From positions 441,051 to 505,050 of the forward strand of contig CAVSPA010000007.1 of assembly GCA_963729715.1 (NCBI GenBank): a stretch of DNA of 64,000 nucleotides. Direction: 5' to 3'. Every line of letters begins with the position of its first letter. Position 1 is the stretch's first letter. Made by a program: the position numbers and the translations under genes. This document shows, one piece after another, positions 1-64,000 of the stretch. The DNA comes from an uncultured delta proteobacterium. Lineage in GTDB: Bacteria > Desulfobacterota > Syntrophia > Syntrophales > UBA2185. The notes beneath the pieces are model-generated. The model was given only the letters and a program-made list of their open reading frames with translations, ran no database searches and had not been told where the DNA came from.

Positions 1-1
1 G

Positions 2-1093
2 GCGAAAGACCCACAGATCGTGGGGCTGGGTCCCTTTGTCCGGGCCGATCTCATGCCTGATAAGTACAAGAACATGATCAGCGCCCACCACAGCGTAATC
101 CCGCGCCTGATGACAATTGCGCCCGCGTATTTCCGGAAGGCAGTTTTGGAAGGAATTCCCTACCCGGTGAAGGGATTTTACGCCATGTGCTGCAATCCCC
201 TATTGACCTACGCAGACAGCCGTCAGACTTATGAGGCCCTCATGAAACTGGACTTCCTCGCCATAGCTGATATCTTCATGACCCCGACTGCGGCCCTGGC
301 GGATATCGTTCTGCCCGCAGCCACACAGTTCGAATTTGATGATATCGGCCATCTCGGAATCGGTCACGGTTACCTCCTGGCAAGGCCCAAGGTCGTGGAA
401 CCGCCGGAGGAGTGCTGGCCGGATATGAAGATTATGAATGAGCTGGGTAAACGCATAAGTCCGCCGGAACTCTGGCACGACGATTACCGTATGTTCCTCG
501 AAGACGTCGTCAAACCGGCAGGACTTACGTATGCCGAGTTTGCGGAGAGGGGATACCTGAAAGGACCGGACCGTTTCAAATCCTACGAGAAGAAAGGATT
601 TAGGACCCCATCTGGAAAGGCCGAACTCGCCCTTAGCACAGCGGAGAAGTTTAAATTAACTTCCCTGCCGCAATACAAGGGTCTGCCGGAAGACGACGAC
701 CCCGATTATCCCCTGCTCCTCACCAGCGCCAAGAGCCGCTTCTTCCTCCATTCGTCCTACCAATGGCTGGAAAAGCTCAGGAAACTGAGACCTCATCCGC
801 GGCTGGAGATCCACCCGGAGACGGCACAGAAATACGGCATCAAGGAAGGTGATGAGGTTGTTATCGAAACGAAATACGGCAGGATCACCCAGATGGCCAA
901 CCTGACAGACGGCATTGATCCCCGCGTGCTATGCGCTACCCATGGATGGTGGTTCCCGGAAGGTAGGCCGGACACGCAGTACGATTGGGAAAGATCCAAT
1001 TTCAACATGCTTACCTCTACGGGCAAGCTCGGCAGGGAGTACGGCACGCCCAATCTGAAGGGCCTGCCCTGCAGGATCAGCAGGAAGACCTGA
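2..1093 (+). CDS. Molybdopterin (Mo/W-bisPGD) oxidoreductase, C-terminal part, acetylene-hydratase-like subfamily; 5' end outside window
   Basis: Frame open from base 2. Motifs DIFMTPTAALADIVLPAA, GFRTPSGKAEL, IHPETA..YGI and HGWWFPE are typical of MopB C-terminal domains. Confidence 0.8.
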   Translation, partial: AKDPQIVGLGPFVRADLMPDKYKNMISAHHSVIPRLMTIAPAYFRKAVLEGIPYPVKGFYAMCCNPLLTYADSRQTYEALMKLDFLAIADIFMTPTAALADIVLPAATQFEFDDIGHLGIGHGYLLARPKVVEPPEECWPDMKIMNELGKRISPPELWHDDYRMFLEDVVKPAGLTYAEFAERGYLKGPDRFKSYEKKGFRTPSGKAELALSTAEKFKLTSLPQYKGLPEDDDPDYPLLLTSAKSRFFLHSSYQWLEKLRKLRPHPRLEIHPETAQKYGIKEGDEVVIETKYGRITQMANLTDGIDPRVLCATHGWWFPEGRPDTQYDWERSNFNMLTSTGKLGREYGTPNLKGLPCRISRKT

Positions 1094-1167
1094 GCCTCTG
1101 TTTTGCTGTGAGATGGAAAGAGAAATAGCAGTTACTTAAATCAACCTACGCAGAAAGGAGCAACGCA

Positions 1168-1458
1168 ATGATCAAGCATATAGTCTTCATGAAATTCAAG
1201 GCAGGTGTTACAGAAAAAAATATCGAGGATCTGGAGAAGGCCATGGCAAAGCTACCTGGAAGAATTCCGGAAATAAAAGAGTATCAATTCGGCCGCGATA
1301 TCGTTCATTCCTCAAGGTCATACGATTTCGCTCTGATTTCCGCCTTTGAAGACCTGGAGGCACTGAAGCGTTATCAACCGCATCCCGACCACCTTCCCGT
1401 TCTCACAAAGGTGAAGGAAATATGTGAAAACATTCTGGCAGTGGATTTCAAGGTGTAA
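1168..1458 (+). CDS. Dabb-family (stress-responsive alpha/beta barrel) protein
   Basis: MIKHIVFMKFK...YQPHPDH...AVDF pattern; AAAGGAG RBS. Confidence 0.85.
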   Translation: MIKHIVFMKFKAGVTEKNIEDLEKAMAKLPGRIPEIKEYQFGRDIVHSSRSYDFALISAFEDLEALKRYQPHPDHLPVLTKVKEICENILAVDFKV

Positions 1459-1614
1459 CTTCATCCGTAAAGTGCCAACAGCTTTTCTCGGAGGAATCAC
1501 CAAATCTTCCGAATCCTTGATGTTCATGCATTATCCTCTTGTGCTGCAGTGCACATGGAAACAGATAGAAACGCATCTGCATATAAGAATCCTATCCAAT
1601 CATCGGTGATTGCT

Positions 1615-2400
1615 ATGAAGGCGGCCTTTGTACAGTTCAACCCTCAATTTGGGGAAATAGAAGCAAATGTCAAGAAAGCCGTAAAGCACATCAAGAGAAC
1701 TGAGGCTGAAATTATCGTTCTTCCGGAACTGTTTAATACAGGTTATCTCATAACATCAAAGGACGAGGCATTTGACCTCGCGGAGCCGCTACCTGACGGC
1801 AAGACAACAGAAGCGTTATGTGCGGCGGCGCAGGAAAGAAAAGTTCACATCATCGCCGGTCTGATCGAAAGGGAGGATGAGAATCTTTTCAATGCGGCCG
1901 TTGTTATATCTCCCTCGGGTTATCTGGGAAGGTACAGGAAGGTTCATCTGTTCAACGAAGAAAAACTCTGGTTTCAGCGTGGAGACCTCGGGCTTAATGT
2001 CTTTGACATAGGGATATGCAAGATAGGGGTGATGATCTGTTTTGACTGGTTCTTCCCTGAATCCATGCGCACCCTCGCACTCAAGGGAGCCGATTTGATC
2101 TGCCACAGTGCAAATCTGGTTCTCCCTTTCTGTCAGGATGCGATGAAGACCAGATGCTTGGAAAACCGTGTTTTCGCCGTTACGGCCAACAGGACAGGCG
2201 AGGAGAACAGAAACGGAAAGAGTTGCCGCTATACAGGCAGAAGCCAGATAACGGGACCGGATGCAAGAATTCTGTACCAGGCAGGCGCTGAAACCGAAGA
2301 GATCGGTATAGCCGAGATTGACATTGATTTGGCGCGGAACAAGAATCTGAATCCTTACAACCATGCCCTTCTGGATAGAAGGGAAGAATTCTACAGTTGA
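1615..2400 (+). CDS. Carbon-nitrogen hydrolase (nitrilase/amidase family)
   Basis: E-K-C triad in VLPELF, YRKVHLF and ICFDWFFPE; start set at ATG 1615 (MKAAFVQF). Confidence 0.88.
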   Translation: MKAAFVQFNPQFGEIEANVKKAVKHIKRTEAEIIVLPELFNTGYLITSKDEAFDLAEPLPDGKTTEALCAAAQERKVHIIAGLIEREDENLFNAAVVISPSGYLGRYRKVHLFNEEKLWFQRGDLGLNVFDIGICKIGVMICFDWFFPESMRTLALKGADLICHSANLVLPFCQDAMKTRCLENRVFAVTANRTGEENRNGKSCRYTGRSQITGPDARILYQAGAETEEIGIAEIDIDLARNKNLNPYNHALLDRREEFYS

Positions 2401-2478
2401 TCTGTTCCAAAGGCGAAGTTCAGTATTTCAATATTCTTGCAATACCAGCTAATGCTCTGTTCCTGAAGATGGAGAGGA

Positions 2479-3378
2479 TTAGCGTGCAAGGTGGGATACC
2501 ATGGAAGGAAATTTCTGTCCCATGTAGCGTTCAAACTGCAAGCTCGCTTCGATGAGCATGTCCAGGCTTATGCCGGTCTCTATACCTGTCTCATGGAGCA
2601 TATTGACGGTGTCTTCCGTGGCGATGTTTCCTCTGGCGCCAATGCTAAAAGGGCAACCACCCAGCCCTCCGAGAGACGCATCGAAGATGGAGACCCCCTC
2701 GTTGATTGCCGCCCAGACATTAGCCAGTCCCAAACCACGCGTATTGTGAAGATGAAGGGAAAGAGGCACCTTCTCCGCGACATCCTGCACACGTTTCACA
2801 AGCTTTCCAACTTGCGCTGGATTAGCCATGCCCGATGTATCGGCAAGACAGATTTCGTCCGGTTCTTTTTTCAGGAGACCCTTCACCAGCTTTATGACTT
2901 TATCTTGAGGAACATTTCCCTCGTAGGCACATCCGAAGGCGTTCATCACTCCCGCTCGCACTTCCATGCCCGCACCGTGCGCCTTCCCCATGAGCAGCCC
3001 CGCTTCCCTCATCGCCTCCGCAATGGACGCATTGCTATTTTTCCTGCTGTGCGTTTCGCTTGCGGACACATAAATACCTACCTGCTGCACCCCGCACCGC
3101 ATAGCTCTCCCCAGACCCCTCTCATTTAATACAAGGGCCGCATATACGGCGCCTTTCCTTTGACTGACCATGCTCCAGAGTTTCTCTGCATCCGCCATCT
3201 GCGGCACCAGGCGCGGATTGACAAAGGATGACACCTCGATGCGCCGTACTCCGCAACCGGTCAATGCATTGACGAGCTTTACCTTGTGCTCGGTGGATAC
3301 GAGCTTCTTCTCGTTCTGGATGCCATCCCTAAGGACGACTTCGTGGATTTCAATCTTTCGCGGGAGGCGGCTTTGCAT
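2479..3378 (-). CDS. Hydroxymethylglutaryl-CoA lyase
   Basis: DRE-TIM motifs RDGIQNE, LADTSG, HLHNTRG, GGLGGCPF and GNIATED; start set at ATG 3378. Confidence 0.85.
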   Translation of the reverse strand: MQSRLPRKIEIHEVVLRDGIQNEKKLVSTEHKVKLVNALTGCGVRRIEVSSFVNPRLVPQMADAEKLWSMVSQRKGAVYAALVLNERGLGRAMRCGVQQVGIYVSASETHSRKNSNASIAEAMREAGLLMGKAHGAGMEVRAGVMNAFGCAYEGNVPQDKVIKLVKGLLKKEPDEICLADTSGMANPAQVGKLVKRVQDVAEKVPLSLHLHNTRGLGLANVWAAINEGVSIFDASLGGLGGCPFSIGARGNIATEDTVNMLHETGIETGISLDMLIEASLQFERYMGQKFPSMVSHLAR

Positions 3379-3403
3379 AGGCTTGTTCGGTATGCAAAAA
3401 GAA

Positions 3404-3430
3404 ACAGGGGGAGAATAACTCCTCCCCCTG
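3404..3430 (-). terminator. Probable intrinsic terminator between the two lyase-family genes
   Basis: Imperfect CAGGGGGAG/CTCCCCCTG hairpin followed on the minus strand by TTTCTTTTTG. Confidence 0.55.
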
Positions 3431-3445
3431 CGCGAGACAATGATT

Positions 3446-4624
3446 CTATTTCTTCCAGGCTGTGGGTCCCCATTTTTCACCTAGAACAGCTTTGGGGGAC
3501 CATTCGGGCGGCACCAACTGGCCGGGTTTTTCACCCACTTTCTGGATGAGTTTGGCAAGACCGGGACGGGCGTGTTCCGGATGCCCTTCTTTCAATGTCC
3601 GGCCGTTGATGACGGCCTCGGAACGGAGCCTCCGGCCGATCGTCTTCTCCATCTTTTTTCCGAGCGACAGGACACGGTCCACATTGTACCCGTGCTCGAT
3701 ACCCAGCTCATCGATCATCACCAGGAGATCCTCCATGGTAATGAGACCCACAAACCGAGGATCGTAATAGTAATCGCCCGTTCCTCTTACGGGACAGTCA
3801 TCGAGGAAATTTGCCGGCTGTCCGCCCAGACCACCCAAGGTTCCTTCAAAGCGGGTGATTCCGGCCTGAAGGGCCGCAAGGATCGAGGCGGAAGCGACAC
3901 GCTTCGTTTCATGGAGATGGCAGAGATGAGCATCAGGATTCGGCATGGCGTCGAGCACCATGGAGAAATAACGGTAGACCTGGGCCGCGGACGCGGAGCC
4001 ATCATGGTCAGCATGCTCGATGTCATGGGCGCCGATAGATAAGAAGCGCTTCGTAAACTCCACGGCATCCTCCAGCTTCGTGGCGCCGGTAATGGGGCTC
4101 CCCCAAATGGTGCTCACGGTGCCGCACATTTTCATGCCATGGTCGGCGGCTTTCTTGATACAGCGCTCTGCCTCTTTCCAGTACTGGGTCAGCGTCGTTC
4201 CTGAATTGGCAAAATGGTGTTCCGGATCGGTGGAAACCATCATCAGTATGCGGTCCGGACCTATCCCTTTTTTCCTGAGCTCGATGGCCGTATCGACAGC
4301 GGGTTCGCGGATCGTCACAGCAGTCATGACAAGCTCATCGTATTTGACCCCCGCCCTCTCGCAGCGTTTCTTGAACGCATCACCCCTGAGGGCTGTAAGG
4401 ACCTGCTCTGCATCCCTGAACTGAGGAATGCCAGCCGGGTTTCCCAGGTTGGTAACCTCAATCTCCTTTGCACCCGCCAAGATCATTTCCTGGGCGTAAA
4501 AGATCTTGGCATTAGTAGATATGAATTTTTCTTCGTGCTGGAAACCATCGCGCACGGTTATGTCTCCGATGGTTACCTTCTTTGGCATTTTGGGAAAGAT
4601 TTTCCAATAATCATATTCCGTCAT
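3446..4624 (-). CDS. HMG-CoA-lyase-like DRE-TIM metallolyase (pyruvate carboxyltransferase domain)
   Basis: RDGFQHE, HADHDG, HLHET and GTLGGLGGQP motifs. Confidence 0.8.
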   Translation of the reverse strand: MTEYDYWKIFPKMPKKVTIGDITVRDGFQHEEKFISTNAKIFYAQEMILAGAKEIEVTNLGNPAGIPQFRDAEQVLTALRGDAFKKRCERAGVKYDELVMTAVTIREPAVDTAIELRKKGIGPDRILMMVSTDPEHHFANSGTTLTQYWKEAERCIKKAADHGMKMCGTVSTIWGSPITGATKLEDAVEFTKRFLSIGAHDIEHADHDGSASAAQVYRYFSMVLDAMPNPDAHLCHLHETKRVASASILAALQAGITRFEGTLGGLGGQPANFLDDCPVRGTGDYYYDPRFVGLITMEDLLVMIDELGIEHGYNVDRVLSLGKKMEKTIGRRLRSEAVINGRTLKEGHPEHARPGLAKLIQKVGEKPGQLVPPEWSPKAVLGEKWGPTAWKK

Positions 4625-4690
4625 AGAACAGTAATGACCTCCTCAATTTTATTATTTATTAAGTTCAACGTATCGCCGGGTGAAAGAGTG

Positions 4691-5491
4691 TTATTCCCCT
4701 TTGAATACGGGTTTACGTTTCTCGGCAAAGGCCGCCAGTGCCTCCAGTCGATCCTTCGTCGGGATGGTAACCTCATAAGCCTTGGACTCAAGCGGGAGCG
4801 CCACTCCGAGGCTCGCCTCGGAGCCGTAGTTGATGGCGAACTTCGCCTGGGCAACGCCGATGGGGCCGTTCTTGGCGATCTCTCTTGCCAGTTCGAGCGC
4901 CGCTTCCATGAGCTTATCGGGTTCCACAACCCTGCTGACAAGACCGATCTGTAGAGCCGTCTCCGCATTTATTCTTCTCGCCGTAAAGACCAACTCCTTG
5001 GCTTTTGCCACACCAACAATCCTAGTCAGTCTTTGAGTTCCGCCTGCGCCGGGGATAATCGCCAGAGAGGTTTCGGTTAATCCCATGAGGACGTTGGACG
5101 AACAGATACGGATGTCCGAGGCAAGGGCGAGTTCCGTGCCGCCGCCAAAGGCAAATCCGTTTATGGCTGCAATCACGGGGACACGGACCTGCTCTACGGC
5201 CGTGAAAGTGTTGCGTATCGTGAAAATGAAGCGGCGAACCTGGTCGTCTGACAGCGTCCGTCTTTCCTTCAGGTCTGCGCCTGTAGAGAAGGACCACTTC
5301 TTGGGATCGTCTCCCGCCTTTGCGCCGGTAATGATGATGCAGCGGAGACCCATGTCAAAATTTGCTTCCCTTACGGTGTCGGCCAGTACGGCCAATAGAT
5401 CAAAGTTAAAACAGTTCATAGCCTCAGGACGATTCAGCGTGAGAATAACGATGCCCTCATCAGTCCTTTCTTTTAAAAGTATATCTGCCAT
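4691..5491 (-). CDS. Enoyl-CoA hydratase, probably methylglutaconyl-CoA hydratase
   Basis: FSTGADLKER, GFAFGGGTELALASD and ETSLAIIPGAGGTQRL; AAGGAGG RBS before ATG 5491. Confidence 0.88.
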   Translation of the reverse strand: MADILLKERTDEGIVILTLNRPEAMNCFNFDLLAVLADTVREANFDMGLRCIIITGAKAGDDPKKWSFSTGADLKERRTLSDDQVRRFIFTIRNTFTAVEQVRVPVIAAINGFAFGGGTELALASDIRICSSNVLMGLTETSLAIIPGAGGTQRLTRIVGVAKAKELVFTARRINAETALQIGLVSRVVEPDKLMEAALELAREIAKNGPIGVAQAKFAINYGSEASLGVALPLESKAYEVTIPTKDRLEALAAFAEKRKPVFKGE

Positions 5492-5527
5492 AGGAATACT
5501 CCTCCTTATTTCACTCTTCAAGCGGGA

Positions 5528-7183
5528 TTAGACCTTCAGATCACCCCAGTCTGACTTGTCTATAGGTACGCGATAGCAAAGTTCCAATGACCTGCCTAGC
5601 TTTTCTCGCGCTTCGCTGTAAGTGATTACACCGTCGTGGAACAAGAGCGAACCTGTCAGGAAGGGATGCCCTTCGTTATCATAACGATCTATCATCATCT
5701 GGCGGAATTTGGCCATTTCTTCCTCGTTAACCGTTTGTCCTCTGTCGACGATATTCTTCCTGCGGACGCTCTCCACGATGAAACCCGCTGTGCGGCCGGA
5801 CATAACCGTAGTGCGGCCTCTCATATTTGTAAAGCAGAAGACCGGCCTGAAGGCCCTCCCGCACATACCATAGTTTGCCGCTCCGTGATCTGGACCAATG
5901 ACGTACTGGATTTTCGGAACGTTCAGCACGCTGCACGTACGGACCATGTCGGACCCGTATTTCCCGATGCCTCCCCATTCCTCGGCCTTTCCGACCATGT
6001 AGCCAGGAGAGCCCTGGAGAAAGATAACCGGCAGCTTCGAGTTTCCGCAACGGATCATCCACTCCGTCGCTTTTCTTGCCGCTTCAATATATATGACGCC
6101 TGTCCCATTGGAAGCGATGACGCCTACGGGCATGCCTTTCAGCCACATCTTACCGGCAACGACACTTTCACCACGGTTGAGGCCGTATGTCGGTTTGTAT
6201 TCATGGAAATAGCTGTCATCAGCAATACACTTTAGGGTGTCCCTGATGTTGATTGCGTTATAGGTATTCATGGGGGCGGAGCGCATCATGTCCCTGTAGT
6301 CATATCTTGGTTCCAGGGTTTGTACGCGGTCGCAGTGAATCGACTGGCTTGGTTCAAACTCAATGATGTCCCGCAGCTTCTGGATACCCTCTGCCTGGGA
6401 TGTCACGAAATGGTCGCAACCGCCGGAGTGCTGGGTGTGAACATAGGCACCTCCCAGGTCTTCCATGGACACGGTCTCGCCAATGGCGGACTTCACCATG
6501 GGGGGGCCTGCCAGAAAGGCAAACGCCAGCTTTTCTATCATGATTGACTCGGAAGCGAGATAAACGATGTAGGCGCCGCCCGCCGTGTTTCCGCCGGTTG
6601 ACAGAGTGTATTGTTTGATTCCCATGGCGGACATGCGGCACATGTTGTAGAACATGCTGCCAAAGTGCCCGTCGTCAGCGAAACAGCCCAACTGCAGGGG
6701 AAGGTTGATGCCACCTGAGTCGGCAATGTATACGCAGGGTAATCGGAGGCGTTCGGCAATCGCTTGGGCCCTCATATGCTTCTTTAGGGTGATCGGGAAA
6801 TAGGTTCCCGCCGCATAGCGGTTTTCATTGGCAAAGATCATGCAATCCTTTCCATGAATGACGCCTACGCCGGTGACCAGTCCGCCGCCGGGGATATTAC
6901 CCCTTTTCTCTGATTCGTAGATCTCTCCCCCGTAGAGTTTTATCTGTCCGATGTTGTAGCCGGCATCGAGGCCAAGCTCAAAGAACTCCGTACTAGGATC
7001 GATCAACATCGAAATGAGTTCTCTCATCGGCTTCTTGCCCTGTTTGGCAAGACGCTTGAGCTGCTCCTCACCGCCGATGTTGTATGCCTCTTCACGGTGA
7101 GTCAAGAGGATAGCGTCCTGTTCCTCCCAATGTTTCAGATTGTTGTCGTCTCCTGCCATACCTTGTTTCATTTCTTCCGCCAT
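5528..7183 (-). CDS. Acyl-CoA carboxyltransferase subunit (methylcrotonyl-CoA carboxylase beta / glutaconyl-CoA decarboxylase alpha-like)
   Basis: KKHMRAQAIA, DSGG, TAGGAY, FLAGPP, EDLGGA, GYMVG and GAANYGMCGRAF. Confidence 0.88.
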   Translation of the reverse strand: MAEEMKQGMAGDDNNLKHWEEQDAILLTHREEAYNIGGEEQLKRLAKQGKKPMRELISMLIDPSTEFFELGLDAGYNIGQIKLYGGEIYESEKRGNIPGGGLVTGVGVIHGKDCMIFANENRYAAGTYFPITLKKHMRAQAIAERLRLPCVYIADSGGINLPLQLGCFADDGHFGSMFYNMCRMSAMGIKQYTLSTGGNTAGGAYIVYLASESIMIEKLAFAFLAGPPMVKSAIGETVSMEDLGGAYVHTQHSGGCDHFVTSQAEGIQKLRDIIEFEPSQSIHCDRVQTLEPRYDYRDMMRSAPMNTYNAINIRDTLKCIADDSYFHEYKPTYGLNRGESVVAGKMWLKGMPVGVIASNGTGVIYIEAARKATEWMIRCGNSKLPVIFLQGSPGYMVGKAEEWGGIGKYGSDMVRTCSVLNVPKIQYVIGPDHGAANYGMCGRAFRPVFCFTNMRGRTTVMSGRTAGFIVESVRRKNIVDRGQTVNEEEMAKFRQMMIDRYDNEGHPFLTGSLLFHDGVITYSEAREKLGRSLELCYRVPIDKSDWGDLKV

Positions 7184-7248
7184 TTATAATCCTCCTAGAT
7201 ACTCCCGGATTGAATGTCACCTTGGGAGCTTTAATACTTAAAAGAAAA

Positions 7249-8019
7249 CTACCTTCCGATAACGTAGCGATACGGGTCTATCTGATCCCTCAGGATGGAC
7301 AGTTCGCCTGCTGTTGGAGGTTTGTTCTCCACGATCTTTTTCGCCTTCAAAAGTTCGAACCCACAATTGGCCTGAACATCCTTTTCGGAATAACCCGGAT
7401 TGACCCCTATAATCCGCATCCTCTTTGATTCCGGTTCAAAATCCATAACCGCCATATTGGTAATAATCTTGTATGGACCAGCCCCCCGCGGAAGGCCTGA
7501 TTTCTCCCTCGAATCGCCGCCCGTTAGCCAGCCCGGCGTTGTAATAAATTGACATTTCTCGGCAAATCTCTTGGAATCCTGGGGCGTCATAACGAGCATT
7601 CTCCAACAAAATGAAGCGAGGTCATTGGCACCGCCACTCCCCGGGAATCGAACCTTCGGTTTCTGATGGTCAGGACCGATTCTCGTGGAATTCAAATTTC
7701 CGTACATATCAATCTGTGCACCACCGAGGAAGGTGTAATCGATCATGCCACGACAACACGTTTCCATAATTTCACACATGCCGCTTGCCATCAAGGCCTT
7801 CCAAGTAGTTCTGGAATCTCCCACGGATATGGGCATTTCAGGGATCAAGGGTGCCGCCCCGCCGGCCTCAAAAAGGATTACCAGGTTGGGTGAGTGGGCC
7901 TTCTGCGCAAGCATTGCCGCCGCATTGGGAGCTCCAGTTCCGACTACAATAGAAGCCCCGTCTTCCAGTTCTCTTGCAGCGGTGCATATCATTAGTTCCA
8001 TGGTATTATAATCAGCCAT
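7249..8019 (-). CDS. gctB: Family I CoA-transferase, beta subunit (GctB-like)
   Basis: VGTG..., ILFEAGG (candidate catalytic Glu), FLGGAQIDMYGNLNST and PGSGGAND. Confidence 0.8.
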   Translation of the reverse strand: MADYNTMELMICTAARELEDGASIVVGTGAPNAAAMLAQKAHSPNLVILFEAGGAAPLIPEMPISVGDSRTTWKALMASGMCEIMETCCRGMIDYTFLGGAQIDMYGNLNSTRIGPDHQKPKVRFPGSGGANDLASFCWRMLVMTPQDSKRFAEKCQFITTPGWLTGGDSREKSGLPRGAGPYKIITNMAVMDFEPESKRMRIIGVNPGYSEKDVQANCGFELLKAKKIVENKPPTAGELSILRDQIDPYRYVIGR

Positions 8020-8036
8020 ACCGTTTAGCCTCCTCT

Positions 8037-9029
8037 CTAATCTCTCGCTTTGACAAACATGAATTCTTTGTCCCTGAGTTTCAGCAGTTTGTGTATGCCG
8101 CCGTTCTTCTCGACATATTCAAAGTGATCCTTGCAGCTGTAAATATTCTTTTCGATGAATTTCTTGAACTCGACCGGATCCTCTTCCGTTTTCATCCATT
8201 CTCTTATATGTTCCTCATCGGAGAAATATTCTGCATACATATTTCCGGGATAACTGCCATAAGGGACCTCACATACGGCATCTACGCACCAGTAAGGAAT
8301 TACTGTATAACTCGGATCTCTGCGTATCTCATCATTGGAAATCAGCCTTTCACAGGTAATAATCAGACGCTTGGACGCCCTTGCCACATCGAAATCGGAA
8401 ACGGTGATGCCTCTCGCACGGCAATTGCCATAGATATCCGCCTCATGAACATGAATCGCCGACACATCCGGATAGAGGGCTGGCATGGCTGCATACTTTG
8501 TTCCCGTAAATGGGCACTCGATGATTTTGGCGCCGCTGTATTTGAATGTGTCCGTTCCCATAATATTTCTCGATGGGTAGAAGGAAACACCTGCAGCTGC
8601 AGCCTTGAAGCGTACGGAGAGTGAATAGTTGGTCCATTCACTCACCTGGACCTTGCCGCTTTCCATATAACGCCTCGCGTTGGGGGACAGACCGCGGGCC
8701 TCAAGACCGACAATATAGGCAACATCCAGCTTGTCGAAAACCTCACCGGCGCACAGAATCTGAAAATCATGGGTGGATGTATGGCCTGCAAAACCCATAT
8801 TCTTCCTGCCTTGCCTCACGATTTCATGTGCAACTGCTATAGGCACCCTGTTTGCCCCGAAGCCGCCGAGCGTCAGATAATCGCCGTCATGGACGAATTT
8901 TTCCACGGCTTCTTTTACAGACATCACCTTGGACTCCAGCTTACGGTTCTTCGTGCGGAAGAATGCACGCGCCTTGTCCGCATCAGGGTCCGTAAAGATT
9001 TTGCCAATTCCTTGATCGATCACTTCCAC
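8037..9029 (-). CDS. gctA: Family I CoA-transferase, alpha subunit (GctA-like)
   Basis: KVMSVKEAVEKFVHDGD and IHVHEADIYGN; GTG 9029 follows AAGGAGGT. Confidence 0.8.
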   Translation of the reverse strand: MEVIDQGIGKIFTDPDADKARAFFRTKNRKLESKVMSVKEAVEKFVHDGDYLTLGGFGANRVPIAVAHEIVRQGRKNMGFAGHTSTHDFQILCAGEVFDKLDVAYIVGLEARGLSPNARRYMESGKVQVSEWTNYSLSVRFKAAAAGVSFYPSRNIMGTDTFKYSGAKIIECPFTGTKYAAMPALYPDVSAIHVHEADIYGNCRARGITVSDFDVARASKRLIITCERLISNDEIRRDPSYTVIPYWCVDAVCEVPYGSYPGNMYAEYFSDEEHIREWMKTEEDPVEFKKFIEKNIYSCKDHFEYVEKNGGIHKLLKLRDKEFMFVKARD

Positions 9030-9326
9030 CGGACTATACCTCCTTTTCATTATTCGCAGCGCCCACCCATATGAATAGTTAGGGAGGATCGCCCTGTTAA
9101 AGATGTATGAACTGCATCCGCCGAAATCAGGCCGATTAGACTACCGCACTGTCAGCGTTACTTAATTAATCAAGCAATAACCTTTGCTTAAGGTCACACT
9201 GGTTTCTTTTATTCTACTGATCAACGAGATAAAGGTGCTGAAAAAATGGATATATTTCAAATGAGACGCTCTATCAGTTTTCTTCCTTCTCTTATAAGAG
9301 CAATCAGTAAATTTTTATCTGCCTGT

Positions 9327-9353
9327 ATTGTACCAAACAGAGAGGGAAAGCAA
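9327..9353 (-). promoter_or_regulatory. Candidate sigma70 promoter of the gctA operon
   Basis: Minus strand TTGCTT-N15-TACAAT with TG extension; spacer is short. Confidence 0.4.
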
Positions 9354-9696
9354 TATTAAAAGGTTTATAAATAATATTTAGATAAAATTAATTTTAGATA
9401 AGTGACAATCAAGGCAAAAGATCCCCATTGCGCTGATTCAATTTTCGCAAGAAAGTCAACGGTATTATCTCTAAAGCCGGTCACGAAAGTTTGGTCCGAT
9501 TGAAATCTGACTCTGTTGAGGTAAAAGTTTTTTCTTATTGCGTAAATAAAATTTGCTTTCTTCGAGGAATAACAGTTGTAATAGATAAAGTCTCTTTTCC
9601 CCTTTAATAATGGAGGCGTTATTTGAGACAGCGAATCCATTTGATTTTTAATTATTAGTTTTTTCTAAATATTATTTATAAACCTTTTAATATTGC
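9350..9696. repeat. Perfect 33-bp inverted repeat pair (9350-9382 / 9664-9696) in the divergent promoter region
   Basis: GCAATATTAAAAGGTTTATAAATAATATTTAGA at 9350-9382 and its exact reverse complement at 9664-9696. Confidence 0.95.
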
Positions 9697-9721
9697 CTTT
9701 CGTAATTTTTTTCCATACAAG
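9693..9721 (+). promoter_or_regulatory. Candidate sigma70 promoter of the CoA-transferase/IVD genes
   Basis: TTGCCT-N17-TACAAG overlapping the end of the right repeat copy. Confidence 0.45.
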
Positions 9722-10180
9722 ATTGTGCATGATACTTCCCTCCACAGGGATGCGTGTGGCATGCGCCCGTCAGCAGCATATAGGACGCAGTCTTGTCGTT
9801 TCATGCTAAGATTCTTTATCGCTTATGCTTGCAAAGTCAGCAACTATATGAGATATGCCTTGATGTCGGCAATAGACGGAAATTGAGAACATCTCAAAGG
9901 GTTCATATTGGTGACAAATAGAAAATCCTGTTTCTGCTTATTATCAAATCACTTACGCCTTAACGTTTCTGCTATGAACAAACGTTCTATGGGCTGTGCC
10001 AAATACGGAGCAGGCCCGCGGCATATCTTCTACCCGCTGCAAGATTAGGCTACACCTGGTAAGTTTTTTTTAGATAAATTTATATGGATAAGTAATATTA
10101 TAAATCTGTATACCGCTTAAGAGGGGCTGAATTAATTCGGCTGAATGTCAAAACTTAATTACCTTAAGGAGGGAGTCAAG

Positions 10181-11695
10181 ATGACAACACCGGTTCAACA
10201 AAAGATTCGTGACAAGAAGAGAACAGCACAGCAGATTTTGGATATGGTCAAGTCCGGAAACTGGATTCAGCCAGGTTCGGTCGGAGGTGATTCAACGGAA
10301 TGTATGATGGAGCTGGCAAAAAGGATCGGCCCAAAATTGAAGGACATTGAGCTTTGGAATTATGCTAATTTTTTCCCTCATCCCGAATTTCAGGCGACTG
10401 ACCCCATGCAGCAATATCACTGCTTCCACGAGTATTTCTTCTTTCCATGGAACCGCAAGGCAAGAGATACCAACAACGTAACGGACTGGGCGCACTGGGG
10501 ATGGGCAATGGGCATGTGGTTCGCCCATTATCGTTTCACTAATGCAATAAAGGAAAAGCGCGGGTTTGACTGGTGGTGGAATGCGGCTACGGCCTTTGAT
10601 GAGCACGGCTTTGCCAACTTCTCTTATGGCACGAACAACGCCAATATCTTCAGCCAGTGCGCAAAGAAGACCGTAATAGAAGTTCGTTCAGACTATCCCT
10701 GGGCCGAAGGCGGCCGCTTTAACACCATTAATATTGATGACATCGACTTCTGGGTCGAAGTGGACTGCGAGAAATACAAGTGGCCACAGATCAATGAAAA
10801 GGCCATCAAGGCAAAACCAGAGGAAGAGGCGATCGCAAAACATGTCATGACCATTATGAAGGATAGAGATATAATCCAGCTCGGTATCGGTTCTCTTCCC
10901 TCCGCGTGTGTAAGCGCTATGACCGACGCGGGACTCAAGGACCTCGGCATCCACACGGAGATGCTCAATGCCGGTCTTATCAAGCTGATCGAATCCGGTC
11001 AGGTGACAAACAAATACAAGACCCTCCCCGCCGACCGCGGCAAGAGCGTGTGGACATTCGCATTCCCCGTTGATGTGAAGTGGTACTATGACACTATCCA
11101 CAGGAACCAAGAGCTTGCGGCTTATGACATCAGTTACACGAATAACCTGCATAATCTCACAAGGCTCGACAACATGATCGCTATTGACAACTGCGTGGCT
11201 GTCGACCTTCTCGGACAGCAGTGTTCCGGCTTTTATGAAAAACGGCCGATCTCTAGCTCCGGCGGCTACTTCCATTTTGTCTCCTTCTGCGCCCAGTCTA
11301 GAGGCGGACGCGGCGTCGCCTCCATGACGGCACGAAGCAAGCACGGCACCTCGAGGATTGTTCCCTTCCTGCCTGAAGGATCATCAGTGGATGTCCCGGC
11401 TCAGTTAACAAATTACGTTTGTACTGAGTACGGCATCGTGAACCTGCGCGGTCTGTCCGGTTATGAAAGGGCCGCAGCGCTGATCTCCATTGCCCACCCC
11501 GATGACCGTGAGATGCTGGAAAAAGCGGCGAAAGAGAACGGCCTCCTTGCCCCGAAATTCCCCGTATCCATGATGCCGGTTGAGGGTAAGACCAGACGGT
11601 ATCCGTCCTACTCAGACAGACGGAACTACAAAATGGCCTTACACGGTGAGACATCAGGATTCGATTGGGAGCAGGGTTATCAATCAGCAAAATAA
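10181..11695 (+). CDS. Acetyl-CoA hydrolase/transferase family protein (4-hydroxybutyrate CoA-transferase-like)
   Basis: IQLGIGSLP, DLGIHTEM, VDLLGQ and VCTEYGIVNLRG...LISIAHPDDR; AAGGAGG RBS. Confidence 0.88.
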   Translation: MTTPVQQKIRDKKRTAQQILDMVKSGNWIQPGSVGGDSTECMMELAKRIGPKLKDIELWNYANFFPHPEFQATDPMQQYHCFHEYFFFPWNRKARDTNNVTDWAHWGWAMGMWFAHYRFTNAIKEKRGFDWWWNAATAFDEHGFANFSYGTNNANIFSQCAKKTVIEVRSDYPWAEGGRFNTINIDDIDFWVEVDCEKYKWPQINEKAIKAKPEEEAIAKHVMTIMKDRDIIQLGIGSLPSACVSAMTDAGLKDLGIHTEMLNAGLIKLIESGQVTNKYKTLPADRGKSVWTFAFPVDVKWYYDTIHRNQELAAYDISYTNNLHNLTRLDNMIAIDNCVAVDLLGQQCSGFYEKRPISSSGGYFHFVSFCAQSRGGRGVASMTARSKHGTSRIVPFLPEGSSVDVPAQLTNYVCTEYGIVNLRGLSGYERAAALISIAHPDDREMLEKAAKENGLLAPKFPVSMMPVEGKTRRYPSYSDRRNYKMALHGETSGFDWEQGYQSAK

Positions 11696-11713
11696 GTTGT
11701 TTCGCGTTATACG

Positions 11714-11749
11714 ACTTGAGAAGCCCGGATTATCCGGGCTTTTCGAGTT
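11714..11749 (+). terminator. Hairpin / probable terminator
   Basis: AAGCCCGGAT-T-ATCCGGGCTT followed by TT. Confidence 0.6.
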
Positions 11750-11837
11750 AAGTTGCCAAAGCCAGTCAGTTTAAACTTCCATGCGCGGCTTCGACAGCTG
11801 ATTAAATAAATCTCAATTTATCAGGAGGTATTTGTGT

Positions 11838-13028
11838 ATGGCGTTAGATTTTAATTTTACAGATGAACAAAAGATGTTGGAGGACAGCGTTTACAAGTGG
11901 GGACTTAGCTGGCTGGACCCACAGATGGAGCATCTATATGAAGTCGATGAGATGCCACCGACTCTTTTCAAGGAGCTGGGGAACCTGGGTGTGAACGGAA
12001 TCGTCTTTGAGGAAAAGTATGGCGGTACGGCTCTGGGATATGTGGAAACGCTCCTCGTTTATGAGACGATCGCGCGTGTGAGTAACGCCCTGTCCATGAC
12101 TGTCGGCGCAAGCCAGACCCTCTGCTTCGACAACTTCCGGCGCAACGCATCGGAAAAACAGAAGATGTATGTCCTTCCCAAGTCCTGCACCGGCGAGTGG
12201 GTCGGATGCCTTGGAATCACCGAACCAAACGCCGGCTCCGACGCGATGAGCATGGCGACAAAGGCGGAGAAAAAGGGAGACAAGTACATCATCAACGGCA
12301 GCAAAATCTTCATCACCAACGGTCCGGTAGCGGACTTCATGACATTTTACGCGAAGACAGATCCGGCCGCGGGCCCGAAGGGTATTTCCGCGTTCTTCTT
12401 CGAGTTCGACAAGGTCAAGGGTGTTACGAGGGAGAAGATTAAGAAATGGGGTATGAGGACATCCCCCACGGCTTTGATCACCTTTGAAGATGTCGAACTG
12501 CCGGCAGAGAACCTCATCGGCGGTTTGAACAAAGGCGTCTCCGTTCTCACGAGCGGCCTCTGCACGGAAAGAATCACCCTCTCCGGCTGCACTCTCGGCA
12601 GCCAGAGAAGCTGTCTTGAGCTTAGCTTGAAGTATGCGAAGGAAAGGGTACAGTTCGGAAAGCCCATCATCAGCTATCAGGCCATACAGGAAAAGCTCGC
12701 AAATATGTACACGGGTTACCTGGCCTCCAAGTGGATGGCATACAGCGCGGCCGCATATTGCGACACCTTGGCAAATAAGGTTGGCGGAAAGGGCACGGAC
12801 CTCGACCGTATGGCAGCCGCGGCTCTTCTGTTCTGCGGCGAGATGGGAACAAAGATCGGCCTCGACGCCATCCAGGTCTTCGGCGGTTACGGCTACTGCA
12901 CGGAATACGCCGTTACGAGGCATTTCCTGGATCAGAAACTCTGGGAGATCGGCGCTGGTACGTCCGAGATCAGAAGGATGATCATTGCAAGAGAGCTCAT
13001 GAGGGACGACTTCAAGAGCGGCAAATAA
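11838..13028 (+). CDS. ivd: Acyl-CoA dehydrogenase, isovaleryl-CoA dehydrogenase type
   Basis: ITEPNAGSD and NGSKIFITNGP; IVD-type signature ..ERI.. plus WEIGAGTSEIRR instead of YEGT. Confidence 0.8.
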   Translation: MALDFNFTDEQKMLEDSVYKWGLSWLDPQMEHLYEVDEMPPTLFKELGNLGVNGIVFEEKYGGTALGYVETLLVYETIARVSNALSMTVGASQTLCFDNFRRNASEKQKMYVLPKSCTGEWVGCLGITEPNAGSDAMSMATKAEKKGDKYIINGSKIFITNGPVADFMTFYAKTDPAAGPKGISAFFFEFDKVKGVTREKIKKWGMRTSPTALITFEDVELPAENLIGGLNKGVSVLTSGLCTERITLSGCTLGSQRSCLELSLKYAKERVQFGKPIISYQAIQEKLANMYTGYLASKWMAYSAAAYCDTLANKVGGKGTDLDRMAAAALLFCGEMGTKIGLDAIQVFGGYGYCTEYAVTRHFLDQKLWEIGAGTSEIRRMIIARELMRDDFKSGK

Positions 13029-13063
13029 ACCAAACCCGAATTTTCATTTAATATATCGGTTCA

Positions 13064-13108
13064 TAACAAGAAGGGCGCTGCCATGAAAGCAGCGCCCTTC
13101 TTTGTTAA
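13064..13108. terminator. Bidirectional intrinsic terminator between convergent ivd and atoE
   Basis: AAGAAGGGCGCTGC...GCAGCGCCCTTCTT with A/T flanks. Confidence 0.75.
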
Positions 13109-13137
13109 TCACAGCCCTCGCTTCAACCGCTGTCCCG

Positions 13138-14556
13138 TCACTTCATCGGGGGGACGAAGGGAATCCATTGCGCAAAGAGCCAGCAGAGGAAGAAGACGAG
13201 CGGTATGTGTACAAACATCTGGAGCACTGAATAGCCCACAAGGTCGCGGGCCTTCATATGGAGCAGCCCCAAAAGCGGCAGCATCCAGAACGGGTTCAGT
13301 AGGTTCGGCAGGGCCTCGGCTGCATTGTAGATCACCACCACCCATCCAAGATTCACCTGGTGCTGTATTGCGGCCTGCAGGACATAAGGCGCCTCGATGA
13401 CCCACTTGCTTCCCCCTGAGGGAATAAAAACACCCAGGATGGACGAATAAGCGGCCACCAGAAGCGGGTAGGTTCCCTGGGTCGTGATACTGTAAAAGAG
13501 GTCGGCCAACCACTTGTTGATCCCCGTACCGACGATCATCCCGAAGATCACGGCGTAGAAGGGGAACTGGATCAGAACGCCGCCTGTTGCGGGAACCGAC
13601 TGCGCCACGGCCTTGAGGAACCGTTTCGGGCGCCAGTGCAGAATCATGCCGACAGTGATGAAAATCAAGTTATAGTTATTGAGGTCCAGAGCCGCGATGG
13701 GTCCCCTGGGATCACTGGCGAAGAGGTGTATCAGATACCAACAAAGAAGACCTGCCACGAGGATGATCATCAGAGGGCTGTATTCAAGCCACTCTCCCGG
13801 TTTCTGGCGCGTCTCGATGCTCGTATCGATCTCGTCAAATTTCAGGTTGAAGTAATCTACTGTCTTGGCTCGCTCGGGTTTCGGAGCCGAGAAGTAGGCA
13901 ATGGGTACCGAAACCGCAATGAGAGCGACTATCATCCAGAAATTCTGCCAGATGAAAAGTGTCTGAGTCAGGGGGATTAGACCGCTGATCTCAAAGAGTT
14001 TAGGCGGAATGGCCCCCTTTGTGGCCATCATGAGGGGCGCCGAGGAGGAAAGACCGAGGGCCCAGATGGCGCCCAGTCCCAGGTAGGCTGCGGCCCCTGC
14101 CGCCCGGTAGTCCATTCCCTTAACCCTTCTCGTCAATTCGCGGACCAAAAGGCCGCTGAAGATGAGGCTTAACCCCCAGGAGATCAGGGAAGTCACCAGA
14201 GACAAGAAGGCAACAAAGGCGACGGCTCCCCTTCCCGTCTTGGGGATTCCGGCCACCTTCTGGATCACCCAGTAAACGGCGGGAGTAGAGGCAAGCACAT
14301 ATCCGCCGATAATAATGAACGCCATCTGCATGGTAAAGGGTATCAGGACCCAGAATGCCTTGCCGCCCTCGGTCGCGAGCTTTCCGGGACTCTCACCGAT
14401 GAGAAGACCAAAGACAAAAACGATAACAATGCCCACAAGGGCAAATACCCACGCGTCGGGAAACCATTTTTCACTCCACGCCGCCAGCCCCAGGCCGAAG
14501 CGCTCAAGAACCCCTTCTTGCGGCTTGCCAGCGTCCGAATTCTTCTTTTCTGCCAT
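13138..14556 (-). CDS. atoE: Short-chain fatty acid transporter (AtoE family)
   Basis: EKWFPDAWVFA, FTMQMA, GLSSSAPL, QFPFYA, PSGGSKW and PFWMLP; multi-TM. Confidence 0.88.
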   Translation of the reverse strand: MAEKKNSDAGKPQEGVLERFGLGLAAWSEKWFPDAWVFALVGIVIVFVFGLLIGESPGKLATEGGKAFWVLIPFTMQMAFIIIGGYVLASTPAVYWVIQKVAGIPKTGRGAVAFVAFLSLVTSLISWGLSLIFSGLLVRELTRRVKGMDYRAAGAAAYLGLGAIWALGLSSSAPLMMATKGAIPPKLFEISGLIPLTQTLFIWQNFWMIVALIAVSVPIAYFSAPKPERAKTVDYFNLKFDEIDTSIETRQKPGEWLEYSPLMIILVAGLLCWYLIHLFASDPRGPIAALDLNNYNLIFITVGMILHWRPKRFLKAVAQSVPATGGVLIQFPFYAVIFGMIVGTGINKWLADLFYSITTQGTYPLLVAAYSSILGVFIPSGGSKWVIEAPYVLQAAIQHQVNLGWVVVIYNAAEALPNLLNPFWMLPLLGLLHMKARDLVGYSVLQMFVHIPLVFFLCWLFAQWIPFVPPMK

Positions 14557-14712
14557 TTTTCATTCTCCTTTCATAAGGCATATTCTTAAAATATCACCGA
14601 TAGAAGCACTCATTTATGTGAGACGCCAACAGCAAAATAATAAGAAATAATAAACCCGAAATTAAACTGTATTACAGCATCACCTCACTTTATATAATCA
14701 CTTATCACTCTT

Positions 14713-14750
14713 AAAAAAATAAAAAACCCCGTCCTCTAAAAAAACGGGGT
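14713..14750 (-). terminator. Intrinsic terminator (candidate attenuator 3:4 stem)
   Basis: Minus strand ACCCCGTTTT...AGAGGACGGGGT then TTTTTATTTTTTT. Confidence 0.8.
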
Positions 14751-14790
14751 ATCCAAAGACGATCCGCTCATAGTTCTTTCCCCGCGGCTC

Positions 14791-14835
14791 TCATAGAACC
14801 GCCAACACGGTAAGTGCTTTTGTAAGAGAACTCAT
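14791..14835 (-). CDS. Putative 14-aa leader peptide MSSLTKALTVLAVL (Leu/Val attenuator)
   Basis: ATG AGT TCT CTT ACA AAA GCA CTT ACC GTG TTG GCG GTT CTA TGA, followed by mutually exclusive hairpins and a terminator; no obvious SD. Confidence 0.55.
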   Translation of the reverse strand: MSSLTKALTVLAVL

Positions 14836-14938
14836 AACAAAATAAACATCAAACTTCAACCTTTTTTGTCGCTTCTGCGAATCAGGCAGCGACCAGTTCC
14901 TCAACTGTCATATCCCTTGAAGATCGAAGACGCTCAGC

Positions 14939-15274
14939 CTACAGAATGGGGTTCTTCTCCGGAGGCCGCCTTTCCGGCACATACACGTGCGGAATCTTAT
15001 CTTCGTACCATTCCTTCGAGACATAGAGATTGCAGTAGCAGCTTCCGTATTCTTCCACATCCGGCGCGCGATAGACACAGGGACAGATAATGTCTTTATC
15101 TTTTTCCCGATCTCCTGATGCCAGCCGGCAGGGACATGACGTGTATCCGTAACGCTCCTTGTTCGTAAGAAGTCCTCTCAGGATATCAAGCACCCAATCC
15201 TTATCCCTGCTAAAAAAATAGCCTTTGGGTTCTTGCATTTTCCTCAACATCTCATAAAGCTCGTTGACTTCCAT
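14939..15274 (-). CDS. Ferredoxin-thioredoxin reductase catalytic subunit-like protein
   Basis: YGYTSCPCR, ICPCVY and CYCNLY. Confidence 0.9.
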   Translation of the reverse strand: MEVNELYEMLRKMQEPKGYFFSRDKDWVLDILRGLLTNKERYGYTSCPCRLASGDREKDKDIICPCVYRAPDVEEYGSCYCNLYVSKEWYEDKIPHVYVPERRPPEKNPIL

Positions 15275-15525
15275 CACAGTCCCAGTGCGTTTCTGATCTT
15301 CGTCTCTTCAAATCCCACAATGATTCTGTCTCCGATGACAATCGTGGGAAATGTGCATTGCGGATTTAATTTCTTTACATCCTCTATAATGATCTTCTTC
15401 TCCTCATTGGAAAGCAAATCCACATCCGTGAATTCGTACTTCACGTGACATTCGTCGAGCAATCTCTTCGTTGACTTGCAGTGGCTGCACGTACTTAACG
15501 TATATATTTTGACAGGCGGCTGCAT
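15274..15525 (-). CDS. Glutaredoxin family protein
   Basis: YTLSTCSHC, TFPT and IVGF; stop overlaps the FTRc start. Confidence 0.9.
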   Translation of the reverse strand: MQPPVKIYTLSTCSHCKSTKRLLDECHVKYEFTDVDLLSNEEKKIIIEDVKKLNPQCTFPTIVIGDRIIVGFEETKIRNALGL

Positions 15526-15601
15526 ATATGATCTCCTTTCTTTTTTTCTGTCATCATATTAAACCATCACGCATTACTTTTCAATCCCGTTCCGTGAGAA
15601 C

Positions 15602-16039
15602 CTATTGTGCTTGAGATACGTCCATAGTAATAGCCTCAACAGGACATTCCCGGGCACAGAAGCCGCATCCGATGCAGGCCTTCTCATTCGCCATATAAGG
15701 GCGTCCATGAGGATCACCGTGAGTTGATGCGCCAGACAGGTCAAGACAATGAACCGGACAGGCATCGATGCAGATCCTGCAGGACATGCAGGTCATTTTA
15801 TCAAATTGCGGTTTTTCCCACAGAGATTTCTTTACCACTATATAGGAAATGCCGAAGGGGTCATTTACTGCTTTTGCCGGACAGATGCGCCCGCAGGCGC
15901 CACATTCAATGCATCGATCTTTCGCAATGACGTGAAGCGCATTCTTATTTCCCGTAATGGCTTCAGCCGGACACAACCTCTTGCATGCGCCACAGCCATT
16001 ACACTTATCCGTAATCCTATACGCCATATTCCTCGCCAC
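15602..16039 (-). CDS. Polyferredoxin (four 4Fe-4S motifs)
   Basis: Four CxxCxxCxxxCP motifs. Confidence 0.9.
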   Translation of the reverse strand: MARNMAYRITDKCNGCGACKRLCPAEAITGNKNALHVIAKDRCIECGACGRICPAKAVNDPFGISYIVVKKSLWEKPQFDKMTCMSCRICIDACPVHCLDLSGASTHGDPHGRPYMANEKACIGCGFCARECPVEAITMDVSQAQ

Positions 16040-17984
16040 GGATTCTCAAATGGTCAATATCCTCTTCCGTTGGTCTCCCCGTCTTGGAATCCCAACCGAA
16101 CTGCCCATAGTAATCGCTTATCAATTTTTCCATGTCCACCGTTCTTCCCCGGTTTGCGCCTTCGGTCTGCGCCGGTTTCCCAATTACCCTATCGCCCGGC
16201 CGAAACGTCCTGGGATCTATGCCATGTTTGATATTAAAGGCCTGCTTCAGTGTCTGGATTTGCGCCCCGATATCAAGATATTCCTCAGGAGTCTTTTTCC
16301 ATCCTGTCGCCGCATTCAACCAGGAAAATGTCGGCGTCCTAGTTGCGCCCAGAAAGACGCCGAATAGGCATAGACCGGCACAATTGACGATATTCATGAA
16401 CTTGCTGCAGGCAGCGGCCGTCACCGCTTTCTCTTCATCTGCCATATATTTTCTGCCCTTGAAATAGAGAGGCTTCACGCGCGGTAGCCTTTTTGCCACC
16501 TTCCAGAGCTGGAACATCTCATAATACATCTGTGCACCTACGGTGTGCCTGCCTGGTGCGGCCTCCACAGAGTAATGAACGTTATACCCGGGGTCGTTCC
16601 GGCCGTCGTGCATGGGGAGATCCTGGCCGCCCGCATGGATTGCGGACGCTGCTGCTTTCTTGCCGATCTTCCGCGCCGCCACCCTTGAACCATCTGCCAG
16701 CACATCGCCGATGCCCTCCCGCCTGATCATTTTTTCAATCAGCGCAACGATTGCGTCCGCATTCCCCCAGGTCAGTTCGAGTCCATCCGTATCTTTTTTT
16801 GTGAGGATGCCTGCCTCATAGCACTCAATGGCAAAAGCCGCCGTGCTGCCCGCAGATATTGTATCCATGCCGGCCCTGTTCAATATCTCATTCAGATGAA
16901 AGATGCTGTCCACGTCCGCATTCATGCACAGACCGCCTAAGGAAAGAACTGTCTCATACTCCGGCTTGTGTGTCTCGCCGTATTTCCCCTTCGTTACACA
17001 TATGCCGCCGCAGCCCAAAGGACAGGCATAGCAGTGATACTTAACCTTTTCATGCTTTCCGATTGCGTCAGGGTTTACGGCCAGAGACTTCATAATTCCC
17101 CAGTCCACGTTGCTGCCCCGCCAGTTCTTTACCGGCGCATCCCCCATCTCAACAGACATCTGGTTCATGCCGCCTGTGCCCCACTTCTTTAGCAGCATCT
17201 TATAGACCATCCCGTCCATGGCCATCTGCACTGGCAGGATCCTCATGAGGGCTCCGACATACGCAGCCACCGGACCGGCAAAAATAGGCGGTTGAAACTG
17301 CACCCACCGGTTGCATATCTGGCTCAATCTCTTTATCTCAGCCCTGTTATGGACATCGATTCTTTTTTTGCCATCGAGGACAATGGCCTTTAGCCTCTTT
17401 GCGCCCATGACAGCGCCGAGACCCGACCGCGCCGCCATTCTCCCTTTGTCGTTGCAAATTCCTGCAATTAGAGAAAGCCTCTCTCCTGCGGGACCGATGA
17501 CGGCAACCCGCGAATTGGCATTTGTTTCGGCGACCAGCATCGCCTCTGATTCTACGGCATCCCTGCCCCACAGGTGTGACGCATCGCGAAGCTCTGCGCC
17601 GTCGTCATTCACATAAAGATAGACAGGCTTCTCGCTTATTCCTGTGAAAAAAATGCCGTCAAAGCCGCAACGCTTGATCGCCGGTGAAAGACTGCCGCCG
17701 CAGTTTGCCTCCCCCCATCCGCCAGTGAGGGGTGATTTGCCCACTACCATCCATCTTCCAGCAAAAAGACTCCCCGTCCCCGTCAGAAGGCCAGAGATAA
17801 AGCCAATGATATTTTCAGGACCGAGGGGATCGGCGCCGGCAGGAATTCTGTCATAGAGAATACAAGCAGCCAAACCCATGCCGGAGAGGTATTGTTCGTA
17901 AACACGGTCGGAAACGACCTCCTCACGTGTAACATGCGTGGAAAGGTCTACCGTTAAGATTTTGCCCATATATCCGAAATGCAC
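16017..17984 (-). CDS. aor: Aldehyde:ferredoxin oxidoreductase (W-dependent AOR family)
   Basis: GYMGKILTVDL, KSPLTG, AARSGLGAVMGAKRLKA, CYACPLGC, PEYET and GMDTIS. Confidence 0.9.
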   Translation of the reverse strand: MHFGYMGKILTVDLSTHVTREEVVSDRVYEQYLSGMGLAACILYDRIPAGADPLGPENIIGFISGLLTGTGSLFAGRWMVVGKSPLTGGWGEANCGGSLSPAIKRCGFDGIFFTGISEKPVYLYVNDDGAELRDASHLWGRDAVESEAMLVAETNANSRVAVIGPAGERLSLIAGICNDKGRMAARSGLGAVMGAKRLKAIVLDGKKRIDVHNRAEIKRLSQICNRWVQFQPPIFAGPVAAYVGALMRILPVQMAMDGMVYKMLLKKWGTGGMNQMSVEMGDAPVKNWRGSNVDWGIMKSLAVNPDAIGKHEKVKYHCYACPLGCGGICVTKGKYGETHKPEYETVLSLGGLCMNADVDSIFHLNEILNRAGMDTISAGSTAAFAIECYEAGILTKKDTDGLELTWGNADAIVALIEKMIRREGIGDVLADGSRVAARKIGKKAAASAIHAGGQDLPMHDGRNDPGYNVHYSVEAAPGRHTVGAQMYYEMFQLWKVAKRLPRVKPLYFKGRKYMADEEKAVTAAACSKFMNIVNCAGLCLFGVFLGATRTPTFSWLNAATGWKKTPEEYLDIGAQIQTLKQAFNIKHGIDPRTFRPGDRVIGKPAQTEGANRGRTVDMEKLISDYYGQFGWDSKTGRPTEEDIDHLRIRGEEYGV

Positions 17985-18073
17985 CCTGATCTCCTTGGTA
18001 AGTCACTCGTTGGTTCAAATAAGAGACTTGAACCGGCAAATGATCTTCTGTATCTGGGATAACTAATTTTTCA

Positions 18074-19321
18074 TTATCCTTTTTTTATCAGGCCTGTGTC
18101 GAGCGGCCTTCCTTCCCAGGCCGCCTCCAGCACCATGAGAAAATCGTCGTAATCCAGGTCTTCAGGATTGTAAGAGATGGACCCGTCTCTTAAGGCCGTT
18201 TCAGCAATATCCGGCAGCTTCTCTCTTGGTACCATTTCTCTTCCATCTCTGTAGAGAGCCTCCTTAAAGAAGCGCGCATGCCTTCCGCCCGTTGCTTCAT
18301 AAAGTCCCTGGTTCATCCGGCGGATGAGGGCGATAACGCTTTGGGCTCTCTCTTCCTTTAGGGTTGCGGCATACGCTTCAGCACCCGCCATGGGGAGCAG
18401 CAGCTCCGCCGTGAGTTGGCCGTTTTTGTGCATATTATACTCCAACCCATAGGGAAGGAGAATCGCCATGCATGCTCCGTGGGGAACACCGCAGACAGAG
18501 CCAACAGAATGGCCAAGGGTATGCACCATGCCGACCATGGAGTTCCCGAAGGCAATGCCTGCCAGGGTCGCGGCACTGGCCATGCCGAGACGTCCCTTTT
18601 TATCACCGGGATTCACCGTCACCTTAAGGAGATTCTCGCTGATTAGTCTGATGGCTGCTAAGGCATGGGCGTCGCTCAGAGGATTTTTTGCGAGACACGT
18701 GTACGCCTCCACAGCATGCGAAAGCGCATCCATGCCAGTAGCCGCAGTGATGGTCGGCGGCAGGGTGAGGGTCATCCGGGAATCTACGATGGAAGCATCG
18801 GGTAAAAGAAAATTGCTGACGAAGGCCATTTTCAGATGTTTTTCATGATCCTTGATCACTGCCACCAGGGTGACTTCGGAGCCCGTTCCCGCGGTCGTTG
18901 GTATCGCTATCAGGGGCCTCAATGCCCGCCTCAAGGCGTTGGCACCGCTGAACCTCATCAGGTCATCAGCATTCTCAGAAACGATTATATTAATTCCCTT
19001 GGCCGTATCCATGACAGAGCCGCCGCCTATGGCAAGGAGAGAATCGCAACCTTTCTCACGATACACCCGTGCCAGGCGGTTCACAATCCTCAAGTCCGAA
19101 TCGGGAGGAACATCGTCGGCGATCGCGGCGATGTTAACGCTGTCGCTGATGGCATCAACCACAATGTCAATCAACCCGGCGCCGACTACGCCCTTATCTG
19201 TGACGATCATAGGCCTTTGAGCAGTCAGTTCGGCAAGAGTGGCCGGGATCCGCTCCAGGGCATCATGGCCGGAGATGATTTTAACCCTGCAGCAGAATTC
19301 ATAGTACCCCGGCATGTCCAT
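18074..19321 (-). CDS. Iron-containing alcohol dehydrogenase
   Basis: GGGSVMD, PTTAGTGSE, GMDALSHAVEAY, MVH and VPHG (all four metal ligands). Confidence 0.9.
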   Translation of the reverse strand: MDMPGYYEFCCRVKIISGHDALERIPATLAELTAQRPMIVTDKGVVGAGLIDIVVDAISDSVNIAAIADDVPPDSDLRIVNRLARVYREKGCDSLLAIGGGSVMDTAKGINIIVSENADDLMRFSGANALRRALRPLIAIPTTAGTGSEVTLVAVIKDHEKHLKMAFVSNFLLPDASIVDSRMTLTLPPTITAATGMDALSHAVEAYTCLAKNPLSDAHALAAIRLISENLLKVTVNPGDKKGRLGMASAATLAGIAFGNSMVGMVHTLGHSVGSVCGVPHGACMAILLPYGLEYNMHKNGQLTAELLLPMAGAEAYAATLKEERAQSVIALIRRMNQGLYEATGGRHARFFKEALYRDGREMVPREKLPDIAETALRDGSISYNPEDLDYDDFLMVLEAAWEGRPLDTGLIKKG

Positions 19322-19333
19322 CGCGTGCTCCTT

Positions 19334-20509
19334 CTATTTTCCTTCTCTCGCTTCTCTTAGAATTTTCATACAACCGTTCATGTCGAAGCTCGCTTCATTT
19401 ACGCCCGCTCTCTGTGCTATGTCCTGCAATGTATCTTCCGATACTTGTGCATCTTTCCATATCCGGGAAATGATGCCACCGTTCGCTTCCGATATATTTT
19501 TCAGCAAATCATGGAGCGTCTCGATTGCTCTTTGGGCCCTCAGATCTTCCGCCGTACTTGCATAGGCGTCGAATCCCGCCAGCGGCAGCAGGAGGTCCGA
19601 TATGTGATAACCGCCTTCCGACATCTCCCTCTCCAGAACGCGAGGAAGCAGCATCCCCATGCACAACCCCGGAAGCATGTGACACACGTCGCCCATGACC
19701 TTTCCGAGTTTATGTGCAACACCCAAAGCTACGTTAGACAGAGCGCAGCCTGCCGTGGCATGGGCATTGGCAAGGGACAGACCTCCGTTCCCGTCCCGTT
19801 GATCTTTAATGACATTCACCAGATGTTCCATAATTAATTGAATCGCGGCATAAGCGTAGGCGTCAGCCAAAGGATTCTTGCCGGAGCCGGTATAGGCCTC
19901 CACCGCGTGTGTCAGGGCAATAAGCGCAGTGGCGGCAGTCGCTACTGCGTCCTCCGGGATAGTCATGCGGGGATCGATGACTGCAAGATGGGGCATCAAG
20001 AAATGAGAGGAGTAATCCCTCCCAGCGAAGAAAGCATATTTGGACACCTCATAGCCGGTGCCGGCTAAGGTTGGCACGAGGATTAGAGGCTTTAGAGGTT
20101 TCTTGATCAGATTCTCTCCGGCGCATCCCTCAATATCTTCCGGTTTGCCGGAGACGGCGATATTCAGCATCTTTGCCGTATCCACCACGGAGCCGCCGCC
20201 AACGGCAATGACCGCATCATGGCCCCTGTCACGATAAATGTTGAAAAGCTCCCTGATCAATTTCAGATCAGGGGCAGATGGCACACCGTCGAAGATGCCG
20301 ATGGCGAGTCCCGAATCCTTGAAGGCATCGATGATGACTTCAACCAGGCCCCTTTCACTGTCATCTTTTCCTGCGATCACAAGGGGCTTTCTCGCATCCA
20401 AGGCATCCAGTTCGAAAGGGATCTGTTCCAGTGCTCTGTTCCCCGAGTTTATTTTCACGGGGCAGAAAAATTCATAGTGCTCCGGCAAATACATCGGCGA
20501 CCTCATCAA
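19334..20509 (-). CDS. Iron-containing alcohol dehydrogenase-like protein with degenerate metal site
   Basis: GGGSVVD kept, but ALIALTHAVEAY (Asp lost) and HMLPG (His lost). Confidence 0.8.
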   Translation of the reverse strand: MMRSPMYLPEHYEFFCPVKINSGNRALEQIPFELDALDARKPLVIAGKDDSERGLVEVIIDAFKDSGLAIGIFDGVPSAPDLKLIRELFNIYRDRGHDAVIAVGGGSVVDTAKMLNIAVSGKPEDIEGCAGENLIKKPLKPLILVPTLAGTGYEVSKYAFFAGRDYSSHFLMPHLAVIDPRMTIPEDAVATAATALIALTHAVEAYTGSGKNPLADAYAYAAIQLIMEHLVNVIKDQRDGNGGLSLANAHATAGCALSNVALGVAHKLGKVMGDVCHMLPGLCMGMLLPRVLEREMSEGGYHISDLLLPLAGFDAYASTAEDLRAQRAIETLHDLLKNISEANGGIISRIWKDAQVSEDTLQDIAQRAGVNEASFDMNGCMKILREAREGK

Positions 20510-21045
20510 AATCCAAATATGCTTCGGATATAGATCAGCACCCGGCCAAGATATTTTCTGCGGAAAGACCAGCCCGGATACCTCTTCACAGCTAACTTTG
20601 CGATGATCTTCGGAAGGAGATACACCTCGACAATATCAAGGATGCGAACGATTGCACATGCATGTGCCACTTCACCGTCGACAACCAATCGGTTCCTTGC
20701 TGTCGCAAGGGTGGTACTCTCCTGAAAGGTAAAAATCAGCATGGCGGCTTCGATATTTTTGATCTTCATATCCAGGTCTATTTTCCAGCCTTCAGGGTCC
20801 CATCCCCTGTATCTCACAAACCCCTTCTGGTCCTTTCCTATAACCATATGCGGCCCGTTCGGCATAACAGAGAGAGCAAAGTTAAAACCATCCGGCATGC
20901 CTGCGAATTCCTTTTTTACTGCCCTGTCTACCGCGGCCGCGGCCTGAATGGCCCTCCCCATAAACCACATCATGACAGCCACATAATCTTTTTTCAGCGA
21001 TTTTTTTTTCGCTGCAACTTCCCTGAAATTCTTCATTGATGTCAT
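20506..21045 (-). CDS. Hypothetical protein, possible SCP2-like lipid-binding fold
   Basis: Stop overlaps the start of the downstream ADH; start placed near 21045 because the longer ORF overlaps the upstream gene. Confidence 0.55.
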   Translation of the reverse strand: MTSMKNFREVAAKKKSLKKDYVAVMMWFMGRAIQAAAAVDRAVKKEFAGMPDGFNFALSVMPNGPHMVIGKDQKGFVRYRGWDPEGWKIDLDMKIKNIEAAMLIFTFQESTTLATARNRLVVDGEVAHACAIVRILDIVEVYLLPKIIAKLAVKRYPGWSFRRKYLGRVLIYIRSIFGF

Positions 21046-21106
21046 CCGTGATAATACATTCAGTCGAACGGACAGCGCAAAAATATTTTGTGATGTTCTC
21101 GTCTCG

Positions 21107-22135
21107 TCAATCCATGCGGAGCACTTTCGCCCCGTGGATCCGCGCCTCCTTGAGTTCGACGAGGGCTTCATTTGCCTCTTCCAATGCGAATTCCTGCACT
21201 TCCGGTCTGATCGGAATCTCTGACGCCAGTTGGAGGAATTCGCTGATGTCTCTCCGCGCCACGTTAGCGACACTCTTGATTTCCTTCTCGAGCCAGAGAT
21301 GTGTCGGGTAATTAAGATTGAGAAGGTTGTCCTTGTCGGTCTCTTCTTTCCTGATGGCGTTGATGACCAGCCTTCCGCCGCTCTCCAGGTTTTTCATGGC
21401 CTCGACGACGGGTTTCCACGCCGGTGTGGTGTCGATTATGACGTGGAGTTTTTCCGGCGGTTTGTCTTCCGCATTCCCCGCCCACACAGCCCCCAGCTCC
21501 CGGGCGAACGCCTGCTCCTTCTCGCTCCGGGCAAAAACAGAAATCCTGGAATTCGGATATTTATGGCGTGCCATCTTGAGGACCAGATGTGCCGACGCCC
21601 CGAAGCCCGTAAGGCCAAGGTTCTGCCCATTTTTTAGGTTGGCCAGCCGCAGGGACCGGTAGCCGACGGCGCCTGCGCACAGAAGGGGCGCTGCTTCCAC
21701 ATCAGAAAAGATACCGGGGATAGGGTATGCAAAATCCTCCGACACTCTCATGAAGCGGGCATACCCCCCGTTGGCATCCCTGCCCGTGGCCCTGAATTCT
21801 TGACAGACATTCTCATTCCCTTCGAGACAGGCGCTGCAACGGCCGCAGGTGGAAAATATCCAGCCCACGCCGACCCGAGCGCCCGTATAGAACTTTGTCA
21901 CCTTTTTCCCGATTCCCGCCACTCTGCCAGCCACCTGGTGGCCCAAAATGATGGGGAATGCAGGCGGCGGCGTCCTGCCTTCGATTTCATCCAGCTCCGT
22001 ATGGCAGACACCGCAGGCGGAAACCTCAATGAGGATTTCCTTCTCACCCGGCACGGGTTCCGGCATATCGACCAGCGTGAGGGGGGTCTTGTTCTCCCGG
22101 AGATTGAAAATGCTCTTCAAGACCATTGCTTTCAT
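21107..22135 (-). CDS. Zinc-dependent alcohol dehydrogenase family protein
   Basis: CGVCHTE, GHQ, CGRCSAC..VC, PLLCAG and GFGASA. Confidence 0.9.
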   Translation of the reverse strand: MKAMVLKSIFNLRENKTPLTLVDMPEPVPGEKEILIEVSACGVCHTELDEIEGRTPPPAFPIILGHQVAGRVAGIGKKVTKFYTGARVGVGWIFSTCGRCSACLEGNENVCQEFRATGRDANGGYARFMRVSEDFAYPIPGIFSDVEAAPLLCAGAVGYRSLRLANLKNGQNLGLTGFGASAHLVLKMARHKYPNSRISVFARSEKEQAFARELGAVWAGNAEDKPPEKLHVIIDTTPAWKPVVEAMKNLESGGRLVINAIRKEETDKDNLLNLNYPTHLWLEKEIKSVANVARRDISEFLQLASEIPIRPEVQEFALEEANEALVELKEARIHGAKVLRMD

Positions 22136-22477
22136 TTTTTCCTACTCTCCTCGTTGGCCATTATGCCTCCACATCCTGCTTTAAATCAATATGAAATAAT
22201 GCGCTCGGCTTTTTTAGTTTCAATAATTTTAATTAGTTGACAATAGAAACGACATTCTGCATAGTTGCACTCATGCTTCAATAGAAGCAGTAATATAAAG
22301 CTATAAATCATCCGTCCACTTCATATTGGTAATCTGTAACTTACACCAGTTCTCTCGGGAGGCGCTTACATATACGAGGCAAATCTTTTGCCGAGGAAAA
22401 CAGGGGGAGTGCATCATTAAATGGGGAACAAAATAAGGTTGCGCCGCTGACGTCATGCTCGAGACCCGGAGGATACT

Positions 22478-22801
22478 ATGAAACCATGCAGAGAACGTAG
22501 AAATGAGATTTCCGAACAGGCCATTACATGCCCGCATTGCGGGGCGCCGTACCCTGCCAGAGAAAAATGGTACGGATGGGGATTTGAATACAAGTCAAAA
22601 CTTATCTTTTGGTGACTGCCATTCCTTCATATATCATTCAAGTACCGCCCGAATAGAATGCCCGTAGTGGCTAAAGGCATCATTGCCGTTGGGCAGTTTG
22701 CGGCTGCGTATTCTCTTATTGCCCAAATCGGCATCTACCTACACGAAGGTCGCGGACAGCTCGTAAAAAGTGTTGCTGAAATTATAGGAATGCTCTGGTA
22801 A
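22478..22801 (+). pseudogene. Zinc-ribbon-domain membrane protein with in-frame TGA at 22613
   Basis: MKPCRER..CPHCGAP..GWGFEYKS..FW*LPFLHISFK..AKGIIAVGQFA..; GGAGG RBS; absent from the ORF track. Confidence 0.65.
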
Positions 22802-22844
22802 ATGCGGCGAATTAAAGCGCCATAACTATATATAAGGAGAGCAA

Positions 22845-23396
22845 ATGAAAAGAGGATTAATCTTAATCGACATCCAGAATGATTACTTTCCCGGCGGGAA
22901 CATGGAACTTGTCGGAATGGAGCAGGCGGCCCAGAATGCAGAATCCTTGCTGAAAGAGTGGAGGAAAAGGGAATTTCCTGTCTTTCATATCCAACACCTT
23001 TCCAAGCGCCCGGGAGCGACATTCTTTCTGCCCGACACAAAGGGCGCTGAGATTCACAAATCCGTAGCTCCTCAGCCAGGTGAAGCGATCATTGAAAAAT
23101 ACTTTCCCAATGCATTCAGAGGCACTGATCTACTTAATATCCTCAAGAGATCAGAGGTGGATGAGGCGGCAATTTGCGGAGCCATGACTCACATGTGCGT
23201 TGACGCGACGACGCGCGCGGCATTTGATTTCGGATTCAGGTGCACGGTAATTGAAGATGCGTGTGCCACCCGTAATCTCGAATATAAAGGCACAATAGTA
23301 GAGGCAGCCAAAGTTCAGGCAGCATTCATGGCTGCATTGGCTGTCCCTTATGCAAGAGTCATATCCACGAAAGACCTTATCGATAAATTGGCATGA
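22845..23396 (+). CDS. Isochorismatase-family cysteine hydrolase
   Basis: LIDIQNDYF, KYFPNAF and GAMTHMCVDAT. Confidence 0.9.
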   Translation: MKRGLILIDIQNDYFPGGNMELVGMEQAAQNAESLLKEWRKREFPVFHIQHLSKRPGATFFLPDTKGAEIHKSVAPQPGEAIIEKYFPNAFRGTDLLNILKRSEVDEAAICGAMTHMCVDATTRAAFDFGFRCTVIEDACATRNLEYKGTIVEAAKVQAAFMAALAVPYARVISTKDLIDKLA

Positions 23397-23413
23397 TATA
23401 AGAGTGCTGACTT

Positions 23414-23665
23414 ATGAACCGGGCATACCATATTTTGGTTCTCTCGGCAGTCGTCGCAAGTATTATCATCGTTCCTGCTGTCTCTTGGCATTCAGTGGCA
23501 GAGATCCATTATTTAAAGTCCTTCTATCCACAGCAATTCAGCGTGCAGGAAGCATTCTGGGCCAGTGCGGTGGAGCTCATCAAAGTCTTAGTCGTTAGCA
23601 TTCCGTTCTTCTTCATCATTGTCACGGGGTGCTGTTTACTTCATTATTGGAAACACAAATCTTAA
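23414..23665 (+). CDS. Small hypothetical membrane protein
   Basis: Two hydrophobic segments; co-directional spacing. Confidence 0.5.
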   Translation: MNRAYHILVLSAVVASIIIVPAVSWHSVAEIHYLKSFYPQQFSVQEAFWASAVELIKVLVVSIPFFFIIVTGCCLLHYWKHKS

Positions 23666-23715
23666 CCGGCGTCACTATAAAGCTAAAACCGAAAAGATTA
23701 AGCGAACGATTGAGC

Positions 23716-24366
23716 ATGAAAGAAATATTGGATGCTCAGGGGCGCCAGTGACAGGAGACGTTTGTCCGAAATCCCGACATGTTTGGCGCTCTGCCAAGCG
23801 ATCCTGCCAGGATGGCCGCGGAGATGTTTAAGGAGGAATGGAGGACCGCGATTCTTGAACTGGGCAGCGGACAGGGGAGGGACACAATCTTCTTTGCCAG
23901 GAATGGCCTCCGCGTGACGGTGCTTGATTACTCCGCGAGCGCCGTCATGACGATTACGGAGAAGGCGCGTAAACTTGGTTTAGACGGTTATGTCGCAGCG
24001 ATTCAGCACGATGTGCGCGTCGCCCTGCCGTTTGAGGATGAATCCATGGATGGCTGCTACTCACACATGTTGTATTGCATGGCGCTGACAAGTCCTGAGC
24101 TTCAGTTTCTTTCCCAGGAGGTGAGAAGGGTTCTCCGCCCTGAAGGACTTCACGTTTACACAGTGAGACACACGAAAGACCCCCACTTTGGAAAAGGGAT
24201 TCACCGGGGCAAGGATATGTATGAAGTCGACGGCTTCGTCGTCCATTTCTTCAGCCGGGAGAATGTGGAGAGCCTTGCAGAAGGCTTTGAGATAGTGAGT
24301 ATAGATGAATTCGAAGAGGGAGAACTTCCGCGGAAACTGTTTCTCGTGACACTCAGAAAGAATTAG
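23716..24366 (+). pseudogene. Class I SAM-dependent methyltransferase, in-frame TGA at 23749 (or a shortened product from ATG 23779)
   Basis: MKEILDAQGRQ*QETFVRNPDMFG... in one frame; SAM motif ILELGSGQGRD. Confidence 0.65.
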
Positions 24367-24427
24367 ATATGCATGCAAATCCGAACGGGAACGCTGGTTA
24401 TCTAAAATTTCCCGGCACGGCGCACAG

Positions 24428-24661
24428 GTGAAGAATATGAATCTCAAATTGATATTGGTCCTTATTCTCGCGAGCCTCGCCGTTATCTTCATAATCCAAA
24501 ATGCCACAGTAGTTGATGTCAGGTTTCTATTCTGGAATGTCTCCATGTCCCGTGCCCTGCTGATATTTTTTCTCTTGATTATCGGCATTGCCCTTGGGTG
24601 GTTCTTACATAGCTATTTGTCCTACCGGAAACCGAAGGATGAATCAGGCGGAGATGTCTGA
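24428..24661 (+). CDS. LapA-family small membrane protein
   Basis: IFIIQN...VRFLFW...S.ALL..G..GW. Confidence 0.75.
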   Translation: MKNMNLKLILVLILASLAVIFIIQNATVVDVRFLFWNVSMSRALLIFFLLIIGIALGWFLHSYLSYRKPKDESGGDV

Positions 24662-24800
24662 GTCTCAACTTTCACAAACGGCATATTTTCTCATTTTATC
24701 TTCTTGATTTTTATGGTAGTTAAAGCAGCAAAGTGTTTTGTCTTTTTCTGAAACTGCTCAGATACGTTCCATTAATTAATTACAATAAGGAGTCTCGCCA

Positions 24801-26939
24801 ATGAAAGGAACGAAAATAAATCTCCATGACCGTCTTCGCGCCCTGGCTCAGAATCTCTGGTGGACATGGCATCCGGAGGTTATCAGCCTCTTCACCGACC
24901 TGGACCCACATCTTTGGCGGCAGGTTGACCATAACCCGATAGCATTTCTCAATCAGATCACACCGGAGGAAATTGAGGAGAGGGCCTCTGAGCTGGTGCT
25001 TCACAGCCGGATAAACTACGCCTTCCGGCGTTTGAATGAATATATCGAAAAGGATAAGACATGGGGAATGACGCACTGTGGAAATTTGAACCGTAGGCCG
25101 GTTGCGTATTTCTCCGCAGAGTTCGGGATGCATGAATCGCTGCCAATTTACTCCGGCGGCTTAGGCATCCTTTCAGGTGACCACCTGAAAAGCGCCTCCG
25201 ACCTGGGAGTCCCTTTAATTGGAATCGGGCTCCTTTACCAGCAGGGTTATTTCAATCAGAGTCTGAATAAAGATGGCTGGCAGCAAGAAAACTACGTGAA
25301 CCTCAATACAAGCAATTTGCCGCTGCAACCTCTCCTGGCTGCGAATGGAGAGCCACTGCTCATACGCATTGACACCCGGAGCGGCCTCCTCAGTGCACGT
25401 GTCTGGCTGGCACAGGTAGGCAGGATTCGTCTGCTGCTCCTCGATTCGAATGTCGAGTGCAATACAGCCCAGGACTGCGAACTGACATCACGCCTCTACG
25501 GCGGCGACGACAGACTGCGTATTCGACAGGAGCTCTTGCTGGGAATTGGTGGTGCGCGCGTCCTGCAAGCTTTGAATATTATCCCCGGGGTGCTGCACTT
25601 AAATGAGGGACACAGCGCCTTTGCCATCCTCGAAGAGGCCCGCTGGGTTATGGAGTATGACCAGATTCCATTTCACCGCGCTCTCCGGCGCGTAACTCTG
25701 CGCACGGTTTTTACCACGCATACCCCCGTAGCCGCAGGCCATGACCGATTCCACCCGGATCTCGTAGAAGACAGTCTCGGCATCTTCAGAGAAAGCCTGG
25801 GACTTTCGCATGACGATTTTATGGCCTTAGGGCGCATCAATCCGTATGACAGGTCGGAGCCGTTTTGCATGACGGTCCTCGCTCTAAAATCTTCCTCCTG
25901 GGCGAACGGCGTCTCCGCTATCCATGGGACTGTGAGCCGTCTGATGTGGCACCCCCTCTGGCCGCAGCGTCCCGAGGCTGAAGTGCCTATTGGCCACATT
26001 ACCAACGGGGTGCATGTATTATCATGGCTGGCGCCCCCGATGTACCAGTTATTTGAGACGCGCCTTGGCCAAGACTGGCCCACGCGCATGGTGCACCCGG
26101 ACATCTGGGAAAAAATAACCGAGATTGACGACGGGGAGATGTGGGAGACGCACCAGAGTCTGAAGATGCGCCTCATCCGCTTCGTCCGTAGGCGCCTGCA
26201 ATCGCAGGCTGAGCGACTGGGTCATCGGGATACATTGAAACAGATCGATCAGTTTCTTGATCCGGATGTGCTGACGATCGGTTGCGCCCGTAGGTTTGCG
26301 ACCTATAAGCGAGGAGACCTGATATTATCCCAGGCAGAGCGTTTGGCCAAACTGGTTGAAGATACCAAGAGGCCGATCCAGATCATTTTTGCGGGGAAGG
26401 CCCACCCGCGCGATGACGAAGGCAAGCGGCTATTACAGAGAATTGCCCAGTACAGTTATAGCTCGGCCAGCAGGAACAGGGTCGTCTTTGTGGAAAACTA
26501 TGATTACAACTTAGCACGCCACCTCGTCCAAGGGGTTGATGTGTGGCTCAACAATCCGCGGCGGCCTTTGGAAGCGTGCGGCACCAGCGGTCAGAAGGTG
26601 GTCCTAAACGGGGGACTGAACCTTTCCGTCCTCGATGGATGGTGGAATGAGGCATATGACGGCAGGAATGGTTTTGCCATCGGTTATGGCGGCATGCATA
26701 ATGACCCGAATGTACAGTACCAAAGAGATGCAGACTATCTTTATGAGACATTAGAGAATGAGGTTATTCCGCTCTATTACGAAAGGGACGCAAGCGGGAT
26801 CCCGCATCTCTGGGTGCAGAGAATGAAGCATGCGATGCAAAGCATCGGTTGGCGTTTTAGCGCAGACCGCATGGTCATAGACTATGTCCAACGGTTCTAT
26901 CTGCCTGCAGCAAGCGCTGTCTCGACAATAGCCGGGTAA
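24801..26939 (+). CDS. glgP: Alpha-glucan (glycogen) phosphorylase
   Basis: NLWWTW, YSGGLG..GDHLK, HLNEGH, RRFATYKR, GKAHP and EACGTSGQK (PLP Lys). Confidence 0.93.
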   Translation: MKGTKINLHDRLRALAQNLWWTWHPEVISLFTDLDPHLWRQVDHNPIAFLNQITPEEIEERASELVLHSRINYAFRRLNEYIEKDKTWGMTHCGNLNRRPVAYFSAEFGMHESLPIYSGGLGILSGDHLKSASDLGVPLIGIGLLYQQGYFNQSLNKDGWQQENYVNLNTSNLPLQPLLAANGEPLLIRIDTRSGLLSARVWLAQVGRIRLLLLDSNVECNTAQDCELTSRLYGGDDRLRIRQELLLGIGGARVLQALNIIPGVLHLNEGHSAFAILEEARWVMEYDQIPFHRALRRVTLRTVFTTHTPVAAGHDRFHPDLVEDSLGIFRESLGLSHDDFMALGRINPYDRSEPFCMTVLALKSSSWANGVSAIHGTVSRLMWHPLWPQRPEAEVPIGHITNGVHVLSWLAPPMYQLFETRLGQDWPTRMVHPDIWEKITEIDDGEMWETHQSLKMRLIRFVRRRLQSQAERLGHRDTLKQIDQFLDPDVLTIGCARRFATYKRGDLILSQAERLAKLVEDTKRPIQIIFAGKAHPRDDEGKRLLQRIAQYSYSSASRNRVVFVENYDYNLARHLVQGVDVWLNNPRRPLEACGTSGQKVVLNGGLNLSVLDGWWNEAYDGRNGFAIGYGGMHNDPNVQYQRDADYLYETLENEVIPLYYERDASGIPHLWVQRMKHAMQSIGWRFSADRMVIDYVQRFYLPAASAVSTIAG

Positions 26940-26982
26940 TGTGATTGCACGACCCTCGGTCACAGTTAGTAAAAAACAGAAC

Positions 26983-27636
26983 ATGGATACGTTCATCGCG
27001 CAGTACTGGCGGGAGAGGCTGAATAATTGCAGAGAGTCTCTCCAAGAAAACGCATTTGAAGCATTTGTTGCCGAAGATAGAGTTCAGGCAAGAAAAATAG
27101 TGCTTGAAGAAATCTTCCCTAAGACCTGCGCAAAAAGCGCATCTTGGGGAGATTCAATGACTCTCCACGCGACGGGAATTCTAAACGCGTTACTGACCTA
27201 TCCCGACCTTTCCATCGTGAAGACCTTTGAAGGCGGCGTTCCCCGCGCGGAAATCATCGAACGTAGGCGCCAGGCCTTGCTCGTCGATTTCTTTATCACC
27301 GGCACTAACGCCGTAACCGAATGCGGTAAGCTTGTAAACCTGGACATGGTGGGAAACCGGGTCGCGGCGATAGCTTTCGGTCCGAAAACCGTGGTCATAC
27401 TCGTCGGGCGAAATAAAATAATCCCCGACATTACCGGCGCGATGTCGCGCATCAGCGACTATGCGGCACCCATCAATGCAATACGCCACGAATTCAAAAC
27501 TCCGTGCGTTGCAACCTCCCGATGCGCAGACTGCAAAAGCCCCCAAAGACTCTGCAACACGTGGACGATCACCGAAAGGTCTTTTCCGAGAGGGCGGATC
27601 AAGGTCGTCCTCATCAACGAAGAACTCGGTCTTTAG
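26983..27636 (+). CDS. LUD-domain (lactate utilization) protein
   Basis: GDSMTL, TGTNA..G.LVNLDMVGNRVAA and C..C..C..PQRLC. Confidence 0.85.
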   Translation: MDTFIAQYWRERLNNCRESLQENAFEAFVAEDRVQARKIVLEEIFPKTCAKSASWGDSMTLHATGILNALLTYPDLSIVKTFEGGVPRAEIIERRRQALLVDFFITGTNAVTECGKLVNLDMVGNRVAAIAFGPKTVVILVGRNKIIPDITGAMSRISDYAAPINAIRHEFKTPCVATSRCADCKSPQRLCNTWTITERSFPRGRIKVVLINEELGL

Positions 27637-27643
27637 AAATCAC

Positions 27644-27830
27644 ATGGCAACTAAGGCAAAGAAACGGAACATCGTGCCTACCTCCTACGAACGGATACAC
27701 GTTGAATGCTACAGCGGCCATAAGGCCAACGAGAGGCCCGTTGCCTTTATCTATGAAGGACGCCGCAGAGAAGTGGAAGAAATCGTTGACCGCTGGTATG
27801 AAGGAGGTGTCGATCCGGGCTGGACGGCGA
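27644..27830 (+). pseudogene. Truncated hypothetical gene remnant
   Basis: VECYSGHKANERPVAF..EEIVDRWYEGG runs into unrelated-looking sequence; end approximate. Confidence 0.45.
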
Positions 27831-28011
27831 TATTTTTATACTCCGGTATCTTTCCCTGTTCGACGCCTGGTCCATCCGCACCTAACGCTCGCCGGCCTTA
27901 CAGGCACCCCAAGTCGAAAACGCTTTCATTTTTTTCTTTTACTTTCACTATTCGTTTGCTATTTTGTGGGATAAAGACAAGAAATACTATGCGGACAAAT
28001 GAGAAAGAAAC

Positions 28012-28467
28012 ATGAAACAAGTCTATCCAGCGAAGCGGGACGGCTGGATCGTCATCCTGCTATGGGTGGGGGTGGCAGTCATCCTTTTCGCTGCCGGTAA
28101 TCTCTGGAGGGTGCCGGCGCCATTCGCGTTTCGCCTGCTGATCTCCGTTCTCTTGATTCTTGTTGCCGCCTTCATACTGTGGACGCTCTATGGAACGCGT
28201 TACACGCTCACGGAAAGGACCCTCATTATTCGGTCGGGTCCATTGCGCTGGGTCATTGACATGGAGGCAATCACGGAGGGTTTCCCCACACGCAACCCGC
28301 TTTCAAGCCCTGCATGTTCGCTCGACCGGCTTCACATCCGCTATGGCAAGAGCCGTCTTTGAATGGTGATATCGCCGAAAGACAAGGCGGGATTTCTTCG
28401 AGACCTCGTTGCGCGGTCTCCCGGTCGTAAGTTGAATGAAAACCGGCTCTTGCGTGACAAACCATAA
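28012..28467 (+). pseudogene. Bacterial PH-domain membrane protein with in-frame TGA at 28360
   Basis: SSPACSLDRLHIRYGKSRL*MVISPKDKAGFL continues in frame to TAA 28465-28467. Confidence 0.7.
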
Positions 28468-28531
28468 ATGGCCGTAGTATTGCCGCGGGCGAAATCTAAA
28501 TCGCGACCATAATAAAGGGAGGAACCGGATA

Positions 28532-29662
28532 TTGTCTCGCCATTCCGATATGCAGGTACACAAAATCAAGGCCGCCGTACTGCGCAAGAGGGGCGGCCCC
28601 TTGAAGATAGAGTCACTCGATATGGAAGGTCCACGGGATGACGAGGTGCTCGTGCGCATCGTCGCCTCCGGTATCTGCCACACCGACATAGGCTTCTGCG
28701 ACTACTGGGACAAGGCGGACGGACCTCTCGTGCTGGGTCATGAAGGGGCAGGCGTGGTGGAGCAGGTGGGTAACATGGTGAAGAGCATCAGGAGGGGCGA
28801 TCATGTTGTGCTCTCCTACCAGTCCTGCGGTCGCTGCGGCCAGTGCAGGAGCGGTCACCCCACGGATTGTGAGCGCTTCTACGAGGCCAACTTCGGCTTC
28901 GCACGTCTCGACGGCAGCAATGCCTTCTATCGCAGCGGAGTCCGGGGGCACTTCTTCGGTCAGTCTTCGTTCGCCACGTATGCGCTTGCGACCGAGCGCA
29001 ACATTGTCAAGGTCTCCAAAAGATTAAATCTCGAGATCCTGTCTCCGCTCGGCTGTGGTCTACAGACGGGAGCCGGCACGGTGATGAACTCCCTCAAGGT
29101 GGCGAAAGGAGCAAGCATCGCCGTCTTCGGTACAGGTGCGGTTGGCCTGTCGGCGATGATGGCGGCTCGCATCGTCGGGGCTAACCCCATCATAGGCGTC
29201 GATATTATCCCGAAGAGGCTCAAACTCGCACTAACGCTGGGAGCAACCCACGTGATCAACAATCGTCGTAATAAAATCGCTTCTCTCATCGCCGATATAA
29301 GCGGGAGCGGCGTCGACTACGTGGTGGAAACAACCGCCAGCCAAGAAATGCACAGGCTTGCCGTAGACGTGTTGAATCCCCATGGCACCGTAGCGCTCCT
29401 CAGCGGCGAGAGTGGCACTACCCTGCCGGGAGGGCGGAGAACTATCGGCATAATACAGGGCGATGCCGTGCCGCAAATCTTCATCCCCAAGCTGATCGCG
29501 CTCTACAAGGCAGGACGGTTTCCCTTTGACCGCCTCGTGAGGTTCTATGACTTCAGCAAGATAAATGCCGCCATAGCCGATGCGAAATCAGGCGACACCA
29601 TCAAGCCGATACTGCGCATCAGCAAGGAGAAAGCCCGTCAAAGTAAGGGAGTCGCTAATTAG
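28532..29662 (+). CDS. Zn-dependent NAD(P) alcohol dehydrogenase (aryl-alcohol DH-like)
   Basis: GICHTD, GHEGAG, FFGQSSFATY, PLGCGLQTGAG and GTGAVG. Confidence 0.9.
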   Translation: MSRHSDMQVHKIKAAVLRKRGGPLKIESLDMEGPRDDEVLVRIVASGICHTDIGFCDYWDKADGPLVLGHEGAGVVEQVGNMVKSIRRGDHVVLSYQSCGRCGQCRSGHPTDCERFYEANFGFARLDGSNAFYRSGVRGHFFGQSSFATYALATERNIVKVSKRLNLEILSPLGCGLQTGAGTVMNSLKVAKGASIAVFGTGAVGLSAMMAARIVGANPIIGVDIIPKRLKLALTLGATHVINNRRNKIASLIADISGSGVDYVVETTASQEMHRLAVDVLNPHGTVALLSGESGTTLPGGRRTIGIIQGDAVPQIFIPKLIALYKAGRFPFDRLVRFYDFSKINAAIADAKSGDTIKPILRISKEKARQSKGVAN

Positions 29663-29663
29663 T

Positions 29664-29873
29664 ATGAAGCTATTCTTTGAGGCAGCTCTTGAAAGAGGCA
29701 CTGTAGCCGCGTCGGCAAAGGTAGCTCTCTTCGTCGGATCAATCCTCGCGCTGATCAATTATGGTGACCGCATCGTCCTCTATGGGGACATGCGCGCACT
29801 GGACTGGTTCAAACTCGCAGTTACATATTGCGTCCCATATTGCGACGCGGCATGCGAGGGACAAGAGAAATAA
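29664..29873 (+). CDS. Small NrtS-like membrane protein, possibly C-terminally damaged
   Basis: KVALFVGSILALINYGD...TYCVPYC. Confidence 0.55.
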   Translation: MKLFFEAALERGTVAASAKVALFVGSILALINYGDRIVLYGDMRALDWFKLAVTYCVPYCDAACEGQEK

Positions 29874-29897
29874 CGCACCAAGAGATTCGGGTTCTTC

Positions 29898-30695
29898 TTA
29901 GCGGTTGAGAAAAAGAAGGGGGGGGAATAACCCGCCCAGTTTCGCCCTTTTCTCCGCATCGCCTTCGTAAAAAACATGCTCGAGAAAAAGGCCGGAAGGG
30001 GGAGCCGTGCACTTTGCCGGCAGGTCGGATGTCTGTTCGAGCATAGCCTCAACATCTTGCGGAGTCAGGTTTCCTCTCCCCACTTCCACCAGAATCCCTG
30101 CCATTCTCCGTACCATTTTCCAGAGGAAGTGGGAACCTACAAATCGTAGGATGATCAAGTCATCCACCTCTTTTACCTCTACTGTGTCAAGTTTCACCTT
30201 CGTCGATGCGTCCTTATCCATCCTCTTGTCAGCAAAAGACACGAAGTCATGGAAGCCCTGAAAGATACGACCGGCGGTCTGCATTTTTTTGACATCCAGC
30301 CTGTCTCGAACCCACCATACATACCTTTTCCCGAAGGCAGTGCGCTGTTTCGAAATTATATAGATATAGCTTCTGCCTACGGCATAATGGCGGGCGTGAA
30401 AGCTGACGGGGACTTCTTCAACATCGAGGATATTGATATTGGAAGGAAGCAGATCATTCAAGCCTTCCCGTATCTTTCGCACGGGCATTGTCTTTGTTGT
30501 TCCCACATGGGCAACCTGGGCAAGGGCATGCACTCCCGCATCAGTGCGGCCTGCACCCTGAATTTCGACCTCTTCTCCGAATAGTTTTCCTGCCGCATGC
30601 ATCAGCGTTTCCTGAACGCTCCTGGCATTCTTCTGCGACTGCCAGCCTCTGTAGCTGGTTCCGTCGTATTCGAGGGTGATTTTATACTTATGCAT
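29898..30695 (-). CDS. truA: tRNA pseudouridine(38-40) synthase
   Basis: YDGT.Y.GWQ, AGRTDAGVHA, FHAR, FLWKMVR and TAPPSGLFL. Confidence 0.95.
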   Translation of the reverse strand: MHKYKITLEYDGTSYRGWQSQKNARSVQETLMHAAGKLFGEEVEIQGAGRTDAGVHALAQVAHVGTTKTMPVRKIREGLNDLLPSNINILDVEEVPVSFHARHYAVGRSYIYIISKQRTAFGKRYVWWVRDRLDVKKMQTAGRIFQGFHDFVSFADKRMDKDASTKVKLDTVEVKEVDDLIILRFVGSHFLWKMVRRMAGILVEVGRGNLTPQDVEAMLEQTSDLPAKCTAPPSGLFLEHVFYEGDAEKRAKLGGLFPPLLFLNR

Positions 30696-30785
30696 TATAG
30701 GGAGAATACCTGTGGTGGCTGCTCGTGTAGCCTTTCATAATTACAAAGCATTTCATGGCGGCAAGCAAGGTAATGCGGCAATCTA

Positions 30786-31442
30786 TCAGGCTGCCATCTT
30801 TAAAACTTCTTTGATTAACTTCTCAATACCCAGGGCCACCTTAGAGATTGATGGACCCAACATATACGCGGGAGTGGTCACGATCTTATTTTTCCGGTCA
30901 ACCACGACACTGTCCACAGGAGACGCGACATGTTTGCCACCCATCTTCTCAATAGCCTCCGCAGTATCTTTGTCGCTGCCTATTGTCAGCTGCGGATGGA
31001 ATGATCCCAGCACCCTTGCTGCAATGACCGGGGCGATACAGATAAATCCGATGGGTTTCTTCGCCGAATGCATTTCTTTTACCAGTTTCTGGTCATCCGC
31101 ATTGACGGTGCAGTCCGCCCCCTTCACGGCAAAGCTGCACAAATTTTTTGCGGCTCCGAATCCACCGGGGAAAACCAGCGCATCGAGATCGGTAGCCTTC
31201 ACATCTTTGATGTCCTTGATATCCCCTCTCGCGATGCGGGATGACTCGATAAGGGTATTCCTCTTCTCGCCGACAGCTTCACCCTTCATATGGTTTATGA
31301 CATCCACCTGATCCGCATCAGGGGCCATACAGATTATCTGCTACCCCGCCTTGTCAAGGTAAAGCAGCGTCAGGGCTGCCTCATGAATTTCGGCGCCATC
31401 GTATACCCCGCAGCCAGATAGCACTATCCCTACTCTCGCCAT
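30786..31442 (-). pseudogene. elbB: ElbB/ES1-family glyoxalase with in-frame TAG at 31341-31343 (codon 34)
   Basis: [40 protein letters not shown]...ESSRIARG...PGGFGAAKNL...TTPAYM. Confidence 0.85.
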
Positions 31443-31540
31443 CTCCTACCTCCTTATTCTTCTATTAGAGATTAATCCGCGCTTCGCTCGCAGTGACCGG
31501 CCGGATATTTTCTGAGGGATTTAGCCCGCCATAAATGTCG

Positions 31541-33700
31541 TTATTTCTTGGCATCACCGACTGCCTCAAGGATGATCCTGCAGTCGGCAACTGTCGCCCC
31601 CTTCCCTTCTCCGTGAACTATGAGCGGGTTTATATCCATTTCCTTGATTTCCGGATGATTAACGACCATATTCGACAGACTTATGATTGCTTTCTCGATT
31701 GCCTCGATGTCAGCCCGCGGCCGACCTCTGAAACCTGTGAGAAGCTTGTATCCCTTGATCTCTTGAACCATCCTGTAGGTCTCATTTCTATATATCGGCG
31801 CAAGACGAAATACGACATCCTGAAATATCTCGACGAAAACTCCCCCGAGGCCGAACATAAGCAAAGGCCCTAAAGAGGTGCGGTTGACGCCCAGTATCAG
31901 TTCTTCTCCCTGCATGGCCATCTTTTGCACCATAACCCCGTCGATCACGGCATCAGGCTTAAACTTCTTTGCATTCTCGATGATTTCACGGAAGGCTTTT
32001 CTTGCTTCATCTTTATCCCTGATTCCCACGACCACACCTTTTGCATCCGTTTTGTGGAGAATCTGCGCAGAAGCGATCTTCATGACTACCGGGAAGGCCA
32101 TGCCTTCTCCGATATCGGCAGCCTCGTCCGCATTTTTCGCAAGACCGGAAGGCAGAAGGCCGAATCCGTAATACTTCAAGAGCTCGATACTGTCCATTTC
32201 GCCAAGCTGTACTTTTCCCTGAGCAAGACATCTGGCAATCGCATCGGCCGCCTTATCCTTTTCGTAGGTCAGGGCAAACTGCGGAAGGTGTTCCCTGTTC
32301 ATCCACCGGGAGTATCGGTAAAGTATACCGAACGCCTTCGCTGCGTTTTCCGGGAACCTGTAAACAGGATAGCCGTTCTCCTGCAGATACTTAACGCCGG
32401 GAGAAACATCGACAATGCCCATGAAGCAGCATATGATTGGTTTCCGGGCCCCTCTCGCAACGCGGACAATGGCCTGGGCAGTGCCGAGGGCATCTGTCAT
32501 GGATTGGGGGGTCAGGATGACGAGGGCACCATCGACTCCTTTATCTCTTATTACCGCTCTTAAGGCATGCTCGTAACGTTCGGAAGGCGCATCCCCGATG
32601 ATATCAACAGGGTTGTGGATGTTCGCTGTCAAGGGAAGATGGCTTGCCAGATCATCGATCGTTGCCTGCTCAAACGTGGCAAGCAAGAGGTCAGACGAAA
32701 CCGTCACGTCCGTTGCCAGGATACCCGGCCCGCCGGCATTGGTGACAATGGCGACGTGGTTTCCCTTCGGCAGGATCCTTGCCCGTTTCCCCAGCTTGCT
32801 CTCCTGTTTGTAGGCGAAGACATTTGCATAGTCAAAGAGCTCGTCAATGGAATCCGCACGGATGAGACCTGACTGCTTGAAGATGGCATCGTATACGGCC
32901 TCCGTCCCTGCCAGAGCGCCTGTATGAGAAGCCGCTGCCGCCGCGCCTGCCGTTGTCCTCCCCGACTTTATGGCAAGAACCGGAGTGGGTCTCGCCCCTG
33001 AGGTAATCTCCTTTACGGTTGAAATGAATTCTACACCCTTCCTCAGCTCCTCCACGTACATCATGACAACAGCAGTGTCCGGGTCCTCGTGAAAGAACTG
33101 CAAGAGGTCCAGCTCATCCACGTCGGCCTTGTTGCCTATGGAGATGAACTTTGAAAAACCGATGTCCCTGTCTGCGGCAAAATCGAGAACCGCCGTACAC
33201 AGCGCTCCACTCTGAGAAATAAAAGATATATTGCCCGGTGAGGGCATGCGGGCAGAGAAACTGGCGTTCAGGCTGACGGTGGGTATAGGATTGATCACCC
33301 CGAGACAGTTGGGCCCGACGAGTCTAACTTTCGCCTCTTTGCACATGGCGACGATCCTGTTTTCGATTTCAAGCCCTTCACCGCCGACTTCTCTAAAACC
33401 GGCGGAAACGATTACAAACCCTTTTATCCCTTTCTTGACGCCTTCTTCTATGGCAGCAAGGGACGCAGTAGGCGGAAGAATGATTATCCCGAGATCTATA
33501 TTATCGGGTATTTCCGTAACGGAATGGTAGGCCTTGACACTGAGAATCGACTTGGCCTTGGGATTAACAGGATACAGAGTGCCCTGGTAGTGGCCGCTCA
33601 GGATGTTGGCAAAGATATCATGCCCCACTTTTCCCGGTGTGTTTGATGCTCCTATGATAGCAACAGATTCCGGCGAGAATATAGCATTTAGCCCGTTCAT
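31541..33700 (-). CDS. Acetate/acyl-CoA ligase (ADP-forming), alpha-beta fusion
   Basis: IGAS, GPNCLG, SQSGA, SHTGALAG, NAGG, HKTD and DINP. Confidence 0.9.
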   Translation of the reverse strand: MNGLNAIFSPESVAIIGASNTPGKVGHDIFANILSGHYQGTLYPVNPKAKSILSVKAYHSVTEIPDNIDLGIIILPPTASLAAIEEGVKKGIKGFVIVSAGFREVGGEGLEIENRIVAMCKEAKVRLVGPNCLGVINPIPTVSLNASFSARMPSPGNISFISQSGALCTAVLDFAADRDIGFSKFISIGNKADVDELDLLQFFHEDPDTAVVMMYVEELRKGVEFISTVKEITSGARPTPVLAIKSGRTTAGAAAAASHTGALAGTEAVYDAIFKQSGLIRADSIDELFDYANVFAYKQESKLGKRARILPKGNHVAIVTNAGGPGILATDVTVSSDLLLATFEQATIDDLASHLPLTANIHNPVDIIGDAPSERYEHALRAVIRDKGVDGALVILTPQSMTDALGTAQAIVRVARGARKPIICCFMGIVDVSPGVKYLQENGYPVYRFPENAAKAFGILYRYSRWMNREHLPQFALTYEKDKAADAIARCLAQGKVQLGEMDSIELLKYYGFGLLPSGLAKNADEAADIGEGMAFPVVMKIASAQILHKTDAKGVVVGIRDKDEARKAFREIIENAKKFKPDAVIDGVMVQKMAMQGEELILGVNRTSLGPLLMFGLGGVFVEIFQDVVFRLAPIYRNETYRMVQEIKGYKLLTGFRGRPRADIEAIEKAIISLSNMVVNHPEIKEMDINPLIVHGEGKGATVADCRIILEAVGDAKK

Positions 33701-33711
33701 ATTATTTCCTC

Positions 33712-35064
33712 TCATTGTTTAGATATTTCTGAATTTCCGGGGTTTATCAATAGAGTCATGCCCAGGATGCCATTTAGATAGCCCATCTCGTGATTATCAC
33801 CATCTTGAAATTCTATTCCCGGATGAAGCGTTGTAATTGCCGCATGACCGACTATCCTTCTCGTTTCTCTGCCTAAAAGATCCTTTGTTCTCACTCCCCA
33901 CATATTATGGAAAACGAGGATATTGCCCTTATAGCTTCCAATATACAGCATAATATGTCCCCTGCGCCATATCAATGTCAGATAAGGGATGCCCTGCTTC
34001 AGGATCATCGCTTCCTTTTCCTTCGGAGAAAGTTTCTCAAGGTTTATGAACCTCCCGCCCTCTTTTGCCTGATCGGCCGAATGCCTCGGCAGCCAAAGCC
34101 CGAATGGTGCAAACAGATCCTTTGTCATAGCTGAACAGTCCCTGTTTTGATACAAGCCGCCCCAGCCGTAAGGTTCGTTTATCAATTCGTTGGCAAGTTT
34201 AGCTATATTGGAATTGGTCAGTCTTAAGGGTTTTGAAGCCGCTCTATCTTTAGAAACGACGGCGCTTTTCGTAAATGCCTTGCCGTCTTGATCCGTCACG
34301 GCCACAAGCAGCTTGATATTTTTTGTATCGTCCCCAAGTTTGGGAAACACCGAGCCTAAGGGGACCTTGAACAGAAACCGCCCTTCTTCGTCGTACACAG
34401 GAATTTTATCCTTTATGATAACTGCGTACCTGCCCGTCTCCCAAGCTTTCACGAAATTGCCATCCACACGGGCTATATTTCTTGCCGATATCCAACCCAC
34501 CGCATACGGCGTTTCCGCCAAAACCCAGGCCTTGTCCTTCGTCATGTGGGATATGAAAACGGGCGTATTCGCCGCGACAGAAGACTCCTGGAGGCTATCA
34601 AAGGGAAATCCGCGATCTATATCGGCGTCATAGAAGCGGGGCTTATGCGTGGGCAAAACCCTCAAATCAGAATTATCAATGGTAATGGCCGCGAAGCATG
34701 CATTCGGATAATTCTCCAGTTGGGCATTGGCAGCGAGATCTCTCATCCATGACATATCATGTTTTCTTCTATTTTCACCATAGCCCGGATTATCTCCGTA
34801 TTTTTTGAATGCCGCTTCGACGGTCTCCCTGGAATAGGATGCCGTAACCCGATGCCAGGGGGAAAAAAATATGGAGTCATAATTGGCATCCATTTTTTTT
34901 TGATCATCAGCGGTTAAGAGCCCGCGATCAGAAGCGGTCTTATCTATATAGAACAGGTTGTCCTGCTTGAGGTCCCGGACTTCCCCGATCGTCGCAGGAG
35001 TTCCGGCACACGCAGATGTAAGTAAGATCAGGGCGAGCAAAATGGGGATATTATTCAATCTCAT
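33712..35064 (-). CDS. SH3-NlpC/P60 lipoprotein peptidoglycan hydrolase
   Basis: Lipobox LTSAC; PYGWGG, RDCSA, LPRHS and GHIMLY. Confidence 0.88.
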   Translation of the reverse strand: MRLNNIPILLALILLTSACAGTPATIGEVRDLKQDNLFYIDKTASDRGLLTADDQKKMDANYDSIFFSPWHRVTASYSRETVEAAFKKYGDNPGYGENRRKHDMSWMRDLAANAQLENYPNACFAAITIDNSDLRVLPTHKPRFYDADIDRGFPFDSLQESSVAANTPVFISHMTKDKAWVLAETPYAVGWISARNIARVDGNFVKAWETGRYAVIIKDKIPVYDEEGRFLFKVPLGSVFPKLGDDTKNIKLLVAVTDQDGKAFTKSAVVSKDRAASKPLRLTNSNIAKLANELINEPYGWGGLYQNRDCSAMTKDLFAPFGLWLPRHSADQAKEGGRFINLEKLSPKEKEAMILKQGIPYLTLIWRRGHIMLYIGSYKGNILVFHNMWGVRTKDLLGRETRRIVGHAAITTLHPGIEFQDGDNHEMGYLNGILGMTLLINPGNSEISKQ

Positions 35065-35262
35065 GTAACCAATGGACTCCAATTCTTATATTAGGTATTT
35101 TTTCTAAGGTATGCAATAGTTTTGTATGTCCCTCATATGTCAGTGTTCCGACAAAAGAGTTTCTTATGGAATTTAGAAGAAAAGATTGGTATAAAAACAA
35201 AAGGGGTTGGAAAAAACAACTGCATAGCTTCATCCCGTTTAAAATGAAAGGAGGTAACGCGC

Positions 35263-35748
35263 GTGGTACCAACAGATCTACTCAAGAATTACAGCTTTTT
35301 CAAAGGCTTCACTGGTGAAGAGTTAAAGAAATTTGCAGATATTGCGACCGAGGCATCTTATAAGGCCGGTGTCCAGATATGGAAGAAGGGAGAATCCGCA
35401 GAAAATCTGTCCCTTTTGAAAGAGGGCAAGGTTCTCATGACAATGGATACCTATGCGGGACCTACCAGACCGCCTATGCAGGTGACTGTAGATATTGTCA
35501 CGAAGGGTGACGCCATGGGGTGGTCGGCAGTCGTTGAGCCTTACATCTATACCTTGGGAGCCCGATGCATCGATGATTCGCAAGTGATTAATTTTAATTC
35601 GGCGAAAGTGAAAGAGGTGTTAAACAGCGATAAGGCCTTAGGATTAAAATTTATGCATGCAATTGCAAAAATAGTAGCTGCCCGTCTGACCCACACGGAG
35701 ATCATACTGGTCGGTGAACGAGGCCTTTCTGTTTTGTCGGATGCTTGA
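35263..35748 (+). CDS. Cyclic-nucleotide-binding domain protein
   Basis: LKNYSFFKGF..., GDAMGWSA and YTLGARC; AAGGAGGT RBS. Confidence 0.8.
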   Translation: MVPTDLLKNYSFFKGFTGEELKKFADIATEASYKAGVQIWKKGESAENLSLLKEGKVLMTMDTYAGPTRPPMQVTVDIVTKGDAMGWSAVVEPYIYTLGARCIDDSQVINFNSAKVKEVLNSDKALGLKFMHAIAKIVAARLTHTEIILVGERGLSVLSDA

Positions 35749-35764
35749 TGAGGGAGGAAACCTC

Positions 35765-35980
35765 ATGGCGGAGGAGATCATCATTTACGGCAAGGGGGGC
35801 TGACCGTTCACAGACCAGGCCCGGTTGGCCTATGGAGATAAGGCAAAGTACGTAGATGTGAAATCTGATAATACACAATTGCAGGAGATGCTCAAACTTT
35901 CCGGCGGCCTCAGGCAAGTTCCCGTCATTCTGGAAAGTGGCAAGGTAAGAATTGGCTACGGAGGCACCTGAGGCGTGTAA
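35765..35980 (+). CDS. Glutaredoxin-like selenoprotein with two predicted Sec residues (UXX-star type), 71 aa
   Basis: MAEEIIIYGKGG-U-PFTDQAR...GLRQVPVILESGKVRIGYGGT-U-GV*; TGA at 35801 and 35969; GGAGGA RBS; hairpin about 11 nt after each TGA. Confidence 0.85.
35815..35835 (+). promoter_or_regulatory. Candidate SECIS 1
   Basis: CC-AGGCC-cggtt-GGCCT-at-GG hairpin after TGA 35801. Confidence 0.6.
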
Positions 35981-35982
35981 AA

Positions 35983-35999
35983 GCCGATCGGTGATCGGC
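35983..35999 (+). promoter_or_regulatory. Candidate SECIS 2 (in the 3' UTR)
   Basis: GCCGATC-ggt-GATCGGC starting 11 nt after TGA 35969-35971. Confidence 0.7.
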
Positions 36000-36088
36000 C
36001 GCACCCAATATCGGGAATATCTCTTCGGCACAATTTGTTTTTCATTCTGAATGTTCATTTCTTGTAAGAGGGAGGTTCAAGAGTAAAT

Positions 36089-37555
36089 ATGGTGAGTAAG
36101 TTACAGAGGCTCTTTATCTTCATTCCTTTTCTGATTTTGCTGCCCTTCATGCTCATTGCAGACTTTCATTGCCTGCCCGCAGAACTGTGCGTCCATAAGG
36201 CCTTTGCCGTCCCGGCAGAAAGGGTCGTCAGGGAGCCGGTGTCTTTTGCCGATCTGGCGGAGAAATGGAGCCCTACGGTGGTAAATATCAGCACAACAAC
36301 TATTGTCAAAGGCCGCGCGGGATCGCCTTTTGGAGACGATATGCCTTTCCAGAGGTTTTTCGGCGAGGACGACCACTTCAGAAGATTCTTTGAAGAGGCA
36401 CCGCAAAGGGAATTTAAACAGAGAAGTCTTGGTTCAGGATTCATCATATCCAGCGACGGCTACATATTTACGAATAATCATGTTATCGAGAAAGCCGATA
36501 AGATAAAGGTGAAGCTTGCAGGCGGCAAGGAATATGACGCGGAAGTTAAAGGCAAAGATCCCACTACCGATATAGCCCTGATAAAGATAAAACCCGAGGG
36601 CAGCCTGCCTGTCGTTGAGTTCGGCGATTCTGATAAACTGAGGGTGGGTGACTGGGTATTGGCCATCGGCAACCCTTTCGGTCTGGAACACACGGTCACA
36701 GCAGGAATTGTAAGCGCCAAGGGACGCGTCATAGGTTCGGGGCCGTATGATAATTTTATACAAACTGACGCTTCCATAAATCCGGGCAACAGCGGCGGCC
36801 CTCTCTTCAATATGGGGGGCAAGGTCATCGGCATTAATACGGCCATCGTTGCTCAGGGGCACGGGATCGGATTTGCCATACCGATTAATACTGCAAAAAG
36901 TATTCTCGCCGACCTTAAAACGAAGGGCAGCGTTACCCGTGGCTGGTTGGGAATTTCCATACAGGATATCACGGAAGGCATTGCCGAAAATTTGAAGCTT
37001 AAGGACATGAAAGGCGCCCTCGTGGGCCATGTCTTCGAGGGCGATCCTGCTGACAAGGCCGGCATAAAAACAGGTGATATAATCATCGAAATAGCGGGGA
37101 AGAAGATTCAGAATTCTCACGAACTGATGATAATCGTTGCGGCCCTCACGGTCGGAGAGAAAATAACGGTGAAGATTTTGCGGGATGGGAAGGAAAAGAC
37201 ACTCTCCGCCGTAGTCGGTGAAAGGAAAGAGGAAAAAGAGATAGCCCGCAAAGGCAAGGCCCGTGAGTACTACGGCATGGCGGTCCAAGAAATCACCCCT
37301 GATATGGCAAAATATCTCGGTCTTTCCGGAAAGGGCGGGGTCATAATCTCGCAGATACGCGAAGGGAGCCCGGCCGATGACGCCGGGCTGAAGGTCCAGG
37401 ATATAATTCTGCAGATCGACAGAGTGAAAATCTCCTCCATGAAAGATTTTCAGAGCGAGATCAAGAAGGAATCCCAGGAGGGGACCATTTTGCTTCTCAT
37501 TAAGAGGGGCGAAATGAGCGTCTTTGTGACGCTGAGAAAGGGGGCAGCGAAGTAA
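36089..37555 (+). CDS. degP: Do/DegP-family serine protease with two PDZ domains
   Basis: LGSGF, TNNHV, DIAL, IQTDASINPGNSGG and RGWLG. Confidence 0.93.
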   Translation: MVSKLQRLFIFIPFLILLPFMLIADFHCLPAELCVHKAFAVPAERVVREPVSFADLAEKWSPTVVNISTTTIVKGRAGSPFGDDMPFQRFFGEDDHFRRFFEEAPQREFKQRSLGSGFIISSDGYIFTNNHVIEKADKIKVKLAGGKEYDAEVKGKDPTTDIALIKIKPEGSLPVVEFGDSDKLRVGDWVLAIGNPFGLEHTVTAGIVSAKGRVIGSGPYDNFIQTDASINPGNSGGPLFNMGGKVIGINTAIVAQGHGIGFAIPINTAKSILADLKTKGSVTRGWLGISIQDITEGIAENLKLKDMKGALVGHVFEGDPADKAGIKTGDIIIEIAGKKIQNSHELMIIVAALTVGEKITVKILRDGKEKTLSAVVGERKEEKEIARKGKAREYYGMAVQEITPDMAKYLGLSGKGGVIISQIREGSPADDAGLKVQDIILQIDRVKISSMKDFQSEIKKESQEGTILLLIKRGEMSVFVTLRKGAAK

Positions 37556-37678
37556 TCATCCTTATTATTGACATATCATTCACAAGCTGATAAATGAGCC
37601 TACCAATACCCGTTATCGTAATGATAATGCCATGGCTCGACCCGCGCATAGGGGACAATGAATTTTAGGAGGGGTGAA

Positions 37679-38227
37679 ATGAAATATCTTGTTCCCAAAA
37701 AGATTTTTTTTACAAAGGGTGTCGGCACACATAAGGATGAACTCCACTCGTTTGAGCGGGCCCTGAGGGAAGCAGACATAGAAAAATTCAACCTTGTTCA
37801 GGTATCGAGCATATTCCCGCCGCACTGCAAGATGGTATCAAAGACCCAGGGCCTGAAGGAAATGGTTCCCGGCGCTATGACTTTCTGTGTCATGAGCCGC
37901 TGCTGTAGCAATGAACCGAAGAGACTCCTCGCTGCGTCCGTTGGCTGCGCCGTCCCGGCCGACGTATCGTCTTACGGGTATATCAGCGAACACCATGCAT
38001 TCGGTCAGACGGAGAAGCAGGCCGGTGATTATGCGGAAGACCTCGCCGCCGCCATGCTGGCATCCACGTTGGGCATTGACTTTGATGTCGATGAAAGCTG
38101 GGATGAGAAGAAGGAAATTTTCAAGATCAGCGGCAAGATAGTAAGGACGCGCAACGTGACCCAGTCTGCGATTGTAAAGAACTCCGGGTATACCACGGTC
38201 GTTGCCGCTGCTGTATTTGTTTTCTGA
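37679..38227 (+). CDS. pdaD: Pyruvoyl-dependent arginine decarboxylase
   Basis: SFERALREA and [11 protein letters not shown] (Ser-Ser cleavage site); YGYISEHH. Confidence 0.88.
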
Positions 38228-38339
38228 ATCCTATTGCTAGCGCATCTGTTGTCGTAACCGTTTGAGCATCGCCTTTTTTACACCCTGTTGAGGTCAGATT
38301 TCCTGTTCGTCTTTTTTTGTAGCAATAGTTAGAACATCT

Positions 38340-39092
38340 ATGAAGAACAGGCCCACCAGTATTCTATTCAGCCCTTTTTTTATTTTCATCGTCGTCACTG
38401 CTTTGTCAATCCCATCAGCATGTCCCCCTGCCTCTGCCGCCAAATTCACTGATGATGACTTCCGGAAACAGCGTCTCTCCATGGTAAAAGAGCAGATTCT
38501 GGAAAGGGGCGTCAAAGACCGCAGTGTGCTGGAGGCGATTATGGCGGTGCCGCGCCATAAGTTCGTTTCGGAGAATTACTTAAACAGGGCCTATGACGAC
38601 AGCCACGTGCCCATTGGATATGGACAGACCATCTCCCAGCCGTATATTGTGGCGTACATGACTGAAATTCTGAACCTGACTAAGAACAGCAGGGTTCTGG
38701 AAGTGGGCACGGGATAGGGCTACCAGGCCGCGATCCTTTCCCCCATCGTCAAGCATGTTTACACAATCGAAATTATCGCTGAACTGGCAAAGTCTGCTGC
38801 CGTCCTTCTGAAAGATTTGGGCTTCCATAATGTTGAAACGGCAATCGGCGACGGCTACTACGGCTGGAATAAGTACGCACCGTTTGATGCCATCATCGTC
38901 ACCGCAGCGGCAGGTCATATTCCACCGCCCCTCGTAGAACCGCTGAGGAATAACGGCAGGATGGTCATCCCCGTGGGAGGCTCCTTCCCGGTTCAGAATC
39001 TTATCCTGGTGACTAAGGATAAGGATGGCAATGCAACCACGAGAAACCTGATACCGGTGCGTTTCGTTCCCCTGACCGGCAGGCACGATTGA
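38340..39092 (+). pseudogene. pcm: Protein-L-isoaspartate O-methyltransferase with in-frame TAG at 38715
   Basis: VPRHKFV, GQTISQPY, VLEVGTG*GYQAA, APFDAIIVTAA and VRFVPL in one frame. Confidence 0.88.
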
Positions 39093-41394
39093 TTATGGCC
39101 GCCCCACTGTCAATAAGACGGATTCAGATTTCCGTCTTTTTTATTTCCGCAGCCCTCATTTCCTACCAGATTCTGCTCTTCAAGATTTTCTCCATACAAT
39201 ACTGGTATCATTTCGCTTATCTCGTCATCAGCATTGCCCTCCTAGGCTTCGGTGCAAGCGGCACTTTTATCTTCCTGTTCCGGAGAACTCTGAAGTATCA
39301 TTTCCCGCTTATCATGTCTTCCTGCTCTCTTCTTTTCATATTGTCAATTTGGATGAACATCTATCTGAACCGGATGATTGCCTTCAATCCGCTCATGATC
39401 ATCTGGGACAAGAGCGAGATTTGCCGTGTTTTGTATCTCAGCCTTTCCATCTTCATCCCTTTTTTTCTCGGCGCCCTGTGCATCGGAGTCAGCTTCTTGG
39501 CTGCCTCCAGTTACATTCACAGAATATATTTTGCCAACTTGGCAGGTTCCGGTCTGGGGGGTCTGATTGTTCTTCTCACCTTTCTCCACGTAGGACCTTT
39601 TGAAATTATGTTTGCAATTACGTTGATCACAATTCTCGCGGCCCTGGGAGGAAGCATGACTTATGTTCGGCAGTGAATCGTCTTGGTTGCCGGGGTTGCA
39701 CCGATAATCATCTATATTTTCTTTTTCCGTTCCCTGCCGCTCCCGATGAGCAATTTCAAGGAACTCTCCCAGGCGGAAAATCTCACGGCCGCAAAAAAGG
39801 AACTGGAAATTTTTGGCCCGCTCGGTCTGGTTACGGTACTGGACAGCCCCGCCTACCATTATCTCCCTGATCTGAGTCTGACCTGTCCATATCCGCTGCC
39901 CCGGCAGAAGGGGCTCTTTCTCGATGGAAACACGGTCGGCGCAATAAATGAATTCTCCGGCAATTTGAATGATGTCCGCTTCATGGAGTACCGCACCAAC
40001 TCAGTTGCGTATAAGATTTTAGATCGCCCTCATGCGCTCATCATCGGCGGCGGCTCCGGAACGGAAATACTCAATGCCATGTGCCATGGAGCCGCGAGCA
40101 TCTCCGTCGTGGAATTAAACAGGGACATCATCCATCTGCTGCAAGGGCCATATAAAAAATTCAGCGGCGCCATTTATGTTTCTCCAGATATCCATGCCTT
40201 TATCGAAGAGGGGCGGGGATATTTACAAAAAACGGCAGATCGTTTTGATCTCATAGAGATCAGCCTTATGGAGTCCATGGGAGCCGCGTCTGCCGGTGTA
40301 TATTCCCTCAACGAAAACTATCTATTTACCACGGAGGCAATAAGGCTGTGCATGGAGCGCCTGCGGCCTGAGGGCATCCTCTCCGTCTCCACATGGATCA
40401 AGAATCCTCCGCGGGACAATATCAAGATTCTCGCCACGGCCAAGGAATTCTGCACGGAGCATCTTTTCGATATTTCGTATTACCCGGGAGTTAAAGAAAA
40501 AGAGACAAATATTTTTAACAAGTTTGAAGGCGACCCTTTTTATTCTGCGGCAGTGAGCCTGTTATCGGGGGAAAGAAAAAAGTTCTACGATGCATATCCC
40601 TATTATGTAAGACCGGCCACAGACGACAGGCCTTTCTTTTCTCATTTTTTTAAGATTGAAATGCTCAAGGAATATCTCGGCTCGTCCAACAGCGCCCTGA
40701 TCCCTTTCCTCGATTGGGGATATATACTGGTATGGATAACGGCGTGCGTCGTTTTTTCCTTAGGCATAATCTTCATCCTTGCCCCTATGCCCTTCATTAT
40801 TCCTTCCTGCAAGGGGCTTGCATCAATTATTTTTTATTTTGGTTCTCTCGGACTGGCATATATGTTCCTGGAGATATCTATCCTCCAGCAATTCATCCGC
40901 CATTTCTATGATCCCATCTTCTCCGCGAGCGTCGTGATAGGCTCATTCCTTGTCTATTCAGGGATAGGCAGCCTGATCGCGGGGAATGTCAGTCCCATCA
41001 AGTCGAGACACATATTCTGGTCTGTACTTGCCATTGGTCTCGTTTGCATCATTTTCATTACCGCCGACAGATGGCTGCATAATGTCCTCGCGGGACTCCC
41101 TCTCTCGCTGAGAATGATTTCGTGCAGCCTGCTCATTGCTCCCCTCGCCATCCCTATGGGCATCCCCTTTCCATCGGGACTGAGCACGCTCTCCACAGAA
41201 AGAGGGGGGGTATCGCCTGGGCGTGGAGCATAAACGGTTTCTTTTCCGTTATCGGAAGTTCGGCGGCAGTGTTAATCGCCATCAGCTGGGGTTTCAAGTC
41301 CATTATTCTTATAGCAGTATCACTCTATATCGTCGCGGCATTCCTGTTTTCCCGCCTCTTGAGAATCGTCCCCTCCCTTGGCGGGAGGAATTGA
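39092..41394 (+). pseudogene. Membrane-bound spermidine-synthase-like methyltransferase (TGA at 39674, frameshift at G7 run 41204-41210)
   Basis: ISIALLGFGASG, IIGGGSG, VVELN, ENYLFT, PATDDRPFF and MGIPFP; the C-terminal AWAWSINGFFSVIG lies in another frame. Confidence 0.85.
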
Positions 41395-41516
41395 ATTCGG
41401 CAGCAAGCAGGACGACCGATACTGTTCCTTGAGAATCTTCAAAACTGCTTGCATTGCTAATATCGATGTGAGGTAATAGCATTAACCATTTATCATGTTA
41501 GAAAGGTGATATTTAT

Positions 41517-42398
41517 ATGCCCGCCAATGCGAAGGGCCCGGTAAAGCCCGTATTGATGACTCAGGATGTTGGTAACGCCCAGCTGCCGTATCTCTTATAC
41601 GAAGGCCGCGGGCCCACCATAATCTTTCTTCACGCGACAGGATTCTCGCCCTGGCTATGGCACCCTATTGCAAGAGAATTATCTCCATCGTACAGGATCA
41701 TCGCCCCGTACATGTGCGACTACCGGATAGAAGATCCTGAAAAGGGTGGTCTCGGCTGGGCAAAGATTGCGGGGGACGTTGCCGCTCTTTTAACGAGCAT
41801 CGATATCTGCGATGCATTCCTCGTGGGACACTCTATGGGCGCTACTATCTGCACGATTGCGAATGCGGCCCACGGCGTAAGAGCAAGAGGCATGGTCCTG
41901 ATAGAGCCCATCCTCCTCCCCGATGATTTCTATCGCGCCAAGATTACCGTAAAAGACCATCCCCTGGCTTCTCTTGCAATTAAACGGAGGAACTACTGGA
42001 AGAACGAGTCGGAGGCTATGGACTATCTCAGATCGAGAGAACTGTTCAGGAAATGGAACGACGAAATGCTTGAACTCTATGTCTCGTACGGCATGGAACC
42101 GAAAGAAGGAGGCGGGCTTCAATTGGTCTGTAAACCCGAAATGGAAGCAGGCCTCTTCATGGGTGGTGCGCAATATAACCCGTGGCCCCTGCTGCCGCTT
42201 GTTTCATGCCCTGTCCTTGTCGTCGAGGGAGAGCATAGCGACACCAAGAATTTTGTCGACTTCAAGCGGATTGCCTCCCTACTCACGAAAGGCTCTCATA
42301 CCGTCGTCACGGATGCGGGACATCTTATTCCTATGGAACAGCCGTCAACAGTAGCGGCCGTCATCAACGACTTTGTGAAAAACATACAATCATCATAG
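41517..42398 (+). CDS. Alpha/beta hydrolase
   Basis: HATG, GHSMG and GHLIPMEQP. Confidence 0.9.
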   Translation: MPANAKGPVKPVLMTQDVGNAQLPYLLYEGRGPTIIFLHATGFSPWLWHPIARELSPSYRIIAPYMCDYRIEDPEKGGLGWAKIAGDVAALLTSIDICDAFLVGHSMGATICTIANAAHGVRARGMVLIEPILLPDDFYRAKITVKDHPLASLAIKRRNYWKNESEAMDYLRSRELFRKWNDEMLELYVSYGMEPKEGGGLQLVCKPEMEAGLFMGGAQYNPWPLLPLVSCPVLVVEGEHSDTKNFVDFKRIASLLTKGSHTVVTDAGHLIPMEQPSTVAAVINDFVKNIQSS

Positions 42399-42473
42399 CG
42401 GAAGCTTTTTTACATACTCATCGAGTTTGTTGAGCGCACGTAATATTTTCCCAAAAATAAATTGCATAATGTC

Positions 42474-42501
42474 TTGACAATCATCATTCGTATTATAGAA
42501 T
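42474..42501 (+). promoter_or_regulatory. Sigma70-like promoter
   Basis: TTGACA-N16-TAGAAT. Confidence 0.6.
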
Positions 42502-42572
42502 AATTTGTACATGACTACTGAACCGGTCTCCATGGGACCGGGAAAAAACAACTTTAGAGGAGGGTGAAGAGA

Positions 42573-42791
42573 ATGGCAACTTTGAAAGAAGGAGATTATT
42601 TGACGTGTGAAGTATGCGACCTCGTCGTTGTCGTAGACGAAGAGTGCGGCTGTGCAGTGGGTGGACTTATTTGCTGTGATAAAGAAATGGTCAAAATCAA
42701 GGCTCCAGCCAAGGCAAAGAAGAAAGCAGTAAAGAAGGTAGCCAAGAAGAAGGCCGTGAAAAAGCCTGCCGCCAAGGCGAAGAAAAAATAA
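42573..42791 (+). CDS. Small desulforedoxin-like Cys domain with a Lys/Ala-rich (histone H1-like) tail
   Basis: CEVC...ECGC...LICCDKEM followed by KAKKKAVKKVAKKKAVKKPAAKAKKK; GGAGGG RBS. Confidence 0.75.
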   Translation: MATLKEGDYLTCEVCDLVVVVDEECGCAVGGLICCDKEMVKIKAPAKAKKKAVKKVAKKKAVKKPAAKAKKK

Positions 42792-42831
42792 TTTAGATTC
42801 AGTATGATAATTGTGATTTTCTGCCATTTTC

Positions 42832-42880
42832 GTGAAACCCCGTTTCTCGAATTCACATGAGGATGGGGTTTTACGTTTTT
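42832..42880 (+). terminator. Intrinsic terminator
   Basis: GTGAAACCCCGTTTCTC...GAGGATGGGGTTTTAC then GTTTTTT. Confidence 0.65.
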
Positions 42881-42987
42881 TTGCCTTCTTTCTCACCCCT
42901 TTACGAAAGGGGTTGGGAGGATTTTTCGCTTATGTAAAATCCTCCTCTATTACCCTTTTGCAAAAGCGGGACTCAAGGTAACGATAG

Positions 42988-43734
42988 ATGAGCACGAAAA
43001 TTATTGATTCCCATATGCACTGCGGCATCCAGAATTCTAACCTGCCTTTTGAGGACATCCAGAGATGCCTTGATTCCGCAGAAATAGAAGGCGCATGCCT
43101 CTTTGCACCGGTCGAGGATATCTATGACCGGTACGACTATAACTTCCAAGACAACTTCGCCTGGGTCACCTGCAGGCAGCAGGCTAATGAATATGTGCTG
43201 GACATCCAGCGGATCCATGAGAATTTCTTTGCCTATTACTTTGTATGGAACGACTTCCGGAAGGATGAGCTCAGGAAAGGCTACAAGGCGATCAAGTGGC
43301 ATCGCCACGAATCCGAACCGGTCTATCATTACGATGATCCGCTCTGCGAGACATTCTTGCAGGAGGCATATCGTCTGAAGCTTCCCATTGTCCTCGAAGA
43401 ATCATTTGCGAACACCCGCTCTTTCATAAGAAGGGTGGGTGGCAGAACCGTCGTCCTCATTCCCCACATGGGGGGACTTAACGGCGGCTTTTCCGCCATC
43501 TTCAAGTCAGGGATCTGGGATGACGAAACCGTCTATGCCGATACTGCGCTGGCCTCGGGACGCGAGATCGCGCAATTTCTGGAGAGGTATGGAAGCAGGA
43601 GAATCCTTTTCGGAAGCGATTTCCCCTTCGGTACACCCGGAGGTGAGCTTCAGGAAATTAGAGGGATGAACCTCGGAAAAGATGATTTCGAGAATATCGT
43701 ATGCCGCAACATTTTAAGACTGCTCAATATCTGA
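42988..43734 (+). CDS. Amidohydrolase_2 family metal-dependent hydrolase
   Basis: IIDSHMH, PHMG, YADTA and LFGSDFPF. Confidence 0.85.
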   Translation: MSTKIIDSHMHCGIQNSNLPFEDIQRCLDSAEIEGACLFAPVEDIYDRYDYNFQDNFAWVTCRQQANEYVLDIQRIHENFFAYYFVWNDFRKDELRKGYKAIKWHRHESEPVYHYDDPLCETFLQEAYRLKLPIVLEESFANTRSFIRRVGGRTVVLIPHMGGLNGGFSAIFKSGIWDDETVYADTALASGREIAQFLERYGSRRILFGSDFPFGTPGGELQEIRGMNLGKDDFENIVCRNILRLLNI

Positions 43735-43824
43735 TTAAGGTCTAAGATTCTATTTGTGAAAAATTATTTTTATATTACAATGATTGATACTACGTAACTA
43801 TCGTCAGTCATACGGGAGGTGCAT

Positions 43825-44751
43825 ATGAAAATCACAATCATGGGAACAGGCGGAGTTGGAGGATACTACGGGGCGCTGCTTGCGAAAGCAGGCAAAGATG
43901 TGACATTCATTGCCCGCGGCGCGCATCTTCAGGCAATACGCATGCACGGCCTGCAAATAAAGAGCGTCCATGGCGATTTCCAGGTCTCGAAGGCCAAGGC
44001 AAGCGACAAACCTGCCGACGTCGGACCTGTTGACCTTATAATATTTGCAACAAAGACATATCAGACCGACGAAGCCGCAAACGCGATCAAACCCATGGTC
44101 GGCAAAAGCACAGTGGTTGTTCCACTCCAAAACGGCGTAGACGCGGCAGATCGCATCGGCCAGGTGATAGGAACGGAACACGTGCTCGGCGGGGCTACGT
44201 GGCTTTCCGCAGCGATCGAGGGACCGGGCATAATCGGCCAGTACAGTGAATTCCGCCGCATCGCATTGGGCGAATTCAGCGGCAAGACGACACCGCGGCT
44301 CACTGCCGTCTGCGACCTGCTTAATGAAACCGGCGCGGCAGTTGAAATAAGCGATAATATCCTGAAGGTCCTATGGACGAAATTCGTCTTCATTTCATCC
44401 GTCAGCGCCATGGGCGGCCTGACCCGTGTGACGTTCGGCGAGTACCGCGGAGTGCCGGAAGCGCGCGCTCTGCTCGGCGAGGCTATCGGCGAAGTGGCGG
44501 CTGTGGCGAGAGCCAGAGGCGTGAAACTTGATGCCGACATACTCGCAAAGACGCAAGCCTTCATTGACAGCAGCGCACCGGGCATAAAGCCCTCAATGCA
44601 GCGCGATGTGGAGGCCGGGAAGCCGTCCGAATTGGAGTCGTTGATCGGCGTGGTTGTGCGCATGGGCGCGGAGAAAAATGTGCCTACACCGGTGATGCGC
44701 TTCGCTTACGCGTTGCTCAAGCCGGGTGAGACGAAAGCACAGCAGTGCTGA
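43825..44751 (+). CDS. panE: 2-dehydropantoate 2-reductase
   Basis: GTGGVGGYYG, QNG, LWTKF and SMQRD..GKPSELE. Confidence 0.9.
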   Translation: MKITIMGTGGVGGYYGALLAKAGKDVTFIARGAHLQAIRMHGLQIKSVHGDFQVSKAKASDKPADVGPVDLIIFATKTYQTDEAANAIKPMVGKSTVVVPLQNGVDAADRIGQVIGTEHVLGGATWLSAAIEGPGIIGQYSEFRRIALGEFSGKTTPRLTAVCDLLNETGAAVEISDNILKVLWTKFVFISSVSAMGGLTRVTFGEYRGVPEARALLGEAIGEVAAVARARGVKLDADILAKTQAFIDSSAPGIKPSMQRDVEAGKPSELESLIGVVVRMGAEKNVPTPVMRFAYALLKPGETKAQQC

Positions 44752-44791
44752 AAATTATCGCTCGACAAAACTGCCTCGTAATTCTCCTTAT

Positions 44792-44895
44792 TGTCATTTC
44801 GGGCAAAGCGAGAACTCTTTGTCCCTGCCGAAGAGCGGGATATTAAAGATTCCTCACGGAGTTTACCCTAAGTAAACCTAAGGGTTCGGAATGAC
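44792..44895. repeat. Degenerate REP/MITE-like palindromic element
   Basis: Ends TGTCATTTCG...CGGAATGAC between convergent genes. Confidence 0.5.
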
Positions 44896-44972
44896 TTTCC
44901 ACTATTACTATACAGACATAGGTGGTGTGCTGGGGGATTTTTGCGACATCATAACCTCTTGCGGAGAACTCG

Positions 44973-45686
44973 CTAGAGATCAATCTTTTTGAAAAAGGCG
45001 GGCTTCAGAAGGATATTCTTGTTTTCTAAAATTTCAATCTCTTCCGACTGAAGGAAGCGCTTGAGGGAGCGGGTGACCGTCTCTCTCGCGGTTGCTGCAA
45101 GTTCGGCGATGTCCTTGTGTCTCAGTCTTAAGTTGACTATCGTCCCTCTCTGATCCTTGACCCCGAACTGGTCGCTGACATTTTTCAGCACCACTCTTAT
45201 CCGCTGCTCTGCGCCGGCAAAGCTGAGCACCTTTAGCATCAGCCATGCCTCTCTCAACCGTGAGCAGAGCATGAACATAATCTCCATCAGGACTTTCCTG
45301 TTCTGCAATAGATGGCCTTGAAAATCTCTTGCAGAGATGAATCCGACGCTTGTCTCCTCCATGGCCACGACTGTCGCCGGTGCAGTCATCCCGTCGAGTA
45401 TGGCCATCTCACCGAAGAACTCACCTCTCTTTCGAATGGCAACGATCCTCTCCTGGCCTTCCACGCTGAGCTGAATGACCTTAACTTTGCCGGAATAAAC
45501 AAAGTAGAGGTAATTGAGGGTATCCTCTTCGTGCAGTATGACCTGATTTTTCTTAAAGTGTTTCTCAACGACGTCTTTCCTCAGATCGGCTAATTCATCT
45601 TCCGACAGGCAGGACAAAAACGGAATCTTCCGGATGATAAAATCGAAGTTTGATTTCTGGAACTTATCGCTAATATCTTTTCTCAT
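44973..45686 (-). CDS. Crp/Fnr-family transcriptional regulator
   Basis: GEFFGEMA; HTH HKDIAELAATARETVTR. Confidence 0.92.
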   Translation of the reverse strand: MRKDISDKFQKSNFDFIIRKIPFLSCLSEDELADLRKDVVEKHFKKNQVILHEEDTLNYLYFVYSGKVKVIQLSVEGQERIVAIRKRGEFFGEMAILDGMTAPATVVAMEETSVGFISARDFQGHLLQNRKVLMEIMFMLCSRLREAWLMLKVLSFAGAEQRIRVVLKNVSDQFGVKDQRGTIVNLRLRHKDIAELAATARETVTRSLKRFLQSEEIEILENKNILLKPAFFKKIDL

Positions 45687-45957
45687 GTCACTTATAATAC
45701 CTCAGTTGAGCCGTGACAAAGTACCGATGGAAAGAGTTTTACAGATTTTCCGGCTTGAAGCAACAGAAATTGTCAAGCTGTCGGCAAGAACATCCATACT
45801 AAGGCAAAGGAAATGGCCGGGTGCAGATCTTGGTTGGCCATTTTCACATGTCCAAAACTACACCGCAGATATGAATCAGTCCAGTTGCAGGCCTGACAAG
45901 CTATACGAGCCACTTACCTGGTGATCATTATATGGTTGCTTGTCGTATCTCTTTTTA

Positions 45958-46518
45958 TTAAAGTTTCAAAAATCTTAGCGAGGCAATGTTTGGGTTCTTA
46001 CCCGAGAATTCCCAAGTTCCCCGCACTTCCAGGTGTGGTCCGCTTTTCAATACAGGCCATTGGGGTTTCTCGACAACCGTGTCCTTCACGTCTTCTTTTA
46101 CCACCGGTGCCGGGGGCTTTGGTAAAGCTATCTCGATAGCCTTTTTCACCGCCGGTTTTGCGACCTTTGGCGCCGCTTTTTTCACTGCCTTTTTCGCAAC
46201 AGGCTTCTTCTTGGGCGCTGCCTTCTTCACGGCTTTCTTTACTACCCGCTTTATAGCCTTCGGTGTAGCTTTTTTCACGGCCTTCCTCACCGCAGGCTTC
46301 TTCCTCTTGGGCACCGCCTTCTTTACGACTTTTTTTACCACCCGCTTTGTGCTCCTCGGTGTCGCTTTCTTCACGGCCCTCTTCGCCCCGGGCTTCTTCC
46401 CCTTTGGCGCCGCTTTCTTAACATTTTTTCTCGCAATAGACTTCTTGATTTTAACCGTCGCCTTCTTCACACTCTTCTTTGCAGTCCGTTTCTTTTTGCT
46501 GGTAGACGCCTTTGCCAT
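45958..46518 (-). CDS. Histone H1-like Lys/Ala/Pro-rich repetitive protein
   Basis: Approximately 16-aa KKA(A/T/V)PK...KKAV repeats; GGAGGA RBS. Confidence 0.8.
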   Translation of the reverse strand: MAKASTSKKKRTAKKSVKKATVKIKKSIARKNVKKAAPKGKKPGAKRAVKKATPRSTKRVVKKVVKKAVPKRKKPAVRKAVKKATPKAIKRVVKKAVKKAAPKKKPVAKKAVKKAAPKVAKPAVKKAIEIALPKPPAPVVKEDVKDTVVEKPQWPVLKSGPHLEVRGTWEFSGKNPNIASLRFLKL

Positions 46519-46553
46519 CGCCTGTTTCCTCCTTTCTCTTCATTGATGTTGCA

Positions 46554-47294
46554 CTATTTCTTAATCATTGCCCCTTCTTCAATTGTCTTTTTCATTTTCG
46601 GATCATTAAACATTTTTTCGAGGGCATCTGAAAGCACAGCATTTATCTGCTTTTCCAACAATTCTTCAGAAAACGACACATCTTTTAGAGAATTACTATT
46701 TTCGACACTCGCACGATAAAATATTCTCTTATCAGGAACATTGGCGAAGACGAAACTTAGTTTTACCTTAGCTTGATAAGTCTTCGCCGGGAACGATTTC
46801 TCGCAAACAATCTCGAGGTCGTCGATATTGCCGCCGATCAATATTCTCCCCCAGTCTTTGCCGATCGTTTCTTCCTTTAAGTCCCAACGGGGCATTTCAT
46901 TCGAGACCTTGTAGCCCGACTTGAAAAGATATTCCCTGATACTCGCGGTCACAGCCTCGGTCACTTTCTTATATCTTGGAAGAATGGGGATCCGGTCACC
47001 TTCCATAGTCGTGACCCTTCCGAGGACAAGCGTATCATCCACCTTCCGGATATCATTAAACACGGCAACCGTAACAGGAATATCCGGTCCGGTTGTTTCC
47101 GGCTTCATAATTTGTCCGGCTGGTTCGTACTTCAGATCGACGTGATAAACAGCGGGCGAGCAGGCAGTGAGACCGACCAATACGCATATGAGTAGGATGG
47201 CTTTAGGAATGATGCCTGATCTGTAGCTGCCTTTCTCTCTTTCGAGATTCGTTGGTTTGTAATGATGTCTGTTCTTCCGTTCTATATCGCTCAC
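46554..47294 (-). CDS. Hypothetical lipoprotein (YajG-like)
   Basis: Hydrophobic stretch plus LTAC lipobox. Confidence 0.6.
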   Translation of the reverse strand: MSDIERKNRHHYKPTNLEREKGSYRSGIIPKAILLICVLVGLTACSPAVYHVDLKYEPAGQIMKPETTGPDIPVTVAVFNDIRKVDDTLVLGRVTTMEGDRIPILPRYKKVTEAVTASIREYLFKSGYKVSNEMPRWDLKEETIGKDWGRILIGGNIDDLEIVCEKSFPAKTYQAKVKLSFVFANVPDKRIFYRASVENSNSLKDVSFSEELLEKQINAVLSDALEKMFNDPKMKKTIEEGAMIKK

Positions 47295-47365
47295 GATGAA
47301 CCTCCCTGATGTCTAACTCCCGTCTCGATTATTGTCGGGGCATTATACCAATTATTTTATGAATA

Positions 47366-47418
47366 GTGTAACAGCTCAAATAAGCGGCGGACCGGTACGC
47401 TGCATTTGATTGTTAGGT
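47366..47418 (-). mobile_element. Degenerate integron attC-like site
   Basis: Minus strand ACCTAAC-AATCAAATGCAGCG...CCGCTTATTTGA-GCT-GTTACAC; RYYYAAC overlaps the gene's stop codon. Confidence 0.6.
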
Positions 47419-48192
47419 CAATATAACTTCTTCCCAATTGGGTTCCCACAAAAAATTGCCAATTGAAATTTCCAGGGAGTCCTCAACCATTCTACCTATA
47501 CGATTAATATGTTGACGAAGAGACATTTCACTGACCATTGCAACAAAGCGTACCAATTGCTGTGCATTCGTTTCCTCCGCTCTCGCAACTTGCCAAAATC
47601 TACGTATTCCGTCATTGTGTGGTCTATAAATTCCTTTTCCAAGAACGCAGATTATACTAACTTTTCCAGATACCGGGTCCATTCCGCTTCTTTGACATGC
47701 TTCATAGAAACGCATGATCTCATTCTTATCTCTTGCTCTTGAATCATACCCAAACAAATAATTGTGCGCTCCCTCTATTCCCTTGGGCTGTGAACGGACA
47801 TCAACTTTGAACTGTGCGACAGCTTGGCTGCGTTTAACAAATTGAAGGTAATCCTCTGCTTCAAGACTAGATTTGACCTCTATTCGACCAAGTACTCCAT
47901 TATAGTGATAGACCCCGTTTGTGCCACCGAAGTACATTTTTATGGCTGGAGTAATTTCTCTGTCGTACAAGATTACATCATCTGCACCTTCGTGCTGTTC
48001 CTGATCTCTTGTGTCGATTATCGTACCTTTTCCTGGCTCAAGGAAATAAGGAAGCCTAGTTGCCATGAATGCAAGCAAGATATCCTCTCTCAGAGTACCG
48101 CGCAAATTCTTGTGTTTTATTTTGTTCTGAATAAAGGATTTGTTAATAGCCGCTTCCGCATCAGCAAGTAATGTTTTTGCAATGTAGTGCAT
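47413..48192 (-). CDS. DUF6602-like protein, putative PD-(D/E)xK nuclease-like fold
   Basis: H...RGTLRE, GTIID, DVILYD and IEVKSSL; visibly AT-richer than its neighbours. Confidence 0.65.
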   Translation of the reverse strand: MHYIAKTLLADAEAAINKSFIQNKIKHKNLRGTLREDILLAFMATRLPYFLEPGKGTIIDTRDQEQHEGADDVILYDREITPAIKMYFGGTNGVYHYNGVLGRIEVKSSLEAEDYLQFVKRSQAVAQFKVDVRSQPKGIEGAHNYLFGYDSRARDKNEIMRFYEACQRSGMDPVSGKVSIICVLGKGIYRPHNDGIRRFWQVARAEETNAQQLVRFVAMVSEMSLRQHINRIGRMVEDSLEISIGNFLWEPNWEEVILT

Positions 48193-48440
48193 GTTAGTCT
48201 CCCTAAAAATATACAGTCTGTATAAGGCGACTTAAAGTACGTCTAATGGGCTACGCAAACATGCCGTTGTTTAACACTTAGGTGTAAATCATTACGCCGT
48301 AAATAAACTACTTTATACGTCATTTGTCAAAGATTTTTGATTCTGGGAAAGACCTGCCACAAGATGAATATTTCTATTTATTATCAGTGCTGTCTTAAGC
48401 CTTGGACTGCAGGAAGAAGTCTGGGATCAAGCCTGATGTC

Positions 48441-48466
48441 TATGGTGGTGAAGCCGGGACGTAAAC
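48441..48466 (-). repeat. Degenerate copy of a tRNA-Leu-like 3' end (relic att site)
   Basis: 21/26 identical to 63151-63176 in the same orientation. Confidence 0.55.
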
Positions 48467-48506
48467 AGAGATGAAGTGATTTTTACGGCTGCCCGGTTGA
48501 AGTATC

Positions 48507-49667
48507 CTAATCCAATTCCGACGCCTCCCGGACGGAGAGAAATATCTTGTAAAGGACCGTGATAATCAGGAACCCCATGGCCCAGATACCAATGGCAATC
48601 GCCACTTCCGGCCCGGTGGGGATGTAGCGGGTGATGTGGCCTAAGGGCGAGGGGGTGAAGCCGGTCACCATCAGGCCGAGACCTTTTTCTATCCAGAGGG
48701 AAAGAAATACCAGGCCGCAGGCCACGGCCAGAAAGGAATCCTTCTTCCGTGTCCGGGGATTGATCAGCAGCACAAGGGCTGCCGCGGCTGAGATGACCGC
48801 AACAGTCATCGCGTGTGCAATGGTGTTATAGCCCTCCAATCCCACGAAGAGAAAATGGTAATGCCCCATGTCGTCCGGAATCTGACTGTAGAAAACAGTC
48901 CAAAGCTCCACCAGCACGAAGAATATGGTCGCAATGAAGGCGTAGGTCACGATTGTCGCTAACGTGTCTATCGCCTTTTTCCCGGCGTCAAATCCGCCGA
49001 AGCGCCGGAGCACGAAGCACAACAGGATCAGCAGCGCCGGCCCGGAAGCGAAGGCTGCGGCCAGGAACCGGGGTGCCATGATCGCCGTGAGCCAGAAGCT
49101 CCTGCCGGGCATGCCTGCATAGATGAAGGCCGTCACCGTATGGATGCTGATGGCCCAGGGGATGGAGAGATAGATAAAGGGCTTAACCCAGGCCGGCGGT
49201 GGGACGCCTTCTTTTACACTGGAGAGAACCGTCCAGCCGGTGATCACGTTGAGCACAAGATAAACGCTGACCACCACCATGTCCCAGAAGAGCACCGACG
49301 TGAGGGATGGATAGAACATGACATACAGTACCCGCGAGGGCTGGCCGAGGTTGACGAAGATAAACGTGACGCACATGATGACGGCCGCTATGGCGAGAAA
49401 TTCCCCGAGGACGGTGATCCTTCCGAATGCCTTGTAGTTATGCAAATAGTACGGCAGGACGACCATCACAGCCGAGGCGGCGATCCCGACCAGGAAGGTG
49501 AACTGGGAGATGTACAACCCCCATGAGACATCGCGGCTCATGCCGGTGAGAGCTAGGCCGTACTCAAGCTGGCGGAGGTAGAAATATACGCCTGTCCCGA
49601 AGAGGGCAAGGAGGATTCCCACCAAGATTCCGTATCGGCGGCTTCCTGTCAGCGCTTTTTCCAGCAT
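48507..49667 (-). CDS. dsrP: DsrP (NrfD/PsrC family)
   Basis: TGMSRDVSWGLYI, WAISIHTVTAF and APRFLA; operon position. Confidence 0.93.
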   Translation of the reverse strand: MLEKALTGSRRYGILVGILLALFGTGVYFYLRQLEYGLALTGMSRDVSWGLYISQFTFLVGIAASAVMVVLPYYLHNYKAFGRITVLGEFLAIAAVIMCVTFIFVNLGQPSRVLYVMFYPSLTSVLFWDMVVVSVYLVLNVITGWTVLSSVKEGVPPPAWVKPFIYLSIPWAISIHTVTAFIYAGMPGRSFWLTAIMAPRFLAAAFASGPALLILLCFVLRRFGGFDAGKKAIDTLATIVTYAFIATIFFVLVELWTVFYSQIPDDMGHYHFLFVGLEGYNTIAHAMTVAVISAAAALVLLINPRTRKKDSFLAVACGLVFLSLWIEKGLGLMVTGFTPSPLGHITRYIPTGPEVAIAIGIWAMGFLIITVLYKIFLSVREASELD

Positions 49668-49674
49668 GGCATCC

Positions 49675-50460
49675 TCATAGAATATAATAGACCTGCGGTT
49701 TCGTTCCCAGCTCCGCCCTCCGGCGGATCGAGAATTTCTTGTCGAGAATCTGACGGACTTTCGAGTTGGGATCTTCCGCGTCCCCGAAGACCAGTGCCTT
49801 TTCCTGGCAGGCCAGGACGCAGGCCGGGAGAATGCCCCGCGCTAAGCGTTCCTCGCAGAAATTGCATTTTTCGATCACTCCCTTCATGCGCGTCGGGAAA
49901 TCGAGGTTGAGCTTGCGGATGAAAGGCCGGGGATTTACGAAGTTGATGCTTCTCGCCCCGAAAGGACAGGCGGCAAGACATATCTTGCATCCGATGCAGC
50001 GATGCGAATCCATCATCACGATACCGTCCGCCCTTCTGAACGTGGCGCCCGTGGGGCAGACCCGCACACACGGCGGGTTGTCGCAGTGGTTGCAGAGAAC
50101 CGGTATAATCTTTTTTCGGACGTTCTCCTGAATGTGCGCATGACTCTCCGCAGGAAAGACGTTCTCAAACCGCTCCGGCCAGATCCACTTTATCTCGTGC
50201 TTGGGATTCGCTATGACCGGGACATTGTGCGCTTCGTTACAGGCGGTCATACAGTCCGCACAGTCGTCGCAGCACTTATTCGCGTCCACCACCATGGCCC
50301 AACGCTTCGCCTTCAGTGCCGGGGTGATACCCGGGGCGCCGGGGAGATGCGTTACCCGTGACGGTGTCTCTTTCGCAACGATCCTGCCGAGCGGTGGGCA
50401 GGCAGCGCCCATGGCTGAGAGACCCGCGATAATCAAAAATTCCCTCCGGGTAGGCGCCAT
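49675..50460 (-). CDS. dsrO: DsrO Tat-exported Fe-S protein
   Basis: TRREFL; CNHCDNPPCVRVCP, CIGCKICLAACP and KCNFC. Confidence 0.93.
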   Translation of the reverse strand: MAPTRREFLIIAGLSAMGAACPPLGRIVAKETPSRVTHLPGAPGITPALKAKRWAMVVDANKCCDDCADCMTACNEAHNVPVIANPKHEIKWIWPERFENVFPAESHAHIQENVRKKIIPVLCNHCDNPPCVRVCPTGATFRRADGIVMMDSHRCIGCKICLAACPFGARSINFVNPRPFIRKLNLDFPTRMKGVIEKCNFCEERLARGILPACVLACQEKALVFGDAEDPNSKVRQILDKKFSIRRRAELGTKPQVYYIL

Positions 50461-50861
50461 CACAGAACCTCCTCGGGGTTATTGTGGCAGTTCCAGCAGG
50501 TCGGCTTGACCCCGGCATAATCGTGGCACCGATCGCAGAAGCGGGACTTGTTCTCATGACACTTAAGGCAGTTGCCTGTGAGACCCATTTCAAATATCCT
50601 TCCGTCTTTTGATGTGTACACGCGGATATTTTTCCGTACCACGCTCTCCCGCCACGATGCCAGAAGCTTCATATGATTGTCGCGCATGAAGGCGGTGTCC
50701 TCCACGCAGCGCTTATCCGCAAGCTTCTGGATTGCAGGCGTGTCGAGCTCGATGGCAGGCGGGGCAATGGTTTTCCCCCGGTCATACCAGAACGGGAAAG
50801 TGACCGCGGCCAGAAAGACCACGATCCCTGCGATAATTATCCCCCGGTTATAGAGCTTCAT
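50460..50861 (-). CDS. dsrJ: DsrJ triheme cytochrome c
   Basis: CLKCH, CDRCH and CWNCH; CVE..MR..HM. Confidence 0.93.
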   Translation of the reverse strand: MKLYNRGIIIAGIVVFLAAVTFPFWYDRGKTIAPPAIELDTPAIQKLADKRCVEDTAFMRDNHMKLLASWRESVVRKNIRVYTSKDGRIFEMGLTGNCLKCHENKSRFCDRCHDYAGVKPTCWNCHNNPEEVL

Positions 50862-50874
50862 CGTCTGTCTTTCC

Positions 50875-52467
50875 CTAAAAAGTTTCGCCGCGCAGATCCG
50901 TTATCCTCTCTTTTTCACCCTTCATGACAAGGGCATTGGCCAGCAGTTCGTGGACGCCCGTCACCGTCACGCCGGGCACCCAGTACTCCATCAGCGAGGT
51001 CAGCGTCGAGCGGTCGATGGCGCACATGCAGGCGATCCGGTTCACGCCGTGCTTTTCCTTTACATGCTTTACGGCCATCGCACGGGGCATGCCTCCCCGC
51101 ATCCGCATCTCGATGTTCTCGTCATTGCCGAGACCGGCGCCGCCGCCGCAGCACAGTGTCTTTTCCCGGATGGTGTCTTCGGGCATCTCGTAGAAGTGCC
51201 GCACGGAATTCTTGATAACATACCTCGGCTCTTCGAAAAGTCCCATGCCGCGGGCGGGATTGCAGGAATCATGGAAAGTGATGCGCAGATGGTCGTTCCG
51301 CGCGGGATCCAGTTTCAGTTTTCCATGTTTTATCAGGTCGGCCGTGAATTCCGCGATGTGCACCATCTTCGTGGACCGTGCGTTTTCAAAGAGCGTCCCC
51401 GTTAGGGGAGACACCGGCTCTTCCAAAAAATCGGCGGGGCCGTTCATCGTATCCATGTATTCATGGATGACGCGCCACATGTGGCCGCATTCACCGCCGA
51501 GAATCCATTTGACCCCCAGCCGCTTCGCTTCCGCATAGATCTTGTTGTTGAGGCGCTTCACCATCTCATGTGATGTGAAGAGGCCGAAGTTTCCGCCTTC
51601 GGAGGCGTAGGTGCTGAAGGTATAGTTTAGGCCGATCTCATGGAAGAGCATCATGTAACCCATGCACGTGTACGTACCCGGGTCGGCAAAGTAGTCGCCG
51701 GAAGGCGTGATGAAAAGAATGTCCGCTCCCTTCTTGTTGATGGGAACCTCCAGCCTGACGCCGGTGCGTTCCTCTATATCGTCGGCTAAGAATTCAAGCA
51801 TGTCCTTTACGCCGCCGGGCTGGATGCCGAGGTGATTTCCCGTCCGGAAGGAGTTCGCCACCGGCTCGATGACCCAGTTGATGTTGCACCCGACGAGATT
51901 GAGGAGTTCCCTGCCCATTATGGTGATCTCCGCCTGGTCGATGCCGTAAGGACAATACACGGAACATCTGCGGCACTCCGTGCACTGGTAGAAATAGTAG
52001 AACCACTCCTTGAGGACAGGGAGGGTGAGGTCGCGCGCGCCGGCGAGCCTGCCGAAGCGCTTTCCCGATTCCGTGAAGTAGCGGCGATAGACGGAACGCA
52101 GGAGCTCCGCCCGCATGACGGGCATATTCTTCGGATCGCCGCCGCCGATGTAGAAGTGACACTTGTCGGCGCAGGCGCCGCACCGCACGCACAGGTCCAG
52201 GAAGAGCCTGAAGGAACGGTACTTGTCCAGGCGCTCACGCATGCCCTCAATAATGATCTCCTTCCAGTTCTCCGGAAGTTTCCAATCTTCTTCATATGGC
52301 TGCCAAGCCCTGGGGTTCGGCAAATCCAGGTAGATGAGATTCTTCGCGGCGCCGCTGTAGCTCCATGTCCCCGGCCGGAAATCGACGGGGGTGTCCATCC
52401 ACGACGTCCGCGGCGGCTTGTAGTTGACCCTGATCATCTCCTCGGGTTTGGGTATCTTGATGGGCAT
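50875..52467 (-). CDS. dsrK: DsrK
   Basis: CVRCGACADKC, CTECRRCSVYCP, SEGGNFG, GECGHMWR, HDSCN and CCGGG. Confidence 0.95.
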   Translation of the reverse strand: MPIKIPKPEEMIRVNYKPPRTSWMDTPVDFRPGTWSYSGAAKNLIYLDLPNPRAWQPYEEDWKLPENWKEIIIEGMRERLDKYRSFRLFLDLCVRCGACADKCHFYIGGGDPKNMPVMRAELLRSVYRRYFTESGKRFGRLAGARDLTLPVLKEWFYYFYQCTECRRCSVYCPYGIDQAEITIMGRELLNLVGCNINWVIEPVANSFRTGNHLGIQPGGVKDMLEFLADDIEERTGVRLEVPINKKGADILFITPSGDYFADPGTYTCMGYMMLFHEIGLNYTFSTYASEGGNFGLFTSHEMVKRLNNKIYAEAKRLGVKWILGGECGHMWRVIHEYMDTMNGPADFLEEPVSPLTGTLFENARSTKMVHIAEFTADLIKHGKLKLDPARNDHLRITFHDSCNPARGMGLFEEPRYVIKNSVRHFYEMPEDTIREKTLCCGGGAGLGNDENIEMRMRGGMPRAMAVKHVKEKHGVNRIACMCAIDRSTLTSLMEYWVPGVTVTGVHELLANALVMKGEKERITDLRGETF

Positions 52468-52469
52468 AT

Positions 52470-53462
52470 CTACTCCTTGTCCAACGGCAGTCCTGCCGCC
52501 TTCATCTTATCACGGTATTCGTTTTCGTATTCTTCATAGGTATGAACCTTGACGGGCGCATTCCAGGGATTGATGTGCCTCTTCATTCTGCTGTCGTTTG
52601 CCATGTTCCGCGTCGGGCTGAGAAATACTCCCCCCATGTGCATGAGCTTGCTGAAGGTAAACCACGCGAGGAGAACCGAGGCGAAAAGGAGGTGAATATA
52701 AAATAGAGCGCTCATTCCTTTAGGGACATAAGGCGCAAAGGTCACCCAGCCCAAGGCCATGGTCTTCACCTCTTCGATATCGCCGGGGAAGAAATGCCGC
52801 ATGAGGATGCCCGTAATCGCGATAGACAGGATTAGGGCAACGGCGAAATAATCGGTGAAGAGTGAGATGTAGCGGAGTTGTGGGACGACGGCCCTCCGCA
52901 GGAAGAGGAATGTCAACGCCAGGACTATCGCTGCATCGCTCAAGAATAACGTCGGTATAGCGATGTCAAAAAAACCGTCTATTGCCGCAAGGCCATTGAT
53001 GATGGGAGTAACGGGCTCGATGAAGAAACGCATGTGCCGCAAAATAATTACGAGCATCGACCAGTGAAAGAGAAGTGCAAAGAACCAGAGCCACTTGGCG
53101 CTCGAATAAACGGGCCGGTCATCGTAGAGATACAGCCGGGTGTTTCTGAAGAGTGAACGGAAGAGGAGAACCTCGAGGGCCATCCTGCCGATGACAGTGG
53201 CAGTGCACGGAGGGCTTTCCAGATAATCGCACTTGATCCAGGGCAATGATTTCTCCTGACCGCAGGTGGTGGGTATGGAAAAGGGGACAGGCAATCTTCC
53301 CCAGGATATGATTCGGTAGACAAAGCCTGCCACAAAAATGGCAAAGGCGCTGCAGGGAATGACAATGAAGAAGACAGGCCTCAGTCCTGCAATCGCGGCC
53401 CCGCCCATGGCGATAAAGATCAGGGTCACGATAGCAAGAAGAGAAAAGACCATGTTCATCAT
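52470..53462 (-). CDS. dsrM: DsrM cytochrome b
   Basis: PTTCGQ, FRSLFRN, FHW..RH and FSKLMHMGGVFLSPTRN. Confidence 0.95.
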   Translation of the reverse strand: MMNMVFSLLAIVTLIFIAMGGAAIAGLRPVFFIVIPCSAFAIFVAGFVYRIISWGRLPVPFSIPTTCGQEKSLPWIKCDYLESPPCTATVIGRMALEVLLFRSLFRNTRLYLYDDRPVYSSAKWLWFFALLFHWSMLVIILRHMRFFIEPVTPIINGLAAIDGFFDIAIPTLFLSDAAIVLALTFLFLRRAVVPQLRYISLFTDYFAVALILSIAITGILMRHFFPGDIEEVKTMALGWVTFAPYVPKGMSALFYIHLLFASVLLAWFTFSKLMHMGGVFLSPTRNMANDSRMKRHINPWNAPVKVHTYEEYENEYRDKMKAAGLPLDKE

Positions 53463-53490
53463 CCGTTACCTTTTCAAGGCCGTTAGTATT

Positions 53491-54870
53491 TTATGCCTTC
53501 CCCAAAAAGACTATGGCCTTCCCGAGGAGATCGTGGAGCCCCACAAGCTCCATATCCAGTTTATGCGCCTGGATAAGTTCCCGGAGCTGTTTTTTGCAGT
53601 TGGCGCAGGGGGCGCAGACGAGCTTAGCGCCTGTCGCCCGGAGTTGTTCCACTTTCTTGATCCCCGCGGTGGACATCCGCCAGTCGTGCAGATCCTCGAC
53701 GACCACGAGCCCGCCGCCGCCGCCGCAGCAGTAGTTCATCTTCCTGTTCGGCGTCATTTCGACGAAATGCATCACTGCCGCCTTCAACAGTTCCCGTGGC
53801 TGTTCATAGAGACCCGACCCTCGCCCCAGATTGCATGGGTCATGGTAGGTGACCGTCTCCGGGTTCTTCGTCGGATCGAACGTCAATTTTCCTTCTGCGA
53901 AAAAGCGGTGGCTGACCTCTATGATGCTCTTGATTTCTATGCCCCGGTATTCCGACAGCCCAAAGACCTTTTGGAAAAGGAGAGCTGTCTTCGTGGCGTG
54001 GCCGCATTCGCCGATGACGATGGTCTTGCATTTCAGCCTGTGCGCAGCTTCTAGGAGACGGTTGAGGATCTTTTCTAGATCCGCGTCGCTGTAGAAGAGC
54101 CCGTAATTGATGGCGTCGAAATTCTCCGTGCTGACGGTCCAGTTTGCCCCGGCGGCATGAAACGTCTTTGCGATGCCCAGAAGGGTGTCGGCCTCCATGA
54201 TGTAGTCGCTTACCGGAGCGGCAAAGAAAACCTCAGCGCCTTCTACGTCGCGGGGGATGGGGATGGCGATGCCCGTCTCGTCCCGCAATTCCTCTTCAAG
54301 AAAATCGAGGGTATCTATGAAGGCCGCCTTGGGAATGGCGGATGTGTTTCCTATCTCGCCGAGCTGCGCCCTGGTGCTCACGGTCATATTCGAGGGGACG
54401 AAACCGAGCCTTTCCAGGATAACGCGGCCGATCCGCGTGATCAGGGCATTATCGACAGCCAACGGGCAGTTAACGCCGCAACGCCGGCACATGGTACACC
54501 GGTAGAAGGCATCGACCATATTATCGATGTCTTCCTCTGTCAGCGCCTTGGCTCCCACGAGCCCGCCTAAGAGCTTTCCCGAAGTGGTAAAGTACTTCTT
54601 GTATACCTTCCGGAGGAGGTCGGACCGCCATGCGGGCAGATCACGCGGATCGCGTGAGGCCTGATAGACCTGGCACTGCTCCGCGCAGTTGTTGCACTTG
54701 GCACAGGTGCCGAGGTACGTCTCCAAAGGCAGGTTGTAGATCTTCGCTCCCAGGACCTCCTGAAGGGTCTCGAGGAAACGCATGACCCGTTCTTCGCGCG
54801 GCAGGGGCTTCTCGCTGCGGAAGGGATATTGGGGGTCTGTATCTTTGCTCTGTCCGTTCTCTTTAGTCAT
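53491..54870 (-). CDS. DsrK/HdrD-like Fe-S protein (second copy)
   Basis: CAKCNNCAEQC, CTMCRRCGVNC, GECGH, HDPC, CCGGGG and CANC. Confidence 0.88.
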   Translation of the reverse strand: MTKENGQSKDTDPQYPFRSEKPLPREERVMRFLETLQEVLGAKIYNLPLETYLGTCAKCNNCAEQCQVYQASRDPRDLPAWRSDLLRKVYKKYFTTSGKLLGGLVGAKALTEEDIDNMVDAFYRCTMCRRCGVNCPLAVDNALITRIGRVILERLGFVPSNMTVSTRAQLGEIGNTSAIPKAAFIDTLDFLEEELRDETGIAIPIPRDVEGAEVFFAAPVSDYIMEADTLLGIAKTFHAAGANWTVSTENFDAINYGLFYSDADLEKILNRLLEAAHRLKCKTIVIGECGHATKTALLFQKVFGLSEYRGIEIKSIIEVSHRFFAEGKLTFDPTKNPETVTYHDPCNLGRGSGLYEQPRELLKAAVMHFVEMTPNRKMNYCCGGGGGLVVVEDLHDWRMSTAGIKKVEQLRATGAKLVCAPCANCKKQLRELIQAHKLDMELVGLHDLLGKAIVFLGKA

Positions 54871-54883
54871 ATGTGCTCTGCTG

Positions 54884-55543
54884 TCATTTTTTTTGCCAGT
54901 TGATATGGTGATAGGTGAAGTACTTGGAGACGTAATGGATCATTTTACTCAACGGCAGATAGATCAAGAAAAGTCCTCCGAGAAACACGGCCAGAATATG
55001 GACTGTGGAGAGGACTGACGTGTTGGGGTGGAATTTGATCAAACCCAGGAAGTACAAGCGTAAAGAAACGGGGACATGTGGCACAGAGGCCGCGAATCCT
55101 AAAGCAGCCACACCTCCCAGAAATGCAAGATTGAAGAATTCCTCGAAGTTTGAAAGCAGCCTGAGGTTCTTATCGTAGATGCGCAATCCGATGATATAGA
55201 TTGCGGCAATCACGATGGCCAAGAGACACAACTGTACGACAAACATTGTTGACCATCCCGCAAGGTACAGGATGAAAAAAAGGACAGCCCCTACCATCGT
55301 CATGTGCATAGAGAACGACCCGAACCAGAGGCGGCGGTTGAATTTGTAGAGGGTCTCGAAGGTGAACATTTCCTTCGCCATGTATCTCAACTGGCCAGCA
55401 ATTCCCTCCGGCGCCGGATATAACGTCCATTTGACGTGGGGCGGCAGTGACAGCCAGTGCACGAACCGCCATGCCGTAGAGAGCAGGCAAAGCGCGACGG
55501 CTATATACGGAAAGATATCGGCAATAAATTCTGAACCTGTCAT
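54884..55543 (-). CDS. Short DsrM/NarI-like cytochrome b (second copy), 219 aa
   Basis: Start overlaps the dsrC stop; FSMH, VHIL and PLSKMIH. Confidence 0.8.
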   Translation of the reverse strand: MTGSEFIADIFPYIAVALCLLSTAWRFVHWLSLPPHVKWTLYPAPEGIAGQLRYMAKEMFTFETLYKFNRRLWFGSFSMHMTMVGAVLFFILYLAGWSTMFVVQLCLLAIVIAAIYIIGLRIYDKNLRLLSNFEEFFNLAFLGGVAALGFAASVPHVPVSLRLYFLGLIKFHPNTSVLSTVHILAVFLGGLFLIYLPLSKMIHYVSKYFTYHHINWQKK

Positions 55544-55863
55544 CAGACGCACCCGGTCGGTTTCGAAAGTCCGGCGAGCTTGCAGGCCCCTTTGGCAGGC
55601 CCTGTCGGAAAGAGCTCGTAGAGCCTCTTCATATCGATGCCGTTGTCCTTGCACAGCTTGCGGATCATCGGCGCGATACCGAACTTCTGGAAATAATCCC
55701 TGAGATAGTTGATGATCTTCCAGTGTTCTTCCGTCAATTCCCCCTCAATAGCTTCCTCTTTCGCATAGGCCTGGGCGAACTCTTTATTCCACTTGTCCAG
55801 TTCCTGAAGGAACCCATCTTCATCGATTTCATACTTCTTTCCTGCCAGTTCTATCTCGGGCAT
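55543..55863 (-). CDS. dsrC: DsrC
   Basis: DEDGFL, LTEEHW, LFPTGP and C-terminal C-X10-CV. Confidence 0.97.
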   Translation of the reverse strand: MPEIELAGKKYEIDEDGFLQELDKWNKEFAQAYAKEEAIEGELTEEHWKIINYLRDYFQKFGIAPMIRKLCKDNGIDMKRLYELFPTGPAKGACKLAGLSKPTGCV

Positions 55864-55934
55864 GCTCGAAACCTCCTATCGTGCAATAATATATATTTGA
55901 ATACTTTCTTATTGATGCCTGGCCTGCCGCGGGC

Positions 55935-57344
55935 TTAGCTGAGCGCGCTGTCTTTCCTGTCTGCTCGAAACCTTCTTGCCCTGCCGACGATGCCTTCCGC
56001 CCATTCCCGAGTTCCCAGGGCGTGTACGTGGGTGAAAGTTGCCAGCACGTTTTTCCGGCAGAGCCCGTCTCTCGTGCCGTCCATGCCGATTCCCCGCTTG
56101 ACCAGGAAAGCCAGATGTCCTTCATCCTCTTTCCGGGAGAGAATCCGGGAGTAATGAAACTCGTGGCCCATAATCTCAGTCCCGACAGGATAAAAGGGGT
56201 TTTCCTCTTCCACCTGGAGAACCGTGTATCCATGCCCCTGCGGGCGCTTTTCCATCCCGACCGAGATGGGCAGAAAGCCGACCATGGAATAATGCTTATC
56301 GCCGACGGTCAGCGATTCCCCGAGGAACATGAGGCCGCCACACTCTGCATATATCGGCAGTCCCTGTTCCGCCGCGTCCCGCAGGGAGCGGCGAAACGAT
56401 TTATTCCCGGCAAGAAGCCCGGCCTGCGTCTCCGGGAAACCGCCCCCTATATACAGGGCATCCAGGGAAGGCAGCTCATCATCGCTGATGGCGCTCACTT
56501 GTATGACCCTCGCGCCCGCTCTCGCGAGCGCCTCGATGTTTTCCGGGTAATAGAACTGAAAGGCCCTGTCTCTGATTACGCCGATGGTAACCGGGTCTGT
56601 CGGCTCTGCTGCCGGGAGGACATCGGGAAACAAAAGGTCTTCCCACGGCGGAGCGCTTTCGGCGATCTTTATCAGACCTTCCAAGTCCAGATAGTTTCCG
56701 GCGATGTCCGCCGCTCTGCGCAAGGCTTGAAGGACCCGGTCATGTTCCTGGGGCGGGATCAACCCGAGATGTCTTTCCGAAAAAGGGATATCCGCCATTC
56801 GCGGAACGGTGCCGAGAACGGAAATACCGCAGTGGTCTTCCACAGACCTGCGGATAACGGCCGCATGTCGGTCTCCCGCTACACGGTTCAGGATCAAGCC
56901 CCGGATATCCACCTCCGGATCGAAGTGCTGGCACCCGAGAACCATAGCCGCCGCGGTCCGTGTCACTTTGTCGCAGTCGATCACGAGGATCACGGGCGCC
57001 TTGATAAGTTTGGCGAGCTCGGCCGTGCTGTGCTCTCCTCCCGCATTCGCCCCGTCGTAAAGCCCCCGGTTCCCTTCGATCAGTGAAATAGCATTCGAAG
57101 GGGCATGACACGAAAAGGAGCGGGCGACCTGTATCCGTCCCATCAAGAACGTGTCGAGGTTGTAGCAAGGATTCGCAGCGGCCATGGCAAGCCAGGCCGC
57201 ATCTATATAATCCGGCCCCTTCTTAAAAGGGATCACACTGACGCCGCGTTTGTGGAGCACCGCAGCCAACGCCGCAGAGAGCGTCGTCTTGCCGGCGCTG
57301 CCGCGTAAGGCCCCGATAACCAGCCGGGGACATGGTCGGCTCAT
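55935..57344 (-). CDS. dsrN: DsrN (siroheme amidase, CbiA family)
   Basis: GKTT, KKGPDYID, EGNRGLYDG, ERHLGL, AECGG and HEFHYS. Confidence 0.92.
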   Translation of the reverse strand: MSRPCPRLVIGALRGSAGKTTLSAALAAVLHKRGVSVIPFKKGPDYIDAAWLAMAAANPCYNLDTFLMGRIQVARSFSCHAPSNAISLIEGNRGLYDGANAGGEHSTAELAKLIKAPVILVIDCDKVTRTAAAMVLGCQHFDPEVDIRGLILNRVAGDRHAAVIRRSVEDHCGISVLGTVPRMADIPFSERHLGLIPPQEHDRVLQALRRAADIAGNYLDLEGLIKIAESAPPWEDLLFPDVLPAAEPTDPVTIGVIRDRAFQFYYPENIEALARAGARVIQVSAISDDELPSLDALYIGGGFPETQAGLLAGNKSFRRSLRDAAEQGLPIYAECGGLMFLGESLTVGDKHYSMVGFLPISVGMEKRPQGHGYTVLQVEEENPFYPVGTEIMGHEFHYSRILSRKEDEGHLAFLVKRGIGMDGTRDGLCRKNVLATFTHVHALGTREWAEGIVGRARRFRADRKDSALS

Positions 57345-57372
57345 GCTCTATCACCCACGCAAGCCACCACCG

Positions 57373-57597
57373 CTATTCCTTCGGATAACATTCCGCCAGC
57401 ACAAGATATGTCGTGCTTCCGCTTGACCAGTATTTCACGGCGTCCTCCTCGATGAGGGCCTTCACGACATCCTGGACGGCATGCCGGTCTTCATCAGGAA
57501 ACCATTTGACGACGTCACGGATGTAGAACATCTTCTTTTCACCTTTCGATCTCTGGCAGAACGCCTCAAGGACCTTTGCTTTCAGATCCTCGCTCAT
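57373..57597 (-). CDS. dsrD: DsrD
   Basis: KMFY..D and YWSSGSTTY; lies directly after dsrB. Confidence 0.88.
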   Translation of the reverse strand: MSEDLKAKVLEAFCQRSKGEKKMFYIRDVVKWFPDEDRHAVQDVVKALIEEDAVKYWSSGSTTYLVLAECYPKE

Positions 57598-57599
57598 GC

Positions 57600-58658
57600 T
57601 CACCTCCATTTAAACTGCGTCGATGATCTGAACGTTTCCGTCGCCATATCGAAATCATCGATGTGCTTGTCCGTGAAGGGAATGCCCGTCAGGTTGAAGA
57701 ACCTCTCCCAGCCGATGCGCTCGATCCACTCGCCGACTCGCTCATGCTTCCTCGCATTACTCGCGTAGACCTCGATGATGTTCTTCACAGCGGCAACGGT
57801 TTCCGGCCACAACGGCGGATTGTTCGGCAGGTAGGGAATTGCCAGTTTGGAAAACATCGGTTTGCTCCGGGCATTGGAGACCTTCCCCCCTACCCAGATG
57901 GAAATCCCGTCGTTGTCCGCATCGGCAATGGGCATGGCTGGGCATACGGTGTAGCAGTTCCCGCAGTACATGCACTTGTCGTTGTTCACGCTGACCGTCT
58001 TGGTCTTGCTATCACCGCGGATGGCCCCCGTCGGGCACGACGCCACTGTCGTCGGGATTTCACAGAGGTTCGGGATGCGGGTATTGTCCGGCTTGGGGAC
58101 CGTCCGATGGATGCCGAGGATCGCAATGTCGGAGCAGTGGACGGCGCCGCACATGTTCAGGCAGCACGCGAGCGCGATCCGCACATGGTTGGGCAGTTTC
58201 ATCGTCACGAAATATTCGTAGATCTCTTCCATCAGCGCCTTGACGGGGCCCGATGCGTCCGTTGCCGGCGTGTGGCAGTGCACCCACCCCTGTGTGTGGA
58301 CGATATTCGAAACCGCGTGCCCGATGCCGCCCACCGGGTAGTTCTTCGCTTTCAGCTCCGCAAGGAGTGGGGCTACCTTCGCCTTGTCCTCGATAAGGAA
58401 TTCGATGTTGTTGCGGCTCGTGAAACGGAGATAGCCGCTGCAGTACTTCTCGGCGATATCGCAGATTTCCCGGATGTGGTCCGTTGAAAGCAGCCGCGGC
58501 GAGCCTGCGCGCACCGTATAGAGCGCGTCTCCTGTTTCGCCGACGTGCACCATCAAACCGGGCTGGAGGATTTCGTGATACCGCCACTTCCCGTAATTGC
58601 GCTGAATCATGGGGGGGAGCATGGTCTTAAAATCTGGGGGTCCGATATCGGTTGGCAT
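57600..58658 (-). CDS. dsrB: Dissimilatory sulfite reductase beta subunit
   Basis: [31 protein letters not shown] and CMYCGNC. Confidence 0.98.
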
Positions 58659-58659
58659 A

Positions 58660-59853
58660 TCACTTCACCTCCTTTTTCTTGATATCTTCAGGCCAGAAGA
58701 AGACGTATGGATTTGTCCTCGGGGCCTTTACCATCTGAGGCAACGCGGGAAGTCCCACTGCCCGCAGGAATGTCCTCATGCCCACGCGCTTGATGAGTTC
58801 CCCGACCCGTTCGCGGGAGCGAGCAGTTTCACTCCACCAGTCCTGGATCTTGGCAATGAGGTCTTTCAATTCCGCGTAAGGGGGTTCCAGCTTCATGTAC
58901 GGCACGATGACCCAGGAGAGGAGCGCCCCTTCCACGATGGGGGCCTTGCCGCCGATCAGGAGAGTTGCACCTCTTTCCCCTCCCGGCCTCAGGGCCTTGG
59001 GCATCAGGTTGATGCAGTGCATGCACCGTGTGCAGTCCTCATCGTAGATTTTCAATTCCTTCCCATTATAGACCATACATCTCGTCGGGCAGAGGTTGCA
59101 GACTTCCCTCTGGATATCGAGGCCTGAAGCGGCATAGGCCGTGACTTCCTTCTGGTCTATCGGGATATCGCCCTTCCACGTGCCGATGATGGCCAGGTCC
59201 GATCGGGCGATAGAGGCAACGCAGTCATTGGGACAGGCCGCGACCTTGATCTTGAATTTGTATGGGAACATGGGGCGGTGGATCTCGTCCTGGTAGGTCA
59301 TGGTGATGTTGTAGCATATATCGAGGCTGTCGATGCAGGCCCACTCACATCGTCCCGGCCCCACGCAGGCGCTGGGCGTCCGCAAGGCCGAGCCGGACCC
59401 GCCAAGGTCAAAGCCCTTAGCCGAGATATCATCGAAGCACTCCTGAAGGTGATCCGTTGTGGTTCCGAGGAGAATGATATCGCCGGTGGAGCCGTGCATG
59501 TTCGTCAAGCCGCTCCCATGTTTGTCCCACACTTCACAGAGATTGCGCAGGGCCTCGGTCTTGTAGAACCAACCCGTCGGATGATTTACCCGCAGCGTGT
59601 GAAACGCCTGTACATTTGGGAACTTCTCCGGGCAGTCCGAGTATCGGCCGATGACGCCTGATCCATAGCCCTTGACGCCGACGATCCCGCCATGCTTCCA
59701 GTGGCCGATTTTTTCTTTATAGGAAAGCTCAAGCTGCCCGAGAAGATCCTTAGCCATAGGCTTCTTCTTGGCAGCCTGCTTCATGTCGTCGATGAAGCTT
59801 GGCCATTTTCCGCCTCCCAATTGGTCGAGAAGGGGCGTATCTGATTTTCCCAT
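58660..59853 (-). CDS. dsrA: Dissimilatory sulfite reductase alpha subunit
   Basis: [34 protein letters not shown] and KFKIK..CPNDC. Confidence 0.98.
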
Positions 59854-59876
59854 GTTGTCCTACCTCCTTATCTTAA

Positions 59877-61451
59877 TCATCCTATTTTCATCCAGTAATC
59901 CTTGAATGTCACTGCGGATAGCACTATGCCCAGCGGGACATTGACGATGACACCCATGGTAAAGGCCCAGAAAGGCTTCAGTCCAAAGTGAGCCAGCTCC
60001 GCAAAACGTGTCGAGAGGCCGATGCACAGGAAGCAGAATACGAATGCCCAGGTGCGGAGCTTCTTGATCGGCGTGATCACCTCAGGGTTCAACACCTTGT
60101 TAAACCAGTTCGAACTGGCGACAAGTTGAGTGAACACAATCGCCTGCTCCGGCGTAGCGCTGGCAGTCAGGGCCTTCATATCCTCGGTGGAAAGTTGACC
60201 TTTGACAGTGACCACCCCTTTCCCCGCATCAACCGTGATGCGGTCTGCATACTGCGGGGGTATCTGGTACTGCGAGAAGTCCGCCTTGTAGTCTTTGTTT
60301 TTGAACTTTCCTTCCAGGTCGGCCTTGCCGAGATAAGTCGCCGGCACCATGGTGGAGACAAAGCTCATGATTAGTGAAGCCGCGAGGAATCCGAGGACAA
60401 ACTTGGGGAAACGCTCCCAGATGATGCCGCCGCCCACTGTTGCCTTCTTTTCGCCTTCACTCGTTTCCCAGTACATGACGGAGATAACGGACAGGATGAG
60501 TGCCCAGATACCTATCCAGATGTCCCGGCCGATAACCTTCATCAGGGTAAACGTATGGATCGGCGCCTCACCGAAACGGGCCGCCAATTCGGCGACAACG
60601 GCGAAACCGGCGGCGTCGGCAAACTCCGACGTGCCGACGATGGCTCCGGCAACCCCGGGGGTAATTGTTCCCGGAACGATCTGCTTCATGACGAAGGAAA
60701 GGATAAAGATCATTACAATGGCCCAGACCGTGACGACGGCAATAGAGATAGATGTGTGCTCGTTCTTTGCATTCACGGCGCCTCCCACCGCAATGGAAGC
60801 GGAGACACCGCAGACGGCGCCGCCCGCGCCGAGCACCGCCCCGAACTTGGGTTCAAGTTTGAAAATCTTTGTCGCAGCGAGGTAGATCGTGAGCCAGGTG
60901 GCAATAGAAACAATAGTCGCCTGGAGCATGGCTACGGGCCCGGCGGTGATGATCATGGTCAGGGGAAGTGTCGCCCCGAGAAGGACGATACCGGTCTTGA
61001 TGTAATACTCCGTACGCAGGGAGACTTTCATCCAGGCAGGAATTTTCACAGTATTGGAGATGATGAGCCCGACAAGCAGAGCGAGCAGCGGCGCTTCCAT
61101 ATTGAGATCCTCCATCAGCTTCCAGCCAGCGAGATAGAAGATGGCCCAGGAACCGACAAAAAGAATTATGAATCCTGGTATGAACTGTTTGATTTTATGG
61201 CCCATGATGGCCATGGATACGCTGAATACCGATCCGAAGAGGATAAAGATTGCCAGGTATCCCGTTAAATTCTTCGCCAGGTCCGCCCAGACCTTGCTGA
61301 ATTCGGTAAGCTTGGCCGGAACGACGACCCAGCCTTTGATAGATCCGCCCGCCCAGAAAGTGAAAATCGCGAGGAACACGATGCCGAGACCGAGCCACAC
61401 GGACCACCAGTCTTCTGTCTTCCACAATTTTTCGAATTCTTTGCCGCTCAT
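59877..61451 (-). CDS. YeiH / putative sulfate exporter family transporter
   Basis: EDWWSVWLG, RTEYYIKTGIVLLG, VCGVSA, GTSEFADAAG, RDIWIG and FPKFVLGF. Confidence 0.88.
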   Translation of the reverse strand: MSGKEFEKLWKTEDWWSVWLGLGIVFLAIFTFWAGGSIKGWVVVPAKLTEFSKVWADLAKNLTGYLAIFILFGSVFSVSMAIMGHKIKQFIPGFIILFVGSWAIFYLAGWKLMEDLNMEAPLLALLVGLIISNTVKIPAWMKVSLRTEYYIKTGIVLLGATLPLTMIITAGPVAMLQATIVSIATWLTIYLAATKIFKLEPKFGAVLGAGGAVCGVSASIAVGGAVNAKNEHTSISIAVVTVWAIVMIFILSFVMKQIVPGTITPGVAGAIVGTSEFADAAGFAVVAELAARFGEAPIHTFTLMKVIGRDIWIGIWALILSVISVMYWETSEGEKKATVGGGIIWERFPKFVLGFLAASLIMSFVSTMVPATYLGKADLEGKFKNKDYKADFSQYQIPPQYADRITVDAGKGVVTVKGQLSTEDMKALTASATPEQAIVFTQLVASSNWFNKVLNPEVITPIKKLRTWAFVFCFLCIGLSTRFAELAHFGLKPFWAFTMGVIVNVPLGIVLSAVTFKDYWMKIG

Positions 61452-61540
61452 GACATCCTCCTTTCAAAGATAACTTGTTTCTTTGTTGTTGTTCATGCAA
61501 TCATTATTTAAGGGTTCGGATGGACAAGATATATGATTTT

Positions 61541-61569
61541 ATGGTAGATAGAATTAAACCGTCTGTCAA
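61541..61569 (-). promoter_or_regulatory. Sigma70 promoter of the yeiH-dsr operon
   Basis: Minus strand TTGACA-N17-TACCAT. Confidence 0.7.
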
Positions 61570-61730
61570 GATTTTCTTTGACCGCAATTGTATCTTGTCG
61601 CTTAGGGATTCTCATTTGCAACTCCGTGATTTTATTTAGTCGATTTTGTTTTGAGCGATTGTTCGTAAGATAGAACATGAAGAATCTCCAGGAGTCCACA
61701 ACTTGGAGAATTCATCCGCAGGAAAAGCCT

Positions 61731-63029
61731 ATGGCCGAAAGAACGACCGGGACTCATCGCCGGAAAAAGTGTGCTTCAAAGAGGACGTGCGCCCTGCTCT
61801 GGGATGAATCGTTCGCCTGGGGGCTGATGGCCCACAAGGCTCTCACGGAGGCCGGTTTACCTTTCCATCTCCTCCGGTCAGAAGAGATCCGCGGGGGGGC
61901 GCTTTCCCGCTGCTGCATGCTGTATGTCCCCGGTGGCTGGGCGTCGCAGAAGCAGGCCGCCCTCGGAGATCGGGGAGAGAAAGAGATAAGGCGTTTTGTT
62001 GAGGAGGGAGGCAGCTATCTGGGAATCTGCGGGGGTGCGGGCATGGCCACGGAAGACGGTATAGGTCTTATGTCCATACGGAGGAAGCCTACGGCGGAAA
62101 GGGTTCCTAGCGTGAGCGGTCACGTCCGACTTTCCTTGGCCGGTCACAGTATCTGGAACGGCGTTGATGCGCCCATCTTTTTTGCATGGTGGCCTTCGCA
62201 GTTCCGGCTCGCAGATCAGAGCGCCCGCGTGCTTGCCTCCTATGAAGAAGTGCTGCCGGATGCCTTCAGTTCAGATATCTCTGTGGCCGACGGTCGGGTC
62301 ACGGGTTGGCCGGCCCTGGAGGCGCGTTACGGAATTCTCCTGGATCCGGCGCGTTTGCATGGTCAGCCCTCCGTTCTGGAAGGGCATTTTGGCCGGGGCA
62401 AAGTCCTCCTGTCACTCATCCATTTTGATACGCCGGGAGAACGAAACAGCGCTGTTTTATTGAGAAACCTCTGGGACTATCTGGCAACGGGTTGGTCTAC
62501 CGAATCTCCGATGGGAAAAACGCGTCCGCAAAGGCGACCCTTTCCGGACTCAGCGGAATTTCGTGACGTCATGGACGGGATTAAGACGGCTGTTTCAGAA
62601 CTGATCTCTACAGGCTCAAGAAATTTCCTCTGGCATTGGCGAAACCCCCTGCTCCTCCAGTGGCGCCGGGGAGTACGGGGACTGGAATACGGCACGCTGG
62701 CAGTGATGATAGAAGAAATCGGGAAACGCATCGATGGCGCTGATAGCGGGCAGGCACATGCCGCATCGCTGGATTTGTTACCCGTGAGAGAGGCAATTTT
62801 GGCCATCAGGGATCAGCTCATTCCCTTTGTAGAGAAGGCGAAGCGCCTTGTGATCAAGGAGCGGTTTTACATGAATACGGCTCTTCTCTCCCCGGTGGAG
62901 TGCGCCGATCCCGAGATAAACCGCCTGAGGCTGGAGCTCTTCGGATCCTCCATGAGTCACGGCGGAGATTTCAAACGGCTTATCGACATTGTCGACCGTC
63001 TTTTGTTTAACCTGATCCGGGAAGCATAA
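61731..63029 (+). CDS. BPL-N (glutamine amidotransferase-like) domain protein
   Basis: VPGGW and GGSYLGICGGA; start uncertain (61677 or 61731). Confidence 0.75.
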   Translation: MAERTTGTHRRKKCASKRTCALLWDESFAWGLMAHKALTEAGLPFHLLRSEEIRGGALSRCCMLYVPGGWASQKQAALGDRGEKEIRRFVEEGGSYLGICGGAGMATEDGIGLMSIRRKPTAERVPSVSGHVRLSLAGHSIWNGVDAPIFFAWWPSQFRLADQSARVLASYEEVLPDAFSSDISVADGRVTGWPALEARYGILLDPARLHGQPSVLEGHFGRGKVLLSLIHFDTPGERNSAVLLRNLWDYLATGWSTESPMGKTRPQRRPFPDSAEFRDVMDGIKTAVSELISTGSRNFLWHWRNPLLLQWRRGVRGLEYGTLAVMIEEIGKRIDGADSGQAHAASLDLLPVREAILAIRDQLIPFVEKAKRLVIKERFYMNTALLSPVECADPEINRLRLELFGSSMSHGGDFKRLIDIVDRLLFNLIREA

Positions 63030-63104
63030 CCGTTGCCGATCCCTGCGGAGCTATTCTAGCCCTCGCATTATTTGTCAGCAAACACCTGTCGGGCACTTGT
63101 TAAA

Positions 63105-63141
63105 AATAAAAGAGGTTGGCCTATCTCTAAGCCAACCTCTT
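63105..63141. terminator. Hairpin terminator next to the tRNA fragment
   Basis: AAGAGGTTGGC...GCCAACCTCTT with an A-run on the left. Confidence 0.7.
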
Positions 63142-63152
63142 GATGTCAATTA

Positions 63153-63176
63153 TGGTGCCGAGGCCGGGACTTGAAC
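63153..63176 (-). mobile_element. tRNA-Leu-like 3' fragment (att site of an integrative element)
   Basis: Minus strand GTTCAAGTCCCGGCCTCGGCACCA = T-loop, acceptor 3' strand and CCA, with no 5' half. Confidence 0.8.
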
Positions 63177-63329
63177 GCAAAAAAAGTGACTTAAACCAAA
63201 TGTCGATGTCTCCTGCGTTTCCTTAAATTATGCTTTATATTTCATTAGTTATGAGTGTGTTGGATAAATTCATTAAGTTCAGTATATTCATCTAACATCA
63301 ACGAAAAACGACCCAAAATGAACCCAAGG

Positions 63330-63827
63330 TTATTCTTTGCTATCAAAACTCAACGCCTTGAAAGCATCTTTCGGACAACCATACTTCAAATACGACATCG
63401 GTGATTCATTCAGATGAAGTGAAACATGAAAAGGCGATTGTTGACATTCGATGAGATAGACCTTCGCCTGAAATATAAGGTCATTCATTGATCCCATGAC
63501 TCTCCGATCCGTTATCTTAGAGAATGATATTTCATTGGCGAGAGGTTCAATGTATTTTTCAAATATGGATTTATTACCGTCGGCCGCCATGAATTGTTTT
63601 ATGTAGGTCAGGACTCCCTTAATAAAATTCTTTTCATTGCTCATGCCACGCCCATACATAATCATGGAATACAAAGACACGGTGTTGGTCAGGATGATAT
63701 ATTGAATACGTTGTGCCGTGAATAGATGGGCGCTCCAGTCTGCATATGGATTCCCTTCCTGCGAAATGATGTGCAGTTGCGTGATTCTGAGTTTCTTTGA
63801 GAGTCTTTGTGTGAGTCGGAGTATCAT
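63330..63827 (-). CDS. Hypothetical protein (DUF6933-like)
   Basis: MILRLTQRL, DWSAHLF and DRRVMGSMND. Confidence 0.6.
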   Translation of the reverse strand: MILRLTQRLSKKLRITQLHIISQEGNPYADWSAHLFTAQRIQYIILTNTVSLYSMIMYGRGMSNEKNFIKGVLTYIKQFMAADGNKSIFEKYIEPLANEISFSKITDRRVMGSMNDLIFQAKVYLIECQQSPFHVSLHLNESPMSYLKYGCPKDAFKALSFDSKE

Positions 63828-63849
63828 CTTTCCGTGATCTTTCTTGATC

Positions 63850-63999
63850 CTATCTCCAACCCTTCTTTTTTATCTTAAAGAGCTGATCCACCGATATGAA
63901 GTGAATCAGGGTTTTTTCATAACGACGCTGATAAGGGGATTTAATATTGGGACTCAGCACATAATTTTTCCCCTCAGGATAGAGCGATCGAAATACCAT
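63850..63999 (-). CDS. C-terminus of a gene running in from outside the window (possibly an AAA/DUF4143 ATPase)
   Basis: Open frame ..VFRSLYPEGKNYVLSP..KKKGWR*. Confidence 0.35.
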   Translation of the reverse strand: MVFRSLYPEGKNYVLSPNIKSPYQRRYEKTLIHFISVDQLFKIKKKGWR

Positions 64000-64000
64000 A

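Follow-up and report, generated by a model that had tools for sequence, protein, structure and literature searches.

A dsr operon beside displaced copies of the tRNA-Leu(GAG) 3′ end in uncultured Syntrophales, a probable decayed tRNA island

That dsrAB moves laterally has been inferred from phylogenetic trees for more than two decades. In an uncultured delta proteobacterium of the Syntrophales (genome G000), the window analysed here (64,000 nucleotides; positions 441,051 to 505,050 of contig CAVSPA010000007.1) carries a dsr operon with a tRNA-like 3′ end on either side, which raises the question of whether the operon arrived as a genomic island at a tRNA gene, as the original prediction proposed.

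The right repeat, predicted to be a tRNA-Leu-like 3′ end, belongs to a 29-nt exact copy (63148-63176) of the 3′ end of tRNA-Leu(GAG), and the full tRNA was found on a separate contig, C5 (G000:C5:743444-743530). The left repeat is identical to the right 26-mer at 21 of 26 positions, in the same orientation, and its coordinates 40 nt past the dsrP stop (48507) agree with those first reported, as do those of the right 26-mer. The motif TGATGTC, said to precede both repeats, abuts the left copy (48434-48440) but lies 3 nt away from the right one (63141-63147).

48413..48440, minus strand: about 28 nt beyond the left repeat, conserved across congeners
48441..48466, minus strand: left repeat, decayed tRNA-Leu(GAG) 3′ end from T-loop to CCA, 21/26
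48467..48506, minus strand: 40-nt spacer from the dsrP stop to the left repeat
63110..63141, minus strand: hairpin after the tRNA end, 14-bp stem and U-run, −22.4 kcal/mol, z −6.2
63151..63176, minus strand: right repeat, displaced tRNA-Leu(GAG) 3′ end, 26/26, attR of a younger element

Such a copy of a tRNA end is normally made only by an integration event at that tRNA. When up to five mismatches to the 26-mer were allowed, the matches in the G000 genome were the tRNA, the right repeat, a third att on contig C2 (24/26), tRNA-Leu(CAG) (22/26) and the left repeat, whereas base composition predicts 0.025 such matches genome-wide and 2e-4 on a single strand of the window. A reversed-pattern control gave none in 22 genomes. 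A dispersed repeat or a chance match was rejected. A pseudo-tRNA or other structured RNA was also rejected, as no tRNA and no Rfam match was found inside the 64-kb window.

The 40-nt spacer gave no convincing alignment to known attR arms (p<0.05 in 2 of 24 comparisons), and its homology to them was rejected as not significant. The approximately 28 nt beyond the left repeat show no fold and a weak likeness to the post-tRNA hairpin (shuffle p 0.003-0.21 against the right-repeat, G009 and G021 hairpins). The hairpin at 63110..63141, a putative terminator and/or relic attL arm, resembles an attL arm at E 0.004 in the window. Similar hairpins trail other tRNAs, and they follow this tRNA in the dsr-less relatives G021, G016 and G012; in G017 one stands ahead of an integrase. 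The hairpin may therefore be host DNA, in which case dsr would fall outside a strict attL-attR pair.

The enclosed genes were identified as predicted by NCBIfam and Pfam models, in the order BPL_N-yeiH-dsrABDNC-M2K2-MKJOP; each of its 12 genes belongs to dsr, yeiH or BPL_N, and integration and transfer genes are gone from it.

48507..53462, minus strand: dsrMKJOP, whose five genes each score over the NCBIfam cut-off
48507-49667, minus strand: dsrP
49675-50463, minus strand: dsrO
50460-50861, minus strand: dsrJ
50875-52467, minus strand: dsrK
52470-53462, minus strand: dsrM
53491..55654, minus strand: second NarI-like/DsrK-like pair, "M2K2" (PF02665; CCG and Fer4)
55543..55863, minus strand: dsrC (PF04358, 130.6 bits, over the Pfam cut-off)
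55935..57344, minus strand: dsrN, CobB-type amidase (TIGR00379 over cut-off; named from operon position)
57373..57609, minus strand: dsrD (PF08679, over the Pfam cut-off)
57600-58658, minus strand: dsrB (TIGR02066 over cut-off)
58660-59853, minus strand: dsrA (TIGR02064 over cut-off)
59877..61451, minus strand: YeiH-family membrane protein (PF03601; TIGR00698 under cut-off), a putative sulfur-compound transporter
61677..63029, plus strand: BPL_N-domain protein (PF09825, over the Pfam cut-off)

The DsrK-like gene of M2K2 scored 343 bits with the DsrK model, under the cut-off of 400, and the longest NarI-like reading frame overlaps dsrC, so that the real start codon probably lies downstream. The dsrC translation carries two C-terminal cysteines. 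A BPL_N gene lies beside dsr in many Syntrophales (G015, G043, G044, G046 and others), and in one of the five family genomes searched (G015). The reductive Dsr pathway set is thus present (DsrAB, DsrC, DsrD, DsrN and DsrMKJOP), whereas the sat model matched in 0 of 11 congeners and aprA gave no match over cut-off in G000, indicating sulfite reduction and not sulfate reduction.

In the congeners, the gene order is secG-tRNA-BPL_N-yeiH-dsrABDNC-M2K2-MKJOP-att-cargo-crp-panE. The intact tRNA lies on the same contig as the block in G005, G007 and G009, and in G009 and G007 it occupies the position of the right repeat. Judging from the att copies, the C5 tRNA of G000 would be linked to the block in the same way, with the contigs in the corresponding order. 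dsrP is present in all 11 congeners, the DsrP of G019 (54%) being excluded from the counts as a different lineage; in G006 most of dsrAB is missing owing to a contig break, and in G005 many genes are frameshifted, probably by sequencing error. An orthologue of the left repeat lies about 40 nt past dsrP in 9 of the 11, with its spacing to dsrP conserved and 17-26 of 26 positions matching the tRNA end. The copy in G010 is perfect (26/26), and the majority of the eight other copies fits the tRNA end at 22/26. The left repeat is therefore a real degenerate att, as had been claimed, and putatively the old attR of the dsr unit. No recognisable left repeat was found in G007, the deepest-branching congener (9/26 by alignment).

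Two further left-repeat copies (24/26 and 22/26) were found on metagenome contigs. An exact-pattern scan of metagenomes gave two matches, both dsrP-linked, and no circular, excised or empty junction; the viral contigs yielded no tRNA-end match and no dsrA gene, with a single 12-residue match to DsrA. Within the genus the region is variable: nearly every congener has its own cargo after dsrP, G002 and G004 carry duplicated dsrP tails, and M2K2 exists as two versions, about 35% alike.

The flanks of the block were assigned as follows.

43819..48192, no strand: left flank outside the repeat, with variable cargo (DUF6602), a lipoprotein, a histone-like gene, crp and panE
43819-44751: panE, left flank
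44973-45686: crp, left flank
63177..64000, no strand: end of a younger accreted unit, attR arm and DUF6933 gene, GC about 40%
63330-63827, minus strand: DUF6933 gene

The arm adjoining the right repeat matches the att arms of G004, G006 and G019, and the DUF6933 gene recurs in G001, G004, G006 and G008, usually with an ATPase gene adjacent. On C5, the tRNA is trailed by integrase pieces, TrwC and TrwB, and C2 carries a second att with an integrase fragment. In the family, at least three integrase types aim at tRNA-Leu(GAG) (the G008/G000, G017 and G011/G020 types). These results bear out the predicted younger element to the right of the operon: inserted tyrosine-integrase elements separate the tRNA from the block and are stacked at the tRNA, and the right repeat is the attR of a younger element that only marks the former place of the tRNA end. 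Accordingly, both repeats are copies of the tRNA end, but they are not one attL/attR pair from a single event, and the idea of a bracketing pair holds only in that reduced form. Integrases occur only in the units neighbouring the block; a search of the window and the congener dsr loci with two local integrase types found no integrase relics inside it, in line with the prediction of a fixed, integrase-less block. An integrase-type arm after the tRNA of G005 was rejected as dsr evidence and left uncounted, because it probably belongs to the neighbouring ATPase unit.

This DsrAB is missing in 10 of the 11 other family genomes and present in one. The empty site that had been sought in relatives exists, at the gene level and not base-precise, in 2 of the 10 dsr-less genomes: in G012 the tRNA is followed after 0.9 kb by crp-panE, and in G016 after 7 kb by amidohydrolase-hydrolase. 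In the others the site is rearranged, interrupted by elements or broken. No relative was found that has this att yet lacks dsr. In G015, the same block occupies an unrelated locus, where no att was found in the 19 kb to one side or the 8 kb to the other. A clearly separate gain by G015 was dropped, since its placement within the genus lacks significance (p-AU 0.20) and its synonymous divergence (fourfold excess 0.35) is compatible with shared descent within the subfamily.

Elsewhere in the order, DsrA of this clade is widespread (about 50 of 80 loci), and the block starts and stops where the functional unit of other Syntrophales does. In G041/44/46, G042 and G043 the block has different neighbours, and the flanks read there contain neither a tRNA nor a tRNA-Leu(GAG) att; for the putative donor group G041-G046, a tRNA or att close to dsr was thus rejected within those flanks. 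Among 60 DsrA loci scanned, most of which end before the dsrP end, a tRNA was present at two, both from congeners.

The comparison of DsrAB with the host, one of the proposed checks, revealed a conflict. DsrAB groups the genus with G015 and with G041/G044/G046, distant Syntrophales (SH-aLRT 99), at an RpoB identity of only 77-78%; DsrAB identity is 89.5-95.1% there, whereas 571 other pairs at RpoB 72-80% have a median DsrAB identity of 84.8%. A species-like grouping was rejected on DsrAB (p-AU 2.8e-6), and a single clade of dsr-bearing family members was rejected on RpoB (p-AU 2.7e-5). With the dsr-less genomes left out, RpoB did not reject the family as sister to G041/44/46 (p 0.17). G045 and G048-G058-type genomes show 92-93% DsrAB identity at a similar RpoB distance, and the fourfold-site excess identity to G041/44/46 (0.21-0.26) is only slightly above the background of 0.09-0.20. 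The trees and identities suggest a cargo phylogeny in conflict with the host at moderate strength.

The compositional check gave a mixed outcome. GC is raised in the block (55.6% vs 48.7±2.2%; top 0.14% of windows), but comparably high GC occurs in native operons of Wood-Ljungdahl-like and heterodisulfide-reductase-like type, and the GC-normalised tetranucleotide distance is unremarkable (top 9% of 246 windows). Many low-GC Syntrophales likewise have a dsr GC3 that is 0.1-0.2 above that of rpoB. Composition was therefore rejected as proof of foreign origin.

We favour, with moderate confidence, a decayed tRNA island that delivered dsr. The block would have entered the ancestor of the genus or subfamily from another Syntrophales lineage, on a tyrosine-integrase element that recombines within the tRNA-Leu(GAG) T-loop. 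Its insertion would have rebuilt the tRNA and moved its old 3′ end beyond the cargo, where it would now be the left repeat. The element may then have shed its integrase and nearly all of its backbone, leaving a trimmed relic that comes within about 120 nt of the tRNA and 40 nt of the att and would have been retained because DsrAB, DsrC and DsrMKJOP supply sulfite reduction. Later integrative and mobilizable elements (IMEs) would have entered the same tRNA and shifted its end again, giving the right repeat and the C2 copy. The predicted arrival as an island thus gains from the tRNA, the att, the gene-level empty site and the DsrAB conflict, and is weakened by the missing integrase and element arm and by the att-less G015 block.

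The main rival, which we consider unlikely, holds that the att scar predates dsr or has no connection with it. Some other element would have integrated at tRNA-Leu(GAG) and decayed, and the block, acquired from a different Syntrophales member or moved from elsewhere in the genome, would later have been placed between the tRNA hairpin and the old attR by homologous or illegitimate recombination, so that the att would record a hotspot and not a vehicle. The att-less block of G015, the different neighbourhoods in G041/44/46, G042 and G043 without a tRNA or such an att in the flanks read, the BPL_N-side hairpin common to the dsr-less G021 and G016, the absence of the left repeat from G007 and the churning of the region (cargo, dsrP tails, M2K2 versions) all fit this account. 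However, the older island must then have been replaced to within 40 and about 120 nt of its two ends, and the conserved repeat-dsrP spacing in nine congeners and the lack of relatives with att and without dsr also count against it. It is improbable that the left repeat is instead the attL of an off-target integration just past dsrP, by an element bearing the tRNA end in its attP, with the low-GC cargo to the left as its remains and dsr never att-bounded. This would explain why the 40 nt ahead of the repeat are unlike attR arms, why the sequence beyond it weakly resembles the post-tRNA hairpin and why variable, foreign-looking cargo follows, but in a 3.8-Mb genome an off-target insertion is unlikely to fall within 15 kb of the true target and to share its orientation; no second att was found past the cargo, except within the dsrP-tail duplicates, and the empty site of G012 and G016 and the DsrAB conflict are left unexplained.

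Vertical inheritance of an ancestral dsr at this locus, with loss from the dsr-less family members and incidental repeats, was disfavoured already and seems very improbable. The breadth of the DsrA clade in Syntrophales and the G015 fourfold excess are compatible with it; patchy dsrAB in Smithellaceae has been read as loss (PMC13685792), and bacterial Dsr has been called mostly vertical (PMC10504309), in the portions of these papers available. It nevertheless requires several independent losses among 10 family genomes and a relocation in G015, conflicts with the RpoB tree of the dsr-bearing members, finds other Syntrophales without dsr at this tRNA, and leaves the tRNA-end copy past dsrP unexplained.

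The favoured island resembles CIMEs (cis-mobilisable elements), which in the available text of PMC5704250 are elements that have lost integration and transfer genes and kept attL and attR, with IMEs later accreting at the target end. Here too an integrase-less block lies between a tRNA end and its displaced copy, and younger IMEs, which have a tyrosine integrase, a TrwC relaxase and a coupling protein, are stacked towards the tRNA. Unlike the CIMEs described there, the dsr block is far older and fixed genus-wide, its attR in most copies retains 17-22 of 26 positions, its element arms are unrecognisable, its cargo is a complete respiratory operon, and any cis-mobilisation of it is putative. The ssrA-specific vcrABC islands of Dehalococcoides, as far as described in the part of PMC3146451 at hand, likewise carry a terminal-reductase operon in a tandem array at an RNA gene, where direct repeats of the gene's 3′ end delimit the islands and the crossover falls in the T-loop; those islands, however, are recent and strain-variable, target tmRNA and keep an integration module (serine recombinase), whereas the dsr block is old, fixed and module-less, and the local integrases are of the tyrosine type. 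A "metabolic island" for sulfate-reduction genes was proposed by Klein 2001, Friedrich 2002 and Mussmann 2005, as cited in the accessible portion of PMC2702500. Both accounts concern clustered dsr genes that would move as a single block; that hypothesis was speculation from clustering and phylogeny, whereas here an att scar, a target gene and an empty site are visible. The present block, without sat, apr and qmo, covers sulfite reduction only.

According to the available sections of PMC10591310, the DsrAB "uncultured family-level lineage 6" belongs to Syntrophales, and from the host order the DsrAB described here is probably that lineage. Like lineage 6 and the Smithellaceae, in which dsrAB is patchy without aprA or sat (PMC13685792), it is reductive, patchy and without sulfate activation. 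Those sections of the two papers make no mention of a dsr island or att, and the Smithellaceae patchiness is treated there as loss, whereas the family studied here shows signs of gain. In the literature within reach, no paper was found that shows att sites, a target gene and an empty site for a dsr operon.

The locus is a concrete, testable case for lateral dsr transfer. It is a tentative and rather doubtful extension that complete dsr operons move among syntrophic Syntrophales on tRNA-Leu-integrating elements and that the block is still occasionally cis-mobilised by adjacent IMEs; the perfect att of G010 amid decayed flanks and the dsrP-tail/att duplicates would then be traces of recent recombination. 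If this were true, the first vehicle of dsrAB transfer would be identified, and syntrophs could become sulfite respirers in one step. For wetland and sediment ecology, a syntroph's ability to respire sulfite may come or go as one 15-kb unit, and within the Syntrophales dsrAB marks species poorly.

The original prediction placed the dsr block (BPL_N-yeiH-dsrABDNC-M2K2-MKJOP) between direct repeats of a tRNA 3' end and proposed that it had arrived there as a sulfite-respiration island. Both 26-mers were found as predicted, in the same orientation and 21/26 identical, and the left copy does lie 40 nt beyond the dsrP stop.

48441..48466 (-), left repeat, decayed 3' end of tRNA-Leu(GAG)
53491..55654 (-), M2K2, second NarI-like/DsrK-like gene pair
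63151..63176 (-), right repeat, exact 3' end of tRNA-Leu(GAG)

The repeats enclose BPL_N, yeiH, dsrA, B, D, N and C, the NarI-like/DsrK-like pair and dsrMKJOP. The full tRNA was located on contig C5, downstream of gap-tpi-secG, and a third copy of its 3' end (24/26) on C2. A genome-wide count allowing ≤5 mismatches returned, besides the tRNA, right and C2 copies, only tRNA-Leu(CAG) and the left copy, the chance expectation being 0.025 matches per genome.

The DNA following dsrP was aligned for the 11 congeners (host G000 included) and for G015 and G019, two family members outside the genus. The left repeat was present about 40 nt past dsrP in nine congeners, deleted in G006, and unrecognisable in G007 and G015.

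Identity of the left repeat to the tRNA-Leu(GAG) 3' end in nine congeners
G010: 26/26
G009: 22/26
G000: 21/26
G002: 21/26
G004: 21/26, with an indel
G003: 20/26
G001: 19/26
G005: 18/26
G008: 17/26

The decay affects different positions in each copy, and the majority sequence without G010 matches the tRNA at 22/26. Two metagenome contigs carry further copies (24/26 and 22/26), both after dsrP sequence. Judged from these alignments, the left repeat is a real scar of an integrase attachment site (att).

The left att core of G010 (G010:C115:9764-9789; L189) shows 0/26 mismatches against 4/26 in its sister G009, and the flanks of the G010 core depart from the majority at 7/38 and 2/28 positions; recent recombination may have refreshed the G010 core. 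Small cargo genes are also followed by duplicates of the last 35-80 codons of dsrP, mostly with a decayed att.

G002:C12:17997-18899 (L023), dsrP-tail duplicates
G004:C20 (L196 9947-11592), dsrP-tail duplicate
L315:2812-3028, dsrP-tail duplicate

Two duplicates start near codon 340 (G002, L315) and two near codon 352 (G002, G004), the DNA upstream of them differs, and no integrase was found in the adjacent cargo. That breakpoints recur is a hint of site-specific insertion into the 3' end of dsrP.

On the other side of the block, the order gap-tpi-secG-tRNA-Leu(GAG)-BPL_N-yeiH-dsrA was observed in G005, G007, and G009, with an extra ATPase gene after the tRNA in G005, where a single contig continues past dsrP to the lipoprotein, histone-like, crp, and panE genes. 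In G000, G004, and G006, a copy of the tRNA end occupies the position of the G009 tRNA, indicating that the right repeat is a tRNA end displaced by younger elements. The G002 contig begins with the tRNA end, the G001 copy lies 3.7 kb off, and this side of the locus could be read in the eight congeners other than G003, G008, and G010. The predicted younger element to the right of the block was borne out: att arms in G004, G006, and G019 match the outer arm of the right repeat, and genes for a split tyrosine integrase, a TrwC relaxase, and a coupling protein come after the tRNA on C5. We infer the order C5-C2-C7 in G000.

The integrative mobilisable element (IME) at this tRNA occupies L016:8646-14933, at the C5 end, its relaxase being a TrwC relaxase-helicase and its coupling protein TrwB. 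On C2, a type I restriction system and defence-like genes lie ahead of the next att. tRNA-Leu(CAA) (G000:C5:21956) likewise hosts an integrase element, and its 3' end with >200 nt beyond is duplicated on C3 (C3:16335).

Among the 11 other family genomes, only G015 has DsrAB of the genus type. An empty site in relatives, which the original prediction asked for as a check, was recovered at the gene level but not base-precisely in two of the remaining 10, G012 (tRNA-0.9 kb-crp-panE) and G016 (tRNA-7 kb-amidohydrolase-hydrolase, two genes from the crp/panE flank), both without dsr; in the other eight, rearrangement, integrase elements or contig ends broke the link, or no tRNA could be located. G016 is placed outside both the genus and its nearest genera in the RpoB tree, so absence of dsr appears to be the ancestral state. 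The G012 site also lacks the lipoprotein and histone-like genes; the latter, a lysine/alanine-rich histone-H1-like protein (window 45958-46518), is kept in most congeners. At window 39089-41233, a presumably spermidine-synthase-like membrane gene is seemingly split in two, shorter than in congeners, and absent in G002.

Elsewhere, the block lies between unrelated genes without att (G015) or among housekeeping or heterodisulfide-reductase-like genes (G041-G046, more distant Syntrophales), so it is able to move without a scar of this kind. A 158-aa gene, which we take from its translation to be OsmC-like, directly follows dsrP in both G015:C191 and G043:C1, a right boundary unlike that of the genus. 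In G019, a divergent DsrP (54%; L074, G019:C283:13-705) stands at a contig start, searches for DsrA and DsrB gave no match, and the gene may be a relic or belong to a second dsr lineage.

No integrase was found within the block, which sets it apart from autonomous islands. The tRNA side bears a strong hairpin resembling the arm ahead of the integrase in G017 and at the G000 tRNA-Leu(CAA); but hairpins like it also come after the tRNA in G021, G016, and G012, which lack dsr, and after other tRNAs, so the block-side hairpin is not confidently element DNA, and the arms expected of a cis-mobilisable element (CIME) are in doubt. The 40-nt spacer between dsrP and the left repeat matches no attR arm compared. 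The 28 nt beyond the left repeat resemble the hairpin weakly, which would fit displacement of the old host flank, but the resemblance is not seen in every copy.

A compositional shift was seen in GC (55.6% against 48.7±2.2% in equal windows) and GC3 (0.62-0.79 against 0.57±0.07), but GC is even higher in a stretch with an operon that we take from its translations to be Wood-Ljungdahl-like, and by GC-normalised tetranucleotide distance the block ranks no higher than the top 9% of 246 windows. The composition is consistent with transfer and does not prove it.

A conflict between DsrAB (53 rows, quick ML) and host phylogeny (RpoB, 61 rows, FastTree) was observed in part. On DsrAB, the genus groups with G015 and G041/G044/G046 (SH-aLRT 99), then with G042 and G043, whereas on RpoB G041/44/46 are >0.4 distant from the genus, whose closest kin are dsr-less family members. 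Placing G041/44/46 as on RpoB was rejected by DsrAB (p-AU 2.8e-6), as was a G042+G047 pair (p-AU 1.1e-4), and RpoB rejected a single clade of dsr-bearing family members (p-AU 2.7e-5). Conversely, an RpoB set of 28 rows, with the dsr-less genomes left out, did not reject a sister relation of the family to G041/44/46 (p 0.17), the nesting of G015 inside the genus lacked significance (p 0.20), DsrAB identity of 92-93% is reached by other distant pairs too, and fourfold-site excess identity of dsr to G041/44/46 (0.21-0.26; rpoB 0.02-0.03) is just above background (0.09-0.20). Taken together, these results make a transfer likely, old, and of unfixed direction. One gain at the subfamily base followed by several losses explains the pattern almost as well as a gain in the genus and a second in G015.

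The repeat observation was thus confirmed, and its interpretation as a sulfite-respiration island is partly supported: the att scar, tRNA linkage, gene-level empty sites, and DsrAB conflict stand, and an integrase and a recognisable attR arm are missing. We moderately favour a history in which an integrative element with dsr as cargo would have inserted at tRNA-Leu(GAG), decayed into a CIME-like relic, and then been displaced from the tRNA by later IMEs. In the main rival, which is less probable, other recombination would have dropped dsr into an older scar at this hotspot. The left repeat as attL of an off-target integration fits less well than either and is improbable; vertical descent also fits less well and is very improbable.

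In the displaced-relic history, the dsr block would work in the same way as CIME accretion, for which PMC5704250 gives the same three-step path, and as the Dehalococcoides vcrABC islands (PMC3146451). The literature listings consulted linked dsr to no island, tRNA, integrase, or att of this kind, and an earlier mention is possible; in the portions available, dsr transfer or loss is discussed without a vehicle (PMC10591310, PMC10504309, PMC13685792, PMC6018805), and a dsr 'metabolic island' is termed speculation (PMC2702500). The mechanism is already known; dsr as its cargo appears to be new.

The host genome comprises 3.76 Mb in 19 contigs at ~49% GC, the window being the terminal stretch of C7. 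The nearest DsrA relatives (77-96%) are mostly labelled Syntrophales, Syntrophaceae, Smithellaceae, or unclassified Deltaproteobacteria, followed by Anaerolineae (67-71%). The host is probably one of the Syntrophales. M2K2 occurs in two versions ~35% alike at the same operon position, one in G000, G002-G005, G008, G041/44/46, G062, and G064, the other in G001, G007, G010, G015, and most other Syntrophales, which suggests replacement in place within the operon. In several Syntrophales families the BPL_N-domain gene (window 61677-63029) travels with dsr; the four dsr-less relatives searched lack it. Dsr without Sat and Apr reduces sulfite, not sulfate. Since sat was found in 0/11 congeners and aprA was not found in G000, the system would reduce sulfite or a sulfite source rather than sulfate.
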